A DNA stretch of 64,000 nt, taken from Ostreococcus lucimarinus (taxonomy: Eukaryota). This document shows, in pieces, positions 1 through 64,000 of this stretch. The position numbers were made by a program, and so were the translations under genes. The notes beneath the pieces were generated by a model that saw nothing but the letters and a program-made list of their open reading frames with translations, was not told where the DNA came from and searched no databases. Position 1 is the stretch's first letter, and every line of letters starts with the position of its first letter. The stretch is taken from the NCBI GenBank assembly GCA_000092065.1, contig CP000589.1; one strand, written 5' to 3'.

Positions 1-1154
1 TCAGAGCAGTGGCGCAAGGCACACAACGCGTCAGCGAAGCGCTCACGCCGCAAGAAATTGAAGCGAACGAAGCTAGAGACGCGGCGTCGACGACGTCTTC
101 GTCGGTGGAAAGTGAGACCACAACCGACGAGAGGCAGGCGCAGCTCGACGCGATCGAAGCGTTGGCCGCAAAGCAATCGCAAGAGTTGCTTGAACGCCAA
201 CGCGCGAATCAAGAGCGTTTGAAAAGACTGCAGCTCGAGTACCAAGCCGCCAAGGCGGAGCTCGCAAAGGTTGAAAAGAAAAGCACGGCAAAAATGGCTG
301 CAAAAGTTGTCAAAGTTGACGACCGCGCGACGTCCACCGACGCCGAGGAAGACGAGAAGGAACGCATTCGTTCTGAGACAAACATCATCAAGGCTCGTAC
401 ATCTCTCAAGAAAGCCGCTCAAAAGGCGAAGAGTGACGCCCGAAAGTCTGAAAAAGAAGCGCGCGTACAGGAAAAGCGCCAAGTGGAGGAGACTGGCGTA
501 ACAACTAAGGACGCGGTGAACGGTGCAAATCTCTTCGCCGGCTTCGTCGCCTCGGCGCTTAAAACCGTCGCCACGCTGGGCGGAGCGGAAGTTTTGCGTC
601 GTCGTCAAGAGGCTGATCGCGATGCGTCGAAAGCGCGCTTACTTTTGGAATTGGTGGATGTCGACGGCGGCCGCGAATGTAGTCCAGACACGCTCGAGCG
701 CATCAACGAGGCAATCGCCACGCTCGAGGCGTTGAATCCCACAAAAAAAGGAGCGAAGAGCACTCTGATGCTCGGCCTTTGGAGCTGCGCGTTCACGAAT
801 TGTCCGCAGATTCTGGGAACGGAAGGCATCAACATGATGAAACAGAAGGGCGCGACCACATTCTTTAGCTACGATCTCGACACCGAGCGGTGCGAAATCG
901 ACCGAGGGTGGCCTCTGAGACGTCTGCGAGCGAGCGTATCGTACAGAACTGATTCTTCGTTCGAGCTCGATATTCCCCTGGCTCCCATATCTAAAGTGTT
1001 CGGGATTTCGTTATCCAACGAAGAGCGCAACTACTCCGCCCTGACGGTGACGTATCTCGATCCGGACATGCAAATTTGCCGAGGTCGCGACGATACCGTG
1101 TACGTCTTCGTGCAAAACGACCCGACGCACAGGCTCGATCTCATCGGCGATTAA
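1..1154 (+). CDS. Fibrillin / plastid lipid-associated protein (PAP) domain protein with N-terminal coiled-coil; 5' end probably outside the window
   Basis: The frame is open from the window edge; the track start at 9 is GTG and the first in-frame ATG is at 294. The C-terminal half has fibrillin-type motifs: LLELVDVDGGRECSPDTLERINEAIATLEALNPT, LGLWSCAFTNCPQILG, LTVTYLDPDMQICRGRDDTVYVFV. Stop at 1152-1154. Confidence 0.75.
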   Translation, partial: RAVAQGTQRVSEALTPQEIEANEARDAASTTSSSVESETTTDERQAQLDAIEALAAKQSQELLERQRANQERLKRLQLEYQAAKAELAKVEKKSTAKMAAKVVKVDDRATSTDAEEDEKERIRSETNIIKARTSLKKAAQKAKSDARKSEKEARVQEKRQVEETGVTTKDAVNGANLFAGFVASALKTVATLGGAEVLRRRQEADRDASKARLLLELVDVDGGRECSPDTLERINEAIATLEALNPTKKGAKSTLMLGLWSCAFTNCPQILGTEGINMMKQKGATTFFSYDLDTERCEIDRGWPLRRLRASVSYRTDSSFELDIPLAPISKVFGISLSNEERNYSALTVTYLDPDMQICRGRDDTVYVFVQNDPTHRLDLIGD

Positions 1155-1330
1155 CGCGACGCGCGAAGCGTTCGTTCCTCGCCTCGCCTTAGCTCTCGCG
1201 TTGTGATAGAGGTGCCCGCAATCGTCCCTCAACTCCCCCCCGGTGCCCGGATTTTCAGAGAATCGCGATCGCGCGCAGAACTCGGAGACGAGCGCGCGCC
1301 GGCGCGGCGCCACCGCGCGTCGCGCGCGCG

Positions 1331-3892
1331 ATGTCGAACCCGCTCGAAGAACGCTTCCGCAGGTCATGGTTCGAACACCTCAGTCGCCTTCGAGAAGTCG
1401 AAGCCGCGTGCGCGCCGGAGATCGAAGGCGATCCGGCCCTCCGGTACAGCGTGCCCCGGATCGTCTGCATCGGTGAAGAGTCCTCTGGGAAATCCTCCAC
1501 GCTCGAGCGCGTGGCGATGATGAGCGTGTTTCCGAGCGACGAGAGACTGTGCACGCGGGTGCCGATCGAGCTGCGGCTGAGGCATCGCGATCGGGAGAGT
1601 TTGGCAAAGGAGGAAGAGCGGTTTAGGGACGGGTACGTCGTCATGAAAATGGCGCCGGGCGAGGATTCCAAGTTAAACGCGGACGTTTCCTCACAGATGC
1701 ATCCCGATGAAGTTCCGGCGCAAGTTCGCACGTGGATGGAAGAGCTAGTCGCGGCGGCGAACGGCAAAGTGACGGGCGTGACGGATGACCGGATAATCAT
1801 CGAGCTGTACTCTCCGCTGTGCGTCAACCTGGATTTGATCGATTTACCTGGGATCGTGGCTGGGAGCATACCAGGGGAGCCTACGGACATGATGGACCGC
1901 ACGAGAAATCTATCGGCATCGTTCTTGAATGATAAGGCGCATCCACATACGTTTGTCATCGCCGTCGCATCGGCGCGCGAGGCGAGAATTCGTAACTCGC
2001 AAGCGATGGAATTGGTGCAGCGTTACAATAAAGTGCAATTCACTATTGGTGCTTTGACGATGGCGGATCTTTCAGCAGACAGTCGCCGTGAATCACCATA
2101 TACGAGACTGATCGAACGTTTGAATGCACAAGCGGACGATACGCCGGAGCTCGGTCTTGGGTACGTGGCTCTCAAGAATCGCGACACCGTTACGGCGACA
2201 CGAGAAAACCAATCGAGAGAAGAACTCGAGAAGGCCAACCAAGATGAAAAAGAATGGTTTGCTGAGCATCTTTCCGGACATACTGAACGCTGTGGCATTG
2301 AAAGTCTCGTCGATAGACTCGTGCAAAAAGTTGACGAGTACACCAGGGGGCCATGGATCGTAGCCGAGCGCGAGCGCATCGAGACTGAGCTCGTGAAAGT
2401 GCGACAAGAATTAAGCGACATGGGCGAGTTCCTGCCGAACGATTTGAATGAACTTATTTCTTACTTTTCCAGTGAGATAGAGAAGCAGTGTAAACCTTCG
2501 TTTGAAACACTTCTTGAGTTTGTTCCAACGGTGACATCCGGCAGCGCCGGACTGCAAGATATCTACGACGCCGCAAACTTTACGATTTGGCAACACAGCG
2601 ATATCCACTCGCTAATGCCGTCAATTTCTCCAACCACTTTAAAGACATTCGACGGTCGAATGTTCTACGGCGAACCCACCTTTACAAAAAGATGGTCGCC
2701 GTTTGTGAAAATCACGCACAAACATCTTTTTGGGCAAGACACGCAGACACCTGAGACACCGTCCCATGCCTCATCAAATGGCGTTTGGACAATGCGGCGT
2801 GACGCTATAAACACAATTTCAGATCACTTCAATCAGACTTTTTGTAACGGTAGCCTGCTATTCGTTGGCCGACGTTGCTCATACGACGACGATGGTTGCG
2901 GTGGTGACAAGTTGGTTGGATTCTTTATCACACAGGACATGATACAACAAAGAAGACACGATATTCAGACCATGTTGGCGGCGTTGGGCAAGCGTGTGCC
3001 AACAGACAACCGTTCTCCTTGGACGAAGAGAGAGAACCATGAGAGCGATTCTCAGGATTCGAATTCTCAGTCACCAAATAATGTTGGAACAGGCACTGGT
3101 TTTGATTTTGCTCCGAACCTTTTTACTCAGCGTGCAGAGCGCGGACCGTTTCGTCGCGCGCGACGTTCAACGCGCGGCGGTCTCGAACAAGATGGGGAAG
3201 TAGTTGTTCTTTACCACCCTGCACGACCAGCTTTCAGAGCGAAGTTAGAGATATCTGAGGACCTGGAGAAATATTATGAGAACGTCTTGCATCTGCGCGA
3301 GTCTGTCGTTCGGATTTTCCAGACGAATGCTCGCGCCTTCTTTAAATCATCAATCACGGACGTATTGGACGTTCTGAAAGCAAAGGATGCGCGATTTTCT
3401 GTGTTTTTCGAATCGCTCTCTGTGATTCTTGATGATTGGTGCGAGGTGTGTGTTCGGAACGTAACCACTGAATTTGCTGAGTGGCTTACGAGGACAGGAG
3501 CCGTATCAGAGAATCGTGATGCGCATTTTCAAATCACCGCTTCGTATTTTACTAACTCGATAACACGCAAAATGCGCGAAATGATATTCTTTCATTACGC
3601 TGATTCAAGCATTGCCAAAGTTTTCGAATCAGGCGAGCTCAATGAAATCATGCGGCGGCACTGCGACGAGCATAACATCGATGTAGACGATCTTTACGTT
3701 GAAAACTGTGTTGAACAGCGTAAGAAAGCGGTGATGAAAATGGAAATGCTGACAACCATGAAGAACAGCCTACATCAAATATTTACGAGTGAAGTGGACG
3801 AACAAAGTAACGAACAACTTCCAAACACGCCAGAAGCAGATGCGGCACCTGTCCCGACTCTCTCGCACTCTCTCAGTCGAACTTCGATCTGA
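1331..3892 (+). CDS. Dynamin-family large GTPase, divergent (853 aa)
   Basis: ATG at 1331. G1 P-loop is IGEESSGKSSTLE (compare dynamin GxQSxGKSSVLE). G3 is DLIDLPG and the G4-like motif is TMADL. A long helical C-terminal region follows. Confidence 0.8.
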   Translation: MSNPLEERFRRSWFEHLSRLREVEAACAPEIEGDPALRYSVPRIVCIGEESSGKSSTLERVAMMSVFPSDERLCTRVPIELRLRHRDRESLAKEEERFRDGYVVMKMAPGEDSKLNADVSSQMHPDEVPAQVRTWMEELVAAANGKVTGVTDDRIIIELYSPLCVNLDLIDLPGIVAGSIPGEPTDMMDRTRNLSASFLNDKAHPHTFVIAVASAREARIRNSQAMELVQRYNKVQFTIGALTMADLSADSRRESPYTRLIERLNAQADDTPELGLGYVALKNRDTVTATRENQSREELEKANQDEKEWFAEHLSGHTERCGIESLVDRLVQKVDEYTRGPWIVAERERIETELVKVRQELSDMGEFLPNDLNELISYFSSEIEKQCKPSFETLLEFVPTVTSGSAGLQDIYDAANFTIWQHSDIHSLMPSISPTTLKTFDGRMFYGEPTFTKRWSPFVKITHKHLFGQDTQTPETPSHASSNGVWTMRRDAINTISDHFNQTFCNGSLLFVGRRCSYDDDGCGGDKLVGFFITQDMIQQRRHDIQTMLAALGKRVPTDNRSPWTKRENHESDSQDSNSQSPNNVGTGTGFDFAPNLFTQRAERGPFRRARRSTRGGLEQDGEVVVLYHPARPAFRAKLEISEDLEKYYENVLHLRESVVRIFQTNARAFFKSSITDVLDVLKAKDARFSVFFESLSVILDDWCEVCVRNVTTEFAEWLTRTGAVSENRDAHFQITASYFTNSITRKMREMIFFHYADSSIAKVFESGELNEIMRRHCDEHNIDVDDLYVENCVEQRKKAVMKMEMLTTMKNSLHQIFTSEVDEQSNEQLPNTPEADAAPVPTLSHSLSRTSI

Positions 3893-3969
3893 TACTTTTG
3901 TGGAACCCGTGGAGTAAAGAGTCGTAACAACAATGAATCAAATATACAACATGTTTTCTATGTTTTCTT

Positions 3970-5787
3970 CTACAAAAGTCCCGCGCGCGTTATCTCGAGC
4001 AACTCGTCCCCTGGCGCCGAGCGCACGTGAAAGTTCACCAGCGTCGGTTGCATGTACGCGATGGAAATGGACATCGCGAACGGGTACACGGGATGAAAAA
4101 CGTACTGCACGCGTCGCTTGCTTCGTCCGTTATTCGCCAGGGAGTTGTTCAGCATTAACTTGAAACTCACGCGACGCCGTTGACCCTGTTGCGCGCTGAC
4201 GAATTTAATGCCAAAGTCCACGTGCGGCTGCAAGCGGTCGATGGCGGTGATCGTGCGCTCGTCGTAAGAGAAGAGCCTCTTGTCAAAGTACGGCGACAGC
4301 GACCTGAACTGCGGTGGGTAATCTTGCGTACGGAACAAGCGCGTGGCGATGGTGTTGAACGCATCCTCATCGTCGTCATCGATCTCCGCCGTGGACGTGT
4401 TACACACAGCCAGCGCCTCTCCTTGGCTCCCCGCGAAGCGCGCCCAGGGAAAATCGCCGCGCGGCGGAGCGTTTAACTCTTCGTCCACCATTCCATTCGT
4501 ATCGCTCATGCTCGTCGCCGTCTGCGTAAATGCATTCTTACTCAGATCGAAGACACCATACATCGTCGGCCCGATGACGTTGTCCCCGCGCCGCGCCAGC
4601 GCGTACTCGGGCGTGCCAAACTTGATGAGGAGCAAATTCGCGTCCAGGATGCGCACGCGAAGCATCACCAACGACACGTATCGCTCAAAGTTTCGGTGCA
4701 ACAGTCGCAGCGCGTCCGGGCTCGACGATCGTCGCGCGTCGTGATATAACGATGTCACCAAACGCTGCGTCAATCCGGTGAGCATCGACCGCCCCGAGGC
4801 GGCGAATCCCGTCGCGCGCGTTCGCGCCTTCTCCGCCGCTTGCGGTTCGGCGTCCATCCAAGCCCGCTCGCGCGCGTCTTGTGCGGCTACAGTTTCCTTG
4901 TCCTCGTTCGTGATGTGCTCACCGATCGATGCGACTTCTTCGAATCGTCCCTCTTCGTGCACTCGCAGAAAAATCACGCGCTGATGCTTCATCGACAACA
5001 CCGCGAGCGTGTCGCCTCGAAGACTCACCGCGCCGTTCCGCGGCAGGTGCATGAAATCGTCTCGAAACGTGAACGAGTCCAATTTCTCGCCCGTCTTCGT
5101 GCGCACGAGATGTAACACGATGCGCTGCATCGAAGGCGCTCCCGAAATCCCGCCCGACGTCTCCTGCGTCTCCGTTCCGCGTCGCCCTCTCGCTCGCGCC
5201 GCCGCTCGCGCCGGCGCCCCGTCTTCGTCCTCTCGCATCGCCCCTCCCGCGGCGACCGACGACCCATCCAACGGCGTCGCGCTCGCCGCGACGATGTACT
5301 CCCCATCGTGCACCTCGAGCATGAAATCCTTCACGATCGCGTCGTCTCCATCGCTCAGATGCGTCGTCCACTTCTCTTCAAAGTACGACCAAAACGATCC
5401 CATCGCCCGCTCCGTCGCCTCGCTCGCCACCACCTCCCCTCGCTTATCCCGCCTCAGGCACGCCCGCATTCCCCTGAACGCGTACCCCACCAGCTCTTGC
5501 TGATGTCTCGACACGCACAGCAGCATCGACCCGTCGTTCGTGAACTTTCTCGGCGCCACGTCGGGAAAATCGCACACGCGACACGTCGCGTTCGGCGTCA
5601 CCCCGCTCGCGTACACTCGCCGCGCGTTCGCGTGATCGTTCCCCGCGCCTCGTCCCAGCGCCGCGCGATCGAGCGTCCACCTGAAGACGCTCGCGCGCGA
5701 CGTCTCCGCGTCGCCGTCGCGTCTTCCGCGCGCCATCCCGTCGCCATCGTCGCCGTCGTCGTCGTCGCGCCGCCGCTTCTTATCCAT
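3970..5787 (-). CDS. DET1: DET1 (de-etiolated 1) homologue, 605 aa
   Basis: Minus-strand ATG at 5787 (MDKKRRRDDDD). DET1-like along its length: ARRVYASGVTPNATCRVCDFPDVAPRKFTNDGSMLLCVSRHQQELVGY matches the plant RKFTEDG..ISFSRNHQELIVY block. The C-terminus has YFDKRLFSYDERTITAIDRLQP ... VFHPVYPFAMSI ... VNFHVR. The 410 extra codons in track ORF 3970..7017 are Arg/Ala low complexity overlapping the opposite-strand GT gene. Confidence 0.88.
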   Translation of the reverse strand: MDKKRRRDDDDGDDGDGMARGRRDGDAETSRASVFRWTLDRAALGRGAGNDHANARRVYASGVTPNATCRVCDFPDVAPRKFTNDGSMLLCVSRHQQELVGYAFRGMRACLRRDKRGEVVASEATERAMGSFWSYFEEKWTTHLSDGDDAIVKDFMLEVHDGEYIVAASATPLDGSSVAAGGAMREDEDGAPARAAARARGRRGTETQETSGGISGAPSMQRIVLHLVRTKTGEKLDSFTFRDDFMHLPRNGAVSLRGDTLAVLSMKHQRVIFLRVHEEGRFEEVASIGEHITNEDKETVAAQDARERAWMDAEPQAAEKARTRATGFAASGRSMLTGLTQRLVTSLYHDARRSSSPDALRLLHRNFERYVSLVMLRVRILDANLLLIKFGTPEYALARRGDNVIGPTMYGVFDLSKNAFTQTATSMSDTNGMVDEELNAPPRGDFPWARFAGSQGEALAVCNTSTAEIDDDDEDAFNTIATRLFRTQDYPPQFRSLSPYFDKRLFSYDERTITAIDRLQPHVDFGIKFVSAQQGQRRRVSFKLMLNNSLANNGRSKRRVQYVFHPVYPFAMSISIAYMQPTLVNFHVRSAPGDELLEITRAGLL

Positions 5788-6184
5788 CGCGTCGTCGCCT
5801 CGCGCGCGCGGTCGCGGTGCGCCGTCGTCGCGCGCGCGCGCTCGCTCGCGCGTCGCCTCGCGCGACGCGTCGCGCGCGCGGCGTATCGTATTTTCGCGCG
5901 CTCGGCGTTCGCGTCGCGCGCGTCGCGCGCGGTCGCGCGCGCGGTGTGCGGCGCCGACGCGACGACCGACGTCACCGCGGGACGTTTCGAGCGTTTCGCC
6001 GTCGATTCGCGTCGACGCGCGCGTCGCGACGCGCGCGACGCGAACGCGCGCGCGCGCGCGGTCCGCGACGGAGAAAAATTTCGCGCGCGCGGTCGCGCGC
6101 CGTCGCGCGCGGACGCGCGTCGCGCGCGCGTCGCGACGCGTCGCGACGCGCCGTCGTCGCGAATGCGCGAATTCGCGACGCGCG

Positions 6185-7615
6185 ATGCGATCCGCGTCCG
6201 CGCGCGTCGCGCGATCCGCGACGCGCGGCGCGCGGTGTCGACGCCGACGCGCGCGCGTCGCGCGATCGACGCGCGCCGCGAGGCCGACGGCGCCGTCGAT
6301 CGCGTTCGTCGGGTGGGAGTGGATCGAACCGTCGTCCTCGGCGGCGGGCGCGCGGTCCGTCGCGCTCGTCGCGGAGGCGCTGCGGCGAGGGTGGCGCGTG
6401 ACGTGCGTCGCCAGCGCGGAGGCGCGCGCGGGGCAGGAGGACGCGCTCCGCGCGATGGGCGCCGAGACGCGCCGGATGAAGGCGAATCGAGGGGATGAAT
6501 TGCGCGCGCTCGTCGAGGCGGCGAGACCGGATTGCGTCGTGTTCGATAGGTTCCTCGCGGAGGAGGCGTACGCGGGGAGGCTGCGGGAGATCGCGCCGAG
6601 CGTGGTGCGAGTGCTCGACATGCAGGACGCGCACGCGCTGCGAAGGGCGAGGGAACGCGCGGCGAAGGCGGCGAAGACGCGCGGCGAAGACGCGGCGAAG
6701 GAGGTTTTGAAGAGCGCGCCGAACGCGAGGGACGAGGATTTGATGCGCGAGATCGCGAGCGTGCAGAGGAGCGATTTAACTCTGGTGTGCTCGCCCGTGG
6801 AAAAGGAGTGGTTGACGCGCGAGTGCGGCGTGGCGGAGAGGAAATTACGCTTGGCGTCCTTCTTCGTCGATTCCGTCGACGCCGAGGCGATGAAGAGGGA
6901 TTTTAGCGCGCGGAAGGATTTCGCCACCATCGGTACGTTCATGCATAAACCAAACGTAGATTCTGTAGAGTGGTTGTGCGAAGAGGTGTGGCCGTTGGTG
7001 CGCAAACAGCTCCCCAACGCGACGATGCGCGTGTACGGATCTTACGCCACCGAAAACCATCGTCGACGATTTCACAAACCAGCGCAAGGATTCTTGTTCG
7101 AAGGTTTCGCGGAGGACTTGGGCGAGACGTTGCGCGCGCATCGCGTGTTGCTCGCCCCGCTTCGGTTCGGCGCCGGTATCAAAGGCAAGATTCTCGACGC
7201 GTGGCGATACGGATTACCCGCGTGCACGACGCCCATCGGCTCCGAGGGATGCGTGCCGGACGTCGTCGAGTTTTGGTCGCCCACTTCGAGCGCGCCGATA
7301 GACCCCGAGCACGGGTGGGGCGGGTTTGGCGATTTCACAAACCCGCAAGATATCGCCGACGCCGCCGTTCGTCTTCACGAAGACGAAAATTTGTGGCGTC
7401 TCGCTCGCGGAAACGGCGCCGACCTCCTCGATCGCCTCTTCTCCGCCCGCGTCAACTTACCCGACGTCTTCGACGCCATCGAGCGCGTCATCGACGATGT
7501 CGATGCCGTTCGAGACGCGGATTATTTCGGCCAGTGCTTATGGCGAGAAGACGTGCGTTCGACGACGTACTTTTCCAAATGGATCGAAGCGAAAGAAACC
7601 GGCGCGACGAATTAG
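6185..7615 (+). CDS. Group-1 (GT-B fold) glycosyltransferase, 476 aa
   Basis: ATG at 6185. N-terminal Rossmann-like IAFVGWEW..AGARSVALVAEALRRGWRV. C-terminal GT1 signature region VLLAPLRFGAGIKGKILDAWRYGLPACTTPIGSEG. Confidence 0.8.
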   Translation: MRSASARVARSATRGARCRRRRARVARSTRAARPTAPSIAFVGWEWIEPSSSAAGARSVALVAEALRRGWRVTCVASAEARAGQEDALRAMGAETRRMKANRGDELRALVEAARPDCVVFDRFLAEEAYAGRLREIAPSVVRVLDMQDAHALRRARERAAKAAKTRGEDAAKEVLKSAPNARDEDLMREIASVQRSDLTLVCSPVEKEWLTRECGVAERKLRLASFFVDSVDAEAMKRDFSARKDFATIGTFMHKPNVDSVEWLCEEVWPLVRKQLPNATMRVYGSYATENHRRRFHKPAQGFLFEGFAEDLGETLRAHRVLLAPLRFGAGIKGKILDAWRYGLPACTTPIGSEGCVPDVVEFWSPTSSAPIDPEHGWGGFGDFTNPQDIADAAVRLHEDENLWRLARGNGADLLDRLFSARVNLPDVFDAIERVIDDVDAVRDADYFGQCLWREDVRSTTYFSKWIEAKETGATN

Positions 7616-7654
7616 TTTCTAGTCTTGAATTGTATCGTGATAGATGGTCGTTAA

Positions 7655-9139
7655 TTAAATCGTGCAAATCGGGTTGTTCTTCACCGACGTGATTTGCATC
7701 TTCGAGCCGAACAAGTCGCGAATGTTGTCGATGCCGTACATGATCATCGTCGGTCGCTCGAGCGAGAGACCCCAGGCGATGACGTTGACGTCCTCGGGCA
7801 GACCCATCGGCTCGAGCATCTCCGGACGAAACATCCCGGAGTTACCGACCTCGACCCACTTGTCGAGCATCGGGTGGAAGGCGAAAATTTCCATTGAAGG
7901 CTCGGTGTACGGGTTGAACGCGGGCTTGAATCGAAGCTGCGTCATCCCGAGACGCTCAAAGAATTGATACAACACGCCGATGAGATCGCCGAGCGTGAGA
8001 TCTTTGTCGCAAATAACACCCTCGACTTGGTGGAACTCGGCGAGGTGCGTGCGATCGACGGCTTCGTTGCGAAACACGCGATCGATGGAGAACATTCGCG
8101 CCGGCTTGAAACCGGTTTGCGCGATGTCGTACAGCATGCGCGCGCTCACCGCGGTGGTGTGCGTGCGAAGAATATTCTTATCCGCCTCTGCGCGCTTCCA
8201 CGCGTACTGATGACCGATCGAACCGTTCCCCCCGGTCTCGTGCATCTTACGCACGCGTTCCACGTAATCCTCCGGCGCAAAGTTCATCGTCGCCGGCGTC
8301 TTCATAAAAAACGTGTCGTGCGCGTCTCGCGCCGGGTGCTGTTGCGGTTGAATCAGCGTGTCAAAATTCCAAAATCCACTCTCCACGAAGTTATTCGTCG
8401 GCATCTCCGAGAACCCCAACGAGAAGAAAATCTCCCGAAACGCCTGTCGAACCTTGAGCAACGGGTGCACGTGCCCGCTCGCCGGCTGCGCCCCCGCCCC
8501 CGGCACCAAATTATACGCCTTAAACGCCTGTCCCCTCCACGACCCTTCATTCATCATCTCCTTCGTCAAATCCGCCGGCAGCACCTTGCGCTCGAGCGCG
8601 AACTCCGCCCCCTTCGTCAATTCGTACTCTTTCCACCGCTCCTCCTTGGCCAATTTTCGCTTCTTCGTCAGCGTCTCCAGCGTCTTCGCATCCACGGTTT
8701 CTCCACCCCTCAGCGCTCGCAGCGCCTCCCGCACGTCATCCTCGATCGTCTCCACCCGTCGCTCCACCCTCGGCGTCGCTCCCTTCACCATCGCCAACCA
8801 ATTCCTTTGCATCGCCTGCTTGAACCCGACGTCCGCCGCCCCCGGTCCCGCGCGCGTCCTGAACGCGTCCAGCTCGATCCCCTCCTCCGGCACGCACGCG
8901 AACGCGCGCGCCTCGGGCGATCCCTCATCGACGCACCGCTCGCCCTCCGCCGTCAGCGTCGTCCTGGAGCGCTCGATCGCGCGCGCGACGACCATGTTCG
9001 CCGCCGTCAGCCGCTTGACGACGCCGACGACCGCCTGATGATCGACGCCGTGGCGCGCGCTCGCGGACGCGGTGTCCGCGATGCCGTCGCGGGCGATCGC
9101 GGCGAGGACATCGCGCTCGATCGCGTCGGCGTCGGACAT
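7655..9139 (-). CDS. FARSA: Cytosolic phenylalanyl-tRNA synthetase alpha subunit, 494 aa
   Basis: Minus-strand ATG at 9139 (MSDADAIERD). Class II aaRS blocks: HPLLKVRQAFREIFFSLGF, QPQQHPARDAHDTFF, RTHTTAVSARML, FSIDRVFRNE..THLAEFHQVEG, GNSGMFRPEML..AWGLSLERPTMI. The track extension to 9565 is low complexity. Confidence 0.93.
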   Translation of the reverse strand: MSDADAIERDVLAAIARDGIADTASASARHGVDHQAVVGVVKRLTAANMVVARAIERSRTTLTAEGERCVDEGSPEARAFACVPEEGIELDAFRTRAGPGAADVGFKQAMQRNWLAMVKGATPRVERRVETIEDDVREALRALRGGETVDAKTLETLTKKRKLAKEERWKEYELTKGAEFALERKVLPADLTKEMMNEGSWRGQAFKAYNLVPGAGAQPASGHVHPLLKVRQAFREIFFSLGFSEMPTNNFVESGFWNFDTLIQPQQHPARDAHDTFFMKTPATMNFAPEDYVERVRKMHETGGNGSIGHQYAWKRAEADKNILRTHTTAVSARMLYDIAQTGFKPARMFSIDRVFRNEAVDRTHLAEFHQVEGVICDKDLTLGDLIGVLYQFFERLGMTQLRFKPAFNPYTEPSMEIFAFHPMLDKWVEVGNSGMFRPEMLEPMGLPEDVNVIAWGLSLERPTMIMYGIDNIRDLFGSKMQITSVKNNPICTI

Positions 9140-9299
9140 CGTCCGCGGCTCGCGCGCGGCTCGAGCGTCGCGCGATGGCGCGCGATGGCGGATCGACAGA
9201 CCCTCGAACGCGCCATCGACGGTTCGTGACTCAAGAAGAGAGGGGGTCGACGACGCGGGCACGCGACGCACCGCATCGGCGCGACCGCAGACGGCGACG

Positions 9300-10568
9300 A
9301 TGGCGCGCGCGCGCGCGAGCGATCGGCGGCGACCCGCGGCGGCGCTCGCGGTGGCGCTGACGCTCGCGTGCGTCGCGCGCGCGACGACGCGAGGCGCGGC
9401 GCCACCGACGCGCGTCGAAAAGATGACGACGCGACGCGCGGCGCGCGACGCGTTCGCGTCGACGACGAGCGGCGACGCGAGGACGCTCGACGACGCGCGA
9501 CGCGCGTTCGCGTTCGCGAGCGATCGCAAGGCGCACGCGCTGGTGACGGGCGGCGCGGGATTCATCGGGTCGCACTGCGCCGAGGCGCTGCTGCGGCGCG
9601 GCTACGCGGTGACGACGGTGGATAACATGAGCCGAGGGAACGCGGGCGCGGTCGAGGCGCTGCGAAGGATGGCGCCGAAGGGAAGCCTGCGAGCGGTGCG
9701 AGGGGATCTGGGCGTCGTCGAGGACGTGGACGCGGCGTTCGGGAACACGAACATGCCGGTGGACGCGGTGTTTCACTTCGCGGCCATCGCGTACGTGGGG
9801 GAGTCGATGGCGGATCCGGTGAGGTATTACTCGAACATCACGACGAACACGGTGAATTTATTGCGAGTGATGCAGGCGAAAGATGTGAGGAAGATGATTT
9901 ACAGCTCGACGTGCGCGACGTACGGGAACGTGGAGAAGTTGCCCATCACCGAGTCGACGCCGACGAGGCCGATTAATCCGTACGGCAAGTCCAAGTTGTA
10001 CGCCGAAAACGCGATCAAGGATTACGCGCTGGCGAATCCAAAGTTTAAGGCGTCGATTTTGCGGTATTTCAACGTGTTCGGGGGCGATCCCGAGGGCGTG
10101 TTGGGCGAGTTGCCGCGCGCGGAGTTGCGCGAGCACGGGAGAATTTCCGGCGCGTGCTTCGACGCGGCGATGAAGAACATCGACAAGCTCACGGTGATGG
10201 GGACGAAGCACCCGACGCGGGACGGGACGACGATACGAGACTTTGTGCACGTCGTAGATTTAGTGGACGCGCACATAGCGGTGGCGGAAAAGAACAAATT
10301 TGATAATCCTCCGTCGTTGTACAACGTCGGCACGGGGAGCGGCGTGAGCATGCGAGAGTTCGTGGAGACGTGTAAAAAGGTGACGGGCGTCGACATAGAG
10401 ATTCACTATCGCGCTGAACCTCGGCCCGGAGATTACGCCGAGGTGTACGCGAACGTGGACAAGATCAAACACGAGCTCGGGTGGGAGGCAAAGTACACGG
10501 ATTTGCACGAGAGCCTGACGCACGCGTGGAAGTTTAGAAAAACGAAGGGCGACACCTGGGAATTGTAA
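9300..10568 (+). CDS. UDP-sugar 4-epimerase with N-terminal membrane anchor (MUR4-like UDP-arabinose/UDP-glucose 4-epimerase), 422 aa
   Basis: First ATG that does not overlap the divergent neighbour is at 9300; MARARASDRRRPAAALAVALTLACVARA gives a basic stretch plus a hydrophobic anchor. Extended-SDR motifs: VTGGAGFIGSH, YSSTCATYG, NPYGKSKLYAE (YxxxK), RYFNVFG. GRISGACFDAA resembles plant MUR4-type enzymes. Confidence 0.85.
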   Translation: MARARASDRRRPAAALAVALTLACVARATTRGAAPPTRVEKMTTRRAARDAFASTTSGDARTLDDARRAFAFASDRKAHALVTGGAGFIGSHCAEALLRRGYAVTTVDNMSRGNAGAVEALRRMAPKGSLRAVRGDLGVVEDVDAAFGNTNMPVDAVFHFAAIAYVGESMADPVRYYSNITTNTVNLLRVMQAKDVRKMIYSSTCATYGNVEKLPITESTPTRPINPYGKSKLYAENAIKDYALANPKFKASILRYFNVFGGDPEGVLGELPRAELREHGRISGACFDAAMKNIDKLTVMGTKHPTRDGTTIRDFVHVVDLVDAHIAVAEKNKFDNPPSLYNVGTGSGVSMREFVETCKKVTGVDIEIHYRAEPRPGDYAEVYANVDKIKHELGWEAKYTDLHESLTHAWKFRKTKGDTWEL

Positions 10569-10605
10569 ACGAGCTGTAATTGTACTACCGTAGCAACGAA
10601 TTTTT

Positions 10606-11538
10606 CTACAAATCGCTAAGTGTCTGCGCGAACGCGCCCTCTAACATCGCCATCTCTTCGAACACATCGTCTCGAGACCCGTCGAGCGCGCGCGCGTCGC
10701 GTAAGAGCGCGCGTCGCGCTTCGTTCGCCGCCGCCGCGACGGCGGCTCGTCGGGCGTCCGCGGCGTCGGCGACGACGCGCGACACGCTCGCGCGCGCACG
10801 AACATCGAGCGCGTGCAACGCCGACTTCGCCGTCTCCGCGCGCGCGGCCTCGCGTTCGAGCTCGCGTTCCGCTTCGCTCGCCGGAACATCCGGCGCCGGT
10901 CCCCAAAACTCGAGCGCGCGCGACCACGCGGCGTCCACGTCCGTCTCCTCCGTCGCGTCCACGACGAACGCCGGAAACGTCGCCCCATCTCCCGGCGTCG
11001 TCACCGCCGGCGCCTCGAACGCGCGCGTCATGCGTTCGAACACCTCCTCCGGAACCGCCTCCGCGCCCTCGCGATTTCGATTTCGCCGTCTCGCCTCCTT
11101 CGTCGGCGCCGTCACGTGCGCGCACGCGCAGCTCGCCCTCGCCTCCCTCGCCGCGCGAAACACCTCCCACCGCATTCCTCTGTAATACATGTTATCGTCC
11201 ACGATCACCACCGTCTTCACGCCGTCTTCTCGCGCGTTTCCTCGTCTCGTCGCCGCGTCGACGTCCGCCGCCGCCTCGGCGCGCGCCGCTCGCCACCGCG
11301 CCGGCTCGAACGCCGTCGTCCCGTCCTCGCGCGTCATCGCGCGCAGCTCGCGCGCGTCGTAACGCGCGTGATGCGCGTCGTGCCCGCTCTCGCGCGCGCG
11401 TCGCGCGAGCGCGCGCGCGAGCGTCGTCTTCCCGACCCCCGGCAGGCCGCACAGGACGAGCACGAGCGTCTTGGACGCGTCCTCGCGCGGCGCGCGCGCC
11501 GCTCGCGGACGCGACGCGGCGTCCGAGGCGGTGGCCAT
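10606..11538 (-). CDS. PSTK: O-phosphoseryl-tRNA(Sec) kinase (PSTK)-like P-loop kinase, 310 aa
   Basis: The track start at 11649 is GTG; the first ATG is 11538 (MATASDAASRP). P-loop is LCGLPGVGKTT. VIVDDNMYYRGMRWEVFRAAREA matches the PSTK DDNFYYxSMRYE block rather than the KTI12 DSLNxIKGxRYEL block. Confidence 0.7.
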   Translation of the reverse strand: MATASDAASRPRAARAPREDASKTLVLVLCGLPGVGKTTLARALARRARESGHDAHHARYDARELRAMTREDGTTAFEPARWRAARAEAAADVDAATRRGNAREDGVKTVVIVDDNMYYRGMRWEVFRAAREARASCACAHVTAPTKEARRRNRNREGAEAVPEEVFERMTRAFEAPAVTTPGDGATFPAFVVDATEETDVDAAWSRALEFWGPAPDVPASEAERELEREAARAETAKSALHALDVRARASVSRVVADAADARRAAVAAAANEARRALLRDARALDGSRDDVFEEMAMLEGAFAQTLSDL

Positions 11539-11616
11539 CGCGCGCGCCGCGCGCGGCGGCGCGCGCCGCGCCGCGCGCGACGCGGCGCGACGCAGCGCGC
11601 CGCAGAGCGCGACGCG

Positions 11617-12498
11617 ATGTCCCGCGGCGGCAGGAAGACGCACGCGCACGACGATCAGTACGGCGAGGTCGGACGCGGCGACGACGGCGACGCGCGCGAC
11701 GACGGCGCGCGATCGACCGGCGGCGCGGGCGCGCGGAAGGGCGCGAAGGGGAGCGTGGCGTACGTTCGAAGATTGCCAAAATTTCTAGAGGCGCACGCGG
11801 GACTTCTGGGCGCGACGACGACGACGCGCGACGACGACGACGCGCGAGCGACGGTGAACGACGCGGTGAACGCGCGGACGGAGGCGGTGCGCGGCGAGAC
11901 GGACGCGAGGGCGCGGACGGGGGCGGCGCCGCGGCGGTCGGCGTTGAGCGCGCTGGGATTCGACGACGACGAGTCGATCGCGGAGATGGCCGCGGTGCAC
12001 AAGGGCGAGGGGAACAGGGCGTTTCAAGAGAAGCGATTCGAAGACGCGGTGGCGTCGTTTTCGCGCGCGGCGGCGCTGGAGCCGAAAAATTGGGTGTTTT
12101 TTAGTAATCGGAGCGCCGCGTACGCCGAGCTTGGGCGGTACGACGACGCGTTGGATGACGCGAAGGAGACGATTCGATTGAACTGCGAGTGGACGAAGGG
12201 GTACGTTCGACTCGCGACGGCGTGCTCGGCGCTGGGTAGGTTGTCCGAGGCGACCGCGGCGTGGAGGAGGGCGTGCGAATTGGACGACGAGAACGCGTCT
12301 TTGCGGGAATCGCTCGCAAAAGCGGAAGCGGCGGAAGAGTCGTCCTTGAAGGAAGGCAAGTTCAAGTTTCAAGGGTCGAAGCGTAAAGAGACGGCCGGCG
12401 ACGGTGAAGACGTCGCCGGAGGCGATGTGACGGAGGCGAAGAAGAAGAAAAAGAAGCCGCCTCCCGCGACGCTGTCGTTTGCGGATGACGACGGGTGA
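11617..12498 (+). CDS. TPR-repeat protein (Hop/SGT-type TPR module, lysine-rich tail), 293 aa
   Basis: First ATG in the long track ORF 10813..12498 that follows the CG-rich phantom part is at 11617. Three TPR units: GNRAFQEKRFEDAVASFSRAAALEP, FFSNRSAAYAELGRYDDALDDAKETIRLN, GYVRLATACSALGRLSEATAAWRRACELD. Confidence 0.75.
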   Translation: MSRGGRKTHAHDDQYGEVGRGDDGDARDDGARSTGGAGARKGAKGSVAYVRRLPKFLEAHAGLLGATTTTRDDDDARATVNDAVNARTEAVRGETDARARTGAAPRRSALSALGFDDDESIAEMAAVHKGEGNRAFQEKRFEDAVASFSRAAALEPKNWVFFSNRSAAYAELGRYDDALDDAKETIRLNCEWTKGYVRLATACSALGRLSEATAAWRRACELDDENASLRESLAKAEAAEESSLKEGKFKFQGSKRKETAGDGEDVAGGDVTEAKKKKKKPPPATLSFADDDG

Positions 12499-12540
12499 GT
12501 TACGGTAGAAGTATTAATAATGTACCATGCGAAACGATTA

Positions 12541-14775
12541 TCAATCTACATCCTTTAACGAAGAGGCCGCGCGCGCGGACGTATTTTCGACGGTCGCGCT
12601 CTCCGATCGCGCGACGGATAAAACTTCGAGTTTTGCCTTCATGTCGGCGAGTTTCTTGGCTTGCTCCTCGGCACGCTTTTCCTTCATTCGCTTTTGCAAC
12701 CGACCAACCTTGTACAAGTCTTCGTAATTCGTTATCACCGCCACGTCCGGGTTCTCGCGTATGGCCTTGTCTTCCGCCGTTTCCTCGTCTTCCGATTCGG
12801 TGTCCCAACCGAAATCGTCGTCGTCGCGCGTGAAATCCGCCTTCGCAATGATTTCCCAATCTCTGGCGAGATCGTTTGGCACGGGCGCGATGGATCCTTC
12901 GGGTACGCGCGCGTCACCGCTCGGCATTTTTGACTCATGAGAGCTAGCGTGCACGCGAAGCGCGTATGGACTCGAGCCCATGAGCACGTCTCGACACGAC
13001 ACGACAAGACGGTAAAAGCCATCCTCGACGGGCTCGTACGAAGCCACGAATCGCCCGCGTCCGTCGTCTTCAATCTTCACTCCATCCTTAGTTTTGATTT
13101 CGTGTCCGTTGACGTCGGTGACCGAGATTTGCAAAGGAAGCTGCTCGCTTAAGTTTCCAAACACATCGTTATCGAATTCATCGCGAGCCTTGATCGTAAA
13201 CGATGCGCGCTGTGAAACCGCGGCTCGCCTCGTACCATCGCCTTCGACGACGCAATGCTTTGCGCTCGCACGCGCGGGCTCGACCACGACGTCGTATGGA
13301 GAGTTTCCGCACTGTTCGTCGTTTCCAATGATGACTTCGCACTGATACGCGCCGGCGACCGTGCACGTGTAGTACGCCACATACGTCCCGTCGCCGTTAT
13401 CCGTCACGGTGCCGTATTCGACGAGTTCGTCGTCCGTCTCCATGGAATCCACGTGTGTTAGCTTGACGGTAAATATATCTCCCCCGCTCAAGCGTTTATT
13501 CTTCAACTCATCCTTCGCCTCGATGCCAATCATGCTCGCTTCCCCCGCGCGCGCTTTCACGACGCCCGGCCCGAAAACTTTCGTAAACGCCGGTTCGGCG
13601 GTACTTTGGCACCAGCAATCGCGTTCCCATTCGCCGCGATACTTTGTGCCATCGGCGAAGACGCACACGCCGTAACCGTGTCGCTCGTCTCGCACCCACT
13701 CGCCTTGATATTCATCACCGTTGGCGTACGTGCACGCGCCTTTGCCGTGTCGCTTACCGTCACACCACTCGCCCTGGTAAATTGTGCCGTCGGCGTACAA
13801 TCGCTTGCCTTTGCCGTTTTCGGCGTCTTCGTCGAACGCGCCGCGATACTCCTCACCGAGGTCGGTGAATTTGCAAACGCCCTGTCCTTTTCGACGACCC
13901 CCTTCAAAGTCTCCAACGTACTCGAACGTCGCTGTTTTCAACACGCCCTTGCCGTGATACTGATCGTCTCGCCACTCGCCGTCGTACGTCGATCCCGTGG
14001 CGAGTTCGCACTTGCCTCGCCCGTGCCTGAGATCGTCGCGCCACTGCCCTATGTACTTGTACGACCCAACGGCGGCAAACTTACCGCGACCATGCCGATA
14101 ATCACCGCGCCACTCTCCGTCGTACTCCACCGATCCGTCCTTCGCCGCGTACCTTCCGCGCACTCGCGATCCCGAAAGCGTCGCGCCGTTAAACGTGGAC
14201 CCGTCCGCGTACGTATACATCCCATTACCCTCGACGATATCATCCACCCATTCGCCCTCGTACACGTCCCCGCTCGCGAAACGTTGCGTACCCCACCCCC
14301 AGCGATGATCATTCTTCCACTCACCCTCGTACACGTCGCCGTTGACGTACTCGCACCTCCCTCGCCCGCACGTCTTGTCGTCTTCCCATTCGCCCTCGTA
14401 CTTCAATCCCGACTTGAATGTCATCGTCCCTCGTCCGTGTCGCTTATCGTCCCTCCAGTACCCATCGTACACGTCCCCAGTGCTACACACGTGTCTCCCT
14501 CGTCCGTGTCGCGTCTCATCGACGCACTCGCCCACGTACTCGTCGCCGTTCGTGTACTCGAGCGCGCGCTCGTCGTAATACCGAGGCTCGAGCGCTTCCG
14601 CCTCATCCACGATCGCGCGCGACTCCGCGTCGTCCTCGGCGCGCGCGAGCATTTCCCTTCGCACCGCGCGCAACCGCTCGAGCTCCGCGCGCATCTCCTC
14701 CGTCGTCCGTTTCTTCCCTCCATCATCCGCCTCCGCCTCGCGCGTCCCGACGATTCGTCCATGATCGACGCTCGC

Positions 14776-14808
<33 letters not shown>

Positions 14809-14841
14809 CGCGTCCTCGTCGCGCAATTCTTCGATGATCAT
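12541..14841 (-). CDS. MORN-repeat protein with two filamin/ABP280-type Ig repeats, 766 aa
   Basis: Minus-strand ATG at 14841 (MIIEELRDEDAG). There are many YxGxWxxDxxHGxG units, including YDGYWRDDKRHGRG, YEGEWEDDKTCGRG, YEGEWKNDHRWGWG, YDGEWRGDYRHGRG, YIGQWRDDLRHGRG, YQGEWCDGKRHGKG and YQGEWVRDERHGYG. These are followed by FGPGVVKARAGE...DNGDGTYVAYYTCTVAGAYQCEVII..SPYDVVVEP and a second repeat ending SPYALRVH. The tail is acidic and Lys-rich. Confidence 0.85.
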
Positions 14842-15243
14842 TTCCCTCGACCGAACGCGCGCGCGCGTCGCGCCGTCGCGTCGCCGTGTCGCGCGCGCGC
14901 CGCGTTCGCGCGCGCCGTCGTCTCGAGCGTTACGCGTGCGTTTCTCGCGCGCGCTCGACGAGTCGACGCCGTCGCGCGCGCGCGCCGTCGCGCGCGCGTC
15001 GCGCGTCGCGCGCCATCGACGCGAGAAATTTCGCGTCGTCGGTTCGTCGCGCGCCGTCGTCGCGCGCGGCGTCGCGCGCGCGCGACGGCGTCGATTCGTC
15101 GCGTCGCGTCGCGCGTCTCTCGCGCGTCGCCTCGACCGCTCGAGGTCGCGCGCGCGATCGAGCGAGGGGTCGTCACTCGCGCGCGCACGACGCGGCGACG
15201 TCGGCGCGCGGGCGAGCGCGCGCGCGCGATCGACGCGCGTCGC

Positions 15244-15263
15244 GGTCGGTCGGTCGGTCGGTC
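15244..15263. repeat. (GGTC)5 tetranucleotide microsatellite in a divergent promoter spacer
   Basis: Direct reading gives ggtcggtcggtcggtcggtc, immediately followed by a (CGCGA)-type pentamer run cgcgacgcgacgcgacgcgacgcgacg. Confidence 0.9.
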
Positions 15264-15266
15264 GCG

Positions 15267-15297
<31 letters not shown>

Positions 15298-15315
15298 AAC
15301 GCGACGAAAGTTTGG

Positions 15316-15345
15316 ATTGGATTGGATTGGACTGGTTTGGATTGG
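15316..15345. repeat. ATTGG pentanucleotide repeat (CCAAT on the minus strand), 4 copies
   Basis: The sequence is tttggATTGGATTGGATTGGactggtttggATTGGATTcg. It ends 9 nt before the ATG at 15354. Confidence 0.9.
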
Positions 15346-15353
15346 ATTCGACG

Positions 15354-16220
15354 ATGTCGGACGCGGTGGCGGGCGCGGATGAGACCGTGGGGCGACGGAC
15401 GACGCGACGGGGCGCGGACGGCGGCGCGGGGAGCGCGCAGGCGGCGGCGAGGCGGGAAACGATCGAGATGCGGACGGAGCGGTACGCGAATTGTAGGGTG
15501 CATAAGAATTGCGGGGACGCGTACTGCGAGTTTCGGAAGCTGGCGTGGGAGTTTCGAGCGGTGCGGGATCGAGCAGAGGCGAAAGGGTCGAAGGCGAAGG
15601 CGGTCGCGGAGGCGTGGGTGAGAGCGGCGATGAAGGAGGACGACGCGTGGAATGAGGCGGCGGAGAGGGAGCGGAAGAGGTTGCGGGCGGAGGCGGCAAA
15701 GGTGACGAAGGCGATGGAGCTCGCGGCGAGAAGCGCGCCGACGGAGCGAGAATTGAGACGCGCGCGGGCAAAAGAGTTGAAGCGTCTCGATGGAGACGCC
15801 GATGTGAGCGAAGAACCGTCGCGCGCGGGGACGCCACCGCCGGAGACGGAGGAGGAAAAGAAGACACGACAGGCGATGGAGATTTACGAGAAGCGCATGC
15901 AGCGCGTGCGCGACTTGACCAAACGCCGCGCCATGCTCTTGGCTCGCGCCAGTACGGTGGTGGTGCACCCGGGAACAAACAAGGTGATCGCGTTGTCAAC
16001 GCCCGAAGAGCTGTCAATCGTGCTGAAGATTGAGGCAAAGAAGAAGGCGCAGATGGAACAGAGGCGGCGTCAACGCGGCTTGAAGCGTCCGATGAAGGGT
16101 CCGAACATTGGCGACATGTACAGAATGCCGCGTCTTTTCGAGGAAGTCTGGCTGTATGAAGACAGCAACGTGGACGAACCGACTATTTCGGATTTGATTC
16201 ACATGAACATAGGAATGTAG
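15354..16220 (+). CDS. Hypothetical basic coiled-coil protein, 288 aa
   Basis: First ATG (15354) after the CG-only spacer. Amino-acid composition is diverse (TERYANCRVHKNCGDAYCEFRKLAWEF; C-terminal GPNIGDMYRMPRLFEEVWLYEDSN). Third codon positions are G/C-rich. No family recognised. Confidence 0.6.
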   Translation: MSDAVAGADETVGRRTTRRGADGGAGSAQAAARRETIEMRTERYANCRVHKNCGDAYCEFRKLAWEFRAVRDRAEAKGSKAKAVAEAWVRAAMKEDDAWNEAAERERKRLRAEAAKVTKAMELAARSAPTERELRRARAKELKRLDGDADVSEEPSRAGTPPPETEEEKKTRQAMEIYEKRMQRVRDLTKRRAMLLARASTVVVHPGTNKVIALSTPEELSIVLKIEAKKKAQMEQRRRQRGLKRPMKGPNIGDMYRMPRLFEEVWLYEDSNVDEPTISDLIHMNIGM

Positions 16221-16259
16221 CTCTCTACCAATACAATTAAAGAGAATTCTAAAGACTCT

Positions 16260-18359
16260 TCACGACGACTTTTCTCGCTCGACGATTTCGTCAATCTTAC
16301 GGAACTGCCACGGCCATCGCACGTTGTACAGGAACTGTCGCTGATCGAATCTATTGTCGTCCGGCGAGTAATTTTCAGCGTGATACGACGGCGTGAGCGT
16401 TGTCATCTTGTGCCTGTTGCACGAATAAAAGAAGAAAAATTTCTTCACCTTTTCGGCGATTTCGCTCGCAGAGAGCCCGCGATCCGCCCACTCCACGGTG
16501 TACAGACGCTTGAACATCGCCACTGGTCCAAGACGGGCGATTTTACGCAACCTTCCGTAAACACCGAGATCGTCGTAACTCATACCCATGTCCTCTTCGT
16601 CGGTTTGTACGTAGTCATCGCGAATAGGTTCGAGTTCCGCGGTAGGCGGCGCCTTTTCGACTTCTGCGAGCGTGGGATATCCCAAATTCATCGCCCCCCA
16701 GCGCAAGAACGATCGCAAATCGGCTTTGCTGATGCCGCCAATCGGATTTACGTCGGCACTCGAGCAATCGTACTTGGTCATGTATCCTCTCAATCCCTCG
16801 TCCACGTTCGCGCTCCCCAACACGAGCAAAAAGCCAGATTTACCTCGAACCCAAGGCAAAAGTTGCGCGAAAAGGAAGGACAAAACCATGCGCACGCGAG
16901 CTTGGATGTTTTGAAGCGCCAAGTTTTCCGCGTTTGACCCGCCGTCCACCTTAAATTTCGGCGTTTTCCCAGTCACCGTGGTGAAGAATGTTACGACGGC
17001 TGTCACCACGACGTCGATGGCGACGCTCAAATGCGAGGCGCCGATATCATTCGCGAGCGCCGCCGCGCGCGCGCGCGTCTCCGCGCTGCTGTTGTCCGTG
17101 CCAAGGTAAACAGTCGTAAATATCATCTTCGCCAACTCTTCGGCGCTCGGGATCGGGACGTCGCTCGCAAGTTGGGCGACGCGACGAATATCGTCGGCGA
17201 CAATCGCGTCCCCCGCGCTCGCCGCCCTGGTGACTAGTTGACACATGCTTCCGACGATGGCGGCCGTGCTGGCCGAGTCGGCGCCTCCGGAAAGCGGCAA
17301 AAAGTATCCGCTCGCGCCCGAGCGCCTGAGATAATCCCACAACCAGCACGCTGGCCCGAGCGCGATTTCCTCCTCGGGCGCATGAAACGAAATTGCCCGC
17401 TTCGGCGTCACCTTGAGATTCTCAGAAACGCACAGCTTGCCCGATACACGCACGGTAGGTATGCGCTTCACACTCGCCGCTTGTACACTCATCGATTGAA
17501 ACGCTCCTCGATGCGATTGAACTTCATCGAGATCCACCGTCGCGGCGACGACTTCGACGTCGCTCACGTCGAATTGTTTCCCTTGCGCCACGATTTCCCC
17601 ATTCACCGCGATGCACGCGCATCCATCGTAGTACAATCGCCCACCGTCACACCCGCGCTGATTGGAGTACAAATACACCCCACCCGCCTTCCCACTCGCG
17701 CTCTTGATCAAATTCATCCTGGCGTCCAACTTTCTCAATTGGTGGTGCGACCCGCTCCCGTTGCTCACGATTTCAATCCCATTCAACGCCAACGCGATGT
17801 GCGGCGCGTCGGGCGTCCACAACTCCTCACACGTCTCGCATCCTAATCCCGCGTCGTCGAACACCACCGCTCCGTCCCCGAACGCCACGCTCGTTTTCCC
17901 GTCCATTCCGAACCTCGCGCAACTCTCCGGCAGCGTAAACTCCTCCACTTCGTTCGCGCGCGTCCACGCCGTGAACCACCGCGACTCGCGATAATTCCCA
18001 TCATCCGCCAGCGCTCTCTTCGGTCGCACGAACGCGATCGCGCCGTCGACGATGATGACTCGACAATTATACCTCGCCCCGCGCGTCGTCGCCGGCGCGC
18101 CGACGTCCACCACCGCCCCGCGCATCAATTCCTTCTCCTCGCACAGCTTCGCGATCACCTCCCACGCGTGCGTCTCCGTGTCGCGCTCGTGAAAGTGATC
18201 CTCGCACCCGTACCCGCACGTCTCGAGCTCGGGCCCGACGCGATAGCGCGCGCCGAGTCTTTTCGCGCGCAGGATGCTCTCTCGAATCCGCGCGTAATTT
18301 CCATCAAAGTCCAGCGCCCACTGGTTCAGCGCGCAGCACGCGACGGCGACGACGCGCAT
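16260..18359 (-). CDS. NADSYN1: Glutamine-dependent NAD+ synthetase, 699 aa
   Basis: Minus-strand ATG at 18359 (MRVVAVACCALNQWALDFDGN). N-terminal CN-hydrolase domain (GPELETCGY, YNCRVII, CEELW) plus an ATP-pyrophosphatase domain (FLPLSGGADSAS, MTKYDCSSADVNPIGGISK). Confidence 0.93.
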   Translation of the reverse strand: MRVVAVACCALNQWALDFDGNYARIRESILRAKRLGARYRVGPELETCGYGCEDHFHERDTETHAWEVIAKLCEEKELMRGAVVDVGAPATTRGARYNCRVIIVDGAIAFVRPKRALADDGNYRESRWFTAWTRANEVEEFTLPESCARFGMDGKTSVAFGDGAVVFDDAGLGCETCEELWTPDAPHIALALNGIEIVSNGSGSHHQLRKLDARMNLIKSASGKAGGVYLYSNQRGCDGGRLYYDGCACIAVNGEIVAQGKQFDVSDVEVVAATVDLDEVQSHRGAFQSMSVQAASVKRIPTVRVSGKLCVSENLKVTPKRAISFHAPEEEIALGPACWLWDYLRRSGASGYFLPLSGGADSASTAAIVGSMCQLVTRAASAGDAIVADDIRRVAQLASDVPIPSAEELAKMIFTTVYLGTDNSSAETRARAAALANDIGASHLSVAIDVVVTAVVTFFTTVTGKTPKFKVDGGSNAENLALQNIQARVRMVLSFLFAQLLPWVRGKSGFLLVLGSANVDEGLRGYMTKYDCSSADVNPIGGISKADLRSFLRWGAMNLGYPTLAEVEKAPPTAELEPIRDDYVQTDEEDMGMSYDDLGVYGRLRKIARLGPVAMFKRLYTVEWADRGLSASEIAEKVKKFFFFYSCNRHKMTTLTPSYHAENYSPDDNRFDQRQFLYNVRWPWQFRKIDEIVEREKSS

Positions 18360-18582
18360 GTCGAACCTTTTCGCGCGTCGTTTCGCGCGCGATTCGGCGC
18401 GCGCCGTTCTCGCGCGTCGGCGCGCGGCGCGCGAATCGTCGAATTTCCGGGAAATCGCACCACCGGACGCGTCAGAGACCGACGCGCGTCGGACCGTCGG
18501 CGACGGACGCGCCGCGCGCGCGCGCGAGGCGTCGCGCATGACCCGCGCGCGCGCGCGGACGTGATCGAGCGACGCGCGCGCG

Positions 18583-20637
18583 ATGCGCCGCCGCGCTCGC
18601 GAACGCGACCGCGCGCGAAGCGCCGCGGCATCGCGCGTCGTCGCGCTCGCGCTCGCGCTCGCGGGCGCGGCGAACGCGCGCGCGCGCGCGGCGAACGCGG
18701 GCGGGGGCGGACGACCGTCGTTCGAGGCGGCGGTGCTGCCGCCGAGCGCGTTCGCGGGACGGACGAGCGCGGTGACGGTGCACGGTTTGAACTTTTTGCC
18801 GGGCCGGGACGCGGCGTGCGCGGATTGTAACGCGAACGGCGCCGCGACGACGCGGTGCGCGTTCGGAGACGCGAGGGATAACGGTGCGGTGAGCGCGTTC
18901 GATGGCTCGGACGCGAGCGCGTTTGAGTGCGCGGTGAACGCGGTGGACGGGGCGACGGGGACGCCGAGGCTGGGCTTCGCGCGCGGGAGTTGGAGCGCGA
19001 ACGGAGGGTACGATTGGGCGGTGTTCGGGGGCGAGAGCGGGGGGGGGGAGGATGGCAGCGTGCACTTCATGAAGATACCGAGCGTGGATGACGTCATCGC
19101 GAGCGTGGCACCGATGGGAATGCCGACGTACGCGACGGGTGGAGATTTCGCGCGAGGCGCGCTCGGGTGTTACTTTGAGTCCAGAAACGACGCGGGGTCG
19201 TGGGTGATGCGGGCGACGGGGACGGCGGCGGAGGCGGCCGAACACAGAGGGCTGTTTGTGAGCTCCGCGCTGTATCGATGCGAATCGCCGACGTACGAGA
19301 GGACGACGCCGTCCAAGGCGACGCTGGCGCGGTTCGCCGTCGGCGTCTTGGGAAACGACGGCGGCTCGCTGACGAATGTGGTGAGTTATAAGGAAAACTA
19401 CTGGCTCACCCCGGGCGCGGCGACCGTGAGTAGTGGGACGTACGGTCTCACTGGGGGAGAGACGATCAGCGTCGGAGTGAGCGATTCGGATGGAGATTGG
19501 GCAAACATCGGTTGTCTCGTGGGAACGACGCGCGTGAGCGCGCGGTCGGTGTCTACGTCCACGGTGACGTGCGTAGCCCCTGCGCGCGCGGAGGATGATA
19601 TTGCGAACGTGCCGATCATGGTTGGCGTACGGTATGCCGAACAGAGCGCGTCGGTCGTGACGAGATCGACGGACGTGACGACGTACTCGGGCGGTACGCC
19701 AAAGCCGACGAGCCCGTACGAACTCCTCAACGACGAGTTATTCCTATTCGGTCGCGGGAAACAAGTCATGCAAGTTTCTTCAGAAGAAGATTTCACGTGC
19801 GTGTTGACTACGGTTGTCGACAACGTGACTTCGGTGTTCAAATCGACGACGGCGAACGCGTCTCCCTTTGACCAAATCTTAAACTGTCTCCTTCCTTTGA
19901 ACGTCGAGGTGGGATTCGTGGCGATGGGCATCACCGGTGGGAAATACGAGGGCGTGACGCAAGTCATGTTCGTCGATCCACCGCGGGCGATCAGCGCGTC
20001 GCCAAGACGAAGCCCGAGCGAAGGCGGTGGCATCGTGTGGGTGTACGGCTCGAATTTGAACGCCGGCACCGATCCGTACTCGTCGTGCGTGTTCACTGCC
20101 GACGAGTCGTCGAGTTTCAAATGGGCAGTGGGAACCGGCGCTCGCGCGAGTTCCGCTCTCGTCGCGTGCGAGCTACCGCCCGCGGCGTCCGTGGTGGTGC
20201 AGAACAATCAGCGAACAACGGCGGTGGCCGTCGTCATGCGTCCTGCTTCGGCGAGCGCGAACGCCTTGGATTCGGGAGCTTCGATCGAGTATGCCGTAAA
20301 CGTCGCGTCGGCGTCCATATCTCCAGTGCGTGGATCGTTAGAAGGAGGGACACCCGTGCGCCTGGATCCGACTATGACGTGGGTCGTGTCGCAAAGCTCG
20401 TCGGGGACGCCAGATACGGATGATTTCGGCACGGGTGGGTGTCGCTTCAGCGCTGTCACCGTGTCCGCGCGCGTCGCCGACTCGGGAGCGATCGAGTGCG
20501 TGTCACCGTCGCTAGGTAACTTTCCGTACGCCAACGCACCGGTCGCGATCGCGGTGGATTGGCGAACGAGCTCGTCGCCCCTCGTCTTCTTTACGAGTAC
20601 GAACACGTTTCTCAACTTTTCATACGTTCGATTCTAG
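18583..20637 (+). CDS. Secreted protein with multiple IPT/TIG-like Ig domains, 684 aa
   Basis: ATG at 18583. Signal-peptide-like MRRRARERDRARSAAASRVVALALALAGAANA. Repeated IPT-type openings: LPPSAFAGRTSAVTVHGLNFLPG, SSGTYGLTGGETISVGVS, ISASPRRSPSEGGGIVWVYGSNLNAG, ISPVRGSLEGGTPVRL. Each is followed by C..G...V.A..VS..(T/A)..C..P type strands. Confidence 0.7.
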   Translation: MRRRARERDRARSAAASRVVALALALAGAANARARAANAGGGGRPSFEAAVLPPSAFAGRTSAVTVHGLNFLPGRDAACADCNANGAATTRCAFGDARDNGAVSAFDGSDASAFECAVNAVDGATGTPRLGFARGSWSANGGYDWAVFGGESGGGEDGSVHFMKIPSVDDVIASVAPMGMPTYATGGDFARGALGCYFESRNDAGSWVMRATGTAAEAAEHRGLFVSSALYRCESPTYERTTPSKATLARFAVGVLGNDGGSLTNVVSYKENYWLTPGAATVSSGTYGLTGGETISVGVSDSDGDWANIGCLVGTTRVSARSVSTSTVTCVAPARAEDDIANVPIMVGVRYAEQSASVVTRSTDVTTYSGGTPKPTSPYELLNDELFLFGRGKQVMQVSSEEDFTCVLTTVVDNVTSVFKSTTANASPFDQILNCLLPLNVEVGFVAMGITGGKYEGVTQVMFVDPPRAISASPRRSPSEGGGIVWVYGSNLNAGTDPYSSCVFTADESSSFKWAVGTGARASSALVACELPPAASVVVQNNQRTTAVAVVMRPASASANALDSGASIEYAVNVASASISPVRGSLEGGTPVRLDPTMTWVVSQSSSGTPDTDDFGTGGCRFSAVTVSARVADSGAIECVSPSLGNFPYANAPVAIAVDWRTSSSPLVFFTSTNTFLNFSYVRF

Positions 20638-20678
20638 CTCATCGATTAGCACATGTATTTCAGCAGCGTCTAGATCCA

Positions 20679-22313
20679 CTAAATCTCGCTATCGCTCGAG
20701 CTCAACGCACCCTTGGTCGTGATCGCAATCGCCAAAGCGCGCTTCAACGTCGCCACTTCAGCGTATCCAGGCTCATCGCCGTAGTCGTGCAAGAGTAACA
20801 AAAAGTCATCCGTCTTCATCGACATGATATATTGCTCGGAAAGCGCTTCATTGATCTGCACTCGAGGGTCGTTGAATGTGGGATCACCGCGCTTTCTCGC
20901 CGCGTGCTCGACAAAATCTACGACGACTTCGTCGAGAGTGACGTACGGCACGTTGAGAATGTTCATTTCGGAACGGAATTCAGACACATACATTTGGCCG
21001 ACGTACTTGAGCATCGCCGATGTCGTGCCGGGTGTGGAGACGACGTTTCTAGGATCGATACCACTCTTACGAATCGCGGCCGACTCCATATCGTCTGACT
21101 CGAATTGATTGTACTTGCCCGCAAGCGTCGTCGTCGTCGTCGTCCTCGTCTCCTTTGCGTCGAATTCAAACGAGGACGTCGAATCTTCTCTGGCGTTGAA
21201 CGAACTCGGCGTTCGCGCGTCTTCATAGATCGACTCGTCCACGGTGTTGTCAAACTCCCAATAATCACTCATTCCCGGCGTCGCTTGCGGCACGCGCGTC
21301 GACTTCGAGGACGCGGGCGTGTCCTCGAAAGGATTTCCTCGCGCCGCCGTCGACTTTTTCGCCGTCGATGTGAATCGCCACGCTTCGTCTCGCACCGCCG
21401 CAATTTCCGCGTCCGTGGGCGATGGATAATCGTCCATATCGTTGAACACGTGCTTACCGCGCCAGCTTCCGATCGCGCCCGCGGGTGTTGACGGATTCAC
21501 GTCGTTCGAACGCTTCTCCAAGCTCGGCAGCGGATCGAGCTCGACGACGTGCGGCTCGGGCGACGCCGCCATCGGCGACGCGCGCGCGAACGGATTCACC
21601 GGCACGATCGGCGACGGCATCTCATCGGGAATAACGCGCGGACCCAGCTTCGCCCGCCCCGCGTCGATGATATCCGCTTCGATCGCCCGCAGTTCCTTCG
21701 CGAACCCGTCCGCGAGCGTCTCGAGCAACGTCTCGCACTCGAGTTCGACGTCCACCTGATACTGCGCCTCCGTCTCGCTCGCGCGCTCGTACGCCGACCA
21801 CGCGCGAAACGCCACGAGCGCCGAGCACTTCCTCTCCACGCGCCCCTCCAAAATCACATCCTTCCTCGCGCACGACCGCAGCGTAATTTTTCCGTCTCTC
21901 CGCGTTCCGCCCGCGAGCGCCCACTGCGCCTCCCGCGTCACCGCCTTCGTCTCGAACCGCATCACCGTCTCCCCCTTGTGCACGGTGACGTACTTCCCAT
22001 AACACCCAGCGTCAAAATTCCCATCGCGCACGACGAACGCGTACTTCGCGCCCTCTTTACCGTTCCCTCCCTCGTCCCCGCGCGTTATTCGAACCGCCGT
22101 CAACCGCGGCGCCGTCGTCTCGTCCAACACCGCCTCCCCGAACGCCTCCCGCGCGCTCCTCGCGCCGCGCACTCGTCGCACGACGATCACGTCTCCATCG
22201 CTCAGCGGGTCCTCGCGCGCGCGCGCCTCCGCGTCGCGCCGCAGCGCCTCGAACGCGTCGTCGTTCTTCGCTCGACGCGCCGCCTCGCCGAGCTCCAGCG
22301 TCGCCTCGCCCAT
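20679..22313 (-). CDS. Hypothetical protein, 544 aa
   Basis: The track start at 22385 is GTG; the first ATG is 22313 (MGEATLELGE). It is a long ORF of diverse composition with an acidic/Ser-Thr middle and a structured-looking C-terminus (NILNVPYVTLDEVVVDFVEHAARKRGDP...DDFLLLLHDYGDEPGY). No family recognised. Confidence 0.6.
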   Translation of the reverse strand: MGEATLELGEAARRAKNDDAFEALRRDAEARAREDPLSDGDVIVVRRVRGARSAREAFGEAVLDETTAPRLTAVRITRGDEGGNGKEGAKYAFVVRDGNFDAGCYGKYVTVHKGETVMRFETKAVTREAQWALAGGTRRDGKITLRSCARKDVILEGRVERKCSALVAFRAWSAYERASETEAQYQVDVELECETLLETLADGFAKELRAIEADIIDAGRAKLGPRVIPDEMPSPIVPVNPFARASPMAASPEPHVVELDPLPSLEKRSNDVNPSTPAGAIGSWRGKHVFNDMDDYPSPTDAEIAAVRDEAWRFTSTAKKSTAARGNPFEDTPASSKSTRVPQATPGMSDYWEFDNTVDESIYEDARTPSSFNAREDSTSSFEFDAKETRTTTTTTLAGKYNQFESDDMESAAIRKSGIDPRNVVSTPGTTSAMLKYVGQMYVSEFRSEMNILNVPYVTLDEVVVDFVEHAARKRGDPTFNDPRVQINEALSEQYIMSMKTDDFLLLLHDYGDEPGYAEVATLKRALAIAITTKGALSSSDSEI

Positions 22314-22472
22314 CGCGCGCGTCGCGCCGTCGCGCGCGCCGGCGCGCGCGTTTCGTTTCTTCGCCGCGAGGTCTCGCGCGTCCACGGGCGCGTCGCGTCG
22401 CGCTCTGGCGCGCGATCGATCGCGCTGGATGATTTTGAATTCAAATCGAGCCGTCTCACTCGCGCGCGCGCG

Positions 22473-23426
22473 ATGCCGCGCGCGCGCCGCGCCGCGACGC
22501 GCGCCGCGGACGAGAGCGCGCGCGACGAAAAAAAATCACCGCCCGCTCGCGCGACGCGCGCGCGCGGCGCGACGCCGGCGCGCGCGCCGCCGCCGCCGCG
22601 ACCGACCGACCGACCGCGACGACGCGCGACGGCGACGACGACGACGACGCGCGCGACGCGCGCGCGGTCGAACGCGCGGTCGCGCGCGGTGCTCTTGGTC
22701 GCGCTCGCGGCGGCGCTCGCGCTCGGCGCGCTGCGCGCGCGACGCGCGACGACGACGGGACGCGGCGGCGGCGCGGACGCCGACGCGGCGGCGCGCGCGA
22801 CGACGCTGCGGCGCGCGCTCGACGCGGTGACGCGAAGCGCGAGCGCGGTGGAGTTCTTCGTCGAGGACGTGGCGACGCGACGGGCGTCGCACAAGGCGCC
22901 GACGGTGCTGGTGGCGGCGAACACGCCGGAGGGGTTGCGCGCGGCGCGGGCGAGTCTGGAGGCGACGCTGCGGAGGGGCGCGCGCGGGCGGTGCGCGATG
23001 ACGCTGGACTGCGCGGCGGCGAACCTGCGGGAGTTGGACGCGGACGAGGCGCGAGGGCGGTTGCAGCGCGCGCTGGCGCGACACTTGGCGGGATGTTCGC
23101 GCGACGAGGACGGCGCCGTCGTGGTGCTGCACGACGTCGCGAACATGTCGCCCGAGCACGTCCCGGCGTTGCTTCCCGCGCTGAGCGAAGACGGGGCGTA
23201 CGCGTACGATGGGGAATCGATCTCGACGACGAGAGGCGTGTTCGTTCTCACCGCGCACCTGCCGGCGACTCGAGCGGCGGCGGCGGCGCCGACGGACGAG
23301 AAGACGTTCACGAACGCGGCGAAGATGGCTTTATTGGACGCCATGCGCGCGAAAACTAGCGACGACGACGCCACGGCGTTGGCGTTTAGACGTAGAATAG
23401 ACGTCGCCGTTCCGGCGAACGCGTGA
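22473..23426 (+). CDS. Type II membrane protein with torsin/LAP1-like degenerate AAA+ luminal domain (tentative), 317 aa
   Basis: ATG at 22473 after the CG spacer. Basic N-terminus, then the TM segment AVLLVALAAALALGAL. VVVLHDVANMSPEHVPALLPALSEDGAYAYDGESISTTRGVFVLTAHL parallels the torsin block [44 protein letters not shown]. At the P-loop position PTVLVAANTPEGLR has no GxxGxGK. Third codon positions are almost all G/C in this frame. Confidence 0.6.
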   Translation: MPRARRAATRAADESARDEKKSPPARATRARGATPARAPPPPRPTDRPRRRATATTTTTRATRARSNARSRAVLLVALAAALALGALRARRATTTGRGGGADADAAARATTLRRALDAVTRSASAVEFFVEDVATRRASHKAPTVLVAANTPEGLRAARASLEATLRRGARGRCAMTLDCAAANLRELDADEARGRLQRALARHLAGCSRDEDGAVVVLHDVANMSPEHVPALLPALSEDGAYAYDGESISTTRGVFVLTAHLPATRAAAAAPTDEKTFTNAAKMALLDAMRAKTSDDDATALAFRRRIDVAVPANA

Positions 23427-23582
23427 CGGCGCGTAAAATGTAACCGTAACCGTTACTATTTTCAACCGCACGTACTGTAACTGTTTTCAAAAATCCGCGC
23501 GTCGACGCGGCACCGCGCGCGACGTCGCGGGAACGAACCGCGACGACGACGCGATCGTGACGTGCACGATCCATCGCCGTCG

Positions 23583-23660
23583 CGTCGGCGCGTCCATCAT
23601 CGCGGACGCGGCGCCGAACGAATCGGCGTTTTCGCGTCCCGAGTCACTCCGCCTTCGTCC
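23583..23660 (-). promoter_or_regulatory. SECIS element (form 2) in the SelW 3' UTR
   Basis: The minus-strand RNA contains GUGA (23647-23644), then an 11-nt 5' arm (CUCGGGACGCG), an AAAA bulge (23632-23629), and a mini-helix CGCCGA/UCGGCG with a UUCGU loop. The 3' arm CGCGUCC-G-CGA follows, then UGAU (23599-23596). Helix II has 7+3 Watson-Crick pairs with one bulged G, and tandem sheared A.G/G.A plus U.U are possible at the core. A short helix I pairs GGCG (23653-23650) with CGCC (23590-23587). The element starts about 60 nt after the stop codon. Confidence 0.75.
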
Positions 23661-23711
23661 CCGCGCGCCGCGCGTCGTCCCGCGACCGCGCGCGCGCCGC
23701 CGCGCGTTCGC

Positions 23712-23981
23712 CTACCGCGCGTTCTCGCCGAGCGCGCGCTCCACGGCGCTCAAGATGCGCTCAATCTTCACCGGATCGTCGACGTACCCGTCGCCTCGCG
23801 TCAACTTTGAGTGCACTAATTCGCCGGCGACTTTGACCTCGAGCGCGCCGCTCGTCGTCGGCGTCGGCTCCGCGGCCACGGAGGCTCGCGGAAATTTCGC
23901 CACGATGGCGCGCTCGATCGCCGTCGCGAAGCGCAGGTAGCCTCAGCCGCCTCAGTAAGTGATGTGTACGAGAGGATTCAT
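23712..23981 (-). CDS. SELENOW: Selenoprotein W (Rdx family) with two in-frame UGA (Sec) codons, 89 aa
   Basis: Manual minus-strand translation from ATG 23981 gives MNPLVHITY-U-GG-U-GYLRFATAIERAIVAKFPRASVAAEPTPTTSGALEVKVAGELVHSKLTRGDGYVDDPVKIERILSAVERALGENAR, ending at TAG 23712-23714. The TGAs are at 23952-23954 and 23943-23945 (TCA on the + strand). It aligns with vertebrate SelW (VVYCGAUGY ... [23 protein letters not shown]). The track shows only a GTG-started 63-aa fragment. Confidence 0.85.
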
Positions 23982-24129
23982 CACGACGAGCGTCGCGAGT
24001 CGCGAAGTGACGACGAGTCGAGCGAGGACTGAAGGAATGTCGGAATACCGATGTTCGCGCGCGTGTCTAATGATATGGTTTCTAAAGCTACTGCGGCGCT
24101 GGCTACGGTGCGCGCGGCGCGCGCGGTGG

Positions 24130-26157
24130 TCAGAGAATGACGACGCGTTTAGCTTCTTTGCGCCTGGACGGCCTGGACGGCGCCGTCGCGACGCGAACGT
24201 CGTTGTGAGGAATGACCAAGGCGACCGTGTCTTCGAGCGCGCGGTTCGCCGTTTCGAGGACGGCGTACTTGACGTAAATCGCACCCACGACGCACACGAC
24301 GGCGAAGAAGACGTGGATGGCAGACGCGCCGAAGGCGTCGAGGGCGAGTTCGTACGCGAACGTCTCTACGAAGACGTACGACCAGTACAGCGTGAGCGTG
24401 AGCGAGATTGCCGTACCGCGCGCGTGCTGAGGGAACAGCTCAGCGGCGATGAGCATCGGTATCGCCGCCATGCCAAGTCCGTAGAAGAAGGCAAATGAGA
24501 TGATGGCGACGTCGAGCGCGTCCCGCGCCGAGCCCAAGGCGTAGCCGGCGGCGGCGCTCGCCATGGCGAGGTTGCAGAGACACATACCCGCTAAAGATGC
24601 CAGCATGCACGGCTTCCGCCCCATGTAATCTACCATTCTCGAACACACCATGATGCCGAACAAGAGCGTGACGACGTATGCGATCCGAGTCTCCGTCGAC
24701 GACGGCACCGCGCCGTTCGACGGAATTTCGCCGTCGTCGTGCACGGCGAGCGACAGTCCGCCGAGCTGTTGGATCCCGACGAGCGCACAAGCGATCATCA
24801 TCGATCTCGATAGATGCGAGTCAAGCAATAGATCGTACCACCTGAACGCGGCAAACGCGCCGGGTGGTGAAGTCTTTGCATTTTCGCGAGCGACGATGTT
24901 CGCGACATCCTCCATTGCCTCGCGTTCCTTATACGCCCCTCGAAGCGTTGTGAACGCTTCCACCGCCTCGATGCGCATTTCTCGCGCCAGCAACCATCTT
25001 GGAGATTCCACTACGCATATAATGGCGATGATCAGAGCGATGACGTTGAACATAGCGCACACGCCGGCTAAGTGTCTCCAGTGCATCGTCACCGGACTCA
25101 ACGGGCTCAGATACATGAACAACACACCCTTTACGATGGCCAAATTAGGCAAGATCGCGTGCGCACCGCGCATAGATTTTGAACTAGCCTCAATGAGTAA
25201 CAAGGGCGCCGCAGTGGTGACAATACCCACAGAAATGCCCGCGAGCACCCTCCCAACCATCGCCGTCGTCGAAAACGCAGGCGCGCAAGCCGCCAGCGCC
25301 CACCCTAAGATCGCCGGTATCGTCGCCGCAACAACCGTTCGGCGCCTACCAAACCTATCGCACCCCCAACCCGCGCGCGCTGCGCCCACAATCGCCCCCA
25401 GGAAGAGCGCCGCTTGTAAAGTGGCGATTTCGTCCTCGTTCGCGCCATCCGTCCCGCACGCCGCCGTCTCGCCACCGCACGACATCGTCTTCCTAGCCGC
25501 AAACGGAAACCCGATAGCCAACCCCACGGTGAAGCACGTGAGCGATACCGATGCCGTCGCCGCCCACGTGCGCCAGGTTTTCGGCACCATCGCCGCGACG
25601 ACGCTCGATGTCGAGTGCAGGTTCGCTCCCGACACCCGAGCGCTCACGCCGACGCCGCGTTCAACTTCATCCAGCGTCCGCAGCGCGTCCCGCGTCAACC
25701 GCGTGTACCCTCGCGCGCTCGTGCTCTCCACGAACATCCGATTCGCGCGTGCATCGCCGGCGTCATCGTCATCGCTCGACGTCGTCGACGACTCGCCGCC
25801 GTCAACACCCCGCGATTTTTTGCTCGACGACAGCGTCGTGCGCGCGTCGTCCGCGTGCGTCGTCCCGGTGTCGCTCGTCGCGTACCCTCGATCATTTCGC
25901 AGTAATTCCTCGCGTTCGCCGTCGTTGGCGCGTCCGACTTTCGGCGCGCCGCTGAAGAGCGTCTTCAACATCCCAGAGACTGAAGCGCGCGGGGACGCGC
26001 TGGAATCTCGACTCGCGCTCGCGCGACGCGCGCGTCTCTCGCGCCTGCGCGACTCGCGACCGTCGCGACGATCATCTCTCGCTTTCTTCTCGGCGCGCGC
26101 CTTCTGGAACAGGCGCGCCTTGTTGGCGAGCTCGAGTTCCTCCTTGCTCGGCGGCAT
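24130..26157 (-). CDS. Major facilitator superfamily sugar-porter-type transporter with long disordered N-terminus, 675 aa
   Basis: ATG at 26157 (MPPSKEELE) is the first start downstream of the upstream gene's stop (26249). Motifs include GWGCDRFGRRR and VESPRWLL (sugar-porter PESPRW-like), plus AAELFPQHARG, with about 12 hydrophobic spans. Confidence 0.85.
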   Translation of the reverse strand: MPPSKEELELANKARLFQKARAEKKARDDRRDGRESRRRERRARRASASRDSSASPRASVSGMLKTLFSGAPKVGRANDGEREELLRNDRGYATSDTGTTHADDARTTLSSSKKSRGVDGGESSTTSSDDDDAGDARANRMFVESTSARGYTRLTRDALRTLDEVERGVGVSARVSGANLHSTSSVVAAMVPKTWRTWAATASVSLTCFTVGLAIGFPFAARKTMSCGGETAACGTDGANEDEIATLQAALFLGAIVGAARAGWGCDRFGRRRTVVAATIPAILGWALAACAPAFSTTAMVGRVLAGISVGIVTTAAPLLLIEASSKSMRGAHAILPNLAIVKGVLFMYLSPLSPVTMHWRHLAGVCAMFNVIALIIAIICVVESPRWLLAREMRIEAVEAFTTLRGAYKEREAMEDVANIVARENAKTSPPGAFAAFRWYDLLLDSHLSRSMMIACALVGIQQLGGLSLAVHDDGEIPSNGAVPSSTETRIAYVVTLLFGIMVCSRMVDYMGRKPCMLASLAGMCLCNLAMASAAAGYALGSARDALDVAIISFAFFYGLGMAAIPMLIAAELFPQHARGTAISLTLTLYWSYVFVETFAYELALDAFGASAIHVFFAVVCVVGAIYVKYAVLETANRALEDTVALVIPHNDVRVATAPSRPSRRKEAKRVVIL

Positions 26158-26248
26158 CGCCGCGCGAGGCGCGAACTGAGGACGACGCGAGCGAACGGGC
26201 TGTCGTATTATTCTCGAGCTATCGAAATCTAACTTTCTATCGAGCGCG

Positions 26249-27973
26249 TCATCGCTCCTTCTTACTCTCGTTTTCGGTCGCATCGTCCTTCTTACTCTCG
26301 TCTTCGGCGCCGGCGTCGGCGACGTAGCCGAATTCATTCGCGCGAGTTTCGTCGACGCGATAGACGCGTCTCTGATACAAGAATAAGAGGAAGATGACGT
26401 CGTCTCTGAAGACGGAAATGCGGTGAAGTGTGGGCATCTTGATGACGAAGGCGAATAAGTCGTCGATGATGGTGTTTAGGAACTTGTAGCCCATCTGTTT
26501 CCACGGCATAGCGGCGACGCTCTTGAGTTTGTAGTTGACGTACAGCTGAGGCGTCATGCTGATGAAACCAAAAGTATAGACAGCCCCGACGAGCGTACTC
26601 AGGACGAACGACCACCAACCTTTGTGTTCGTGCGTGCGCAGGCTGTACACGGCGTATACTCCCACGAGTGGATATAGCGCGTACGACAAATAGCGCATGG
26701 CGTCCGCGTCGTGTCGAGCGGTGTCGCTCTTGAGCGCGCTCGCCTTGTCGGCGACGCGAAGCCGCGGAAAGCGTCCGTCTCGATCAACAGAGACGTCCAT
26801 CGCGCGCGTCACCTTCCAAAACTCAATAACGACGCCCAAACCACTGGAAATAAGTATCATCCACGACGTTTCGTTGTCGCACAGGTACAAAAAGATGACG
26901 AGCTGACAAAAGGCGTTCAAAAGAACGCTTCGAGCGGACAATCCTTCGAGACTTTTGCGATTTCGCCAAAACTGCACGTCGTGTTTGAATGCAAAGAAAT
27001 CAAATATCGTGTGTAGCAAACTCACAACTGTCGTCACCGCGAGCAACGTCGGATTTCCTTCGAGAAACACGCGCTTCATGTTGTCCGCGTCGTGTTCTCC
27101 CGCCGCGCCGAACGCGCGTTGCGTCGACCACGTCTGCTCCATGGACTCTTCCATCTGCCAACGAAACTGAGAAATCGTCTCGAGGTTCAAGTTTATCTTC
27201 ATCTCGCGCGCGCTCGTTTCGTTCAGCTCGCGCAGATGGCTCTTGATGATCCAAAACTCGTTAAAATACACCGTGGGATAGTATCCCGACCGCCGCTCGT
27301 CCGAAAATCGCATTCGCCTCGCCAGGATGTCTGGAATCGTCGCCCCGCGATACGCCGCGAAATCATCCACCACGGTCAACGTCGCGTTGGGTTTATAATA
27401 CGCCTGATAATACTCCATCCCATCTTCCAACCCCTCCGTCCCGTCCTCGCGCGGCTCCGCCCGCGCCGAATCCTCGCCCAAGAGCTTCCTCCTTCGCGCG
27501 ACTCTTCGTCTTCGCCAAATCGTCGCGTCGAAAGACACTCGCAAAACGTCCCCATCGTCGTACCCCTCGTCCGCCGGATCCAGCGACGCGCCTAAACGCG
27601 AAACGATCGCGTGCAATTTCACGCTCACGTTTCTCGCCACCGCGTCCACGAGCGCGACCCCGAGATCCAACTCGACGTCGCGCGTCGCCGACGCCAGCGG
27701 CGCCGTCGTCCCCCACAGCGGCGTCTCCGCGTGAAAATTCACGCTCGACGCCTCGTAATCCTCCGCGAGCGCGTGCACGCGCACGTCAACGACTTCGTCC
27801 CGGCGCCACAGGTTCCGACAGACGTCCGCGTACGCCGTCGTCGTCGTCGTCGTCGTCGCGACGTCTTGGAACGCTTTCGGCGCGGAAACCGTCGTCAAGC
27901 TTCGCGTCAGGCGCACGGCGAAGCCGTACATCGCCGCGAGGCGCGCGATCTTGAGCGCGCTCTGCGCTCGCGA

Positions 27974-28007
<34 letters not shown>

Positions 28008-28018
28008 TCGGTCGACAT
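26249..28018 (-). CDS. CLPTM1 (cleft lip and palate transmembrane protein 1-like) family membrane protein, 589 aa
   Basis: The track start at 28036 is GTG; ATG is at 28018 (MSTDAAPAP). CLPTM1-type core: YYPTVYFNEFW, GNPTLLAVTTVVSLLHTIFDFFAFKHDVQFWRNRKSLEGLSARSV, MPWKQMGYKFLNTIIDDLFAFVIKMPTLHRISVFRDDVIFLLFLYQRRVYRVD. Confidence 0.85.
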
Positions 28019-28039
28019 CGCGGCGCGGCGCGGCACACG

Positions 28040-28480
28040 ATGACGCCGCTCGAAGACGAAATCGCGTCGAGAATCGCGCGACAGCGCGCGCTGGCGCGCG
28101 CGAACGCCGCGGAGTTGGCGTGCGCGACGCTCGCGTTGACGCCGCGCGCGCGGCTGCGCGAGGCGCGGGCCGCGGCGGAAGAGATGGCGAACGCGTCGGC
28201 GGACGCGGCGACCGTTAGAGCGCGCGTTCGCGATTGGCGCGACGCGCAGAGGCGCGCCGAGGACGCGCGCGCGAAGGAAACGACGCGAGCGATGGACAGT
28301 GAACGACGCGCGCGCGCGCGGGAGGCGACGGTGGCGCGAGAGGCGCGAGAGACGAGGATCAGAGCGCGCGCGGCGTCGAAGGCGCGGCGACGCGCCGAAG
28401 CGGAGGCGGCGAACGCGCGAGCGGCGAACGCGCGAGCGACGAGTCGCGCGGCGAACGAGGCGATGATTTCGTTATTTCAG
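28040..28480 (+). CDS. Hypothetical Arg/Ala-rich coiled-coil protein, exon 1 (147 codons)
   Basis: ATG at 28040 (MTPLEDEIASR). The exon ends ...ISLFQ with a complete codon CAG, immediately followed by GTGCGC. Confidence 0.6.
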
Positions 28481-28565
28481 GTGCGCATCGCGACGCGCGA
28501 ATGGGTCGGTGAACGACGGAGGGACTGACGACGCGCTCGTTTCGTTTGGTTCGCGCGCGAGGCAG
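28481..28565 (+). other. Spliceosomal intron (85 nt, GT..AG, phase 0)
   Basis: 5' splice site is CAG|GTGCGC at 28481. The branch-like ACTGAC is at 28523-28528. The 3' splice site GGCAG|GCT ends at 28565. Splicing joins track ORF 27611..28528 in frame to ORF 28509..28898, which has no ATG anywhere and so cannot stand alone. Confidence 0.6.
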
Positions 28566-28898
28566 GCTCGAGACGCGCAAACGGTACGACGACGCCGCGA
28601 CGCCATCGCGGCGTTAGACGTGGAAATAGCCGAGCGCGAATTGCGATTGGAAACTGCGACGGCGCGCGCGCGCCCGTTCGTGCACCGCTCGAGAGAACGC
28701 TTGTCGAGTTGGACGGAGGCCGCCGCGCGCCGTTTCGTGGCGACGACGCTCGAGCGCGAGCGCGTCGAGGATCTCGACGTTTTCGCGCGCGCCGCGCGTC
28801 AGGGGTGGGTCTTAGACGCGCACAAGTACCGTCGCACCGCGCCGCGTTGGCGCGTGTTAGATCCTCGATGCGGCGGCGTCGTCATTCGCGAGTATTAA
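28566..28898 (+). CDS. Hypothetical protein, exon 2 (110 codons + stop)
   Basis: Begins ARDAQTVRRRRDAIAALDVEIAERELRLE and ends ...RWRVLDPRCGGVVIREY with a stop at 28896-28898. It has no internal Met. Confidence 0.6.
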   Translation, partial: ARDAQTVRRRRDAIAALDVEIAERELRLETATARARPFVHRSRERLSSWTEAAARRFVATTLERERVEDLDVFARAARQGWVLDAHKYRRTAPRWRVLDPRCGGVVIREY

Positions 28899-28985
28899 GT
28901 CGCGCGTCTGGGTAGTTAGAGTAGCTCGTCCCGAACAACAGTCGTTGATCGTCCGACTTCAGACGCCGCCTCTCGCCTCGCCACG

Positions 28986-31820
28986 ATGCGCGCGAACCGC
29001 GACCGCGCGTTTCACGGCATACACTCCGACGCCACCGTCGCCGGAAGCGACGGCGCCGCGCCGCGTCGTCGCGACGAGCGCGAGCTCACCGAGCTCGACG
29101 TCTTCGGGACGCTCAAGGAAAAGCACCACAAAAACACCGTGAAAACGATGCGCGCGATGTACGCGGACGTCCGCGAGCGACGGCGAAGGGCGATGGAAGA
29201 TTTAACGCCGCTCCAACGCCGGGCGCGGGCGAGCGGAGGCGTGAATCCGTTCGATTGGTCGGATGGACACGTGGGACACTTTTACGAGTTCATGGTGGCG
29301 GAGAACGCGGCGAGCGAACGAGGAGCGAAGTCGCGCGCCATGGTGTTCGAGAGACAGGATGAGTCGGGACAAAACGTGGTGGAGGAATTATTCGATAGTT
29401 TTAGGGCGGACTACGCGGATCGGTGGCGGGCGGAGGTGGTGTGCGGGATCGACGCGAGCGCGGGGGCGTGCGAGCGGTATAGGGACGCCGCGGCGGAGGC
29501 GTGCGAAGCGTTGCTGGGAGACGACGACGCACGAGAGATGGGGGCGTGCGAGACGTATTTGCACACGTATGGGATCGTGCACGAGCATTGGCACGTGGAA
29601 GATTACGTGCAGGCCAGGAATACGTTGGGATACTCAAAGCCAAAGATGGAGGCGCCAAAGCGATATCCGGCGAATTTGTGGGGAGACTCGGTCTTGGCGC
29701 GCTCGAGAAACGGGGAATGTTCGGCCTGTAGTACTCAAGTGATCACTCTTCAAGGATATGTCGACGTGGATGTGGGGACGACCTATTCTTTAGGCGCCGA
29801 GCGAGAGGACAAGTGGGTGTTCGACGCCGAGCGATGGGCGCACGACGTACCAATGACAAAGTTCAAAATTGCGAAGACGTGTTGCACGAACGCGCAATTC
29901 GCGTGCTTTGTCGAAACAGGAGGTTATGCCGACAGAAGTCTTTGGAGTCACGAAGGGTGGCGATGGGTGGAAAAACGACGCGCCGCGGGTGAATTGTTGG
30001 CGCCTCTCGGTTGGAAAGTGTCGCCGTGCGTGAAATTCTTAAGCAACGGCGAAGAAGCACCCGCGTGTGAGAGTTGGCGATGTGCGTACTTTGATGAAGC
30101 GCCACGCGCACTACATCCGCAGCACCCTGTGTGCCACGTGTCGTGGTACGAAGCCGAGGCGTATTGTAACTGGATTGGCGCACGTTTACCGACTGAGGCG
30201 GAATGGGAAGCAGCCGCGAGAACGACGACGAGTTGGTCGACGGACAAACAAACCACAAAGCGTCGCACGTATCCGTGGGGTGAAGAATCTCCTTCAGAAG
30301 ACAAAGCAAATCTTGGTGGACACTTTGGAGGTACTATTGATGTCAGTGCTTTGGGTGCGGGCGATAGCGCGCACGGTTGCCGACAGATGTTGGGCAACGT
30401 TTGGGAATGGACGGCGTCGGCTTTCCTGCCTTTTCCCGGTTTTCAAATGGACTACCCGTATCGCGAAAACAGCTGTCCGTGGTTTGGGTATAGAAAAGTC
30501 GTCAAAGGCGGGTGTTGGGCGACGAGCGCGCCCATCGCGCGTGCGGCATATAGACACTCGTTTTGGCCGCACATGCACAACACGTTCAGTGGATTTCGCG
30601 CCGCTATCGGTGGCTCGCAAAAGCGCGCGCTTTGCATTCTTCCGCAAAAAATACAGAGCGGCGCAAAATGTGGCAACGTGGTCACGATGGAAAGAATTTC
30701 TTCGCATCTCGAGAAGAATCACATCATGAGCATCACGCGTTCGATTTTTGATCTGCCGCAGTCAAAGGAGGATTTGGCGAACATAATACACGCGATGAAC
30801 GTCGATTTGATCATCGTCTTGCACGCTTTCAAGTGCGGTGCCGTGATCGATACCGTACAGGCATATAAAGACATGCTCCCGCCTATCGTTCTAGTGCTCG
30901 GCGGCACCGACGTCAACGTGGATTCTCGAAAGTCTGCGCTCGCTGAGGAACAATTTCGCCGACGCGTTGACGTCGCGACAAAAGTTGTCTCGTTTTCCTT
31001 GTCCATGATAGAAGCCGCACCCAAAGGTGCGTTGAAATTTATCGAGTCGGACTCGACATCTAAAACCAAACTGATACCGCAAGGAGTCATGCTCCCGAGC
31101 ACGTTGAAGGCTTCAAAGCGCAAAAGGCTTGCAGATGAAACTGTGGAAACACCCGGCGAGCTTCAAGGCACCTCGCGGCCTGCGGACCTATCGATACCGA
31201 TCATGTTCCTACCTGCGGGATTACGCCCAGTCAAGGACGTGTGCTTCATAAACGACGCATTGACTGCGTATAACTCAAATGGAATCAAAGCACATCTGAC
31301 TGTGTGCGGCCCTTTCCTCGATTCGGCGTACGCGAAACGCGTGCGATGTCAGTTTGACGGTCGTTCCGATTGTACCTTGCTAGCAGGTGTCGATCGCGCG
31401 ACGCTTGTAAGGTTCATCGGCGAGGCGAAAGTTTTGTTGAACACCTCGGTATCGGAAGGTCAAAGCGGAACCATCGCTGAAGCGATGATGGTGGGGACTT
31501 TAGTCTTCGCGCGAGATATTCCAGGCAATCGTCAGCTCTTTGAGTTGTGCGAAGCGAGAGCGCTCGCAGCACTCGGTCCTGCGACGATAAAGGAGATGAA
31601 GGGCGATGGATGGGAGGTTCACCCGGTGGGAGTACTATTCTCGACTCCAGAGGGTTGCATGCGCGCTTTCGAAGCATTAGGTCTCGAAAGAGAGTCGACC
31701 GAAGACGTGGATGTATCGTTGATTAGACTCCGCGCGCGCGAAGGCGTCGCCGAACTGTCATTGAACGAAGCGAAGCGTTGGACGGAAATTTTAGACGAAA
31801 TCACCGCGCACGGTTCATGA
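28986..31820 (+). CDS. Fusion protein: DinB-like + FGE-sulfatase domains (EgtB/OvoA/SenA-type sulfoxide/selenoxide synthase) joined to a C-terminal GT-B glycosyltransferase (SenB-like?), 944 aa
   Basis: ATG at 28986, followed by one uninterrupted ORF. DinB-type metal motifs are FDWSDGHVGHFYEF and GIVHEHWHVEDY (29580-29594). FGE/EgtB C-domain motifs are HPVCHVSWYEAEAYCNWIGARLPTEAEWEAAAR, YPWGE, GNVWEWTASAFLPFPGF, VKGGCWATS and NTFSGFRAA. The GT-B half has CILPQKIQSGAKCGNVVTMERI (N-terminal) and LNTSVSEGQSGTIAEAMMVGTLVFARDIPGN (C-terminal). Confidence 0.85.
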   Translation: MRANRDRAFHGIHSDATVAGSDGAAPRRRDERELTELDVFGTLKEKHHKNTVKTMRAMYADVRERRRRAMEDLTPLQRRARASGGVNPFDWSDGHVGHFYEFMVAENAASERGAKSRAMVFERQDESGQNVVEELFDSFRADYADRWRAEVVCGIDASAGACERYRDAAAEACEALLGDDDAREMGACETYLHTYGIVHEHWHVEDYVQARNTLGYSKPKMEAPKRYPANLWGDSVLARSRNGECSACSTQVITLQGYVDVDVGTTYSLGAEREDKWVFDAERWAHDVPMTKFKIAKTCCTNAQFACFVETGGYADRSLWSHEGWRWVEKRRAAGELLAPLGWKVSPCVKFLSNGEEAPACESWRCAYFDEAPRALHPQHPVCHVSWYEAEAYCNWIGARLPTEAEWEAAARTTTSWSTDKQTTKRRTYPWGEESPSEDKANLGGHFGGTIDVSALGAGDSAHGCRQMLGNVWEWTASAFLPFPGFQMDYPYRENSCPWFGYRKVVKGGCWATSAPIARAAYRHSFWPHMHNTFSGFRAAIGGSQKRALCILPQKIQSGAKCGNVVTMERISSHLEKNHIMSITRSIFDLPQSKEDLANIIHAMNVDLIIVLHAFKCGAVIDTVQAYKDMLPPIVLVLGGTDVNVDSRKSALAEEQFRRRVDVATKVVSFSLSMIEAAPKGALKFIESDSTSKTKLIPQGVMLPSTLKASKRKRLADETVETPGELQGTSRPADLSIPIMFLPAGLRPVKDVCFINDALTAYNSNGIKAHLTVCGPFLDSAYAKRVRCQFDGRSDCTLLAGVDRATLVRFIGEAKVLLNTSVSEGQSGTIAEAMMVGTLVFARDIPGNRQLFELCEARALAALGPATIKEMKGDGWEVHPVGVLFSTPEGCMRAFEALGLERESTEDVDVSLIRLRAREGVAELSLNEAKRWTEILDEITAHGS

Positions 31821-31938
31821 AGTAACTTATCATTTATTATTTCACGTATTATTTCCTCACCTAGTGCATCGCCGCGGCTAAGCAACCGAAGTTCACGACC
31901 GCCATTTCGTATTATTCGTTCGCTGACTATTTCTCTCT

Positions 31939-34725
31939 TCAGAGATGGTGCTCCTGCTGGCTCTTTCGCCTCTGAAACGACGCGAGAATATCCAGTTTTG
32001 CCCGTGTTTTCTCAGAGAATGGTGGCGCCGTGTTGTCGCCACCAGTGGATTGTGTCTGTCCAGGCAAGTAGTTTGCGTTAGCAGGTACGAGCGCGCCGAA
32101 CGGCTCGTAGTTCTTCAGAAGCCTCTCTAACTGTTCTGGACTTGCGTGTGTTGGAATCGGGGGATGATACAAACCCAAACGCCCTTTCGACATCAACTCG
32201 CTCTTCTCGCACTGGTACATGCGACACAGGAATGCTGTGCGAACTCGTCGTGATCGAGTCTCTGTTACTTCTGGCGATTGTGTGACTCGCATTTCGGGCA
32301 TCTCGTGGTCTGTTTTATCGTCCGTCGACCCGCCGTGTAGACCCGCGTTTTTAACGAAAGAAACATCATCTGTGGAATTCGCGAGCTGAGTCTGCGCAAT
32401 ACACAATCGCCTGATTCTTCGAATGGGAATGAGAGCGACCGCCCAGATACCAATGTTCGCCCAGAGTGTGGTAGAGATTCCGTCATCAAAGCGATAAAAC
32501 ACAAGACAGCCAAACAGGATTTGCAGCAGGTTGATCACTCGAGCAGTAATCGTGATGCCGAAGGAGTCCTCGCGGAGTTTCGGCGGCGCCGTGGTGAGAT
32601 ACAAACCTTGGTACTTTTTGCTCCAGTACAGCACGAATATCCCAAAGACGCCTACGGCGTAACTCACGGGAAGTGCCGGCGCGTAAATTGCCGATAGACC
32701 GAGAATCTTGAGCAACTCGGCGTACGAACGCGCCAGCTGGAAAGCTGGAGGTTGCACAAGACTCTCTTGCATCGACAACGTCTTCGACATTGGGGCGAGT
32801 ATTTTCACTTGGATAATGTGTTTGATGTTCATGTTCCTTAAAGGTAACAAGAGAACGTTGAACACTTGCAAATAGAACGCATATTCGACGAAACCACCGG
32901 GAACGTACCAGTTACACACACCATCTGCCTTCGACGAGCATCGATTGGTGATGATCGGAACGACGACGTAGTTGAGCAAGTTAACAAACGTCAACGTCGC
33001 GATCAGCATGTTTGTCTCAATCGTTTTCGTCTTATAAACCTCAAGTTGCGCGAGATAAACCGTCAATCGATCCAGCAAACCGTTAATGATAACCACTACG
33101 AGTGACGTGGAAGATGCGACGAGTTGCAGTCTGATGGACGAAGTCGTCGAAGCCGTAGATTGGAAAGCGACCTCGTTCGTAATGGTTTCGAGTTGATTAC
33201 TACGCAAGACCTCGAAAACGTACTGAATAACGCCTCCAACGCACAAAGCGCCCGCGAGCACGAACTTCGCCCCGATGGCGGTAGCCACAACCTCCCAGTT
33301 ACTGTCTCGTCGACGAAGGTGCTGCCAGTTGATATCGCTCGGTTCGGGCGCGCGAGTGACGATGAGTCGACGTCCGTTAAAGTCTGGTGAATGTTTGCCG
33401 GTGCATCGATCGATGATCGATTCTCCGTAATCGCCGCAGTGATCTTCGCAACAGTTGATCGCGTGCTGCTCGTAATTGAACGTCACCACGGCGCTCCCCA
33501 GATGCGAGTTGCCGTTTTCCCCGAGCGCCACGACCTTCGCCTTGAGTTCGGCAATTTTTGCATCCAACTTTACTAACGCTTCTCGCGTTGGTTTCGTACC
33601 TTTGAGTGCGATCATTCGATACAATTGTCGACGCAATAAGATGGATTTATTGATCTTCTCGTCCATGTTCGCGCCTTCGTTGTCATCGAGAATCGCCTGA
33701 ATTTCGTTTCTTCGCTGCACGGCGTTTTTGATTTCTCTCTCCATAGTCACGAGTCGTCGAGTGTTCGTAAGATGACAAACAGAAACAACCTCGCCGTAAT
33801 GCGAGAAAAAATCCGCGATTTGCTGTCGAGTCCACTCGTTCCCTTTTCCGAGCCCGGTGACGAGCACCGAGTAGTCGCTCGCGGTCACCACACTCGACTT
33901 GATGATCGCCGCCGCCGTCGCGCGATTACGAGTGTAAAACATGTCAAAGAGTAAAAACACCACAGTCACGACGATTGAAACCGCCTGAAACTCCTTAGGC
34001 GTTTTATTCACAGTGGCGGCGACCCGAGGTACGCAACACACCGCGGTCTGCGTCGTCGTCAGCACCTTCTCGAGCGTGCACGGATAGTGCGTCTGGCACG
34101 CATTCGTCGCGTCAAACGTCCCGATCGCTCCTTCGTAATCGCATCGCATCGGGCAGTTATAAAAACTCGCCAACGTCGGGACTCCACACCTCGACCCTTG
34201 ACTCGTGCTCAGCACAAAGCCGCCCGTCTCGTACGTCCTCGCGCACGTCGTCGTCGCGTCGGCTCCCGCCGTCGCGTCCCACCCCGTCACCGCGTACGAC
34301 GCCGTGAACGCCCTATCCGTCACGTTCGTCGTCAACGAGTACGCGTTGATTCCCGCGAGCACCACCGCGAGCAAACCGAACTGCAGCACCGTGTCCAGGT
34401 ACAGCGCCAGCGACACGCTGCTCGCGCCCACGCGTCTGTGACTCGCCGTCATCGAAAATCGCCGCGCGCTCGACGGCACCTGCACGCCGCGATGATCGAC
34501 GTCGTACTCCAGCACGCCCGCGCGCGCGTGCGCCCGCCTCGCGGCGGTCATCGCCGCGTCCGCGCGCGCCACCGGTCCGTCCTCGAGCGCGCCGAACGTC
34601 GTCGCCGCGCGCGACGTCGCGCGCGTCGCCCGGCGCTCGACCGCGCGCAGCTCCACGACGTCGGCGTCCGCGCCGTCGACGACGACGACGTCCGCGACGT
34701 CGTCCGTCGCCGCGGCCGTCGCCAT
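31939..34725 (-). CDS. OSCA/TMEM63/CSC1-family (RSN1_7TM) stress-gated cation channel homologue, 928 aa
   Basis: The track start at 34758 is GTG; ATG is at 34725 (MATAAATDD). The cytosolic RRM-like domain carries ASDYSVLVTGL and FFSHYGEV. VTRAPEPSDINWQHL is the family hallmark (APEPxDIxWxNL), followed by a multi-TM C-terminal block. Confidence 0.8.
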   Translation of the reverse strand: MATAAATDDVADVVVVDGADADVVELRAVERRATRATSRAATTFGALEDGPVARADAAMTAARRAHARAGVLEYDVDHRGVQVPSSARRFSMTASHRRVGASSVSLALYLDTVLQFGLLAVVLAGINAYSLTTNVTDRAFTASYAVTGWDATAGADATTTCARTYETGGFVLSTSQGSRCGVPTLASFYNCPMRCDYEGAIGTFDATNACQTHYPCTLEKVLTTTQTAVCCVPRVAATVNKTPKEFQAVSIVVTVVFLLFDMFYTRNRATAAAIIKSSVVTASDYSVLVTGLGKGNEWTRQQIADFFSHYGEVVSVCHLTNTRRLVTMEREIKNAVQRRNEIQAILDDNEGANMDEKINKSILLRRQLYRMIALKGTKPTREALVKLDAKIAELKAKVVALGENGNSHLGSAVVTFNYEQHAINCCEDHCGDYGESIIDRCTGKHSPDFNGRRLIVTRAPEPSDINWQHLRRRDSNWEVVATAIGAKFVLAGALCVGGVIQYVFEVLRSNQLETITNEVAFQSTASTTSSIRLQLVASSTSLVVVIINGLLDRLTVYLAQLEVYKTKTIETNMLIATLTFVNLLNYVVVPIITNRCSSKADGVCNWYVPGGFVEYAFYLQVFNVLLLPLRNMNIKHIIQVKILAPMSKTLSMQESLVQPPAFQLARSYAELLKILGLSAIYAPALPVSYAVGVFGIFVLYWSKKYQGLYLTTAPPKLREDSFGITITARVINLLQILFGCLVFYRFDDGISTTLWANIGIWAVALIPIRRIRRLCIAQTQLANSTDDVSFVKNAGLHGGSTDDKTDHEMPEMRVTQSPEVTETRSRRVRTAFLCRMYQCEKSELMSKGRLGLYHPPIPTHASPEQLERLLKNYEPFGALVPANANYLPGQTQSTGGDNTAPPFSEKTRAKLDILASFQRRKSQQEHHL

Positions 34726-34772
34726 GTCGACGCGCGTCGATCGGTGTCGTCGGCACACGACCGCGCGCGGCG

Positions 34773-35360
34773 ATGCGACGATGCGCGCGACGCGCGCTCG
34801 AGCGCGCGACGCGCGCGGCGACGGCGACGACGCGTCGAGGACGCGCGTCGTCGTCGGGCGACGCGCCGTCGAAGGCGACGAAGGCGACGACGACGACGCG
34901 CGACGACGGCGGGACGGAGAATCCGCTGCGCGGGGTGATGTTCCCGTGGGAGCGCGCGGTGCTGCACAGCGAGCGCTGGGCGGGGGAGCTGAAGCCGTGG
35001 CAGAAGGCGTACTGGGCGGCGTTCGCGCTGGGGTGCGCGTTCGTCGTCGGCGCGCGGGCGAAGCGGTATCACGACGATCAGGAGAGCGAAGAAGCGCGAC
35101 GGCGAACGATGGAGGCGAATAAACGCGCGCTGCGGGGCGCGCTCGAGGGGAGGAGTTTCATCGGCGCGAGCGGGGAGGACGAGGAGGACGAGGACGAAGA
35201 CCCGTTCGATGGGATGAGCCCGGAGGAAATCGAGGCGTTGGTGAAACGAGAGGCGGGACCGAGCGGGGACGTGTACGACGGGATGACGCCGGAGGAGATT
35301 AACGAGCACGAGGAAAAGTTTCGCGGGAAGGGAAATTTGACGTGGAAGACGAAGGCGTGA
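34773..35360 (+). CDS. Hypothetical small single-TM protein with acidic tail, 195 aa
   Basis: ATG at 34773. The candidate TM segment is WQKAYWAAFALGCAFVVGA. The acidic stretch is GEDEEDEDEDPFDGMSPEEIEALV. No family recognised. Confidence 0.55.
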   Translation: MRRCARRALERATRAATATTRRGRASSSGDAPSKATKATTTTRDDGGTENPLRGVMFPWERAVLHSERWAGELKPWQKAYWAAFALGCAFVVGARAKRYHDDQESEEARRRTMEANKRALRGALEGRSFIGASGEDEEDEDEDPFDGMSPEEIEALVKREAGPSGDVYDGMTPEEINEHEEKFRGKGNLTWKTKA

Positions 35361-35458
35361 GCGCGACGCGGGTGTTTCGCTCGCGCGGCTGGTGTGTTGT
35401 AATCTAGTTCTATTTCTATTCTAATCTAAACGCGGCGCGCGCTGTGCGCGCGCTGAAT

Positions 35459-36394
35459 TCAACGCGCCCCGTTCGCGTTGAGCTCGCGCGCGAGCTCGCG
35501 CAGCCGCCGCTCGCGATCGCAATCGCGCCAACAGTCTGCGCATTCGCACGAGCCGCCGTATTCGCGCGGAACTGAGCTCAAATCAGCCTCGCGTTTCACC
35601 TTGCTCGTAAATTCATCGAGCGTGCTGCAGACGACGATTTGTTTCAGCGTGCGCTCGGAGATGAGCGGCTTGCAAGTATTGAAAATGAATGCGAAACTCG
35701 CCGGCGGGTGCACGATGTAAATTTTGTGAATGCGCTCGACGAAGGCGCGCTTGGACACTTGAGACATGACGCGCAAAAAATCGAACACCTCGAAACCGAT
35801 ATCATTCATACCAAGTCGACTCATATCGACGATTCGAATCGTCTTGCCGCGGGGCCACGGTCTGGTGTCGATATGTTCGAATAAAAACGTCATCACGAAG
35901 GACACGTGTTCGACGACGGCGTGCACGGGATCGTCATCTGGTCTTCCTATCTCCTCCGCCTCTCGCCGGACCGCGTCGAGCAAATGTCCAAACTGTCCCG
36001 GCTTTTCTATCTGTATCGAGCACGCGTTCTGACCTTTGCCCGTCATGTGAAACGCGTGCGGATAGTATCGCTTGATGATTTTAAAGTACGGCTTCGGCGT
36101 GCGCAAAATGAAATCGATATCGAACCGCTCGCGCCACTCCGCGAACAACCGCGCCTTCTCCACGCGCCTCTCTGGATCGTCCGTCGAGCGCAGGATTCGA
36201 TCTGGGATCCCGTCGACGTCCACCGCGATCGCTCTGACCTCGTCCGCGTTCGCCGTCGCCTTTGGCGTCCTCGCCTTGGCGACGCTTTTGGAGAACACCA
36301 CGCGCAGCGCGCGGACCACCGCGGCGAGCGCGTTCGAGAAGAACCGCAAAATCATGATTCCTAGCACGAAGACGACGTGCGTGATGGACTGCAT
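35459..36394 (-). CDS. CRAL-TRIO (Sec14-like) lipid-binding domain protein, 311 aa
   Basis: ATG at 36394 (MQSITHVVFVLGIMIL, N-terminal hydrophobic segment). CRAL-TRIO-like blocks: YYPHAFHMTGKGQNACSIQIEKPGQF, TIRIVDMSRLGMNDI, KIYIVHPPASFAFIFNTCKPLISERTLKQIVV. Confidence 0.8.
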   Translation of the reverse strand: MQSITHVVFVLGIMILRFFSNALAAVVRALRVVFSKSVAKARTPKATANADEVRAIAVDVDGIPDRILRSTDDPERRVEKARLFAEWRERFDIDFILRTPKPYFKIIKRYYPHAFHMTGKGQNACSIQIEKPGQFGHLLDAVRREAEEIGRPDDDPVHAVVEHVSFVMTFLFEHIDTRPWPRGKTIRIVDMSRLGMNDIGFEVFDFLRVMSQVSKRAFVERIHKIYIVHPPASFAFIFNTCKPLISERTLKQIVVCSTLDEFTSKVKREADLSSVPREYGGSCECADCWRDCDRERRLRELARELNANGAR

Positions 36395-36617
36395 GGCGAC
36401 TGCGATGTTTCTGACGCCGGTGCGGAATGTGACCGAGCGCGGTGCTTCGACGCGCGCGCGCGCGCAGAACGCGCGCGCGCAGAACGCGCGCGCGCGTCGA
36501 TGCCGACGCGCGGATGCGCCGCGGTCGTCGGCGCGTTTCGCGAGCTCGGTCGATTCGGCGGTGCGCGCGCCGCGCAGTGGCGACGCGGTTCGCGCGCTAT
36601 CGACTGTTTCTATTCTA

Positions 36618-38021
36618 TTACAAGTACGCTTTACGAGCTCGAAGCGCGCCCACGACGGATGGCTTGAACCCGGTAGGCTGCGCGTCGAGCTTTTGCACCA
36701 CCATGATCTTTTCTTTCAACGACGCGAGCCTGATTCGACCGCAAAACTCTTCGAGACGCTTGCGAATGGAGGCTTCGATGGACTCTCGTTCGCGAGCGTC
36801 GGCGGCGACGTACGCCGTCGCCGTCGTTCCGGCGAAGGCGTCGAGCGGAGCGTTGCGAAGATACGCCGACGCCGCGCCGGTGGGATCGGATATCTGAATC
36901 TTTACTCGCCATAGCGGCGGGCGGGCATCCTCTTGAACTTCTAACCTCCCAGTCCTCGTTATCCACGCGTGCACGGTGGCCATCGCGGATTTATCGTCGA
37001 GCGACGCTCGCGCCGCCCGTAAACATCCGAGGTACGTCCACAGCCCTTTTACCGCGCTCTCGTTCACGCGTTGCACCAACGCCATCGTACGATCGTCTAA
37101 CGCGGGCGCAGACGACGACGGCACAGACGATCGTTCGCGACTGGAGAAAATCGGTTCGCCCGACGCTTGAAGGCTCGATCGCGTCGATCGCCGCGGAGAC
37201 GCGACCGCGCCCATCGCCCTCGCGTCGCCCGCGAGCGCGTCGTCCTCGCCGCCGATCTCCAAAATATCCACCACTTGTGAGTCTGGCACGACCCCGCGCG
37301 CCGCATTCGGCGTCACCACCACCCTCGGCGCCGCGCCCTCGACGTCCCTCGCGCCGTCGAGCGCGCGCGCCTCGTTCGCCTCCTCCTCCCACGCCGCGCG
37401 CGTCGCCGCCTTCACGCGATCGCCCTCTCCCACCCCAGGTCGATTCGGCGCTTCAAACACCGCCATCGCTCGCGTTCTCGCGCGCTCTAACCGTTCCACG
37501 ACCCCCCCCAACAGTTCCGTCGTCGCTCGTTCCAGCCAAATCGTTCCGTCTTCGCCGACGTACGGATCCGTCAGCGCGATTTTCGCCCCCGCTCGCATCC
37601 CCTCTCCGCTCAGCCGCGGCACCGCTTCGTACTCCACCGCGAACATCCTTCGCGCGCCGTCCGTCAGGCTCAGCGTCAGGCATCGCTGCGCGTGCGATCG
37701 TCGACACTGTTCGTCCGCGCGTCGTCGTCGCGCGTCGCGCCCGACGTCTCGCCACTCATCCATCTGCACCACGAATCGTCCTCGCGCGCGCGCGCCCGCG
37801 ACGCGCGGCGCGCGCGACAGTCCCCCGCCCAGCGCGCAGACGTTAAAGTCGCTTCGCAGCGCCGCGCTCGCGCACGCGCGCGTCGTCGTCGCCGTCGCCG
37901 GCGTCGCGACGTCCATCGCGCGCGCGACGACGTCGCGCCACGCCTCGCGCGTCTCCGGCCATCCCGCGGCGTCGCGCGCGAGCCACGCGTCGAGGGCGTC
38001 GCGCGACGTCGCGCGCGCCAT
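36618..38021 (-). CDS. RMI1: RMI1 (RecQ-mediated genome instability protein 1) homologue, 467 aa
   Basis: ATG at 38021 (MARATSRDALDAWL). RMI1 N-terminal OB-fold block is RCLTLSLTDGARRMFAVEYEAVPRLS..MRAGAKIALTDPYV..GTIWL. The second OB-like C-terminal domain is LWRVKIQISDPTGAASAYL. The track extension to 38846 is an Arg-rich phantom. Confidence 0.7.
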   Translation of the reverse strand: MARATSRDALDAWLARDAAGWPETREAWRDVVARAMDVATPATATTTRACASAALRSDFNVCALGGGLSRAPRVAGARARGRFVVQMDEWRDVGRDARRRRADEQCRRSHAQRCLTLSLTDGARRMFAVEYEAVPRLSGEGMRAGAKIALTDPYVGEDGTIWLERATTELLGGVVERLERARTRAMAVFEAPNRPGVGEGDRVKAATRAAWEEEANEARALDGARDVEGAAPRVVVTPNAARGVVPDSQVVDILEIGGEDDALAGDARAMGAVASPRRSTRSSLQASGEPIFSSRERSSVPSSSAPALDDRTMALVQRVNESAVKGLWTYLGCLRAARASLDDKSAMATVHAWITRTGRLEVQEDARPPLWRVKIQISDPTGAASAYLRNAPLDAFAGTTATAYVAADARERESIEASIRKRLEEFCGRIRLASLKEKIMVVQKLDAQPTGFKPSVVGALRARKAYL

Positions 38022-38070
38022 CGCGTCGCGCGTCGCGTCGCGTCGCGTCGTCGTCGGTCGTCGCGAAGTG

Positions 38071-38094
38071 CGGCGAAAGTTTAAACTTTGGCGC
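38071..38094. promoter_or_regulatory. E2F-like inverted element with a central 14-bp palindrome in the RMI1 divergent promoter
   Basis: The sequence is cGGCGAAAGTTTAAACTTTGGCGC. TTTGGCGC (38087-38094) is a canonical TTTSSCGC site, and the opposite arm reads TTTCGCCG on the minus strand. AAAGTTTAAACTTT is a perfect palindrome. This is the only AT-containing island in an otherwise CG-only spacer. Confidence 0.35.
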
Positions 38095-38150
38095 AGCTGT
38101 CGGCACACGCGCGCGCGCGCCGGCGACGCACCGGACGCCGCGCGCGCGCG

Positions 38151-38783
38151 ATGCGCGTCGCGACGCTCGCGCGCGGCGCGGCGCGGCGCGGCGCGGCGTC
38201 GGCGCGCGCGCGCACGACGTACGCGACGAACGAGGACGACGCGCTGTCGAATCTGCTCACGCCGAGACAAAAACTGCGCCGCGCCGCGCTGCTGGCGCTG
38301 ACGACGTGCGCGGCGGGGGCGTACGTGTCGTACTTTGCGACACCGATCGTCGCGGACGGGAGCGCGCGGTCGTGCGCGGCGCTGACGCGGTCGAGGGATG
38401 GGTTCATGGCGCGCGCGGGCGCGGCGCGGGCGCGCGCGATGTGGGCGTTGGGCGACGTCGGGAACGCGCGAGGCGCGCTTCTGGCGAACGACGCGCTGGG
38501 AGCGTGCGTGGAGACGGCGTGCCGACGAGGGATGGACGCGAGGGCGCGCGAGGCGGCGAGCGCGATGTTGAGGGACGCGTGCGAGGACGCGCGCGGAATC
38601 GAGGCGCTGCGACGGTGGAGGACGACGTTGGAGACGTGCGCGCGAGAGCGCGGCGACGGCGAGCGACGAGAGTGGTGGTGGACGAGGACGCGTGCGACGA
38701 GCGGCGAGGACGCGGGCGATGGCGGAGGGTTGGACGCGACGCGCGCGAACGTGGCGGCGACGTTGGAGAAGTTGCGATCGTGA
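38151..38783 (+). CDS. Hypothetical protein with N-terminal targeting-like/TM region, 210 aa
   Basis: The track start at 38088 is TTG; the first ATG is 38151. The N-terminus is basic, followed by ALLALTTCAAGAYVSYFATPIV, and the remainder is helical and Ala/Arg-rich. It is the best-composed ORF in an 877-bp gap between RMI1 and PUS3; competing ORFs are Gly/Arg or Pro/Ser/Arg phantoms. Confidence 0.5.
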   Translation: MRVATLARGAARRGAASARARTTYATNEDDALSNLLTPRQKLRRAALLALTTCAAGAYVSYFATPIVADGSARSCAALTRSRDGFMARAGAARARAMWALGDVGNARGALLANDALGACVETACRRGMDARAREAASAMLRDACEDARGIEALRRWRTTLETCARERGDGERREWWWTRTRATSGEDAGDGGGLDATRANVAATLEKLRS

Positions 38784-38897
38784 GGCGGTTCGCCAAACGG
38801 CGCGAGGGCGCGGCGGCGATCGGTAGGTTCGCCTTCGGACAGCCATTCCGGTGTATGATTATTAACTAAACTGTGTTCTAAGTGCTAAGTACGCGCG

Positions 38898-40187
38898 CTA
38901 TTTGCTCTCGACGCGCGCGCGTCGCTCCTCGAACGTCGCCTCGGTGGGTCTGTCGCTCAGGCGCTGGTGACGAGATTTCGCAACGCTCACGTTTCCCGCG
39001 CACGTCACGGCTGCGAGTTCGCGCGCGAGCGCAGAGCCATCGCGATCGTTGGCACTCGCAGCGCGCGTACGGTGCGCGCGCGAGCGCGCCAGATGCGCCC
39101 AAATTTCCTCTTGAATCGCCGCGCGAACGCGTTGCGCGTGCATCTGGCCGGCGACGTGCGTCTCGAGTTGCGCCAACGCGCTGTCGCTCACGTGCATGCG
39201 CTCGGCATCCAAACGCGCCTTGTCGTACCCACTTCGCCAAAGTAAAAGCGCGTGCTCGGGCGCCATCGGGTACTGCGGCTTTCTCGGCGTGCGTTCGAGA
39301 TCGAGCAACTCGGTCACGACGGTCGGAGATTCGTGACCGAGACCAACCATAAATAACACAGACGCCATGCACCGCACTTGATGCCACAAGAATGCGGTGC
39401 CTCGAACGTTGATGTACATCAGTTTTCCATCGTGCGACTCCTCGATCGTGCACTCGAGCACGTTTCGCGTGAAACTCTTTACGTTTTCCGCGTCCATGCG
39501 ACAAAAGTTTCTAAAATCGTGCACACCCTCAAACGCGCGCGCGGCCTCGCGCATGGCGCCCAAGTCTAATCCATTCGTCTTTTCAAAGAAGTATTTGTAC
39601 TGGCGCCACTCGCAATCGAACCGGGCGTTCAACTCATCATCCACCGGCGCCCATCCCAACGCTCGCACGTCGTTCGGCAGCGCGCGGTTCAGCAGCGCCA
39701 CGTAATCTAATTCCTCATCCACGCCTTCCGCCCCGTTCGAGCGCGCGCGCAGCGTCACAATTTGTCCCAATCCCGACACTCCGCGATCGGTGCGACCGCA
39801 CCGCGCGTAATCCGCGACTTTGAACACGTCGCGCGCGCTCTCCACGAGCTTCGTCTTCGCCAACGCGTCGAACAGCGCCTGTTCCACCGTCCGCGGCGCC
39901 GCCGCGTTCGCCGCGCCCTGGCTCGCGAAACCGTGATAATCCCATCCCAGGTAGCACACGTGCAGGGCGATCTTGCGCGCGGCGTGCTTGCTGAAGTCGA
40001 ACGCGCGATGTTTCGAGACGCCTCGGGCCGGCGGCGTCGGCGGCGAACGAAGCGCCGCGACGCGCGCGGCGATGCGCTCGACTCGACGCGGGTCGAGCGA
40101 CGCGGCGGTGCTATCGCTCGTCGACGCCGCGAGGCACTCGGCCTCGATGTCGTCGAGCGCGCGCTCGATGTCGTCGAGCGCGCGCAT
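38898..40187 (-). CDS. PUS3: tRNA pseudouridine synthase, TruA family (Pus3/Deg1-type), 429 aa
   Basis: ATG at 40187. RKIALHVCYLGWDYHGFASQ, CGRTDRGVSGLGQIV (catalytic Asp), YKYFF, GVHDFRNFC, FLWHQVRCM. Confidence 0.9.
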   Translation of the reverse strand: MRALDDIERALDDIEAECLAASTSDSTAASLDPRRVERIAARVAALRSPPTPPARGVSKHRAFDFSKHAARKIALHVCYLGWDYHGFASQGAANAAAPRTVEQALFDALAKTKLVESARDVFKVADYARCGRTDRGVSGLGQIVTLRARSNGAEGVDEELDYVALLNRALPNDVRALGWAPVDDELNARFDCEWRQYKYFFEKTNGLDLGAMREAARAFEGVHDFRNFCRMDAENVKSFTRNVLECTIEESHDGKLMYINVRGTAFLWHQVRCMASVLFMVGLGHESPTVVTELLDLERTPRKPQYPMAPEHALLLWRSGYDKARLDAERMHVSDSALAQLETHVAGQMHAQRVRAAIQEEIWAHLARSRAHRTRAASANDRDGSALARELAAVTCAGNVSVAKSRHQRLSDRPTEATFEERRARVESK

Positions 40188-40265
40188 CGAGAAGTGCGGC
40201 GTCGCGACGCGCTCGTTCGCGGCTTCACGATTCCATTACCTAACGCGCGTTCTACGAAAGCGCGG

Positions 40266-41450
40266 CTAAAATCTCGCTAAAATCTCGAGGAGAATCGGTT
40301 GGACTTTCTTCCGACTCGCCTTGACGTCGAGCTGCGCGCGCGCGGATTTGAACACGCCGAAGTCGTTTTCGGGAAGACGCAGCGGCGCGAGCGGCGTTCG
40401 CTCGCCCAAGTCGCGCATGACGGCTTCGAGCTCGATCGAGCACGCGCTCGATTTCGTGACATCGATCTGACGCGCGAACGCGCCGTCGGCGTCGGCGTCT
40501 TCGAACGAGGACATCATAAATAACACGTCGATGCGCCGCGCGTCGACGAAGGCGACGATTTCATCGTTGACGGATGAAGCGTCCTGTCGCGCCAGCAAAT
40601 CCTGAAACCGCACGCCGAACGACGCGATGCCGACCTCGAGCGACCCCATCGTCCACTGCTTGTAATCTTTCGCCAAGAGTTGCGCGCACGAAAACGAGCT
40701 CTGATCGTGACGCGCGCGAGAGAGCGATTCGTACTCCGCTCGCGTCGCGTCCTCGTCCCATCCCAAAATATCTCGCAGCGATTCCGCAGCGGCAAAGTCC
40801 ACGGGTGCCGCCCGCGTCGTCGTCGCGTCCAGCATTCTCGTGTCCAACACGATCGCTCCCAGAAGCAAACGCGCGACGTCTCGCGCGACGCCCTCGTCCG
40901 CGGCTTTCGCCACGACGTCCCTGTACACCAAACTCGAGCACGATCCGATCAACTCGATGACCCTATCCGCCCGTTCCGCGTACATCCCCGAATCCTCGTG
41001 ATGATCAATCACCCGAACCACGCGCGCTTGCCACGCGTCCGGAAACAACCGCGCGCTCAGCGCGTTATGATCCACCAACGTCACGCTTCGCGGCGTCGCC
41101 TTCGTCGCCGCCGCCGCGACGTCCTCCGCGCACGTCAAATCGCCCAACTTCACCCCCGCGTTCGCCAGCGCCAAGACCACGTCGGGTCGTAATTTCAGTT
41201 CTTCCCTCGCGCACGACACGATCGGCACCGCGCGCGTTTCGCGCTCGCCATCGTCGCGTCCGCGCTTCGCGCTCGCCGCTCGCGCCGTCGCCACCGCGCA
41301 CGCCACCGAGTCCAAATCGCACGCCTCGTTCCCCACGCTCACGTCGCACGCCCCCGGATCGCGCGCGAACGCCTCCTTGGCGTCGCGCAGGAACGTTCGC
41401 AGCGCGTTCGCCTCGCGCGCGCCGTCGTCGACGTTCGCGCGCGTCGCCAT
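40266..41450 (-). CDS. DHH-family phosphoesterase (exopolyphosphatase PPX1 / Prune-like), 394 aa
   Basis: ATG at 41450. DHH motifs: VGNEACDLDSVACAV, VTLVDHN, RVIDHHED. A DHHA2-like C-terminal region contains QLLAKDYKQW. Confidence 0.85.
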   Translation of the reverse strand: MATRANVDDGAREANALRTFLRDAKEAFARDPGACDVSVGNEACDLDSVACAVATARAASAKRGRDDGERETRAVPIVSCAREELKLRPDVVLALANAGVKLGDLTCAEDVAAAATKATPRSVTLVDHNALSARLFPDAWQARVVRVIDHHEDSGMYAERADRVIELIGSCSSLVYRDVVAKAADEGVARDVARLLLGAIVLDTRMLDATTTRAAPVDFAAAESLRDILGWDEDATRAEYESLSRARHDQSSFSCAQLLAKDYKQWTMGSLEVGIASFGVRFQDLLARQDASSVNDEIVAFVDARRIDVLFMMSSFEDADADGAFARQIDVTKSSACSIELEAVMRDLGERTPLAPLRLPENDFGVFKSARAQLDVKASRKKVQPILLEILARF

Positions 41451-41681
41451 TCGTTCGTTCGTTCGTTCGCGCGCGCGTCTCGCGCGCGCGCGCGCGCCGA
41501 CGCGCCGAAGCGCGACGGTCGAGGACGCGCGCGCGCGCGTGGTCGCCGTCGCGCCCGCGCGCGCGCGTCGCGTTCGCGTCCGCGCGACGCCGCGCGCGTG
41601 AGTGCGGTCGTCGCCTCACACATCGCGACTCGCCGCGCGCGCCGCGCCGCGCCGCGCCGCGCGACGCGCGCGAGCGACGAC

Positions 41682-43283
41682 ATGACCGTCGCGCGCGACG
41701 CCGACGCGCGCCCGCGCGCGCGCGCGGCGACGGAGAGCCTGAAGCGGGCGCAAGAGGCGATTTGGGAAATCTTAGCCTCGGCCGATTCGAGCGACGACGA
41801 CGACGCGTCGAGCGACGCGCCGGACGAATCGATCGCGCGCGAGCGGTCGACGTTCGATATCGCGTCGCCCGCGGGAGCGGCGCGGGAAGGCGCGCGCGAG
41901 GCGGGGACGGGGACGCCGGTGGGCGCGCGACTGGACGCCGCGGCGCTGGCGCTGGAGCGGCGGCGCGCGGAGGCGCTGGACGCGGCGGCGAGCGATGAAC
42001 GCGCGGCGGCGATGGAACTGAGAGAGGCGCGAGAGGCGTTGGAGCGCGCGCAGACGACGGGGCGAGGGCTGGAGGCGCTGGAACGCGCGGTGGCGGAGAG
42101 GGATTTGGAGATATTTAAGCGGGACGACGAGTTGCGAGCGCTCAGAGAGGAAGTCGGGCGGTTGCGGACGCGCGAGGACGACGCGGGAGAGACGATGATG
42201 GTGAGCGCGTCGATAGCGGATGCGAATACGCGCGCGGCGAACGCGGAGGAGGGCGCGAGGGCGATGCGTGAGGCGCTGAAGGACGCGGAGACGAAGAACG
42301 CGCGCGAACGCGCGGCGCTCATGGATGAGCTTCGCGAGTCGCGCGCGCTGGCGGCCAAACACGCGAGAGAGGCGCACGCGCGCGAGGAGGCGAACGCGTC
42401 GAGCAGTGGACGCATCGATGAGGTGGTTTTCATGAGGAAAGAGCTGGACGCGATGGCGAAGAAGGTATCCATCGCCGAAGCCGTTGCCGAGAAGCTCGAA
42501 AGAATCGTCGCCCAAAAATCAGAAGAGGTGTTCAACGCAACGCAAGAGCGAGACGCGCTGCGAAAGAAGCTGAAGACGACGAGCGAGACGATAGATTCGC
42601 TGGAGCGCGAGTGGCTTGAGTTCAATCGCCAAGGTCTGAGCGCGCAAAAAGCGCTGAGCGCCGAAAACGAAGAGCTACACAAGATTGTCGACGACTTGAA
42701 ATCCGCCGAAAAAGATGGCTTCGCCGAAGCCGCGGGCGAAATAGAAGAGTTGAAGGCGCGATTGCGGACGTTTGAGAGCGAATCTGGCGTATCCAACAGA
42801 AGTGTCGATAGAAATCTCGCGCGCGAGTCCATCACATCCTTGAGATCCAAGGTGCGCGAGCTCAAGGGCGACATCGAAGCCAAGGACGCCCAAATCGAAG
42901 ACTTGCGAAACGCGCTGTCGCAAAAGTCCATCATCGAAGCCGTGAACGCGGAGAAGGATGCCGTCATCACCGCGCTGCAAGCACAAATCAACGCGAGTAA
43001 CTCTGCCGCACCTCGATCGGATTCTGAATTCGCCGTGTCCACGCAGAACGACGGCGATATCGACGTCTTGGATGAGTTACAAACCGTCGCGAAGACGCTT
43101 CGTCGAGAAAACGCGGGGCTGCGGCGAGAACTCGAAGACGTCGACCCGGACGTTCTAGAAGAGTGCATCGCGCTGAGTCGACGCGTGACGGCTCAAAACT
43201 CTCTACTCGCGAGCTACGAGGAGCGCTTGGTGCGCTACACCGACCAACTAGGGATTCCGTTCACGCCCGAGGCGCGCCCGTAG
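41682..43283 (+). CDS. Long coiled-coil protein, 533 aa
   Basis: The track start at 41598 is GTG; ATG is at 41682. It is continuous heptad-like E/A/R/K/L-rich sequence with a structured C-terminus (VLEECIALSRRVTAQNSLLASYEERLVRYTDQLGIPF). The 609-aa antisense ORF is a Ser-rich mirror image. Confidence 0.7.
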   Translation: MTVARDADARPRARAATESLKRAQEAIWEILASADSSDDDDASSDAPDESIARERSTFDIASPAGAAREGAREAGTGTPVGARLDAAALALERRRAEALDAAASDERAAAMELREAREALERAQTTGRGLEALERAVAERDLEIFKRDDELRALREEVGRLRTREDDAGETMMVSASIADANTRAANAEEGARAMREALKDAETKNARERAALMDELRESRALAAKHAREAHAREEANASSSGRIDEVVFMRKELDAMAKKVSIAEAVAEKLERIVAQKSEEVFNATQERDALRKKLKTTSETIDSLEREWLEFNRQGLSAQKALSAENEELHKIVDDLKSAEKDGFAEAAGEIEELKARLRTFESESGVSNRSVDRNLARESITSLRSKVRELKGDIEAKDAQIEDLRNALSQKSIIEAVNAEKDAVITALQAQINASNSAAPRSDSEFAVSTQNDGDIDVLDELQTVAKTLRRENAGLRRELEDVDPDVLEECIALSRRVTAQNSLLASYEERLVRYTDQLGIPFTPEARP

Positions 43284-43348
43284 CTTTCGTCGGCGTCGGC
43301 GTAGCCGTGTTGTAACCGCCCTCCATCGCGCGGCGCACCTCGCGCGCC

Positions 43349-44623
43349 ATGGCGAACAACCGAAACGCATCGCCGACTCGAGTCGAAGGAACAATCGCGC
43401 GCGACCGCGGCGACGTGTCGTCGCGCGCGACCGCGACCTCGAGCGCGTCCGCGCGCGACGCGAAGGTCGCCGCCGCCGGCGCTCGAATGCGCGACGTCGC
43501 CGAGGCCGACGACGCGCCGCCGAGGCCGTGGCGACCGGACGACGACGGCGCGGGCGGTGATGACGCGCGCGCGGACGTCGACGACCCGGACGAGTGGTTG
43601 CGCGGACAACTCGCGGGCATGCCCATCGAGAAGGATTACCCAGAGCTCGTCGACGCCGCCGTGCGGTGCATGGGCGAGTGGAAGAAGCGCATGCCGAAGA
43701 GCGTGTGGTTGCGCGTGACGAAATCGGGAAGGTTAGCGAAGGAACTGAACGAGTCCGCGCCGGTGCTGGCGAAAACGATGGAGTACGTGCGGGATATAGA
43801 TGTGCGGACGCCGAGCGAACGCGTCGTCGTCGTGGACTTGTGCTCGGGATTCGGATACCTGGCGATGTTTCTTTCTGAGATTTTGCCAAAGGAGAAAGTG
43901 GCGGAGATCGTGCTGGTTGATAAGATGTGGAGCATGATGAACCGGACACCTAAGCCGCATCACATCTCGTGGAGTCACATTTACGGTGAAGGCGATTGGA
44001 AGTACGATTGGCCAATTGAACTGTCGACGCGAAAAGTTGATTTAAAGGATTACGCCCAGGTGAATCAGATGAGCGTGCACTTGTTCTCACGTTGGAACGG
44101 ACCGTTCATCGTGCTTGGAATCCATCTGTGCGGTACGCTTTCCATCAAAGCGGTGGAAATGTTCAACAAAAACTCCAACGTGAAGCACTTGATTTTGAAG
44201 CCCTGTTGTCTTCCCGATTGGTCGTGGACGTACCGCGCCGAAAGCGGATACTTCCCGCCCGTGGGCGCGCATAAACACTTGATCCCGACGAAGGCGGTGT
44301 GTAGCAAAGGGAAATGGAAGAAAAACAAATGGATTGGCCCACCGCGATCGCATTTGAAGATAAAGTTTGAGTCCTGGAACGATCACTTGTGTCGATCGAT
44401 CAACGACGAAGACGGCAATATTTCGACAAGCTTGCAGGAAATTCAGGTGCAAGCGAGCCACTTTCAAAACCTCTTCATATTCGGCGATCGCCAGCGTATC
44501 CGAAAGTGCCACGTCCGCGAGGCAACGGGCGTCGAATTTCCGACGCCAAGCGGCGTCGACGCCAAACGCTGGTCTCCGACGGGAACCGGCTACGGCACGC
44601 ACACACGAACGCTAGCGAACTAG
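43349..44623 (+). CDS. Class I SAM-dependent methyltransferase-like protein (Methyltransf_32/METTL25-like), 424 aa
   Basis: ATG at 43349. VVVVDLCSGFGYLAMFLS is the motif I glycine-rich loop. It is followed by IVLVDK, VLGIHLCGTLS and LILKPCC. Confidence 0.65.
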   Translation: MANNRNASPTRVEGTIARDRGDVSSRATATSSASARDAKVAAAGARMRDVAEADDAPPRPWRPDDDGAGGDDARADVDDPDEWLRGQLAGMPIEKDYPELVDAAVRCMGEWKKRMPKSVWLRVTKSGRLAKELNESAPVLAKTMEYVRDIDVRTPSERVVVVDLCSGFGYLAMFLSEILPKEKVAEIVLVDKMWSMMNRTPKPHHISWSHIYGEGDWKYDWPIELSTRKVDLKDYAQVNQMSVHLFSRWNGPFIVLGIHLCGTLSIKAVEMFNKNSNVKHLILKPCCLPDWSWTYRAESGYFPPVGAHKHLIPTKAVCSKGKWKKNKWIGPPRSHLKIKFESWNDHLCRSINDEDGNISTSLQEIQVQASHFQNLFIFGDRQRIRKCHVREATGVEFPTPSGVDAKRWSPTGTGYGTHTRTLAN

Positions 44624-44670
44624 AATGTGAAACGAACAAAACATTAGCTGAAATCGACAACGCTACTCCG

Positions 44671-45333
44671 CTACGACTGAAAAATCTCGGGCTTTAAAAT
44701 CCCAACGAACGGCAACTCGCGGTACTTCCCTCGATAATCCAACCCGTACCCCACGACGAATTCGTCCGGACACATGAACGCCGCCGCGATTTTCATATCC
44801 TTTTCCCGCATCCACTTCGCGCACGCCTCGTCCCGTCTCGCCTGTTTATCCATCAACGCGATGACCGCCACCTCCTCCGCCCCTCTCGCGTACAATTCCT
44901 TCGCCAACGCCACCACCGTCTTCCCCGTATCGATTATATCCTCGATTATCACGCACCGTTTCCCTCGCACCGTCGCCTCGCTCGGCGCGTGCGCCGTCTT
45001 CGCCTCGCCGCTCACCGTTCCGTCCCCGTACGACGCGCACGTCGCGCACGCGATCACCGGTCGATCGTACGGTCGATCGAGCTCCGCGCGCAGCGTCCGC
45101 TGCGTGACGTACGTCTGTCGCAGCAAATCGCTCGCGAACATCATCGCGCCCGTCGTCACCGGGACGAAGACTGAAAACTCATTCATTCGCATCACGACGA
45201 GCGCCGCGAGCGTCTCGAGCGCGCCCTCGATGGCGGTCGCGTCGAAGAGCACGGACGCGACGTCCGGGTCGTCCACGGGGAGCCCCGCGACGCGCGGGAC
45301 GCGATCGGCGGCGTCCGGGATGCGATCGGACAT
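44671..45333 (-). CDS. HPRT: Hypoxanthine-guanine phosphoribosyltransferase, 220 aa
   Basis: ATG at 45333 (MSDRIPDAADR). The PRPP-binding loop is CVIIEDIIDTGKT. The C-terminus is FVVGYGLDYRGKYRELPFVG. Confidence 0.9.
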   Translation of the reverse strand: MSDRIPDAADRVPRVAGLPVDDPDVASVLFDATAIEGALETLAALVVMRMNEFSVFVPVTTGAMMFASDLLRQTYVTQRTLRAELDRPYDRPVIACATCASYGDGTVSGEAKTAHAPSEATVRGKRCVIIEDIIDTGKTVVALAKELYARGAEEVAVIALMDKQARRDEACAKWMREKDMKIAAAFMCPDEFVVGYGLDYRGKYRELPFVGILKPEIFQS

Positions 45334-45370
45334 CGGCAGTGAGTGACGCGCCGACGGCCGCGCGAGCGCG

Positions 45371-46369
45371 ATGGCGACCGAGCTCGCGAGCGCCGAGGCG
45401 TACGACGCGTGGATCGCGGCGAACGCGCGCGGGATCGTGCACTTCTGGGCGCCGTGGTGCGAGCCGTGCGCGGCGATGGACGTGCTGCTGGAGACGCTCG
45501 CGAAAAGGCACCCGGACGTGGCGATCGCGAGGTGCGACGCGGAGGCGGTGGAGGCGGTCGCGGCGCGCGAAAACGTGAGCGCGGTGCCGTTCTTCGTGTT
45601 CGCGCGCGATGGAAGACGCGTGGACGCGGTGGAGGGAGCGGACGCGGCGACGGTGACGAATAAGACGCGACAGTACTTTCCGGCGAACGCGAACGCGACG
45701 ACGACGACGAACGCGGCGATGGCGAAGGCGAGCGGGACGACGGATTTAAAGACGCGATTGAAGAGCCTGATCGAATCGCAGCCCGTGGTGTTGTTCATGA
45801 AGGGTCACCCCGAAGAGCCGAAGTGTGGGTTCAGTCGTAAAGTCGTCGACGCGTTGGCGGCTGCGAATGTGAAATTCGGTTCGTTCAACATCTTAGCCGA
45901 CGAGGAGGTGCGGCAAGGGCTGAAAGAACACGCCGATTGGCCGACGTATCCGATGTTGTTCGTCGACGGTGAGTTTGTCGGTGGATGCGACATCGTCTTG
46001 GAGATGGCGGAGGCGGGCGAGCTCGCCGAGGCGTGCGCGGCGTCGAACGGCAAAGTGAAGAACGCTCTGGACGAGCGCATCAAGAGCATGCTCGGCGCGC
46101 AAGACGTCATCCTGTTCATGAAGGGATCGCGCGAGGCGCCGCGATGCGGCTTTTCCGCAAAAGTCGTCAGCGCGTTGAACGCGACTGGCGTCGACTACGA
46201 AACGTTTGACATTCTCGGCGACGAACCGATTCGTCAGGGACTCAAGGCGTATTCCAATTGGCCCACGTACCCGCAACTGTACTACAAATCCGAACTCATC
46301 GGCGGATGCGACATCATTCTCGAGCTCGCCGAATCCGGCGAACTCGCGAGCGAGCTCGGCGTTAAATAG
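45371..46369 (+). CDS. GRX3: Glutaredoxin 3 / PICOT-type protein (Trx-like domain + two monothiol CGFS Grx domains), 332 aa
   Basis: ATG at 45371. The Trx-like domain has WAPWCEPC. The two monothiol domains are VVLFMKGHPEEPKCGFS...WPTYPMLFVDGEFVGGCDI and VILFMKGSREAPRCGFS...WPTYPQLYYKSELIGGCDI. Confidence 0.92.
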   Translation: MATELASAEAYDAWIAANARGIVHFWAPWCEPCAAMDVLLETLAKRHPDVAIARCDAEAVEAVAARENVSAVPFFVFARDGRRVDAVEGADAATVTNKTRQYFPANANATTTTNAAMAKASGTTDLKTRLKSLIESQPVVLFMKGHPEEPKCGFSRKVVDALAAANVKFGSFNILADEEVRQGLKEHADWPTYPMLFVDGEFVGGCDIVLEMAEAGELAEACAASNGKVKNALDERIKSMLGAQDVILFMKGSREAPRCGFSAKVVSALNATGVDYETFDILGDEPIRQGLKAYSNWPTYPQLYYKSELIGGCDIILELAESGELASELGVK

Positions 46370-46447
46370 CAGGCGTCGTCGCGACGATGCGTATTATATC
46401 TCTCTCTCCACACTAAAACTCCCTACGTCGCGCTACGTCGCGTCCGC

Positions 46448-47047
46448 CTAAACTACTCCCTCCTCGCTCTCGCGCGCGAAAATCATGTGCGTGCTCTCGT
46501 CCTCATCGTAATTCAAAGCTTCAAAGAATCCGACCAACCGTCTCGGCGCGCGAACGCCGACGTCGTAAATCTCCCGCTCTCTCAACGTCTCACCGAGCGC
46601 GCGCACGATCGCGCCGCCCACTCCCCTCCCTCGCCACTCCTCTCGCACGCACACGCGCTCCACCGTCGCGACGAACGCCCCGTCGGACGCGCACGCCGCG
46701 TATCCGACCAACGCGCCGCTCTCCCTCGCGAACGCCCCCGCGAACGTTCGCTGCGCCTCGGGCGCCGCGATCGCCCGCTCGATCGCGCGCGCGTCCCACG
46801 TCGACGCGCGCGCGTCCTCGCACGCCGCCATCGCGTCCACGACCGCGCGCGCGCGCAGCTCCGCCTCCGTCAGCGCGCGACACTCGACGAGCGCGAGCGC
46901 CTCGCGGTGTCGTCTTCGCGCGCGCGCCGCGCCGTCGTCGCGCGCGAGACCGAGCCAGCGCGCGAGCGACGCGCGCGGCGGCGTCCTCGCGCGCGCGCGC
47001 CGCGCGCGCGCTGCGCCGCGCGCGTCGAGCGCGCGCGCCGCGCGCAT
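46448..47047 (-). CDS. GNAT-family N-acetyltransferase, 199 aa
   Basis: ATG at 47047 (MRAARALDARG). The acetyl-CoA binding motif A is VCVREEWRGRGVGGAIVRAL. The track extension to 47746 is antisense to the Ca-ATPase gene. Confidence 0.75.
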   Translation of the reverse strand: MRAARALDARGAARARRARARTPPRASLARWLGLARDDGAARARRRHREALALVECRALTEAELRARAVVDAMAACEDARASTWDARAIERAIAAPEAQRTFAGAFARESGALVGYAACASDGAFVATVERVCVREEWRGRGVGGAIVRALGETLREREIYDVGVRAPRRLVGFFEALNYDEDESTHMIFARESEEGVV

Positions 47048-47221
47048 GTCTGCCGAGCCCCCCTCGACGAATCTCGACGAATCGGCGACGCGCGGCGCCG
47101 CACAGCGCGACGCCGTCCATCCCTCGCGGTCACCCGCGGTCGCGCGCGCGTCGCGCGTCGCGCGGCGAACGGCGAACGGCGCCGCGGCGACGAGACGCGG
47201 CGGCGCGGGACGAATCTTCGC

Positions 47222-47250
47222 GCGAAACGAAACGAATCGAATCGAATCGA
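47222..47250. repeat. (CGAAA)2(CGAAT)3 pentanucleotide repeat in the GNAT/Ca-ATPase divergent spacer
   Basis: The sequence is cgaaacgaaacgaatcgaatcgaatcgat, 44 nt upstream of the ATG at 47294. Confidence 0.85.
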
Positions 47251-47293
47251 TCGCGAACGATCGACGACGCGCGCCGACGCGGAGTCGCGCGCG

Positions 47294-50200
47294 ATGACGG
47301 GCGTGAACGCGGCGACGTTCGAGGCGTGGGTGACGGATCGAGACGGGAAGGCGCTCGCGAGCGCGGGCGGCGTCGACGCGATCGCGGCGGCGCTCGGATG
47401 CGATCTGAAGCGCGGTCTGTGCGATCGCGCGTGGGCGTCGGAGGAGCGAAAGGAGAGCTACGGGGTGAATGAGTTCGAATATCCGCCGCCGAAGTCGTTC
47501 TGGGAGCTGTGTAAGGACGCGCTCGGGGACCTGACGGTGCGGATCCTGATCGCGGCGAGCGTGGTGTCGCTCGCGGTGGGCGCGGGGATGAAGAGTCATC
47601 GCGAGGAGTACGGGTACTTGGAGGGGATCGCGATCGTACTCGTCGTTTTCGTCGTCGTGTTCTTGCAAGCGTTCATCGATTACGCCAAGGAGATGAAGTT
47701 TCGACAGTTGAACTCGGTCAAGGATAATTATCAAGTCAAAGTGCATCGCGACGGGAAGAGCGTGGCGGTGCCGGCGGGTGAAATCATGGTCGGTGATTTG
47801 GTGGAGCTCGCGGCGGGGGATAAAGTTCCGGCCGACGCTCTGTTCGTCGAGGGCTCTAAATTTAAGGCGAACGAGGCGGCGATGACGGGCGAACCCATCG
47901 ACATTTCCAAGTCGCGCGAAAAAGACCCTTGGGTGCTTTCGGGGACGTCCATCTCCGAGGGATCGGGTAAGGCGTTGATCATTGCCGTCGGCTCAAGATC
48001 GCAATGGGGCGTCATCCTGAAGACGTTGATCGTCGAACCGAGCGATACGCCGCTTCAGGAGCGGCTCGAGCGACTCGTCCTCCTCATCGGTAACTTCGGC
48101 ATCGGCGCCGCTGTGCTGACTTTCCTCGCGAGCATGATTCGCTGGATCGCCGACAGCGCCAAGAGTGGAAAATGGGACGGTACGCTCGTCCTCGAGTTTC
48201 TCATCAACGCCGTGACGATCGTCGTGGTCGCGATTCCGGAGGGTTTGCCTCTTGCAATTACTCTCGGCTTGGCGTTCGCCATGCGAAAAATGATGGCGGA
48301 CCAGAATCTCGTGCGTCGCTTGGAGGCGTGTGAAACCATGGGAAGCGCCACGCAGCTCAACGCAGACAAAACCGGTACGTTGACACAGAACAGGATGACG
48401 GTCACCGCGTGCTGGCTCGGCGGCAAAGTTTGCGAGCAAGTTCCGCCACCGAGCGTGAGCGAAACCTTCTCGGACACGCTCTGCCAATCCATGGCGGTTA
48501 ACTCTGACGCCAACTTGAGCTACAAAGATAACGGCACGGTGGAACACCTCGGCAGTAAAACTGAGTGTGCCTTGCTTCAGCTCGTCGAGCAGATGCAGCC
48601 GCCTACCGACGACACGCAGACGTACATTAAGCTTCGCGAAAAGTTTCCCGTTGCGCAACTGTACCATTTTACTTCGGCGCGTAAGCGTATGTCCACCGCC
48701 ATTTCGAATGGCTCGGGCACGCGTTTGCACGTCAAGGGTGCGTCTGAGATTGTCGTCAAGCTGTGTACGAAGATGATGGGCGCGGATGGCAAGGTTTCGT
48801 CTCTCACAACGCCCATGCTCAAGGAGGCAGAGGCGGCGATTGAAGCCTTTGCGCGTCAAGGTTTGCGCACGCTGTGCATCGCGTACACCGATCTCGGGAA
48901 GTCACCGAGTAGTCTCGGTGAAACGCCGCCGGAGAGCGATCTCACGTTGCTCGGAATCATGGGCATCAAGGATCCGATTCGCCCCGAAACTGCCGAAGCG
49001 GTGCGCTTGCTACGCGGCGCGGGCGTGACGGTCCGTATGGTCACCGGCGATAACGCCATCACCGCCGAAGCTATCGCGCGAGAGGCAGGTATTCTCGAAG
49101 ATGGCGATGATGGTCTCGTGCTTGAGGGTCCAGATTTCCGTAAGATGTCTGATGCGGAGAAGGAAGCCATCGCCATGCGCATTCGCGTCCTCGCGCGTTC
49201 CTCGCCGTCTGACAAGTTGGTTCTGTGCAACTTGCAAAGAAAACTCGGTGAGGTGGTCGCCGTGACGGGGGACGGTACCAACGACGCTCCGGCACTCAAA
49301 GATGCGGACGTCGGGTTCGCCCTCGGCATCGCTGGCACCGAAATTGCGAAGGAGGCGTGCGACATTGTCATTCTCGATGACAACATCAAGTCCATGGCCA
49401 AGGCCGTGCTTTGGGGTCGTAACGTCTACCAATCGATTCGCAAATTTTTGCAGTTTCAACTCGTCGTCAACGTCGTGGCGGTCAGCTTGAACTTGATCGC
49501 CGCCATCGCGGGCATCAAAGAGCTGCCGCTCGCTGCGGTTCCATTGCTATGGGTGAACATGATCATGGACTCGATGGGCGCCCTCGCGCTCGCCACGGAG
49601 CCTCCGTCACCGGAGCTCATGAAGCGTAAGCCTTTCGGGCGCACGGCGCCTCTCATCAATAAACACATGTGGCGCAACATCATCGGCGTGTCCGTGTATC
49701 AATTGACCGTGTGCATGGTTTTCATGTTCGACGGGAAGAGGCTCCTCGACATTCCGTGCAAGTACGTCGCGGCGTCGGGATCAGTGGCGGCGCACTACGA
49801 TTGCCATCATCAAACGTTGGAGCTGAATGGTTTCATATTCAACGCATTTGTCTTCATGCAAGTGTTTTCTGAAATCAATTCTCGACGCATCGCCGATGTG
49901 AATGTCTTCGCGAACATTCACAACTCGCCCATTTTCTGCGGCATCATCGCGCTCACCGTCGGTGTGCAAGTGCTCTTCATTCAAGCCGTCGGCGGCACCG
50001 TAGTTGGTCCGGCGATCGGATTTGTTGAGCAAAACACAAAGGAGTGGATCACCGCGATCATTCTCGGTGTCATCATCCTCCCCGTGGGCGTAGTCACGAG
50101 ACTGTTACCCTTGAAATGGTTCCCCGGGATCACGGATGAAGAGAGCAACGCGCGCGCCATGGCGGAAGGCCACGCTCGTGTGGCTGCGGCGCAAGCCAGA

Positions 50201-50449
50201 GTGACGAGCGAAGCCAAGGACGTCGCCATCAGCATGCCATCCATGGACCGCCGTGCGTCCATGGAGCGACGTGGTTTGGCCGGTATCACCGAAAAAGTCG
50301 TCGGCTCGCGTTTGAGCTCTCGTCAAAGTCGTCTCTCCGACGTCTCGGATTCGAGCGCGCCCATTCGACGAGAAAAGTCATTTAAAGTCTTCGCGCACGC
50401 CGTCATCGCGGCGAACAGGCTTCAGCAAAAGCCCGGCGCCAGCAAGTAA
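47294..50449 (+). CDS. P-type IIB (PMCA-type) Ca2+-transporting ATPase, 1051 aa
   Basis: ATG at 47294 (MTGVNAATFEAW). Motifs: AAMTGEP, PEGLPLA, DKTGTLTQNRM (phospho-Asp), MVTGDN, VAVTGDGTNDAPALK. The N-terminal GVDAIAAALGCDLKRGL is the Cation_ATPase_N type. Confidence 0.93.
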   Translation: MTGVNAATFEAWVTDRDGKALASAGGVDAIAAALGCDLKRGLCDRAWASEERKESYGVNEFEYPPPKSFWELCKDALGDLTVRILIAASVVSLAVGAGMKSHREEYGYLEGIAIVLVVFVVVFLQAFIDYAKEMKFRQLNSVKDNYQVKVHRDGKSVAVPAGEIMVGDLVELAAGDKVPADALFVEGSKFKANEAAMTGEPIDISKSREKDPWVLSGTSISEGSGKALIIAVGSRSQWGVILKTLIVEPSDTPLQERLERLVLLIGNFGIGAAVLTFLASMIRWIADSAKSGKWDGTLVLEFLINAVTIVVVAIPEGLPLAITLGLAFAMRKMMADQNLVRRLEACETMGSATQLNADKTGTLTQNRMTVTACWLGGKVCEQVPPPSVSETFSDTLCQSMAVNSDANLSYKDNGTVEHLGSKTECALLQLVEQMQPPTDDTQTYIKLREKFPVAQLYHFTSARKRMSTAISNGSGTRLHVKGASEIVVKLCTKMMGADGKVSSLTTPMLKEAEAAIEAFARQGLRTLCIAYTDLGKSPSSLGETPPESDLTLLGIMGIKDPIRPETAEAVRLLRGAGVTVRMVTGDNAITAEAIAREAGILEDGDDGLVLEGPDFRKMSDAEKEAIAMRIRVLARSSPSDKLVLCNLQRKLGEVVAVTGDGTNDAPALKDADVGFALGIAGTEIAKEACDIVILDDNIKSMAKAVLWGRNVYQSIRKFLQFQLVVNVVAVSLNLIAAIAGIKELPLAAVPLLWVNMIMDSMGALALATEPPSPELMKRKPFGRTAPLINKHMWRNIIGVSVYQLTVCMVFMFDGKRLLDIPCKYVAASGSVAAHYDCHHQTLELNGFIFNAFVFMQVFSEINSRRIADVNVFANIHNSPIFCGIIALTVGVQVLFIQAVGGTVVGPAIGFVEQNTKEWITAIILGVIILPVGVVTRLLPLKWFPGITDEESNARAMAEGHARVAAAQARVTSEAKDVAISMPSMDRRASMERRGLAGITEKVVGSRLSSRQSRLSDVSDSSAPIRREKSFKVFAHAVIAANRLQQKPGASK

Positions 50450-50596
50450 TCACTCCTTCTTGAGTTTCGTGTTCTAGTACATCAGTCAATTTTTATACCA
50501 CGCAATTTCCAGTCCGAGCTCTCGCGTCTCTGACGACAACTGTTTCCGCCCAACCGTCTGTTTCTGATTCCCGCATTCCGAGGCGGGCGACGCGGC

Positions 50597-52120
50597 ATGC
50601 GCGTCCCCGCGCGCGATGGGATCAAGCGCGTAATCATCATCGCCTTCTTCTTCGCCGCATCCGCCGTGGAATTCGGCACGTATCCCGTCGCGTCCGTCGT
50701 CGAGTTTCGCGTGCAGGCGCCCAGATTTCCGACGAGTTCGCACCGGAAAAGCTTTCTGAGCGCGCGCGCGCGCGAGCGAGCCACCGCGACGGCATCCGCG
50801 ACGCGATTCGGAGAAGCGTTCGGGTATTCGTGGACCGTAGAGGCGCGTACGCGCGAGACGGACGGTCGGAATGAGGTGGAGGTACGGGCGGCGAGAACGC
50901 GAGGACTCGGGCTGACGTCGACGCGAATGTTCGCGTTCACGGTCGTGACGCGCACGGGAGTATCTGCGCAAAGCATGCGAGATAGACTTGTCGGGACGAG
51001 CGGGCGCGAATTGCCGACGTCGGCGCACATTGAGCAGTCGCTGGTGGAGTCGACGCTGTCGACGGCGGAGTTGACGAAGATCCCGGGGGCGTCTGGGGAA
51101 CATGGCGATGTAGACCTCGTGATACGCGTGCGTTTGTGGAGTAATCCGTTTCACGTGGTGTTCAAGGACGAGGTGTACGATGTGGCGACGATTTTGGGGT
51201 TGACGACGTACGCCAGCGTGTTAATTTTACGCGGGCTGTCTGAGTTGCGAGACGAACGCGAGAGGCGCCGAGCGGCGAGGAAAGTTCGATTGATGCGTTC
51301 GGAGATTGCGCAATTAGAATCAGTGGCGAACGAAAAGGCGGACAAGCTGCGCATCTTGTCGGCTATTGCACGAGTCCCATTTGTCGCGGTGTTTGAGACG
51401 GTTCAAATTCCAATGAGAGTCGTCGACTGGACCGCGTCTGCCATCTCTGACATTCTCATCGAGACGGCAAATTTGGTGCTGATTGTCATCTTACTTTTGA
51501 TGCCCCCGTCGCGCGAAAACGCGCCGATGGCTTCAAGCGAGAATCACGCGAAGCAGGCGACGGGTTCGAAGCATAATCGAAAACATCGTCAAAGACCGCC
51601 GCGCTCGCCGAAACGCAGAAGTGAACTCGACCCCAAGAGCGAGCACGCTCGTAAAGAGTCGATGGACATATTACTGAAACGTTTCGTCATTGCCGAGGAA
51701 GACATGGACGAGGAACGTCAGCGCGCGGCGAAAGATGCGATCGGTCATGCCCAGGCGCAGATGCGCGCGAAAATGAAGCGCGATCGAATCACCGACATGC
51801 GGCTGAGAGATTCAAAGCAGCGTGAAGGTGAAGATTTCGCGGCGGAACTTTTCGCCAATGTCCCAGGCTTATCCGTAGGCACGCGCGACATGAGACCAAT
51901 GTCGTCATCTTCATCGGACACGCACGAGCGCCAGGCGAGCTGGGAGCTGCACAATCGTCAAAAAAGCTTAATTCACCACATGCTGCAAGAAATCGACGGT
52001 TTGGAACTGCCGCCGGATTCCAAAACAACCGTACCGATCGAAGAACCGGTGACGCCGAAGAGCTCGCACACCAAAAATCCAAGCTTTGCTCGCGTATGGA
52101 ATGCCCCGACGGGGTTCTAG
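50597..52120 (+). CDS. Hypothetical membrane protein, 507 aa
   Basis: ATG at 50597. N-terminal hydrophobic VIIIAFFFAASAV, plus internal TM-like stretches LGLTTYASVLIL and LVLIVILLLM. The C-terminal half is basic and acidic. No family recognised. Competing minus-strand ORFs are Arg-rich. Confidence 0.6.
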   Translation: MRVPARDGIKRVIIIAFFFAASAVEFGTYPVASVVEFRVQAPRFPTSSHRKSFLSARARERATATASATRFGEAFGYSWTVEARTRETDGRNEVEVRAARTRGLGLTSTRMFAFTVVTRTGVSAQSMRDRLVGTSGRELPTSAHIEQSLVESTLSTAELTKIPGASGEHGDVDLVIRVRLWSNPFHVVFKDEVYDVATILGLTTYASVLILRGLSELRDERERRRAARKVRLMRSEIAQLESVANEKADKLRILSAIARVPFVAVFETVQIPMRVVDWTASAISDILIETANLVLIVILLLMPPSRENAPMASSENHAKQATGSKHNRKHRQRPPRSPKRRSELDPKSEHARKESMDILLKRFVIAEEDMDEERQRAAKDAIGHAQAQMRAKMKRDRITDMRLRDSKQREGEDFAAELFANVPGLSVGTRDMRPMSSSSSDTHERQASWELHNRQKSLIHHMLQEIDGLELPPDSKTTVPIEEPVTPKSSHTKNPSFARVWNAPTGF

Positions 52121-52232
52121 CCGCCTACCGGCGCATGTATTCTATCATTTATTTCTTGTCATTTTTTCCATGCCCGACATCTCGCCCGACGTGTGCCTCC
52201 CCGCGCTCCGGCGGCACTCATCCTCGCGCGAC

Positions 52233-53246
52233 ATGAGACTTCGCGTGCGCACGCCCGACGGGGCGCAGCACGTTATCGACGCCGACGACGATTGCACGTG
52301 CGGTGCGCTCAAACGCGTCATTCAAGACGCCACCGGCGTCGAAACGCGCGCGCAAAAGTGGAAACTCGGTTTCCCACCGGTCGACGTTGACGTGGACGAT
52401 GAAGCCGCGTTGTGCGCATCGTTGGGCGTACGCGGAGGCGAGACGCTCGCCGTGACGGCGATTGCACTCGAAGACGCGGCGGTGGCGAGTTCTGACGCGA
52501 TGGCGGCGGCGCCGACGACGTACGCGAGCATGGCAAACATGGACGAAGACGAGGCGTTCGCGCGAGCGCTGGCGATGAGCATGAACGAAGGAGTCGACGG
52601 CATCTCGACGTCTACGAGTGATTTCATACGACTGGAGGACATGCACGCAATCAGGCGAGTGATCGCGAGTGACAATAGCTGTTTATTCAACGCCGTCGGG
52701 TACTGTTGCGAGAAGTCTCTTCGCGAGTCGACTCGGCTGAGGAAAGTCATCGTGGACGCCATACGCGCCGATCCGGCGACGTTCGACGAGGCGTTTTTAG
52801 GAAAAGCCCCGACGGAATACGCAGACTGGATTTCCAAGCCGAACAGTTGGGGTGGCCAAGTGGAGCTGTTCATTCTCGCCAAGGCGTTGCGCGTGGAAAT
52901 CGCGGCGTACGACATTCAAACCGAACGCTGCGACGTCTACGGCCAAGACGCCGACTACGAAGACCGTATCATGGTCATTTACGACGGTTTACACTACGAT
53001 TCCATCGTGTTAAACCCATCTTCCATCGGTGCTGACGTCGAGAAAGACGTTTCCCGCGTCCCCGCGTCGACGCCCGCGCTCGCCTCCGTCGCCGCTCTCG
53101 TCCGCTCGCAGCACGCAGCCAAAAAGTTCACCGACACCGCCAATTTCTCTCTCCGCTGTCTCGTCTGCCAGAAAGGTCTCACCGGCCAAGCCGAGGCCGT
53201 GGCGCACGCGAAATCAACCGGGCACGCCAACTTCGGCGAGTATTAA
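52233..53246 (+). CDS. OTU1: OTU-domain deubiquitinase OTU1/YOD1 (UBX-like N-terminus, OTU domain, C-terminal C2H2 zinc finger), 337 aa
   Basis: The ubiquitin-like start MRLRVRTPDGAQHVI parallels yeast and human OTU1/YOD1. The OTU catalytic region is DNSCLFNAVGY (Cys) ... YDGLHYDS (His). The zinc finger is LRCLVCQKGLTGQAEAVAHAKSTGH. In-frame ATGs at 52101 and 52170 are possible alternatives; the track start at 52086 is TTG. Confidence 0.85.
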   Translation: MRLRVRTPDGAQHVIDADDDCTCGALKRVIQDATGVETRAQKWKLGFPPVDVDVDDEAALCASLGVRGGETLAVTAIALEDAAVASSDAMAAAPTTYASMANMDEDEAFARALAMSMNEGVDGISTSTSDFIRLEDMHAIRRVIASDNSCLFNAVGYCCEKSLRESTRLRKVIVDAIRADPATFDEAFLGKAPTEYADWISKPNSWGGQVELFILAKALRVEIAAYDIQTERCDVYGQDADYEDRIMVIYDGLHYDSIVLNPSSIGADVEKDVSRVPASTPALASVAALVRSQHAAKKFTDTANFSLRCLVCQKGLTGQAEAVAHAKSTGHANFGEY

Positions 53247-53493
53247 CCGCGTCGCCTCTTCACGTATGCCTTTCAGTGCGATGTCAATTAGAGCGGTTTT
53301 TGAAATTCTTTTCTTCTGTCCTTCGCGTCGCCATTCGCCGCCGCGCGAACGCCGAACCGCACACGTCCGCGCCTTCGCGCCGACGCACGCGCACCGTCAC
53401 CGCGCATCGCGCGCTCCACCGGCGCGCGCGAGCGTCCGCGCGATTCCGCGACGCGCGCGATCGATCTCCCGCCGAGCGACAGGTTGCAGATTT

Positions 53494-53514
53494 GAAAATC
53501 GCGCGCGCGAAAAC
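53494..53514. promoter_or_regulatory. E2F-like site upstream of SMC3
   Basis: The sequence is gaaaatCGCGCGCGCGAAAAc. The minus strand reads TTTTCGCGCGCGCGATTTTC and contains TTTCGCGC (53505-53512), about 80 nt upstream of the SMC3 ATG. Confidence 0.35.
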
Positions 53515-53591
53515 GCACGGCGACGCGACGACGCGGGACGCGGGCGACGTCGTAGAGCGAAGACACCGCGCGGTTGAACGCGCCGAGCGCG

Positions 53592-56500
53592 ATGCACATC
53601 AAACAAGTGATCGTCGAAGGGTTTAAAACCTACCGCGAACAGACGGTGGTGGATTTCGACGACGGGTTGAATTGCATCGTCGGCGCCAACGGGTCGGGAA
53701 AATCAAACTTGTTTCACGCGATTCGGTTCGTGCTGAGCGATGTGTTCGGGAATTTGCGAGCCGAAGAGAGACAGAGACTGTTGCACGAGGGAGCGGGGCA
53801 CGCGGTGATGTCGGCGTACGTGGAGATTGTGTTCGATAACGCCGACGGACGCTTGCCGGTGGAGCGGGAGGAGGTGCGCCTGCGAAGAAATATTGGTTTG
53901 AAGAAGGATGAATATTATCTCGACAAGAAGCACGTGACGCGCGCTGAAGTGGTTAACTTACTCGAGAGCGCTGGTTTCAGCCGAACGAACCCTTATTACG
54001 TCGTACAACAAGGGAAAATTATGAAGATGGCGACGATGCAAGACGAGGAGCGTTTGGACTTATTGAAGGAGATCGGGGGCACGAGCGTCTTCGAGGCGAA
54101 GCGCAAAGAGTCCCTTAAGGGCTTGGACGAGACTAAATCGAAGCGAGAACAAGTGCAAGAGACCGTTGAGTTCATCGAAAGCCGTCTGGCGGAGCTCGAT
54201 GAGGAGAAAGACGAGTTGCAAAAGTATACCGACTTGGACAAGACGCGACGGTCTTTGGAGTACACCATTTACGAGCAAGACTTGAGTGATGCGAGAAGCA
54301 AATTGGATGAGATTGAGCAACAACGAAGCGCGACGAACGAGTCGAGCCGCGTGGATGACGACAAAATGAACACGATGAGTGAAAACTTGCGCACGCATGA
54401 AAAGGAGCTCAAGGATAGCTCGCGCGCCGCCGCGCAACTGAAGCGCGAGCTCACGACGGCGGAGGAAGAGTTGCGCGGCATCGTCGCCCGACGAACCACC
54501 GCTGAGCTGGACGTGAAAGATTTGCGCGAAACGATTCAAACCGGCGAAGAGTCGTTGGCCGGTATCGCAGGTCAAAAGACGGATGTCGAAAAGGCGACGT
54601 TGGAGACGCAAAAGAAGCTCGACGCTGTGCGTGAAAAGTATAACGCCGAAGTTGCCGTGGAAGAAGCCAAGGATCGTGAAATCGCCGAGATCGAACGTCG
54701 CTCACAAAGCTTGTACCAAAAGCAAGGTCGCAGCGAACGTTTTAAGACGAAGGGTGAACGCGATACGTGGTTGAAGAGCCAAATCAAAGACGCCACCGCG
54801 ACGAAGAAACAAAAGACGAAGGAGGTGGAGACGCTCGAAAATGACTTGAAGGAAATTCGCGCCACGCAATCCAGTGACGAGAAGGACCGCGCTTCCATGG
54901 AAGCCGAACTCATCGTTGAAGAAGAAAAGTTGGCGGATTTCGAGGCGCAGTACAAGAAGGCGATGACGGAGCGAAACGAGGCCCAGAACGCTCGCAAGGA
55001 TCTTCAGCGCAAAGACAACGAGGTCGACAACTCGCTGGCGTCTTGCGAAGAGGAAGTGAAGAAGCGAGACAAGCAGCTCGAGTTTTCTATGCCTCGTGAC
55101 CTTCAACGTGGTATGGCTGCCGTTCAGCGTATCGTCAAGGAACACAACATCGAAGGCGTGCACGGCCCTCTCATCGAGCTCATGGAGACTGACGAGCGAT
55201 TTCACAGCGCTATCGAAGCCAGCGCGGGTAATCAGCTCTTTCACATCGTCGTCGATCATGATGAGATTGGTAGTCGAGTCATCGAGTTCTTGAACAAAGA
55301 GAAAGGTGGTCGTGTTACGTTTTTGCCGCTCAATCGCATGAACCCACCGAACGTTACATACCCCGAAGGCAGTGATGCCTTTCCTCTTCTCTCAAAGCTC
55401 AAGTACGACGCAAAATTTGACGCCGCGTTCAAGCAAGTCTTTGCGCGTGTTTTGATTTGTCGGAACATTGACGTCGCCGTTTCCAAGGCGCTTTCTTCGC
55501 AACTCAACTGTGTCACCATGGATGGGGACACCGTGAGCAACAAAGGTTCCATGAGTGGTGGTTACCAAGACACGAGCCGAAGCCGAATCGCCGCCATGAC
55601 GGCGCTGCGCGAATTGAACGTTAACCGTGATGATCTCAAAGAAACCAGCGCTGGCGTGAAAAAGTCTCTCCAAGCTGCGGAACAAAAGATGTCAGCCGTT
55701 CTCGGTGATATCAGTCGACTCGAGTCGCAAAGACGTCACAGTGCTCAGCGTGTGGATCGATTAAAGCATGAGTTGCGCTTCTACGGAGACACGGGCACGC
55801 GAGCCAGCTCTCTTCTTGAACAGACGGAAAAGAGCATCGCCGTTATGCGAGCTGATATCGAACAAGTGGACACACACATCGCCGATCTGACTAGTGAGAT
55901 CGGTTCGAGTCTGGACGCAACCTTGAGTCAAGCTGAAGTTCAAGAGCTTGAAAAGCTCACCTCTCACGCGACGACGCTCAAGCAAGAAAAAGTCACCATC
56001 GCCGCTCGCCGACTCGACGTGTACACGCAGTTGAGCGAACTCCAGACGGCTCTCGAAACCAACCTGAACCGCCGTGCGAAACGCATCGCCCTGACGTCTG
56101 GCGAACTTGACATCAACAGCTTACGCGCCGAGCTCGCCAAGCTCGAAGGTCAGTTGAAGACGGTGCAAAACGACGAAGCCATCGTGCGTAAAAACTACGA
56201 CGGCATCGCGGAAAAGCTTCGAACGGTGCAAGCGAATATTGAAGCGGCGAATACAGAGATTGAAAAGCTTCGAGCGTTCAAAGAGTCGATGAGCTCGTCT
56301 TTAGGCGAACGTGAAAAGGTCATGGAAACTCTCATGTCCAAGGCTGCGACGCTGTCGCAAAAGCGCGAAGCACTTCAGAAGAAGATTCGAGAACTCGGCT
56401 CGCTTCCATCCGACGCCTTCGACCGTTACCGCGGTGAGTCGCTCAAATCCCTGCACAAGCTGTTGAGCAAAACGAACAACCAGCTGTCCAAGCTCGGTCA

Positions 56501-57221
56501 CGTTAACAAGAAAGCGCTCGACCAATACCAGCAGTTTACCGAACAGCGAGAAGAGCTCGAGAAGCGTCGTTCCGAAATTAACAAGGCGTTTGACAGCATC
56601 ACTCAACTCATCGATCATTTAGATCACAAGAAGGATGAAGCGATCGAACGTACTTTCAAACAGGTCAGCATGAATTTCAAGGACGTCTTCCATCGACTCG
56701 TCCCCGGTGGCCGCGGTGAACTCGTCATGCAACGCAAGCGCGCGGCGAACCGGGACCCGGAGGAAGAGGGCGAACCGGCGGCTAATCCGACCACGTTCAG
56801 CGAGAAGTATAGCGGCGTGAAGATCAAGGTGAGCTTCGGACAAGGTGAAACTATGCAGATGAAGCAGTTGTCTGGCGGGCAAAAGACTGTCGTCGCTGTT
56901 GCGCTCATCTTTGCCATTCAACGCTGCGATCCGATGCCGTTTTACCTCTTCGACGAAATCGACGCCGCGCTCGACCCGCAGTACCGCACCGCCGTGGCGC
57001 ACATGGTCAAAGGTCAGGCGAACAATAAGACGCAATTCATCGCCACGACTTTCCGTCCAGAAATCGTGAAAGAAGCGACTTGCATTCAAGGCGTGTCTCA
57101 CTCTCACAAGGTGTCCACAGTTCAAAAGGTCGCCTTGGAGGAAGCTCTCCAATTTGTTGGCGAAGACACCGCGCAAGTGCAACAAGTCGCTCCGACCGAA
57201 CGCGGTCCCCCGACGCCGTAG
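53592..57221 (+). CDS. SMC3: Structural maintenance of chromosomes protein 3 (cohesin SMC3), 1209 aa
   Basis: The track start at 53574 is TTG; ATG is at 53592 (MHIKQVIVEGFKTYREQT). Walker A is GANGSGKSN. The hinge has GVHGPLIELMETDERFHSAIE. The signature motif is LSGGQKTVVAVALIFAIQ and Walker B is FYLFDEIDAALD. Confidence 0.93.
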   Translation: MHIKQVIVEGFKTYREQTVVDFDDGLNCIVGANGSGKSNLFHAIRFVLSDVFGNLRAEERQRLLHEGAGHAVMSAYVEIVFDNADGRLPVEREEVRLRRNIGLKKDEYYLDKKHVTRAEVVNLLESAGFSRTNPYYVVQQGKIMKMATMQDEERLDLLKEIGGTSVFEAKRKESLKGLDETKSKREQVQETVEFIESRLAELDEEKDELQKYTDLDKTRRSLEYTIYEQDLSDARSKLDEIEQQRSATNESSRVDDDKMNTMSENLRTHEKELKDSSRAAAQLKRELTTAEEELRGIVARRTTAELDVKDLRETIQTGEESLAGIAGQKTDVEKATLETQKKLDAVREKYNAEVAVEEAKDREIAEIERRSQSLYQKQGRSERFKTKGERDTWLKSQIKDATATKKQKTKEVETLENDLKEIRATQSSDEKDRASMEAELIVEEEKLADFEAQYKKAMTERNEAQNARKDLQRKDNEVDNSLASCEEEVKKRDKQLEFSMPRDLQRGMAAVQRIVKEHNIEGVHGPLIELMETDERFHSAIEASAGNQLFHIVVDHDEIGSRVIEFLNKEKGGRVTFLPLNRMNPPNVTYPEGSDAFPLLSKLKYDAKFDAAFKQVFARVLICRNIDVAVSKALSSQLNCVTMDGDTVSNKGSMSGGYQDTSRSRIAAMTALRELNVNRDDLKETSAGVKKSLQAAEQKMSAVLGDISRLESQRRHSAQRVDRLKHELRFYGDTGTRASSLLEQTEKSIAVMRADIEQVDTHIADLTSEIGSSLDATLSQAEVQELEKLTSHATTLKQEKVTIAARRLDVYTQLSELQTALETNLNRRAKRIALTSGELDINSLRAELAKLEGQLKTVQNDEAIVRKNYDGIAEKLRTVQANIEAANTEIEKLRAFKESMSSSLGEREKVMETLMSKAATLSQKREALQKKIRELGSLPSDAFDRYRGESLKSLHKLLSKTNNQLSKLGHVNKKALDQYQQFTEQREELEKRRSEINKAFDSITQLIDHLDHKKDEAIERTFKQVSMNFKDVFHRLVPGGRGELVMQRKRAANRDPEEEGEPAANPTTFSEKYSGVKIKVSFGQGETMQMKQLSGGQKTVVAVALIFAIQRCDPMPFYLFDEIDAALDPQYRTAVAHMVKGQANNKTQFIATTFRPEIVKEATCIQGVSHSHKVSTVQKVALEEALQFVGEDTAQVQQVAPTERGPPTP

Positions 57222-57328
57222 ATACGCACGTTAGAGAAACATTGATGCGAATGACTGTATAGATGAACCCATAGTGATACCAGTATAATGAGAAACTAAA
57301 CCATGTTACAAGTGAGCGCTACGTGATG

Positions 57329-58387
57329 CTAGTTGCTAATTTTGCTCGCTTGGAGTCGTTTTTTAATCGTGCAGTTCGCGATGAGCGCATCTAAGTCGTC
57401 CTTCCATCCCAGCATTGAGCACAGCTCGGCGACGCCGTCGTCGCACTGACCCAAGAACAACGCGTCACGATAATTTGTCGCCTCATCAAAGTCAAATCCC
57501 GTGCCCCGACCGAGCCCAGCCATCCGATATAATTTCGTGACGCGCGTGTTCTGCGCCTCGCCGCAACGTTCGAGATTAATCAAGAGCCTCGGTACGTGCT
57601 CCTTCGGCCTTTCGATCAAACCGGCGAACGGATGGACGACTAAACTCGTTCCGATGACGATGAGCAAGTCGCACACCTCGAAGTCTTTTTGCGCGCACTC
57701 GAAGAATCGACGCGGAAGATTTTCGCCAAAAAACACGATATCCGGCTTGACAAACTCGCCACATTTGGCGCACGTCATCGGCGTTCCCGCACGACACGCT
57801 CTCTCCACTTCGTAGATGTTGGCGTCGTGTCCATTCAAACACTTCGCGCTGTCGAAATTACCGTGTGCGGCGACGACTTTATCCTTCGGCAGCCCCGTGG
57901 CGCACTCCAACGAATCGATGTTTTGCGTAAAGCATCGCCGCAACAGCCCGCGGTCGTGCAACAGCTTAATGAAATAATGCGTCGGCGTCGGGGCGTAGAG
58001 CCCCGGATACAGATCCTTCGCGAGCTTATAAAACGCCTCGGGCTTCTCCCTAAAGTACCCAAGCTCGAAAATCGCCTGCGGATACGGCAAATCGTACTCG
58101 CCCAATCGCGCGTACAACCCGCGCTCGCTTCGAAAATCCGGTATCCCCGCGCTCACCGATATCCCCGCTCCCGTCATCACCACCACGTTTTTCACCCCGC
58201 CGCGCTCGATGTGCTTCGCGATCCCGCGAAGATCGAACGTTTCGAGCGCCGTCGCCGCCGCCGCCGCGCTCGACTCGCCGAGTCGCTCCGCCGCCAGGCG
58301 TTCCATGAGCTCCAGCATCTCCGTCGACTCCCGACCGAACCCGTACCCCGACGACGACGACGACGACCCGCTCGACGATGTTTCCGA

Positions 58388-58428
<41 letters not shown>

Positions 58429-58561
58429 GCGCGCCGCCGTCGGCCCCGCGCGAGGCATCGACACCGTCGCGCGCCGCGCTCGCGTCGTCCGCGCCCGCGT
58501 CCGCGCGCCGCGCGCGCGCGCGCGCCTCGTCGTCGTCGCGCGCCTCGTCGTCGTCGCCCAT
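57329..58561 (-). CDS. NAD-dependent protein deacetylase, sirtuin (SIRT2/Hst2-type) with acidic poly-Asp N-terminus, 410 aa
   Basis: ATG at 58561 (MGDDDEARDDD). Motifs: GAGISVSAGIPDFRS, TQNIDSLE, HGNF (catalytic His), zinc ribbon C..C...CAKCG, VIGTSLVV. Confidence 0.9.
58394..58426 (-). repeat. (GAC)11 coding microsatellite (poly-Asp tract in the sirtuin N-terminus)
   Basis: There are 11 consecutive GTC triplets on the + strand, giving D x11 in the minus-strand protein (ARDDDDDDDDDDDARSE). Confidence 0.9.
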
Positions 58562-58655
58562 CGCGCCGCGCGTCGTCGCGTCCTCGCCGGTCAATGCCGT
58601 CGCGCCGGCCGCGCCGCGCCACATCGACGCGCGCGCCGACCGCGCCGCCGACGCC

Positions 58656-59879
58656 ATGGGCGCGGACGTCGAGATGCGCGACGACGCGGACGCGACGACG
58701 GCGATCGCCGACGCGGACGCGGACGAGACGGCGCTCGACACGTCGCGCGACGACGACGTCGACCTCGCGCAGAAGATTTTCGATCTCGAGCTCGCCGAGG
58801 GCGCGCGCGACGAGACGGCGGCGGTGATGGCGATCGTCGAGCGACGGAACATGGCGGCGACGTACGCGACGCTGTGCGAGCGGTTCGCGTGGCGCGCGGA
58901 CGCGGCGCTGACGGCGAAGATGGCGGACGCGAACGCGAAGCGGTTGGGAGAGATCGAAGCGAAGATCGAAGACGCGAAGGAAAATCTCGGGGACGTGGAG
59001 ATACGGGACGCGATGTGCGAGCGGGCGGAGTTTTACGCGAGCGTGGGGGAGATGGAGAAGAGCGAACGGGCGTACGAGGAGACGGAGGCGAAGACGGCGT
59101 CGATCGGGCAAAAGATGGACTGCGCGTTCGCGCTGATGCGCGCGCGGTTTTCGAGGTTGGAGCTGCACGAGGTGAAGAAATTGATCGAAAAGATTAAGGA
59201 TATGCTGGATCAACCGGGCGGGGGGGATTGGGAACGAAAGAACCGGTTGAAGGTGTACGAAGGGTTGCACGCGGTGGCGACGAGGAATTTTGAAACGGCG
59301 ACAAAGCTGTTTTTGGACTCGTTGAGCACGTTCACGTCGTACGAGCTGTTGTCGTACGATGATTTCGTGTTCTACACCGTCGTCTGCGCCGTGGTTTCGC
59401 TGCCGCGCACCGAACTCAAGGCGAAGGTGATCGATTCGCCCGAGGTGTTGAGCGTGCTCAACCGATTGCCCGGTCTCGGCGACTTTTTAAACGCCCTGCA
59501 CAAGTGTGATTATCGCACCTTCATGTCGGCGTTCCCCGTCGTCGCCGCGCAAGTGGAAAAGTCGGTGTGGATGAATCCCCATTTCAGGTACTTTTTGCGC
59601 GAGGTGCGCGTCGTGGCGTACGCGCAATATTTGCAAAGCTACAAGAGCGTGACGGTGAAGAGCATGGCGGATAGTTTCAACGTGAGCGAAGACTTTATCG
59701 ATCGCGAGCTCTCGCACTTCATCGTTTCTGGTAGATTGAACTGCAAGATTGACAAGGTTTCGGGGGTGTTACAAACCAACCGACCGGACTTGAAGAACTC
59801 GCTGTACCAAACTTTGATCAAGGACGGCGACGCACTGTTGAACAACGTATCCAAACTCTCTCGAGTGATAGATCTTTAG
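58656..59879 (+). CDS. RPN7: 26S proteasome lid subunit RPN7 (PSMD6), PCI domain, 407 aa
   Basis: ATG at 58656. RPN7 blocks: LGDVEIRDAMCERAEFYASVGEMEKSERAYEE, DWERKNRLKVYEGLHAVATRNFETATKLFLDSLSTFTSYEL, YRTFMSAF. The PCI region is YKSVTVKSMADSFNVSEDFIDRELSHFIVSGRLNCKIDKV. Confidence 0.92.
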   Translation: MGADVEMRDDADATTAIADADADETALDTSRDDDVDLAQKIFDLELAEGARDETAAVMAIVERRNMAATYATLCERFAWRADAALTAKMADANAKRLGEIEAKIEDAKENLGDVEIRDAMCERAEFYASVGEMEKSERAYEETEAKTASIGQKMDCAFALMRARFSRLELHEVKKLIEKIKDMLDQPGGGDWERKNRLKVYEGLHAVATRNFETATKLFLDSLSTFTSYELLSYDDFVFYTVVCAVVSLPRTELKAKVIDSPEVLSVLNRLPGLGDFLNALHKCDYRTFMSAFPVVAAQVEKSVWMNPHFRYFLREVRVVAYAQYLQSYKSVTVKSMADSFNVSEDFIDRELSHFIVSGRLNCKIDKVSGVLQTNRPDLKNSLYQTLIKDGDALLNNVSKLSRVIDL

Positions 59880-60095
59880 ACGCGCGCCGGTGACGATTTG
59901 ACCACCTTGGCGATTTTAAATCAACCGTTTTCAAGCCATCAGACGAATTCTCCGCGCGCCGAAATCGGGCGTCTCTCAAACCAAGTCGCTTTTCGCGCGA
60001 ACGACGCGCGGGCGACGCTTTTTGTCACCGAAATTCAGCCTAAACCACCGCCCGCCTTCACTCCGCCGCGCAGCGCGCGTCGCGACTCGATCGCG

Positions 60096-61031
60096 ATGTA
60101 CGATGACAGCGACAGCGACAGCGACATCGCCTACGTCAGGCACGTCTTGCGGTACATGTACCCAGGATCGACGCCGAAAAACGGCCGAGTCATCGTGTTG
60201 CCGGCTGGGACGCTCGGCGACGGGAAGTACGGCGACGAGGAAATCGACGGCGAGTTCTGCGTCGCGCTCCTGATGGACGACGGCGTGAACGTCGATCGAT
60301 GGAGGGTGCGCGTGTACGATAACTCGTTCGACGGTTGGCGTTTACTCGGCGTTGGGATCACGAGCTTGTGTTGGAACCACGTCGGACCGTCGCTGCGCAG
60401 GTGCGAGCTACAGCTCGAGGAAAAGCCGCAGCCGGCGTCGACGTCGGCGATGGATGCGTTGGACTTGAACACGTGCCGAGCGCCGGCGGTGGGAGAGCAG
60501 AACGGTTATTTTGGCATAGGCATCTACAACGGAAAGAATACGCAGAATCTGGGCACGCTGTGGAGAAGCGCGTATCAACTGGGCGCGGCGTTCGCCTTCG
60601 TCATCGGGCGTCGATTCAAAAAAGAAGCGAGCGACACGCCAAAGTCATGGACACAGATTCCAACGTTTGAATACAGCGATTGGGATGATTTCGTGCGTAA
60701 ATCGCCCGTCAGTGCGGTGTGGGTCGGCGTTGAGATGGGCGGTACCCCGCTCGAAAATTTTGAGCACCCGCGAAACGCCGTGTACATACTCGGCAGCGAA
60801 GACACTGGGTTGAACACGACGATGCTTCGAGCATGTCAGCACCACATCGCATTACCAACCACTGGTACGCGGAGTCCGAGTTTCAACGTCGCCGTCACGG
60901 GCGCAATCATAATGTACGACCGCGAGCTCAAAAGGCGAGCCGCCGCGGCGAAGCTCGCCGCGCTCCCGACGCAAAATCGTCGAGACGGCATAGACAGCGT
61001 GAAACCACTCAAGTCGAGCGCCTCGCATTAG
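60096..61031 (+). CDS. SpoU/TrmH-type RNA 2'-O-methyltransferase domain protein, 311 aa
   Basis: The track start at 59898 is TTG; the first ATG is 60096. SPOUT motifs: GIGIYNGKNTQNLGTLWRSAYQLGAAFAFVIG, AVYILGSEDTGL, IALP...SFNVAVTGAIIMYD. Confidence 0.75.
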   Translation: MYDDSDSDSDIAYVRHVLRYMYPGSTPKNGRVIVLPAGTLGDGKYGDEEIDGEFCVALLMDDGVNVDRWRVRVYDNSFDGWRLLGVGITSLCWNHVGPSLRRCELQLEEKPQPASTSAMDALDLNTCRAPAVGEQNGYFGIGIYNGKNTQNLGTLWRSAYQLGAAFAFVIGRRFKKEASDTPKSWTQIPTFEYSDWDDFVRKSPVSAVWVGVEMGGTPLENFEHPRNAVYILGSEDTGLNTTMLRACQHHIALPTTGTRSPSFNVAVTGAIIMYDRELKRRAAAAKLAALPTQNRRDGIDSVKPLKSSASH

Positions 61032-61129
61032 TCTTTTTTAGCCTGTTTATAGTCTGTCATTCACGCTTCGTTCGCCCTCGCGTCGCGCCCTCGCGCCGCG
61101 CCGCGCCGCGCCCGGCGCGCCGGCGAGTT

Positions 61130-61157
61130 GGATAAGTGCGCGCCGAGAGCCTTATCC
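61130..61157. promoter_or_regulatory. Inverted pair of GGATAAG (I-box / GATA-type) motifs upstream of LOV-HK
   Basis: GGATAAG (61130-61136) and CTTATCC (61151-61157) are separated by a 14-nt spacer. The pair lies about 180-200 nt upstream of the LOV-HK ATG within CG-rich sequence. Confidence 0.3.
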
Positions 61158-61336
61158 GTACTTCGCGACGTCCGACGCCGCCCCGAAGGACTTCTGCGCG
61201 CCCGACGCGACGCGCGGGCGTCCAAGACGTGCGTTAGGGGCGTCTGGCGCGCCGCCGATCGCGCGCGCGTCGCGCGTCGCGCGCGAAGGCGTCGTAAAGC
61301 CGCGTGCGCGCGGCCGCCGCGACGTCGACGCGCGCG

Positions 61337-64000
61337 ATGTCGTGCCCGTTCGGCCACGATCGAGCGCCCGCGGCCGTCGCGACGGTGGACGACGATGACA
61401 TCACGAAAGTAATCGTCACCGACGGCGAGCGAGGGACGAAGCGACGGGCGGTGGAGGAGGCGACGAGGGAGGAAGACAAACCAGAGACGCCGAGGGCTGA
61501 CCCCGCGGCGCTCGAGGCGGCGCTCGAGGAGGAACGAGCGCGCAGAAAGCGCGCGGAGAACGAGTTGATGAGCTTGAAGGCGATGTATAGACAGTGCAAG
61601 GCGATGTCGACGGTGCAGAAGGATATCGCGGTGAAGGAATTAGCGATGGACTCGTGCGCGGAGGGTATCACCATCGCGGACTTTACGCAGCCGGACCAGC
61701 CGTTGATTTACGCAAACGTGGGATTCGAGGTAATGACGGGATACAGCGTGCAGGAGACCGTAGGGCACAATTGTCGATTCTTACAAGGGCCGGGGACGGA
61801 TCAAAACGAACTCAACAAGCTTCGGAATGCGATTAAGAAGGGCGAGGCGGTGACGGTGGTGTTGAAGAACTACAAAAAGTCTGGCGAAGAGTTTATGAAT
61901 CAGTTGTCGCTCACGCCAATTCGTGACGCAGACGGACAAGTGATGTACTACGTGGGAATCCAATCCGATGTCACCGAGCTGTTTAAGCGACGCGATGACG
62001 AGCTGAACGCGCTAAAAATGATGGCACGCGCCGAGGCGGCGACAGAAGCCAAGTCGAGATTTTTAGCGCACATGTCGCACGAGATTCGCACGCCTTTGAA
62101 TGGGCTCATCGCCGTGGGGCAATTATTAGAAGACACAAATTTGGATCGGTTGCAAAGGGAGTACGTATCTACGGTACGTACGAGTGGGGAAACGTTGCAA
62201 GCGCTCATCAGCGATATTCTTGACTTCAGCCGGGTCGAGGCAGATAAGCTCGTGCTCCAGTGCGAACCGTTCCACCCAGAGGTAGTCATCGGCAACGTTA
62301 TGGAGATAACAGCCATGCAGTCAGCGAAGAAGAAGATAAACATCGGTTACCACGTGGATATCGGGGTGCCCAAAATCGTCATGGGTGACGCGATGCGCTT
62401 GCAACAAGTGTTGCTGAATTCCATCAGTAACGCCATCAAGTTCACCGACGCAGGCAACATCATGATTCGACTTTACCTCGGCAGAGAGGACACGACGGAA
62501 GTCGCGAGGCAAGCGTTCTTGGAAGATGGCGAAGAAACGCACCACGCCAAGATGGTTCGCTCCTATTCCGCCGGTTCGCTCGCGTCGACACAAAAGGACT
62601 GGCTCGCGCCTCTCAAGTGCTTCCTGCACATGTGCCCGCATTTCTCGGGCAAGTTGAGCGAAGGTGGGAACAAGCCGACGGATGATATGACATCGGATAA
62701 TGAATCCTGGTTTTTGCACTTTTACGTCAAGGACACGGGCATGGGGTTAGATCAAAGCACAATTCATAAGATCTTTCAATCGTTTCAGCAGGTTGAAACG
62801 GGGGCGACGCGCAAATACGACGGCACTGGTCTCGGCTTGGCGATTTCGCGCAAATTGTGTGAAGCGATGGGCGGAACGATGTGGGCCGAAAGTCAAGGGC
62901 TCGGCAAGGGGTCGACTTTCCATTTTTGTATTAAGTGTAAGGCGGTTTCGGAGGATTGGATGAAAGAGAACCAAAAATCGCGCAAGCAACTCGCGAGCGG
63001 GGCGGAGTCGCTCCGGCAGCTCGAGCGCGATTTGAGCGTAGATTATGCGGCGCATTTCAAAAGACCAGGCGAAAAGCTGAGCGTGGTTCTTTACGACGAA
63101 TCTGACATGCTGCGGAGCACGTTGTCCGTGGTGTTGAAGCGATGGGGATTTGCCGTGACGGTTTACGGCAACGCGAAAGATCTCGTCGGTTACATGAGCA
63201 AAGCGATGGATGGTGAAGTTACCGATGTCGCCATTATCGCTGAGTTGAGCAACAACGCCGTAGATTTCATTTATGACTGGGCAAAAGGCAGAGGTTTGCT
63301 GAACGGAGTGAGCGCGGGGCAAGGAAACACGTTCAGTATCCAGTCAAGTGGAGATGACAAACGCCGTTCCAGCGACACGAGCAAGCTTCCACCTTTTGTC
63401 CTTTCGACTTGGCCAGTGGTGCAATCAACCGGCTTTGACACGTCGGACCCTCGGTGTGCGTGGGCAAAGGATAGCGTAGAGGGAACGGAGTCGAGCATTG
63501 ATTCCGTCAAGGGAACCGCCGTTCGAGATTTCTTCTCCTCCATACGATCGCATCTAATTTCGAGACCGGTGCGACACAACAGACTTCGTCGTACTCTCGA
63601 GACGGTTCTTGACGAAAAGGCTCATCACGCCGACGCCGCGGACACTGCGCGTACGGATAGTCCGACGCGAGCGTCTGGGTGCACTCGACGGAAGGTCGAT
63701 TTCGAAGATGGTGTCTCTGGCCAACATGTCTCTGGCCAACATTTGCGAATCTTACTTGCAGAGGATCATCCCGTGAACATGAAGGTCGCAAAAGCTGTGT
63801 TGAGCCGCCTCGGGCACTCCGACGTCACTGGGGCGAAGGATGGGGCGGACGCGTTGGCCAAGGTGCAGGCTGACCCCGCGGGACTCGACGCGTTCGACAT
63901 CGTTCTCATGGACTTACACATGCCAATCATGGGCGGTATCGAGTGTACGCAGCAGTTGCGAAAGCTTTACCCAGACTGCAAGGTGCCAATCATCGCCGTC
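61337..64000 (+). CDS. LOV-HK: LOV-domain hybrid histidine kinase (LOV-HK: LOV + HisKA + HATPase_c + receiver), 3' end beyond the window (at least 888 codons)
   Basis: This ORF is not in the track because it runs off the window. I translated it by hand: ATG 61337, with an in-frame TAA at 61295 upstream and no stop through 64000. The LOV core is GITIADFTQPDQPLIYANVGFEVMTGYSVQETVGHNCRFLQG (photoactive Cys TGT 61772-61774) ...KNYKKSGEEFMNQLSLTPI..YYVGIQSDVT. The H-box is FLAHMSHEIRTPLNG (His 62078-62080). The N-box is LLNSISNAIKFT and the G-boxes are KDTGMGL and GTGLGLAISRKL. The receiver is ILLAEDHPVNMKVA...DIVLMDLHMPIMGG (Asp 63911-63913). Confidence 0.92.
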   Translation, partial: MSCPFGHDRAPAAVATVDDDDITKVIVTDGERGTKRRAVEEATREEDKPETPRADPAALEAALEEERARRKRAENELMSLKAMYRQCKAMSTVQKDIAVKELAMDSCAEGITIADFTQPDQPLIYANVGFEVMTGYSVQETVGHNCRFLQGPGTDQNELNKLRNAIKKGEAVTVVLKNYKKSGEEFMNQLSLTPIRDADGQVMYYVGIQSDVTELFKRRDDELNALKMMARAEAATEAKSRFLAHMSHEIRTPLNGLIAVGQLLEDTNLDRLQREYVSTVRTSGETLQALISDILDFSRVEADKLVLQCEPFHPEVVIGNVMEITAMQSAKKKINIGYHVDIGVPKIVMGDAMRLQQVLLNSISNAIKFTDAGNIMIRLYLGREDTTEVARQAFLEDGEETHHAKMVRSYSAGSLASTQKDWLAPLKCFLHMCPHFSGKLSEGGNKPTDDMTSDNESWFLHFYVKDTGMGLDQSTIHKIFQSFQQVETGATRKYDGTGLGLAISRKLCEAMGGTMWAESQGLGKGSTFHFCIKCKAVSEDWMKENQKSRKQLASGAESLRQLERDLSVDYAAHFKRPGEKLSVVLYDESDMLRSTLSVVLKRWGFAVTVYGNAKDLVGYMSKAMDGEVTDVAIIAELSNNAVDFIYDWAKGRGLLNGVSAGQGNTFSIQSSGDDKRRSSDTSKLPPFVLSTWPVVQSTGFDTSDPRCAWAKDSVEGTESSIDSVKGTAVRDFFSSIRSHLISRPVRHNRLRRTLETVLDEKAHHADAADTARTDSPTRASGCTRRKVDFEDGVSGQHVSGQHLRILLAEDHPVNMKVAKAVLSRLGHSDVTGAKDGADALAKVQADPAGLDAFDIVLMDLHMPIMGGIECTQQLRKLYPDCKVPIIAV
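63713..63742 (+). repeat. Perfect 15-bp in-frame tandem duplication inside LOV-HK (VSGQH x2)
   Basis: gtctctggccaacat occurs twice back to back, in the linker just before the receiver domain. Confidence 0.9.

What the first reader, a model, noticed from the sequence alone, without database searches (positions are those of the whole stretch)
23583..23660. Form-2 SECIS with a GUGA rather than AUGA core
I folded the minus-strand 3' UTR by hand. The structure has these parts in order:
- a 5' core G-UGA (23647-23644);
- an 11-nt arm CUCGGGACGCG;
- an unpaired AAAA (23632-23629);
- a 6-bp mini-helix CGCCGA/UCGGCG capped by UUCGU;
- a 3' arm CGCGUCC-(G bulge)-CGA;
- a 3' core UGAU (23599-23596).

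This gives 10 Watson-Crick pairs between the core and the AAAA, with tandem sheared A.G/G.A plus U.U at the core. That is the K-turn-like architecture expected of a eukaryotic SECIS with the AA motif in an internal bulge.

The base preceding UGA is G rather than the usual A. The AUGA visible at 23600-23597 is used as the 3' side, not the 5' side.
Basis: seen in the sequence. Interest (0 to 1): 0.55.

Follow-up and report, generated by a model that had tools for sequence, protein, structure and literature searches.

The report
Known Ostreococcus SelW-like gene's SECIS
The hairpin is a genuine selenocysteine-insertion (SECIS) element in the 3' UTR of a small SelW-like gene with two in-frame UGA codons, but this gene was published in 2007 and a G before the UGA core was described then as normal for Ostreococcus, so the finding is correct but ordinary.

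Summary
On the minus strand, 23647-23596 forms GUGA(C), a 10-bp helix II with one bulged G, an unpaired AAAA, a 6-bp mini-stem capped by UUCGU, and a UGAU 3' core. A short helix I flanks it at 23653-23650/23590-23587.

The element lies 64 nt after the stop codon of an 89-codon Rdx/SelW-like ORF (23981-23712, minus strand). That ORF has two in-frame TGA codons in its redox motif (Y-U-G-G-U-G-Y).

The protein is identical to "O. lucimarinus Wb", the two-Sec SelW-like selenoprotein printed in the supplement of Lobanov et al. 2007. That paper states that all Ostreococcus SECIS elements but one have G before the quartet, and that almost all in O. tauri have a long mini-stem.

Eight diverged syntenic orthologs from metagenomes all carry a GUGA SECIS at the same place. 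Helix II shows strong covariation: 6 of 10 pairs have compensatory double changes, and 98.9% of cells are paired against 77.9% in shuffles. The first Sec position switches between UGA and Cys codons among lineages.

Rfam's SECIS models do not detect the element.

Verdict: a real, functional-looking form-2 SECIS. Already known; low interest.

The parts
23712..23981 (-). SelW-like (Rdx family) selenoprotein CDS: ATG at 23981 to TAG at 23714-23712, 89 codons, MNPLVHITY-U-GG-U-GYLRF...GENAR
   Evidence: Translation. With U replaced by C, Pfam Rdx PF10262 matches at E = 1.8e-13. The sequence is identical to 'O.lucimarinus Wb' in supplement 2 of PMC2375036.
23952..23954 (-). First in-frame UGA (Sec), first position of the UxxU redox motif
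   Evidence: Orthologs L014 and L019 have a Cys codon here, and seven other lineages (window included) have TGA.
23943..23945 (-). Second in-frame UGA (Sec); aligns with the Sec of SelW CxxU
   Evidence: TGA in all nine lineages. It aligns with the U of human, mouse and zebrafish SelW in the published alignment.
23587..23653 (-). Complete SECIS element from helix I to helix I (helix I is GGCG 23653-23650 paired with CGCC 23590-23587)
   Evidence: Centroid and MFE structures.
23643..23647 (-). 5' SECIS core G-UGA-C (G 23647, UGA 23646-23644, C 23643)
   Evidence: GUGA is invariant in all nine orthologous elements (G13 T14 G15 A16).
23633..23642 (-). Helix II 5' arm UCGGGACGCG
   Evidence: Pair probabilities 0.95-0.99. 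Covariation in orthologs.
23629..23632 (-). Unpaired AAAA (the AA motif) in the internal loop
   Evidence: The AA is invariant in orthologs (A30 A31).
23612..23628 (-). Apical mini-stem CGCCGA/UCGGCG (6 bp) with UUCGU loop
   Evidence: The apical domain varies in length and sequence among orthologs.
23600..23610 (-). Helix II 3' arm CGCGUCC-(G 23603 bulged)-CGA; C 23611 is unpaired opposite AAAA
23596..23599 (-). 3' SECIS core UGAU. The implied non-Watson-Crick pairs are C23643.U23599, A23644.G23598, G23645.A23597 and U23646.U23596.
   Evidence: The GA is invariant in orthologs (G62 A63). The pairing geometry is inferred from the established SECIS K-turn model, not computed.

Best explanation
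This is the SECIS element of the Ostreococcus lucimarinus SelW-like selenoprotein gene 'Wb'. The mRNA is transcribed from the minus strand. Its 89-codon ORF has two UGA codons three codons apart, forming a U-G-G-U redox motif. The 3' UTR folds into a form-2 SECIS. It has a K-turn-like core of tandem sheared G.A/A.G pairs flanked by U.U and C.U, a 10-bp helix II, an unpaired AAAA, and a mini-stem.

By the established eukaryotic mechanism, the core is bound by SECIS-binding protein 2. SBP2 recruits eEFSec carrying Sec-tRNA(Sec) to the ribosome, so both UGA codons (298 and 307 nt upstream of the core) are read as selenocysteine instead of stop.

Shown here: the sequence and structure, the gene context, identity to the published selenoprotein, and conservation and covariation in orthologs. 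Inferred: SBP2 binding, the non-canonical pair geometry, and actual recoding.
For: 1. The structure is at the stated coordinates and is the thermodynamically preferred fold in every context tried.
2. It lies 64 nt after the TAG of an ORF with two in-frame TGA codons. With U read as C, the ORF matches Pfam Rdx at E = 1.8e-13, and the TGAs fall on the CxxC/CxxU motif.
3. The protein is identical over all 89 residues to 'O.lucimarinus Wb' in the supplement of Lobanov et al. 2007. The main text says this SelW-like protein has two predicted Sec residues. Jiang et al. 2020 list it again as a UxxU SELENOW.
4. Eight diverged lineages share the synteny CLPTM1 - MFS sugar transporter - Rdx gene (MFS proteins 52-61% identical). 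Each has a SECIS-pattern element after the Rdx gene, and GUGA, AA and GA are invariant.
5. Helix II covaries. 98.9% of cells are paired against 77.9% in shuffles (0/500). Six of 10 pairs show double changes. The covariation score is 0.669 against 0.234 (0/500). Slid registers pair only 24-53%.
6. The first UGA is a Cys codon in L014 and L019, the classic Sec/Cys signature.
7. It is the top SECIS-pattern hit in the window. Shuffles give 0.08 comparable hits per window.
Against: Rfam's SECIS covariance models give no hit, not even at E <= 10 on a 96-nt slice.

Folding energy is not better than shuffles for the element alone (z = +0.92 and -1.05).

The covariation alignment was built from per-sequence constrained folds, with the apical domain and bulged nucleotides removed. 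This leans towards pairing. However, the 5' arm columns were aligned without gaps by MAFFT independently.

There is no transcript, 75Se-labelling or reporter evidence for this particular gene here.
Confidence: 0.95

Rival explanations
1. The hairpin is a generic GC-rich 3'-end or terminator-type stem-loop lying between two convergent genes, and the SECIS-like motifs are coincidental.
For: The element sits in a 285-nt gap between the stops of convergent ORFs (23712 on the minus strand, 23426 on the plus strand). The whole 3' region is heavily structured (212 nt, z = -3.2). A second long hairpin follows immediately. The energy of the element alone is not exceptional.
Against: A generic hairpin would not keep GUGA, AA and GA invariant in nine lineages while the stem sequence changes by compensatory substitutions. 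It would also not be expected always to follow an ORF with in-frame UGA at a redox Cys position. The gene is a published selenoprotein.
Confidence: 0.02
2. The upstream ORF is a pseudogene or a short 63-aa protein starting after the UGAs, as automatic gene callers predict, and the SECIS-like fold is a relic.
For: Gene callers in the public collections call only the 63-69 aa C-terminal fragment.
Against: The N-terminal part with both TGA codons stays in frame, with the conserved (Y/F)-U/C-G-x-U-G motif, in all lineages. This holds even across introns in L014, L019 and L022. Pfam Rdx needs the N-terminal motif region (residues 5-65 match). The first position alternates only between TGA and Cys codons. 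Calling only the fragment is the known annotation artefact for selenoproteins (PMC2375036).
Confidence: 0.03

Closest known systems
SECIS of the Ostreococcus lucimarinus SelW-like selenoprotein 'Wb' (Lobanov et al. 2007, Genome Biol 8:R198, PMC2375036)
   Same: The upstream protein is identical over 89 of 89 residues, including both U positions. The element has the two hallmarks the paper gives for Ostreococcus SECIS elements, an unpaired G before the quartet and a long mini-stem.
   Different: Nothing detectable. The paper's SECIS figures are images, so the published SECIS sequence could not be compared letter by letter.
Canonical metazoan form-2 SECIS (AUGA_AA_GA; Rfam SECIS_1 RF00031)
   Same: UGA/GA quartet, 11 nt between UGA and the AA motif, AA in an internal loop below a mini-stem, helix I with an internal loop, and location in the 3' UTR.
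   Different: G instead of A before the quartet. It is very GC-rich with a 6-bp mini-stem. The Rfam models do not detect it at any threshold tried.
G-type SECIS elements of Chlamydomonas, the sponge Amphimedon and Thorarchaeia selD
   Same: GUGA_AA or GUGA_GA core pattern (PMC3473315; PMC11227280).
   Different: Different genes and lineages. These show that the G variant recurs widely and tends to be organism-specific rather than gene-specific.
UxxU SELENOW of amphioxus
   Same: Two Sec residues in the SelW redox motif, decoded with one SECIS (PMC7539508).
   Different: Animal lineage. According to that paper it is an independent Cys-to-Sec conversion.

Membership tests
Eukaryotic SECIS element | Lies in the 3' UTR of an mRNA whose ORF has an in-frame UGA at a position where homologs have Cys or Sec | tested here: met
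   The element starts 64 nt after the TAG of the Rdx ORF. Two in-frame TGAs fall on the redox motif. Cys replaces the first TGA in L014 and L019. The published alignment places the second TGA at the SelW Sec.
Eukaryotic SECIS element | Core quartet: 5' UGAN opposite 3' NGAN, able to form tandem G.A/A.G pairs | tested here: met
   5' UGAC at 23646-23643 and 3' UGAU at 23599-23596. UGA and GA are invariant in nine lineages. The pair geometry itself was not computed.
Eukaryotic SECIS element | Unpaired AA (or CC) motif 10-13 nt after the quartet, at the top of helix II | tested here: met
   AAAA at 23632-23629, 11 nt after UGA. The criterion is as stated in the Methods of PMC2375036. Found by the scan.
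Eukaryotic SECIS element | Helix II of about 9-12 bp between core and AA, plus helix I below an internal loop | tested here: met
   10 bp with one bulge, pair probabilities 0.95-0.99. A 4-bp helix I appears in the MFE and centroid structures.
Eukaryotic SECIS element | Structure conserved with covariation in orthologous genes | tested here: met
   Six of 10 helix II pairs show double changes. 98.9% of cells are paired against 77.9% in shuffles, 0/500. My own count agrees.
Eukaryotic SECIS element | Match to the curated covariance model (Rfam SECIS_1) | tested here: not met
   No SECIS family hit at gathering score or at E <= 10 on 601-nt and 96-nt slices. My reading, not tested: the model does not suit this GC-rich, G-type algal form.
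Eukaryotic SECIS element | Binds SBP2 and directs UGA recoding | not testable with these tools
   Needs a reporter or binding assay. According to PMC2375036 the organism has 29 predicted selenoproteins, which implies that it uses Sec.
Form 2 (type II) SECIS | AA motif in an internal loop or bulge, with an additional mini-stem above it | tested here: met
   AAAA on the 5' side and a single C on the 3' side, below a 6-bp mini-stem with a 5-nt loop.
SelW / Rdx family selenoprotein (the host gene) | Thioredoxin-like Rdx domain with an N-terminal CxxC/CxxU motif | tested here: met
   Pfam PF10262 at E = 1.8e-13, 50.9 bits against a cutoff of 22.6. The motif is Y-U-G-G-U-G-Y against SelW Y-C-G-A/G-U-G-Y.

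The most novel reading that the evidence does not exclude
The gene and its SECIS are known, but two things seen here do not appear in the papers read.

(a) The two-Sec UxxU form and its G-type SECIS are not peculiar to O. lucimarinus. They are kept across at least seven diverged, mostly uncultured relatives, and two lineages have CxxU. The first position has therefore switched between Sec and Cys more than once, or UxxU is ancestral.

(b) A long hairpin immediately 3' of the SECIS recurs in most lineages with unrelated sequence. It could be a functional 3'-end or insulating element between convergent genes, or it could modulate SECIS presentation.
Probability: 0.15. Interest if true: 0.3.

Novelty: already known. 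Interest (0 to 1): 0.1.

Why it matters
The result matters mainly as a check on annotation. It shows that the window comes from Ostreococcus lucimarinus or a near-identical strain. It also shows that automatic gene callers truncate this selenoprotein to a 63-aa fragment, and that Rfam's SECIS models miss algal G-type SECIS elements. It adds nothing new about Sec decoding, because the G-before-quartet variant and this two-Sec SelW-like gene were described in 2007.

Tried and rejected
- **Rfam search.** Gathering thresholds on the whole window, then E <= 10 on 601-nt and 96-nt slices, gave no SECIS hit, only chance matches to bacterial sRNAs.
- **Single-sequence covariance model.** Model R1 was built from the window element. 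The orthologous SECIS elements scored only 12-17 bits, buried among about 130 GC-rich chance hits, so it could not serve for discovery or alignment.
- **MAFFT alignment of whole elements (A2) and of elements with bulges kept (A3).** These misplace the 3' arms, because bulges and apical domains differ. I therefore used a trimmed alignment without the apical domain and bulged nucleotides (A6) and state that bias.
- **Word-indexed protein search with the SelW-like protein (U read as C).** It found only the truncated 63-aa fragment of the same species. Orthologs had to be reached through the neighbouring MFS transporter.
- **Loci L001-L010.** These are identical to the window across the element and give no covariation information.
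- **Other SECIS-pattern candidates in the window.** 12830-12895 (+) and 50406-50350 (-) lie antisense inside long coding ORFs with no UGA-containing ORF upstream. Their scores are at chance level.
- **Published SECIS sequence.** A search of the 2007 supplement found none, because the figures are images. The 2020 supplement's SELENOW alignment is also an image.
- **Organism names.** Cluster members carried none. The organism was identified from the published protein sequence instead.

Full report
**Observation.**
- G-UGA at 23647-23644, followed by C at 23643.
- The 5' arm UCGGGACGCG at 23642-23633.
- AAAA at 23632-23629.
- The mini-stem CGCCGA/UCGGCG at 23628-23623 and 23617-23612, capped by UUCGU.
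- The 3' arm CGCGUCC-(G 23603)-CGA at 23610-23600.
- UGAU at 23599-23596.

Unconstrained RNAfold returns this helix II and mini-stem as the minimum-energy structure for 76, 121, 212, 285 and 555 nt of context. Pair probabilities are 0.95-0.99 in four of the five contexts and 0.46 in the 121-nt cut. The centroid leaves the quartet open and adds a 4-bp helix I, GGCG 23653-23650 with CGCC 23590-23587.

Stability alone is not informative in this GC-rich DNA (z = +0.92 and -1.05). I therefore wrote a SECIS-pattern scanner. It requires NUGAN, then 9-13 nt, AA, 12-44 nt and NGAN, with helix II enforced by constrained folding. The element is the best hit on either strand of the window (-25.5 kcal/mol, 10 helix II pairs). 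Twenty-five dinucleotide shuffles of the window gave 0.08 hits per window at that energy.

**Context.** Directly upstream on the same strand lies an ORF running from ATG 23981 to TAG 23714-23712. It reads MNPLVHITY*GG*GYLRFATAIERAIVAKFPRASVAAEPTPTTSGALEVKVAGELVHSKLTRGDGYVDDPVKIERILSAVERALGENAR, with two in-frame TGA codons at 23954-23952 and 23945-23943.
- With the two stops read as Cys, it matches Pfam Rdx (PF10262, the SelW/SelT/SelH family) at E = 1.8e-13. The TGAs fall on the redox motif.
- The SECIS core begins 64 nt after the stop codon, and 298 and 307 nt after the two UGAs.
- The next gene is convergent: a plus-strand ORF ending at 23426. The 285-nt gap therefore holds both 3' ends.

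**Identity.** Supplement 2 of Lobanov et al. 2007 (PMC2375036) prints a SelW alignment. Its row 'O.lucimarinus Wb' reads MNP-L-VHITY UGGUGY LRFATAIER AIVAK FPRASV AAEPTPTTSGAL EVKVAG ELVHSKLTRGDGYVDDPVKIERILSAVERALGENAR, which is identical to the window ORF. The main text says that O. lucimarinus has an extra SelW-like selenoprotein with two predicted Sec residues. [quoted passage not shown] For O. tauri it reports the same G and, in almost all elements, a long mini-stem.
- Jiang et al. 2012 (PMC3473315) summarise GUGA_AA as the majority pattern in Chlamydomonas and Ostreococcus and in a sponge.
- Jiang et al. 2020 (PMC7539508) list a UxxU SELENOW from O. lucimarinus.
- A 2024 paper notes the same G-type core in Thorarchaeia selD.

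The window is therefore O. lucimarinus or a near-identical strain. The gene, its two Sec codons and the G-type core are already in the literature.

**Independent support from related sequences.** The word-indexed protein search found only the 63-aa fragment that gene callers predict after the UGAs. Ten metagenome contigs carrying it are identical to the window across the gene and the SECIS.

To reach diverged relatives I searched with the neighbouring MFS sugar transporter. It gave ten orthologs at 52-61% identity, and I fetched all ten loci. Two of those contigs end just after the transporter gene. The other eight lineages carry an Rdx gene after the transporter, and CLPTM1 lies before the transporter on every contig that reaches that far.

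The redox motif of the Rdx gene is:
- U-G-G/S-U in the window, L016, L011, L013, L018, L020 and L022.
- C-G-G/S-U in L014 and L019.

Three lineages have an intron in the gene. The first UGA therefore alternates only with Cys codons. This is the standard signature of a real Sec position.

The scanner found one SECIS-pattern element after each of these genes, and all have GUGA. In the MAFFT alignment of the nine elements, GUGA, the AA and the 3' GA are invariant, while the rest is 59% identical on average.

Helix II covaries. On an alignment trimmed of the variable apical domain and bulged nucleotides:
- 98.9% of cells form standard pairs, against 77.9% in shuffles (0/500).
- Six of 10 pairs have changes on both sides.
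- The covariation score is 0.669 against 0.234 (0/500).
- Sliding the register drops pairing to 24-53%.

My own count gave the same picture. The trimming and the per-sequence constrained folds bias the percentage paired upward. The double substitutions at positions 2-7 do not depend on that, because MAFFT alone aligned the 5' arm without gaps.

**Mechanism.** By the established model for eukaryotic Sec insertion, the tandem G.A/A.G core forms a K-turn-like motif. Here G23645.A23597 and A23644.G23598 are flanked by U23646.U23596 and C23643.U23599. This motif is bound by SBP2, which brings eEFSec carrying Sec-tRNA(Sec) to ribosomes paused at UGA. One SECIS serves both UGAs. These steps are inferred from the family, not shown here.

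**What did not work.**
- Rfam's SECIS models do not detect the element at any threshold. I record this as a failed membership feature and read it as a limit of the model for GC-rich, G-type algal elements.
- A covariance model built from the window element alone could not separate the orthologs from GC-rich noise.
- Two other pattern hits in the window lie antisense inside coding ORFs and are at chance level.
- There is no tRNA gene in the window.

**Verdict.** The small additions are that the UxxU form and its SECIS are shared by many uncultured relatives, with Sec/Cys switching at the first position, and that a second long hairpin sits just 3' of the SECIS in most lineages.

Noticed in passing
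window 23540-23583 (minus strand; outer pairs extend to 23531-23595); same relative position in L011, L013, L014, L018, L020, L022: A long, nearly perfect hairpin (19 bp in the window) starts about 13 nt after the SECIS 3' core. Comparable hairpins of unrelated sequence follow the SECIS in 7 of 9 lineages. The z-scores of the 110 nt downstream range from -5.0 (L014) to +1.3 (L016). In the window, this hairpin, the SECIS and a long basal stem form a three-way junction (212 nt, z = -3.2). Function unknown; it may be a 3'-end or insulating element between convergent genes.
   Followed up: partly
L014:8192-8230 and L019, about 5136-5185, compared with window 23943-23954: The first position of the redox motif is a Cys codon in two orthologous lineages (CGGU, CGSU) and TGA in seven (UGGU, UGSU). 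The two-Sec form is therefore widespread among relatives, not specific to O. lucimarinus.
   Followed up: partly
L014, L019, L022 (Rdx gene between the MFS gene and the SECIS): The SelW-like gene is interrupted by an intron in these lineages. In L019 it lies right after the U-G of the motif, and in L014 and L022 after AIER. The gene is intron-less in the window, L011, L013 and L016.
   Followed up: no
window 23712-23903 (minus strand); P0001: Public gene calls truncate this selenoprotein to a 63-aa fragment starting at the GTG at 23903, after the two UGAs. The fragment is on record in 62 blocks of the contig collection, and its protein cluster lists 41 contigs. This is a systematic mis-annotation.
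   Followed up: yes
window 23984 (minus strand), compared with L003, L004, L006, L008, L009, L010: The only polymorphism across the gene and SECIS region among the near-identical contigs is G/A three bases before the ATG (GTGATG versus ATGATG). The A allele would add a second in-frame Met codon.
   Followed up: no
window 23430-23500: An AT-rich stretch lies between the convergent genes. On the plus strand it contains two TGTAA motifs, the polyadenylation signal known from Chlamydomonas (from memory, not checked). It may mark the 3'-end processing zone.
   Followed up: no
window 1-4000: GC content drops to 0.53 in the first 4 kb, against 0.56-0.67 elsewhere in the window.
   Followed up: no

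Follow-up and report, generated by a model that had tools for sequence, protein, structure and literature searches.

The minus strand of a 64,000-nucleotide stretch of Ostreococcus lucimarinus DNA (the window, meaning that stretch at its full length) very probably carries a nuclear gene encoding this species' second paralogue of selenoprotein W, 'Wb' (here SelW b), a member of the Rdx family with the redox motif U10-G-G-U13 in which both UGA codons are decoded as selenocysteine (Sec) via one SECIS element. The two-Sec SelW b of O. lucimarinus is already published, in 2007 and again in 2020, with its sequence. The passages on selenoprotein W in Lobanov et al. (2007, Genome Biol 8:R198, PMC2375036) assign two SelW genes to O. 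lucimarinus, noting that the extra SelW-like protein "contained two predicted Sec residues". The entry 'O. lucimarinus Wb' of Additional file 2 (PMC2375036) reads MNP-L-VHITY UGGUGY LRFATAIER / AIVAK FPRASV AAEPTPTTSGAL EVKVAG / ELVHSKLTRGDGYVDDPVKIERILSAVERALGENAR, and over these three alignment blocks it is identical to our reading of the window at 89/89 residues. The presence of the locus in this file answers a question left open by the preliminary description of this DNA, namely whether it figured in published Ostreococcus selenoproteome lists. The same passages report the two-Sec SelW paralogue for O. lucimarinus without listing it for O. tauri, and the 75Se labelling they describe was run on O. 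tauri and D. discoideum, not on O. lucimarinus (Lobanov et al. 2007, PMC2375036). A passage in a later study likewise refers to "UxxU-type SELENOW ... from Ostreococcus lucimarinus" (Jiang et al. 2020, BMC Genomics 21:699, PMC7539508). The passages of the two papers that deal with SelW b give no orthologues from other Ostreococcus lineages and make no mention of an experimental test of the protein.

The reading frame and its two in-frame TGA codons lie as follows.

23712..23981, minus strand: gene SelW b (two-Sec selenoprotein W paralogue), coded in one exon of 89 codons followed by a TAG stop.
23954..23952, minus strand: first TGA, in frame at codon 10; a predicted Sec where the CxxU motif has its Cys.
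23945..23943, minus strand: second TGA, in frame at codon 13; a predicted Sec where SelW proteins canonically have it.

Translation of the minus strand from 23981 to 23712 gives MNPLVHITY*GG*GYLRFATAIERAIVAKFPRASVAAEPTPTTSGALEVKVAGELVHSKLTRGDGYVDDPVKIERILSAVERALGENAR* (the asterisks stand for TGA, TGA and TAG), running from an ATG at 23981 to a TAG at 23714..23712; with the codons written out, the N-terminus is MNPLVHITY-TGA-GG-TGA-GYLRF. The mechanical list of open reading frames holds only a 63-aa piece with a GTG start at this locus (23712..23903), just as the preliminary description had said. Because the frame contains no Met codon between the second TGA and the TAG, an Rdx domain translated from an ATG requires that both TGAs be read through. 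TGA is an ordinary stop in this genome, terminating the MFS-type gene upstream and serving as the true stop of the SelW gene itself in three orthologues, and its recoding therefore needs a SECIS.

Public gene calls at the SelW b locus, which come from hundreds of environmental contigs, are all fragments of 41-71 aa with GTG or similar starts. One JGI fragment entry bears the name 'selT/selW/selH-like putative selenoprotein', and the full-length two-Sec protein is without a record in public protein collections. The gene looks hidden because the public protein sets hold only these truncated calls.

For the Pfam and structure comparisons, U was written as C in the SelW b protein. The 89-aa reading matches Pfam Rdx (PF10262) over residues 5-65 with an E-value of 1.8e-13 and a score of 50.9 bits, against a cut-off of 22.6. 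The 63-aa fragment scores 23.1 bits, barely at the cut-off, and over half of the family signal therefore comes from the 26 N-terminal residues. Of the solved structures, mouse selenoprotein W (NMR structure 2NPB) matches best, with an E-value of 1.3e-13; it aligns collinearly, residues 4-86 on 4-86, and places positions 10 and 13 of SelW b in register with C10 and U13 of SelW; the next match, C17orf37/MIEN1, is far weaker (E=3.5e-4). SelW b also groups with SelW in the published alignment, where all other SelW proteins have Cys at position 10. The U-G-G-U motif at residues 10-13 is accordingly a variant of CxxU. Three claims of the preliminary description find agreement here: the 89-aa reading from the ATG at 23981 is upheld by the translation and by the Rdx and mouse SelW matches, the position-for-position match to vertebrate SelW by the collinearity with 2NPB, and the assignment of the TGAs to CxxU residues 10 and 13 by the frame, the published alignment and the 2NPB register. 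A Pfam scan at E<=1 returned Rdx only, with no peroxiredoxin-like (AhpC/TSA-type) domain. On sequence grounds, SelW b is a full-length member of SelW/Rdx and not of SelL, and homology to 2NPB predicts for it a thioredoxin-like beta-alpha-beta-beta-beta-alpha fold.

The genes around SelW b provide the context in which orthologous loci were recognised, and a further gene ties the window to a sequenced strain.

24130..26337, minus strand: MFS-type gene, a 735-aa ORF, upstream of SelW b.
ORF ending at 23426, plus strand: convergent gene, the downstream neighbour of SelW b.
1331..3889: dynamin-like protein of 853 aa, an exact match to ABO97831.1/XP_001419538.1 of O. lucimarinus CCE9901.

No tRNA genes, hence no tRNA-Sec, were found in 1..64000. 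One scan of marine JGI metagenome contigs yielded five loci, designated L001-L005. In each of them the SelW gene is preceded, on its own strand, by the MFS gene and followed by the same convergent gene, and these shared flanking genes identify them as orthologous loci. A scan of viral contigs with the SelW orthologue alignment gave no match. With the two Sec positions set aside, protein identity to SelW b across the five loci ranges from 73 to 100%: L001 is nearly identical to the window, the L002 protein is 91% identical, and the L003-L005 proteins (contigs Ga0181582_10024926, Ga0163111_10021418 and MDTE01080013.1) are 73-79% identical, the proteins of their neighbouring genes being 54-61% identical. 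To judge from these sequences, L003-L005 belong to one or more other Ostreococcus-like lineages.

The ATG, the eight codons that follow it and the block TGA GGC GGC TGA GGC TAC are kept in 5/5 loci, and no locus (0/5) has either TGA replaced by a sense codon or a different stop. Between the window and L003-L005, dS is approximately 1, and dN/dS is 0.195 over codons 1-15 and 0.17-0.20 over codons 16-87. Purifying selection therefore acts equally on the stretch 5' of the TGAs and on the rest of the gene. The preliminary description had judged the sequence flanking both TGAs to be of coding type, which a dN/dS of about 0.2 on either side across the five loci confirms, and it had proposed conservation of the TGAs and the nine preceding codons in relatives as a check; that conservation is what the five metagenome loci display.

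These observations bear on two readings in which no Sec is inserted at one or both codons. If the TGAs were true stops, the locus would be a decaying SelW pseudogene or would encode a product of 63-76 aa with a non-ATG start and no redox motif. The use of TGA as a normal stop in neighbouring genes is in keeping with such a reading, as is the fact that automatic gene callers give only 41-71 aa fragments with GTG or similar starts. A fragment of this kind, however, would be without strand beta-1 and the active site, and no Met codon lies beyond the TGAs from which it could begin. The TGAs and their nine preceding codons are moreover kept in five syntenic loci at a dS of about 1, with a dN/dS of about 0.2 on both sides, and the 3' UTR contains a conserved SECIS whose pairs have changed on both sides (see below). 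We consider true stops highly improbable, and conservation and selection across the TGAs exclude a pseudogene or truncated product in practice. Alternatively, one or both TGAs could be sequencing or assembly errors for TGC or TGT, each a single base away, in which case the protein would be an ordinary CxxU or CxxC SelW like the others of the published alignment, all with Cys at position 10. Against this, TGA stands at both positions in five independent metagenome contigs from different samples, and the reference genome has been read in this way in two independent published analyses. The five contigs and two published readings effectively refute an error, to which we attach next to no probability.

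Two further features of the orthologous loci concern the sequence outside the reading frame. A 14-nt motif, CACTTCGCGACTCG, located 15-28 nt upstream of the SelW b ATG (23996..24009, minus strand), is identical in the window, L001, L002, L004 and L005, while the remaining 5' flank has diverged; its counterpart in L003 is CACTTCTCGACGCT. The motif may be a core-promoter, transcription-start or 5' UTR element. In L002, the 3' UTR starts with a tandem, partial copy of the final ~25 SelW codons (L002:986-1075; …DDPVKMERVARAAERALGANAA*), which sits between the stop and the SECIS and places the SECIS ~85 nt further from the stop.

The reading of both TGAs as Sec codons draws additional weight from the 3' UTR, where the following elements are located.

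23427..23711, minus strand: convergent spacer of 285 bp containing the SelW b 3' UTR and the SECIS.
23581..23662, minus strand: type-II SECIS, identified by folding, scan and orthologue comparison.
23647..23596, minus strand: core-to-core segment of the SECIS, with GUGA at the 5' end and UGAU at the 3' end.
Roughly 23662..23648 paired with 23595..23581, minus strand: SECIS helix I, from the minimum free energy (MFE) fold.

From 23647 to 23596, the SECIS sequence is GUGA-C / UCGGGACGCG / AAAA / CGCCGA-UUCGU-UCGGCG / C / CGCGUCC-G-CGA / UGAU. Helix II comprises 10 bp with one bulged 3' nucleotide, followed by the unpaired AAAA and a 6-bp mini-stem (CGCCGA/UCGGCG), and the internal loop contains a non-Watson-Crick quartet of U.U, G.A, A.G and C.U. 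The unconstrained MFE fold of the 82-nt segment 23662..23581 is exactly a type-II SECIS, and the four orthologous segments folded in the same manner also adopt the SECIS shape. The SECIS is the MFE structure for the isolated 82-nt segment only, the fold of the whole 152-nt 3' UTR being GC-rich and uninformative (z=+1.5). The GUGA core begins 64 nt past the SelW b stop, and 307 and 298 nt downstream of the two UGAs. The fold and the pair table thereby bear out the preliminary description, which had placed a SECIS about 60 nt past the stop; its remark that the 285-bp convergent spacer is unusually long also stands, the other convergent spacers in the window measuring 39-118 bp in a rough map of ATG-started ORFs. 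Both the G preceding the UGA and the presence of a mini-stem agree with Lobanov et al. (2007, PMC2375036), who describe them as typical of SECIS elements in Ostreococcus.

We also searched both strands of the whole window with a home-made SECIS scanner (RUGA, AA located 9-13 nt into a closed helix II, and a 3' GA), and the SelW b SECIS ranks first among the matches. Ten dinucleotide shuffles gave 0-3 matches each, with about 0.5 per shuffle at equal or better energy, from which we calculate by our own arithmetic a chance of ~0.001 that such an element would be placed in the 285-nt 3' UTR. The loose pattern is not rare in sequence of 61% GC, with two other weak matches in the window against the 0-3 per shuffle. 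These hairpins (21965..21898 and 50406..50350, minus strand) are weaker, overlap long ORFs and fall within the shuffle expectation, and we dismiss them as chance. Rfam returned no SECIS, and no family at all, for the whole window at gathering thresholds, and a cmscan of 23350..24050 (701 nt) at E<=10 gave no SECIS family but only chance bacterial sRNA matches. Since fold, scan and orthologue comparison agree, we take the Rfam result as insensitivity of the models to the SelW b SECIS and not as absence of the element.

The orthologue comparison used pairs tabulated from a hand-made structural alignment that was verified against the sequences; a MAFFT alignment of the five SECIS segments was left out because internal CGCGCG repeats put it out of register. 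The SECIS of L003-L005 has the same architecture, with GUGA/CGAC as the core. Helix II keeps its lower 3 bp and its bulge position, whereas in its upper part both sides differ between the window and L003-L005 at 4/7 positions (G-C/C-G, G-C/U-A, A-U/C-G and C-G/G-C). The mini-stem, 6 bp in the window, extends to 8-9 bp of different sequence in L003-L005. This double-change evidence is real but shallow, coming from two sequence groups and representing at most a few independent events.

From the conserved TGAs and the SECIS, we infer that Sec is inserted at both codons and that the product would form a diselenide and act on a cellular substrate. A single mRNA would carry both UGAs ~300 nt upstream of the one type-II SECIS, whose GUGA/UGAU kink-turn core would, following the established eukaryotic Sec pathway, bind SBP2 and recruit the eEFSec:Sec-tRNA complex. 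Both UGAs would then be decoded as Sec through this single SECIS, by analogy with the UxxU motif of SelL and with SelP. If the thioredoxin-like fold suggested by SelW homology is adopted, the UxxU motif would lie where strand beta-1 ends and helix alpha-1 starts, and its two selenols, two glycines apart, could close an intramolecular Sec10-Sec13 diselenide. The product would cycle between the di-selenol and this diselenide, or a selenenic acid, or a selenenylsulfide with the substrate, and would act as an oxidoreductase of the SelW type, much lower in redox potential and more nucleophilic than CxxU forms. With two UGAs three codons apart, decoding may be inefficient, such that some of the product ends early or carries Cys at one site.

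In another reading, the gene is real and read through but the two residues are not both Sec in vivo, for example with Cys at one UGA when selenium is scarce; the motif would then often be CxxU or UxxC, and the diselenide would not be the working form. The mammalian Sec machinery can insert Cys at UGA under selenium deficiency, which as general knowledge lends the idea some plausibility. If Cys sufficed at position 10, however, a change from TGA to TGY would be expected there, and 0/5 orthologues have made it at a dS of about 1. We judge this account unlikely.

Natural diselenide (UxxU) motifs are very rare, and a soluble 9.5-kDa carrier is convenient for the study of selenium redox chemistry and of close-spaced UGA recoding, a case already made for SelW b by the 2007 and 2020 publications. 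To this we add that several environmental Ostreococcus lineages, at synonymous saturation, have kept the UxxU motif and the SECIS, that helix II has undergone double changes and, as a practical point, that public protein sets still lack the gene or hold it in truncated form. These additions strengthen the published two-Sec prediction and leave it unchanged. More tentatively, UxxU may mark a diselenide-type SelW paralogue that is selectively maintained across Ostreococcus lineages and is not a one-off; the motif is conserved at a dS of about 1, and the paralogue might have a function distinct from that of the canonical CEKUNY-type SelW, such as a very low-potential reductant tied to surface or high-light ecotypes. 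Were such a paralogue indeed maintained, it would offer a natural system in which to study how one SECIS serves two UGAs three codons apart.

SelW b shares its size, the Rdx domain, Sec13, a 3' UTR SECIS and the conserved blocks EV.V.G.L.HSK..GDGYVD with the CxxU-type SELENOW of vertebrates and Chlamydomonas. It differs from them at residue 10, which is Sec in SelW b and Cys in the others. With Sec at this position, the resolving residue is predicted to be selenium as well, and the oxidised form would therefore be a diselenide and not a selenenylsulfide. The other published two-Sec SelW is that of amphioxus (Branchiostoma floridae), reported by Jiang et al. (2012, BMC Genomics 13:446, PMC3473315) and described as UxxU by Jiang et al. 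(2020, PMC7539508); unlike SelW b, it belongs to an animal lineage, and its motif is therefore presumably an independent Cys-to-Sec change. UxxU has also been reported for a bacterial Prx-like family from ocean metagenomes. The preliminary description named SelL alone as a UxxU family, but the motif is also found in SelW of O. lucimarinus and amphioxus and in the bacterial family. SelL, which Shchedrina and colleagues are said to have described in 2007, reportedly has a UxxU motif decoded with one SECIS, and an intramolecular diselenide is said to have been envisaged for it. SelW b, whose two TGAs lie three codons from each other and whose 3' UTR holds one SECIS-like element, resembles SelL in its UxxU motif and single SECIS; SelL, however, is peroxiredoxin-like, whereas SelW b matches Rdx only. 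By analogy, SelW b works like SelL at the level of the motif, without being a member of the SelL family.

What the first reader, a model, noticed from the sequence alone, without database searches (positions are those of the whole stretch)
61337..64000. LOV-histidine kinase photoreceptor gene missing from the ORF track (runs off the window)
Hand translation of frame 2 from ATG 61337 gives at least 888 codons with no stop. It encodes a flavin-binding LOV domain (GHNCRFLQG with the adduct-forming Cys), HisKA (SHEIRTPLNG), HATPase_c (DTGMGL, GTGLGLAISRKL) and a receiver domain (LMDLHMP).

This is the architecture of the LOV-HK blue-light and circadian photoreceptor described in Ostreococcus (Djouani-Tahri et al. 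2011, from memory). It is otherwise mostly a bacterial design.

The family is known. The gene is still easy to miss here, and it is the strongest taxonomic clue in the window.
Basis: partly seen in the sequence, partly recalled or inferred. Interest (0 to 1): 0.5.

Follow-up and report, generated by a model that had tools for sequence, protein, structure and literature searches.

The report
Ostreococcus LOV-histidine kinase gene, 3' end cut
This is the intact gene, missing only its last 41 codons at the window edge, for the known blue-light-sensing LOV-histidine kinase of the tiny marine alga Ostreococcus, a previously described clock photoreceptor family, so the call is correct but the gene is ordinary.

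Summary
Window 61337-64000 (+) is an 888-codon open frame. It starts at the first ATG after an in-frame stop and is cut by the window end. Every quoted motif is present.

Pfam finds PAS/LOV, HisKA, HATPase_c and a truncated receiver. A contig 99.8% identical from the same species puts the stop 126 nt beyond the window, giving 929 aa.

The protein is collinear with the O. tauri LOV-HK (about 74% identity). Orthologues occur across Ostreococcus, Micromonas, Bathycoccus and Mantoniella. The flanking genes are the same in five Ostreococcus lineages. All flavin-contact, kinase and receiver active-site residues are conserved. The family is already known.

Details added here:
- The Cys146-to-His248 spacing is 102 residues in all 26 aligned orthologues, and one predicted helix spans it.
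- Conserved Cys-Pro motifs (MSCPF, HMCPHF) lie in low-confidence regions of the model.
- Other Ostreococcus lineages have a short intron after codon about 36. This window does not.

The species is not O. tauri or O. mediterraneus.

The parts
61337..64000 (+). LOV-HK coding sequence, codons 1-888 of 929. It has no intron in this species and is cut by the window end.
   Evidence: The full length comes from L001/P0001.
61032..61336 (+). 5' intergenic region between the SpoU-methylase gene stop and the LOV-HK ATG (promoter and 5' UTR). It holds the inverted repeat GGATAAG-N13-CTTATCC at about 61130-61157.
   Evidence: The repeat is not conserved in L002 or L004.
61337..61495 (+). N-terminal region of very low model confidence (aa 1-53), starting with the conserved Met-Ser-Cys-Pro-Phe motif (CPFGH = 61343-61357).
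   Evidence: pLDDT is below 50. MSCP[FY] is found in exon 1 of the Ostreococcus lineages whose N-terminus could be read.
61502..61651 (+). Long N-terminal helix (aa 56-87) and the A'alpha helix (aa 92-105) that precede the LOV core.
   Evidence: Secondary structure of the full-length model.
61664..61978 (+). LOV core (aa 110-214). The adduct Cys146 is codon 61772-61774. Flavin-contact positions are N145, R147, Q150, R163, N178, N188 and Q209.
   Evidence: Pfam PAS_9. E 1.2e-35 to Chlamydomonas phototropin LOV1 with a gap-free alignment. These residues are conserved in 30 orthologues.
61973..62242 (+). Continuous Jalpha/DHp alpha1 helix (aa 213-265) plus DHp alpha2 (271-302), which together form HisKA. 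The phospho-accepting His248 is codon 62078-62080.
   Evidence: The Cys-to-His spacing is 102 residues in all 26 orthologues.
62264..62944 (+). Catalytic ATP-binding domain (aa 310-536) with the N box (N361/N365), G1 (DTGMGL 466-471), F (FQSF) and G2 (GTGLGL 496-501) boxes.
   Evidence: Pfam HATPase_c E 1.6e-22, matched in two stretches. Invariant columns are listed.
62483..62707 (+). Mostly low-confidence insert (aa 383-457) between the N box and the G1 box. It holds the conserved HMCPHF motif (aa 431-436 = 62627-62644).
   Evidence: pLDDT is below 50 for aa 386-419 and 438-454, and 54-62 around the motif. The motif is conserved in Ostreococcus and Bathycoccus. The cytokinin-receptor-type chain 7p8e has an insert at the same place (alignment).
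63080..63643 (+). Pseudo-receiver domain (aa 582-769), a (beta-alpha)5 fold with two inserted loops. Active-site positions are D587, E588, E636 (codon 63242-63244, at the phospho-Asp position), T691, R743 and P744.
63644..63736 (+). Low-confidence linker between the pseudo-receiver and the receiver (aa 770-800).
   Evidence: pLDDT is below 50.
63749..64000 (+). Receiver domain, first about 84 of about 122 residues. E809, D810 and the phospho-accepting D859 (codon 63911-63913) are inside the window. T889 and K911 lie beyond it.
   Evidence: Pfam Response_reg E 3.7e-15, profile positions 1-76 of 111. The rest is read from L001.
59898..61031 (+). Upstream neighbour, a SpoU-family methylase gene. 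It is the conserved syntenic partner of LOV-HK.
   Evidence: Pfam. The order SpoU, LOV-HK, AI-2E transporter is seen in L001, L002 and L005, and LOV-HK followed by the transporter in L003 and L004.

Best explanation
The stretch encodes the Ostreococcus orthologue of LOV-HK, a soluble hybrid histidine kinase that senses blue light and feeds the circadian clock.

Proposed mechanism, with each step marked as shown or inferred:
1. The LOV domain binds a flavin. In blue light Cys146 forms a covalent adduct with it. This is inferred from complete conservation of the LOV signature.
2. The change travels along one continuous helix (aa 213-265) that runs from the end of the LOV core into DHp helix 1, which carries His248. 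The helix is predicted. The invariant 102-residue Cys-to-His spacing is shown.
3. The catalytic domain phosphorylates His248. This is inferred from intact N, G1, F and G2 boxes.
4. The phosphoryl group passes to Asp859 of the C-terminal receiver, then to an HPt protein and response regulators such as TOC1. This step comes from the O. tauri literature, where it is itself a hypothesis.
5. Between kinase and receiver sits a pseudo-receiver that cannot be phosphorylated, because Glu636 replaces the Asp. By analogy with ShkA, it probably holds or releases the true receiver and so gates phosphotransfer. The fold is shown. The role is inferred.
Against: No biochemistry can be done here. Flavin binding, the photocycle, the direction of light regulation and phosphotransfer are all inferred. 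The last 41 codons, including receiver residues T889 and K911, are not in the window and are read from another strain's contig. The gating role of the pseudo-receiver rests on analogy only. No sequence similarity to ShkA Rec1 or to plant receiver-like domains was detected, and the full-length model has low global confidence (pTM 0.47), so its domain packing is not evidence. Sequence methods alone do not recognise the middle domain as a receiver: Pfam finds nothing for the window sequence and hhalign gives probability 13.8%.
Confidence: 0.9

Rival explanations
1. The PAS domain is LOV-like but photochemically dead, so the protein is a light-independent PAS-histidine kinase.
For: None from the sequence. 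From memory only, and not verified in any held paper: the 2011 O. tauri study reported clock effects that did not depend on LOV photochemistry.
Against: The adduct Cys and all flavin-contact positions are present and conserved in 30 of 30 orthologues. The O. tauri orthologue is described as a characterised blue-light receptor.
Confidence: 0.03
2. The open frame is a pseudogene or an assembly artefact, or it is interrupted by an unrecognised intron.
For: Four other Ostreococcus lineages do have a short intron after codon about 36. The RCC809 annotation splits LOV-HK into two gene models.
Against: The frame runs 888 codons without a stop and is homologous to the O. tauri protein throughout. It reads through GTKRRA exactly where the other lineages are spliced. 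An independent assembly of the same species has the same frame with 5 substitutions and no indel.
Confidence: 0.02
3. The gene is bacterial, either as contamination or as a recent horizontal transfer, rather than a resident algal gene.
For: Two-component kinases are typically bacterial. One orthologue (P0029) is labelled 'response regulator [bacterium]' in NCBI.
Against: The neighbours are eukaryotic housekeeping genes: SMC, OTU1, SIR2 and proteasome RPN7. RPN7 is 83% identical to O. tauri. Gene order is conserved across Ostreococcus lineages. Several orthologues carry a spliceosomal-type intron. A published LOV-HK phylogeny follows the rRNA phylogeny of Mamiellales (PMC12704426).
Confidence: 0.02
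4. The middle domain is a working second receiver that takes part in phosphotransfer (a tandem REC-REC relay), not a pseudo-receiver.
For: The acidic pair D587/E588, T691 and R/K743-P744 are retained. The Chloropicon-type LOV-HKs P0051, P0055 and P0059 still have Asp at the equivalent position.
Against: All 25 Mamiellales sequences have Glu or Gln at the phospho-acceptor position, and neither can form an acyl phosphate. Two long low-confidence loops interrupt the fold.
Confidence: 0.05

Closest known systems
Ostreococcus tauri LOV-HK (Djouani-Tahri et al. 2011, Plant J 65:578; protein P0003)
   Same: The domain order and N-terminus (MSCPFGH) are the same, and the length is nearly so (929 vs 933 aa). 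Identity is about 74% with end-to-end collinearity. All catalytic residues are the same.
   Different: It is a different species: 26% of residues differ, mostly in the N-terminal region, the insert in the catalytic domain and the pseudo-receiver loops. The window has Arg743 where O. tauri has Lys at the receiver-fold beta5 position.
Caulobacter ShkA (PDB 6qrj), a hybrid kinase with DHp-CA-Rec1(pseudo)-Rec2
   Same: It is the best full-length structural match (Foldseek E 9e-28) and the alignment covers all of ShkA. It has the same four-domain back half, with a non-phosphorylatable receiver between the kinase and the true receiver.
   Different: ShkA has no LOV domain. Its pseudo-receiver binds c-di-GMP. 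No sequence similarity between the two pseudo-receivers was detected, and no ligand is known or predicted here.
Plant cytokinin receptors (AHK4/CRE1 family; PDB chain 7p8e)
   Same: This is the best sequence match in the PDB for the kinase core (E 1e-52). It has an insert at the same place in the catalytic domain and the same order, kinase then receiver-like domain then receiver.
   Different: Cytokinin receptors are membrane proteins with a CHASE hormone-binding input. This protein has no predicted membrane segment and has a LOV input.
YF1 and SB2F1, engineered LOV-histidine kinases (PDB 4gcz, 8a3u)
   Same: The LOV core is joined by a continuous helix to DHp helix 1. They are the second-best whole-protein matches by sequence and by fold.
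   Different: They are artificial fusions without receiver domains. The aligned LOV-to-DHp stretch differs in length by 2-3 residues, so the sign of the light response cannot be carried over.
Bacterial LOV-HKs with solved structures (Erythrobacter EL346 4r3a, Brucella LOV-HK 6ph4)
   Same: They share the idea of a LOV domain controlling a histidine kinase.
   Different: By sequence only the LOV domain aligns and the kinase cores do not. They rank far below ShkA and YF1 by fold. This suggests a separate fusion of LOV to a different kinase lineage, but that is an inference.
Chlamydomonas phototropin LOV1 (PDB 1n9l, 8qi8)
   Same: It is the closest solved LOV domain, with a gap-free alignment, E 1.2e-35 and 55% identity.
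   Different: Phototropin couples LOV to a Ser/Thr kinase, not to a His kinase.

Membership tests
LOV domain (flavin-binding PAS subclass) | GXNCRFLQ signature with the adduct-forming cysteine | tested here: met
   GHNCRFLQG at aa 143-151, with Cys146. It is invariant in 30 orthologues.
LOV domain (flavin-binding PAS subclass) | Flavin-contacting Asn, Arg and Gln residues at the positions seen in phototropin LOV1. Which residues these are comes from my own knowledge of the LOV1 structure. | tested here: met
   In a gap-free alignment to 1n9l, N145, R147, Q150, R163, N178, N188 and Q209 occupy those positions.
LOV domain (flavin-binding PAS subclass) | Binds FMN and shows the blue-light photocycle | not testable with these tools
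   This needs recombinant protein and spectroscopy. It is reported for the O. tauri orthologue.
HisKA-type sensor histidine kinase | H box with the phospho-accepting histidine in a DHp helical hairpin | tested here: met
   Pfam HisKA E 4.2e-20. SHEIRTPLNG holds His248, which is invariant. The model shows helices 213-265 and 271-302.
HisKA-type sensor histidine kinase | N, G1, F and G2 boxes of the ATP-binding domain | tested here: met
   Pfam HATPase_c E 1.6e-22. N361/N365, DTGMGL, FQSF and GTGLGL are invariant or nearly so.
HisKA-type sensor histidine kinase | ATP-dependent autophosphorylation | not testable with these tools
   This needs a biochemical assay.
Hybrid kinase receiver domain | Acidic pair, phospho-accepting Asp, and conserved Thr and Lys | tested here: met
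   E809, D810 and D859 are inside the window. T889 and K911 are seen only in L001, the 99.8% identical contig of the same species. E-D-D-T-K-P is present in 30 of 30 orthologues.
Mamiellales LOV-HK orthologue group | End-to-end collinearity with the characterised O. tauri protein | tested here: met
   About 74% identity over the full length.
Mamiellales LOV-HK orthologue group | Conserved genomic neighbourhood | tested here: met
   The order SpoU methylase, LOV-HK, AI-2E transporter appears in L001, L002 and L005, and LOV-HK followed by the transporter in L003 and L004. The O. tauri locus itself was not examined.
Mamiellales LOV-HK orthologue group | Role in the circadian clock | not testable with these tools
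   This is known only for O. tauri.
Pseudo-receiver domain | Receiver (CheY-like) fold | tested here: met
Pseudo-receiver domain | Lacks a residue needed for phosphotransfer | tested here: met
   Glu636 sits at the end of beta3, where the Asp belongs. It is Glu or Gln in all 25 Mamiellales sequences.
Pseudo-receiver domain | Regulates the kinase or the true receiver, as in ShkA | not testable with these tools
   This is analogy only.
Haem-regulatory (Cys-Pro) motif | Cys-Pro dipeptide in an exposed, flexible stretch | tested here: met
   C3-P4 lies in a region with pLDDT below 50. C433-P434 lies in the low-confidence insert, with local pLDDT of 54-62. The motif definition is from PMC6356037. 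Across 30 orthologues CP occurs 55 times against 17.7 expected, but the sequences are related, so this is not an independent count.
Haem-regulatory (Cys-Pro) motif | Binds haem with a functional consequence | not testable with these tools
   There are no data. This is a lead only, and the protein is not filed under this family.

The most novel reading that the evidence does not exclude
The Mamiellales LOV-HK may be a two-input sensor. Besides blue light, its conserved Cys-Pro motifs (Met-Ser-Cys-Pro-Phe at the N-terminus, His-Met-Cys-Pro-His-Phe in the catalytic-domain insert, and CP[AFMY]H motifs in Micromonas and Bathycoccus) would bind haem or respond to redox state. The Glu-bearing pseudo-receiver would act as the gate that turns these inputs into release or capture of the true receiver. 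This would give the clock a metabolic input through the same kinase.
Probability: 0.1. Interest if true: 0.6.

Novelty: already known. Interest (0 to 1): 0.22.

Why it matters
As a gene call it matters little. LOV-HK was characterised in O. tauri in 2011 and is reported in all Mamiellales genomes examined. The useful points are practical. Genes that cross a window edge drop out of a mechanical ORF list. Prokaryote-style gene callers have truncated the N-terminus of many metagenomic orthologues by missing a short intron. The added anatomy gives concrete, testable handles on how this clock photoreceptor is regulated: a pseudo-receiver with Glu at the phospho-site, an invariant LOV-to-His spacing, and conserved Cys-Pro motifs. 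I found none of these linked to LOV-HK in the searchable literature, although the original 2011 paper could not be read.

Tried and rejected
- Naming the species failed. Cluster look-ups for LOV-HK and RPN7 gave no species name for the window's lineage. O. tauri is excluded (74% and 83% identity). O. mediterraneus is excluded because the named RPN7 cluster is only 78% identical.
- The Djouani-Tahri 2011 paper is not held. My recollection that LOV-HK affects the clock independently of its photochemistry could not be verified in held papers, so it is not used as evidence.
- The AFDB50 fold library was unavailable, so I could not ask whether the nearest structural relatives of the pseudo-receiver are other kinases' pseudo-receivers.
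- The upstream inverted repeat GGATAAG-N13-CTTATCC was checked for conservation. It is absent upstream of two of the three other lineages examined, so it is not proposed as a regulatory element. No evening-element hexamer was found upstream.
- Domain packing in the full-length model was not interpreted, because pTM is 0.47.
- Light-response polarity was not inferred from linker length, because the aligned LOV-to-DHp stretch differs from YF1 by 2-3 residues.
Full report
**Observation**

Window 61337-64000 on the + strand translates into 888 codons without a stop. The other five frames of the same stretch hold 13-44 stops. ATG 61337 is the first in-frame ATG after the stop TAA at 61295. The product starts MSCPFGH, as the O. 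tauri protein does.

Pfam finds PAS_9 at aa 111-214 (E 5.5e-19), HisKA at 238-302 (4.2e-20), HATPase_c (1.6e-22, in two stretches) and Response_reg at 805-886. The receiver match covers only profile positions 1-76 of 111 because the window ends. The gene is missing from the ORF list only because that tool omits ORFs that run off the source.

**The missing 3' end**

A database protein of 929 aa (P0001) is nearly identical. Its contig L001 matches window 60427-64000 at 99.78% identity with no gap. Inside the coding region there are five substitutions, four of them amino-acid changes (L430M, T452K, H477R, T753A), and no indel. In L001 the gene ends 126 nt beyond the point where the window stops. 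So 41 codons are missing, including the receiver's conserved Thr889 and Lys911.

**Identity and organism**

- The best named hit is the O. tauri protein P0003: 933 aa, about 74% identical and collinear from end to end.
- Further orthologues at 43-47% identity come from Micromonas-type, Mantoniella and Bathycoccus sequences.
- The neighbours in the window are eukaryotic housekeeping genes: SMC, OTU1, SIR2, proteasome RPN7 and a SpoU methylase.
- RPN7 is 83% identical to O. tauri and 78% to the cluster named O. mediterraneus. It is 100% identical only to unnamed marine metagenome sequences, some on contigs of up to 527 kb and including a Tara sample.
- The organism is therefore an Ostreococcus species other than O. 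tauri and O. mediterraneus. I could not name it.
- LOV-HK is followed by an AI-2E transporter gene on the opposite strand in all five Ostreococcus loci (L001-L005). SpoU is seen upstream in the three whose contigs reach that far.

**Sensor and kinase**

The LOV core aligns without gaps to Chlamydomonas phototropin LOV1 (E 1.2e-35). Cys146 falls on the adduct cysteine. N145, R147, Q150, R163, N178, N188 and Q209 fall on the flavin-contact positions; which positions these are comes from my own knowledge of that structure. All are conserved in 30 of 30 orthologues, with Lys replacing Arg163 in a few. His248 and the N, G1, F and G2 boxes are invariant.

The full-length AlphaFold model (mean pLDDT 68.7, pTM 0.47) shows:

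| Residues | Feature |
|---|---|
| 1-53 | Very low confidence, probably disordered |
| 56-87 | Long N-terminal helix |
| 92-105 | A'alpha helix |
| 110-211 | LOV core |
| 213-265 | One unbroken helix that contains His248 |
| 271-302 | Second DHp helix |
| 310-536 | Catalytic domain |

The distance from the adduct Cys to the phospho-His is exactly 102 residues in all 26 aligned orthologues, although the flanking regions vary greatly in length. This fits signal transmission along a rigid helical linker, as in the engineered LOV-kinase YF1, which is among the best sequence and fold matches. I did not infer whether light switches the kinase on or off.

**The 250-residue "spacer"**

The region is conserved across genera, but sequence methods do not classify it.

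- An AlphaFold model of aa 560-800, built from 15 orthologues, has a core pLDDT above 90. Its order is beta1-alpha1-beta2-alpha2-beta3-alpha3-[loop]-beta4-[insert]-alpha4-beta5-alpha5.
- At the strand ends where a receiver has Asp-Asp, Asp, Thr and Lys-Pro, this domain has D587-E588, E636, T691 and R743-P744.
- The true receiver has E809-D810, D859, T889 and K911-P912.
- The phospho-acceptor position is Glu in Ostreococcus, Micromonas and Mantoniella and Gln in Bathycoccus, which covers 25 of 25 Mamiellales sequences. Three Chloropicon-type LOV-HKs still have Asp there.

The domain is therefore a pseudo-receiver, probably derived from a once-functional receiver.

**Comparison with known systems**

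- The best PDB sequence match for the kinase core is chain 7p8e (E 1e-52). It has an insert at the same place in the catalytic domain and a gap of pseudo-receiver size before its receiver.
- A review assigns the neighbouring entries 7P8C and 7P8D to the cytokinin receptor AHK4, mentions the MtCRE1 receiver from the same study, and describes the kinase, pseudo-receiver, receiver order of cytokinin receptors (PMC10779265).
- The best whole-protein fold match is full-length ShkA of Caulobacter (6qrj, E 9e-28). ShkA's pseudo-receiver Rec1 binds c-di-GMP and frees Rec2 from a position that blocks catalysis (10.1101/675454).
- The solved bacterial LOV-HKs, EL346 and Brucella, match by sequence only in the LOV domain.

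The protein thus reads as a YF1-like LOV-DHp front end on a ShkA/AHK-like DHp-CA-pseudoREC-REC back end. A gating role for the pseudo-receiver is an inference by analogy. I found no paper in the searchable library that links LOV-HK with a pseudo-receiver or receiver-like domain. The original 2011 paper is not held.

**Function**

[quoted passage not shown] It is proposed to signal through an HPt protein to TOC1 (PMC4343026; PMC12704426; PMC9612821; PMC6137987). LOV-HK is reported in all Mamiellales genomes examined, and its tree follows the rRNA tree. The same role is the best explanation here.

**Side observations**

- In four other Ostreococcus lineages the gene has a short intron after the codons G-x-K-R, at about codon 36. 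The junctions are AG|GTGCG at the 5' end and CAG|G at the 3' end. Exon 1 reads MSCPYGF, MSCPFAH or MSCPFGY in the three lineages where it lies on the contig. The metagenome gene callers missed it and truncated those proteins.
- The window and O. tauri read straight through at this point.
- A Met-Ser-Cys-Pro-[Phe/Tyr] start is therefore present in every Ostreococcus lineage whose N-terminus could be read.
- A second motif, HMCPHF, lies in the catalytic-domain insert of Ostreococcus and Bathycoccus.
- Micromonas-type proteins have GCP[AMF]H motifs upstream of LOV.
- Both motifs of the window protein lie in low-confidence regions of the model.
- Cys-Pro occurs 55 times against 17.7 expected in 30 related sequences, and is absent from the Chloropicon-type proteins.
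- Cys-Pro motifs on flexible surface stretches are the best-known haem-regulatory motifs (PMC6356037). This is a lead, not a finding.

**Verdict**

The gene family is already known and the gene is an ordinary orthologue. Interest is low. The pseudo-receiver and the Cys-Pro motifs are modest additions that could be tested.

Noticed in passing
L002 about 1237-1500, L003 1-157, L004 676-965 and L005 1280-1560, compared with window 61337-61450: This is an intron presence/absence difference among Ostreococcus lineages. Four lineages have a short intron (roughly 100-200 nt) after codon about 36 of LOV-HK (5' AG|GTGCG, 3' CAG|G). The window and O. tauri have none. Metagenome gene callers therefore truncated the N-terminus of many database orthologues (P0002, P0004-P0006, P0009-P0013).
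   Followed up: partly
window 61343-61357 (CPFGH) and 62627-62644 (HMCPHF): Conserved Cys-Pro motifs lie in low-confidence regions of the structure model. MSCP[FY] is found in every Ostreococcus lineage whose N-terminus could be read, HMCPHF in Ostreococcus and Bathycoccus, and GCP[AMF]H in Micromonas-type proteins. They resemble haem-regulatory motifs. S-acylation of Cys3 is an alternative for the N-terminal one.
   Followed up: partly
window 61130-61157: An inverted repeat, GGATAAG-N13-CTTATCC, lies about 190-206 nt upstream of the LOV-HK ATG. The hexamer occurs only 11 times in the whole 64 kb window. The repeat is not conserved upstream of L002 or L004, and L005 has one half-site at a similar distance.
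   Followed up: partly
alignment A4, column of window residue 636 (sequences P0051, P0055, P0059): The Chloropicon-type LOV-HKs keep Asp at the phospho-acceptor position of the middle domain, while all Mamiellales have Glu or Gln. This suggests the pseudo-receiver descends from a working receiver.
   Followed up: no
protein P0029: A Micromonas-type LOV-HK seen on a contig of up to 548 kb is labelled 'response regulator [bacterium]' in NCBI. This is probably a eukaryotic contig filed as a bacterial metagenome-assembled genome.
   Followed up: no
window 57329-58852 (-) and 58209-59879 (+): The mechanical ORFs for SIR2 and RPN7 overlap by about 640 nt. The RPN7 Pfam match begins only at residue 231 of the ORF, and the database protein is 407 aa. 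The real RPN7 start is therefore well downstream of 58209 and the two genes are probably divergent neighbours.
   Followed up: no
window 2001-4000 and 30001-34000: G+C drops to 47% and to 51-53% against a window background of about 60-70%. I did not examine these regions.
   Followed up: no
literature: PMC10662239: In the Ostreococcus RCC809 annotation LOV-HK is listed as two adjacent gene models (Od09g04300 and Od09g04310). That may be a split annotation of a single gene.
   Followed up: no
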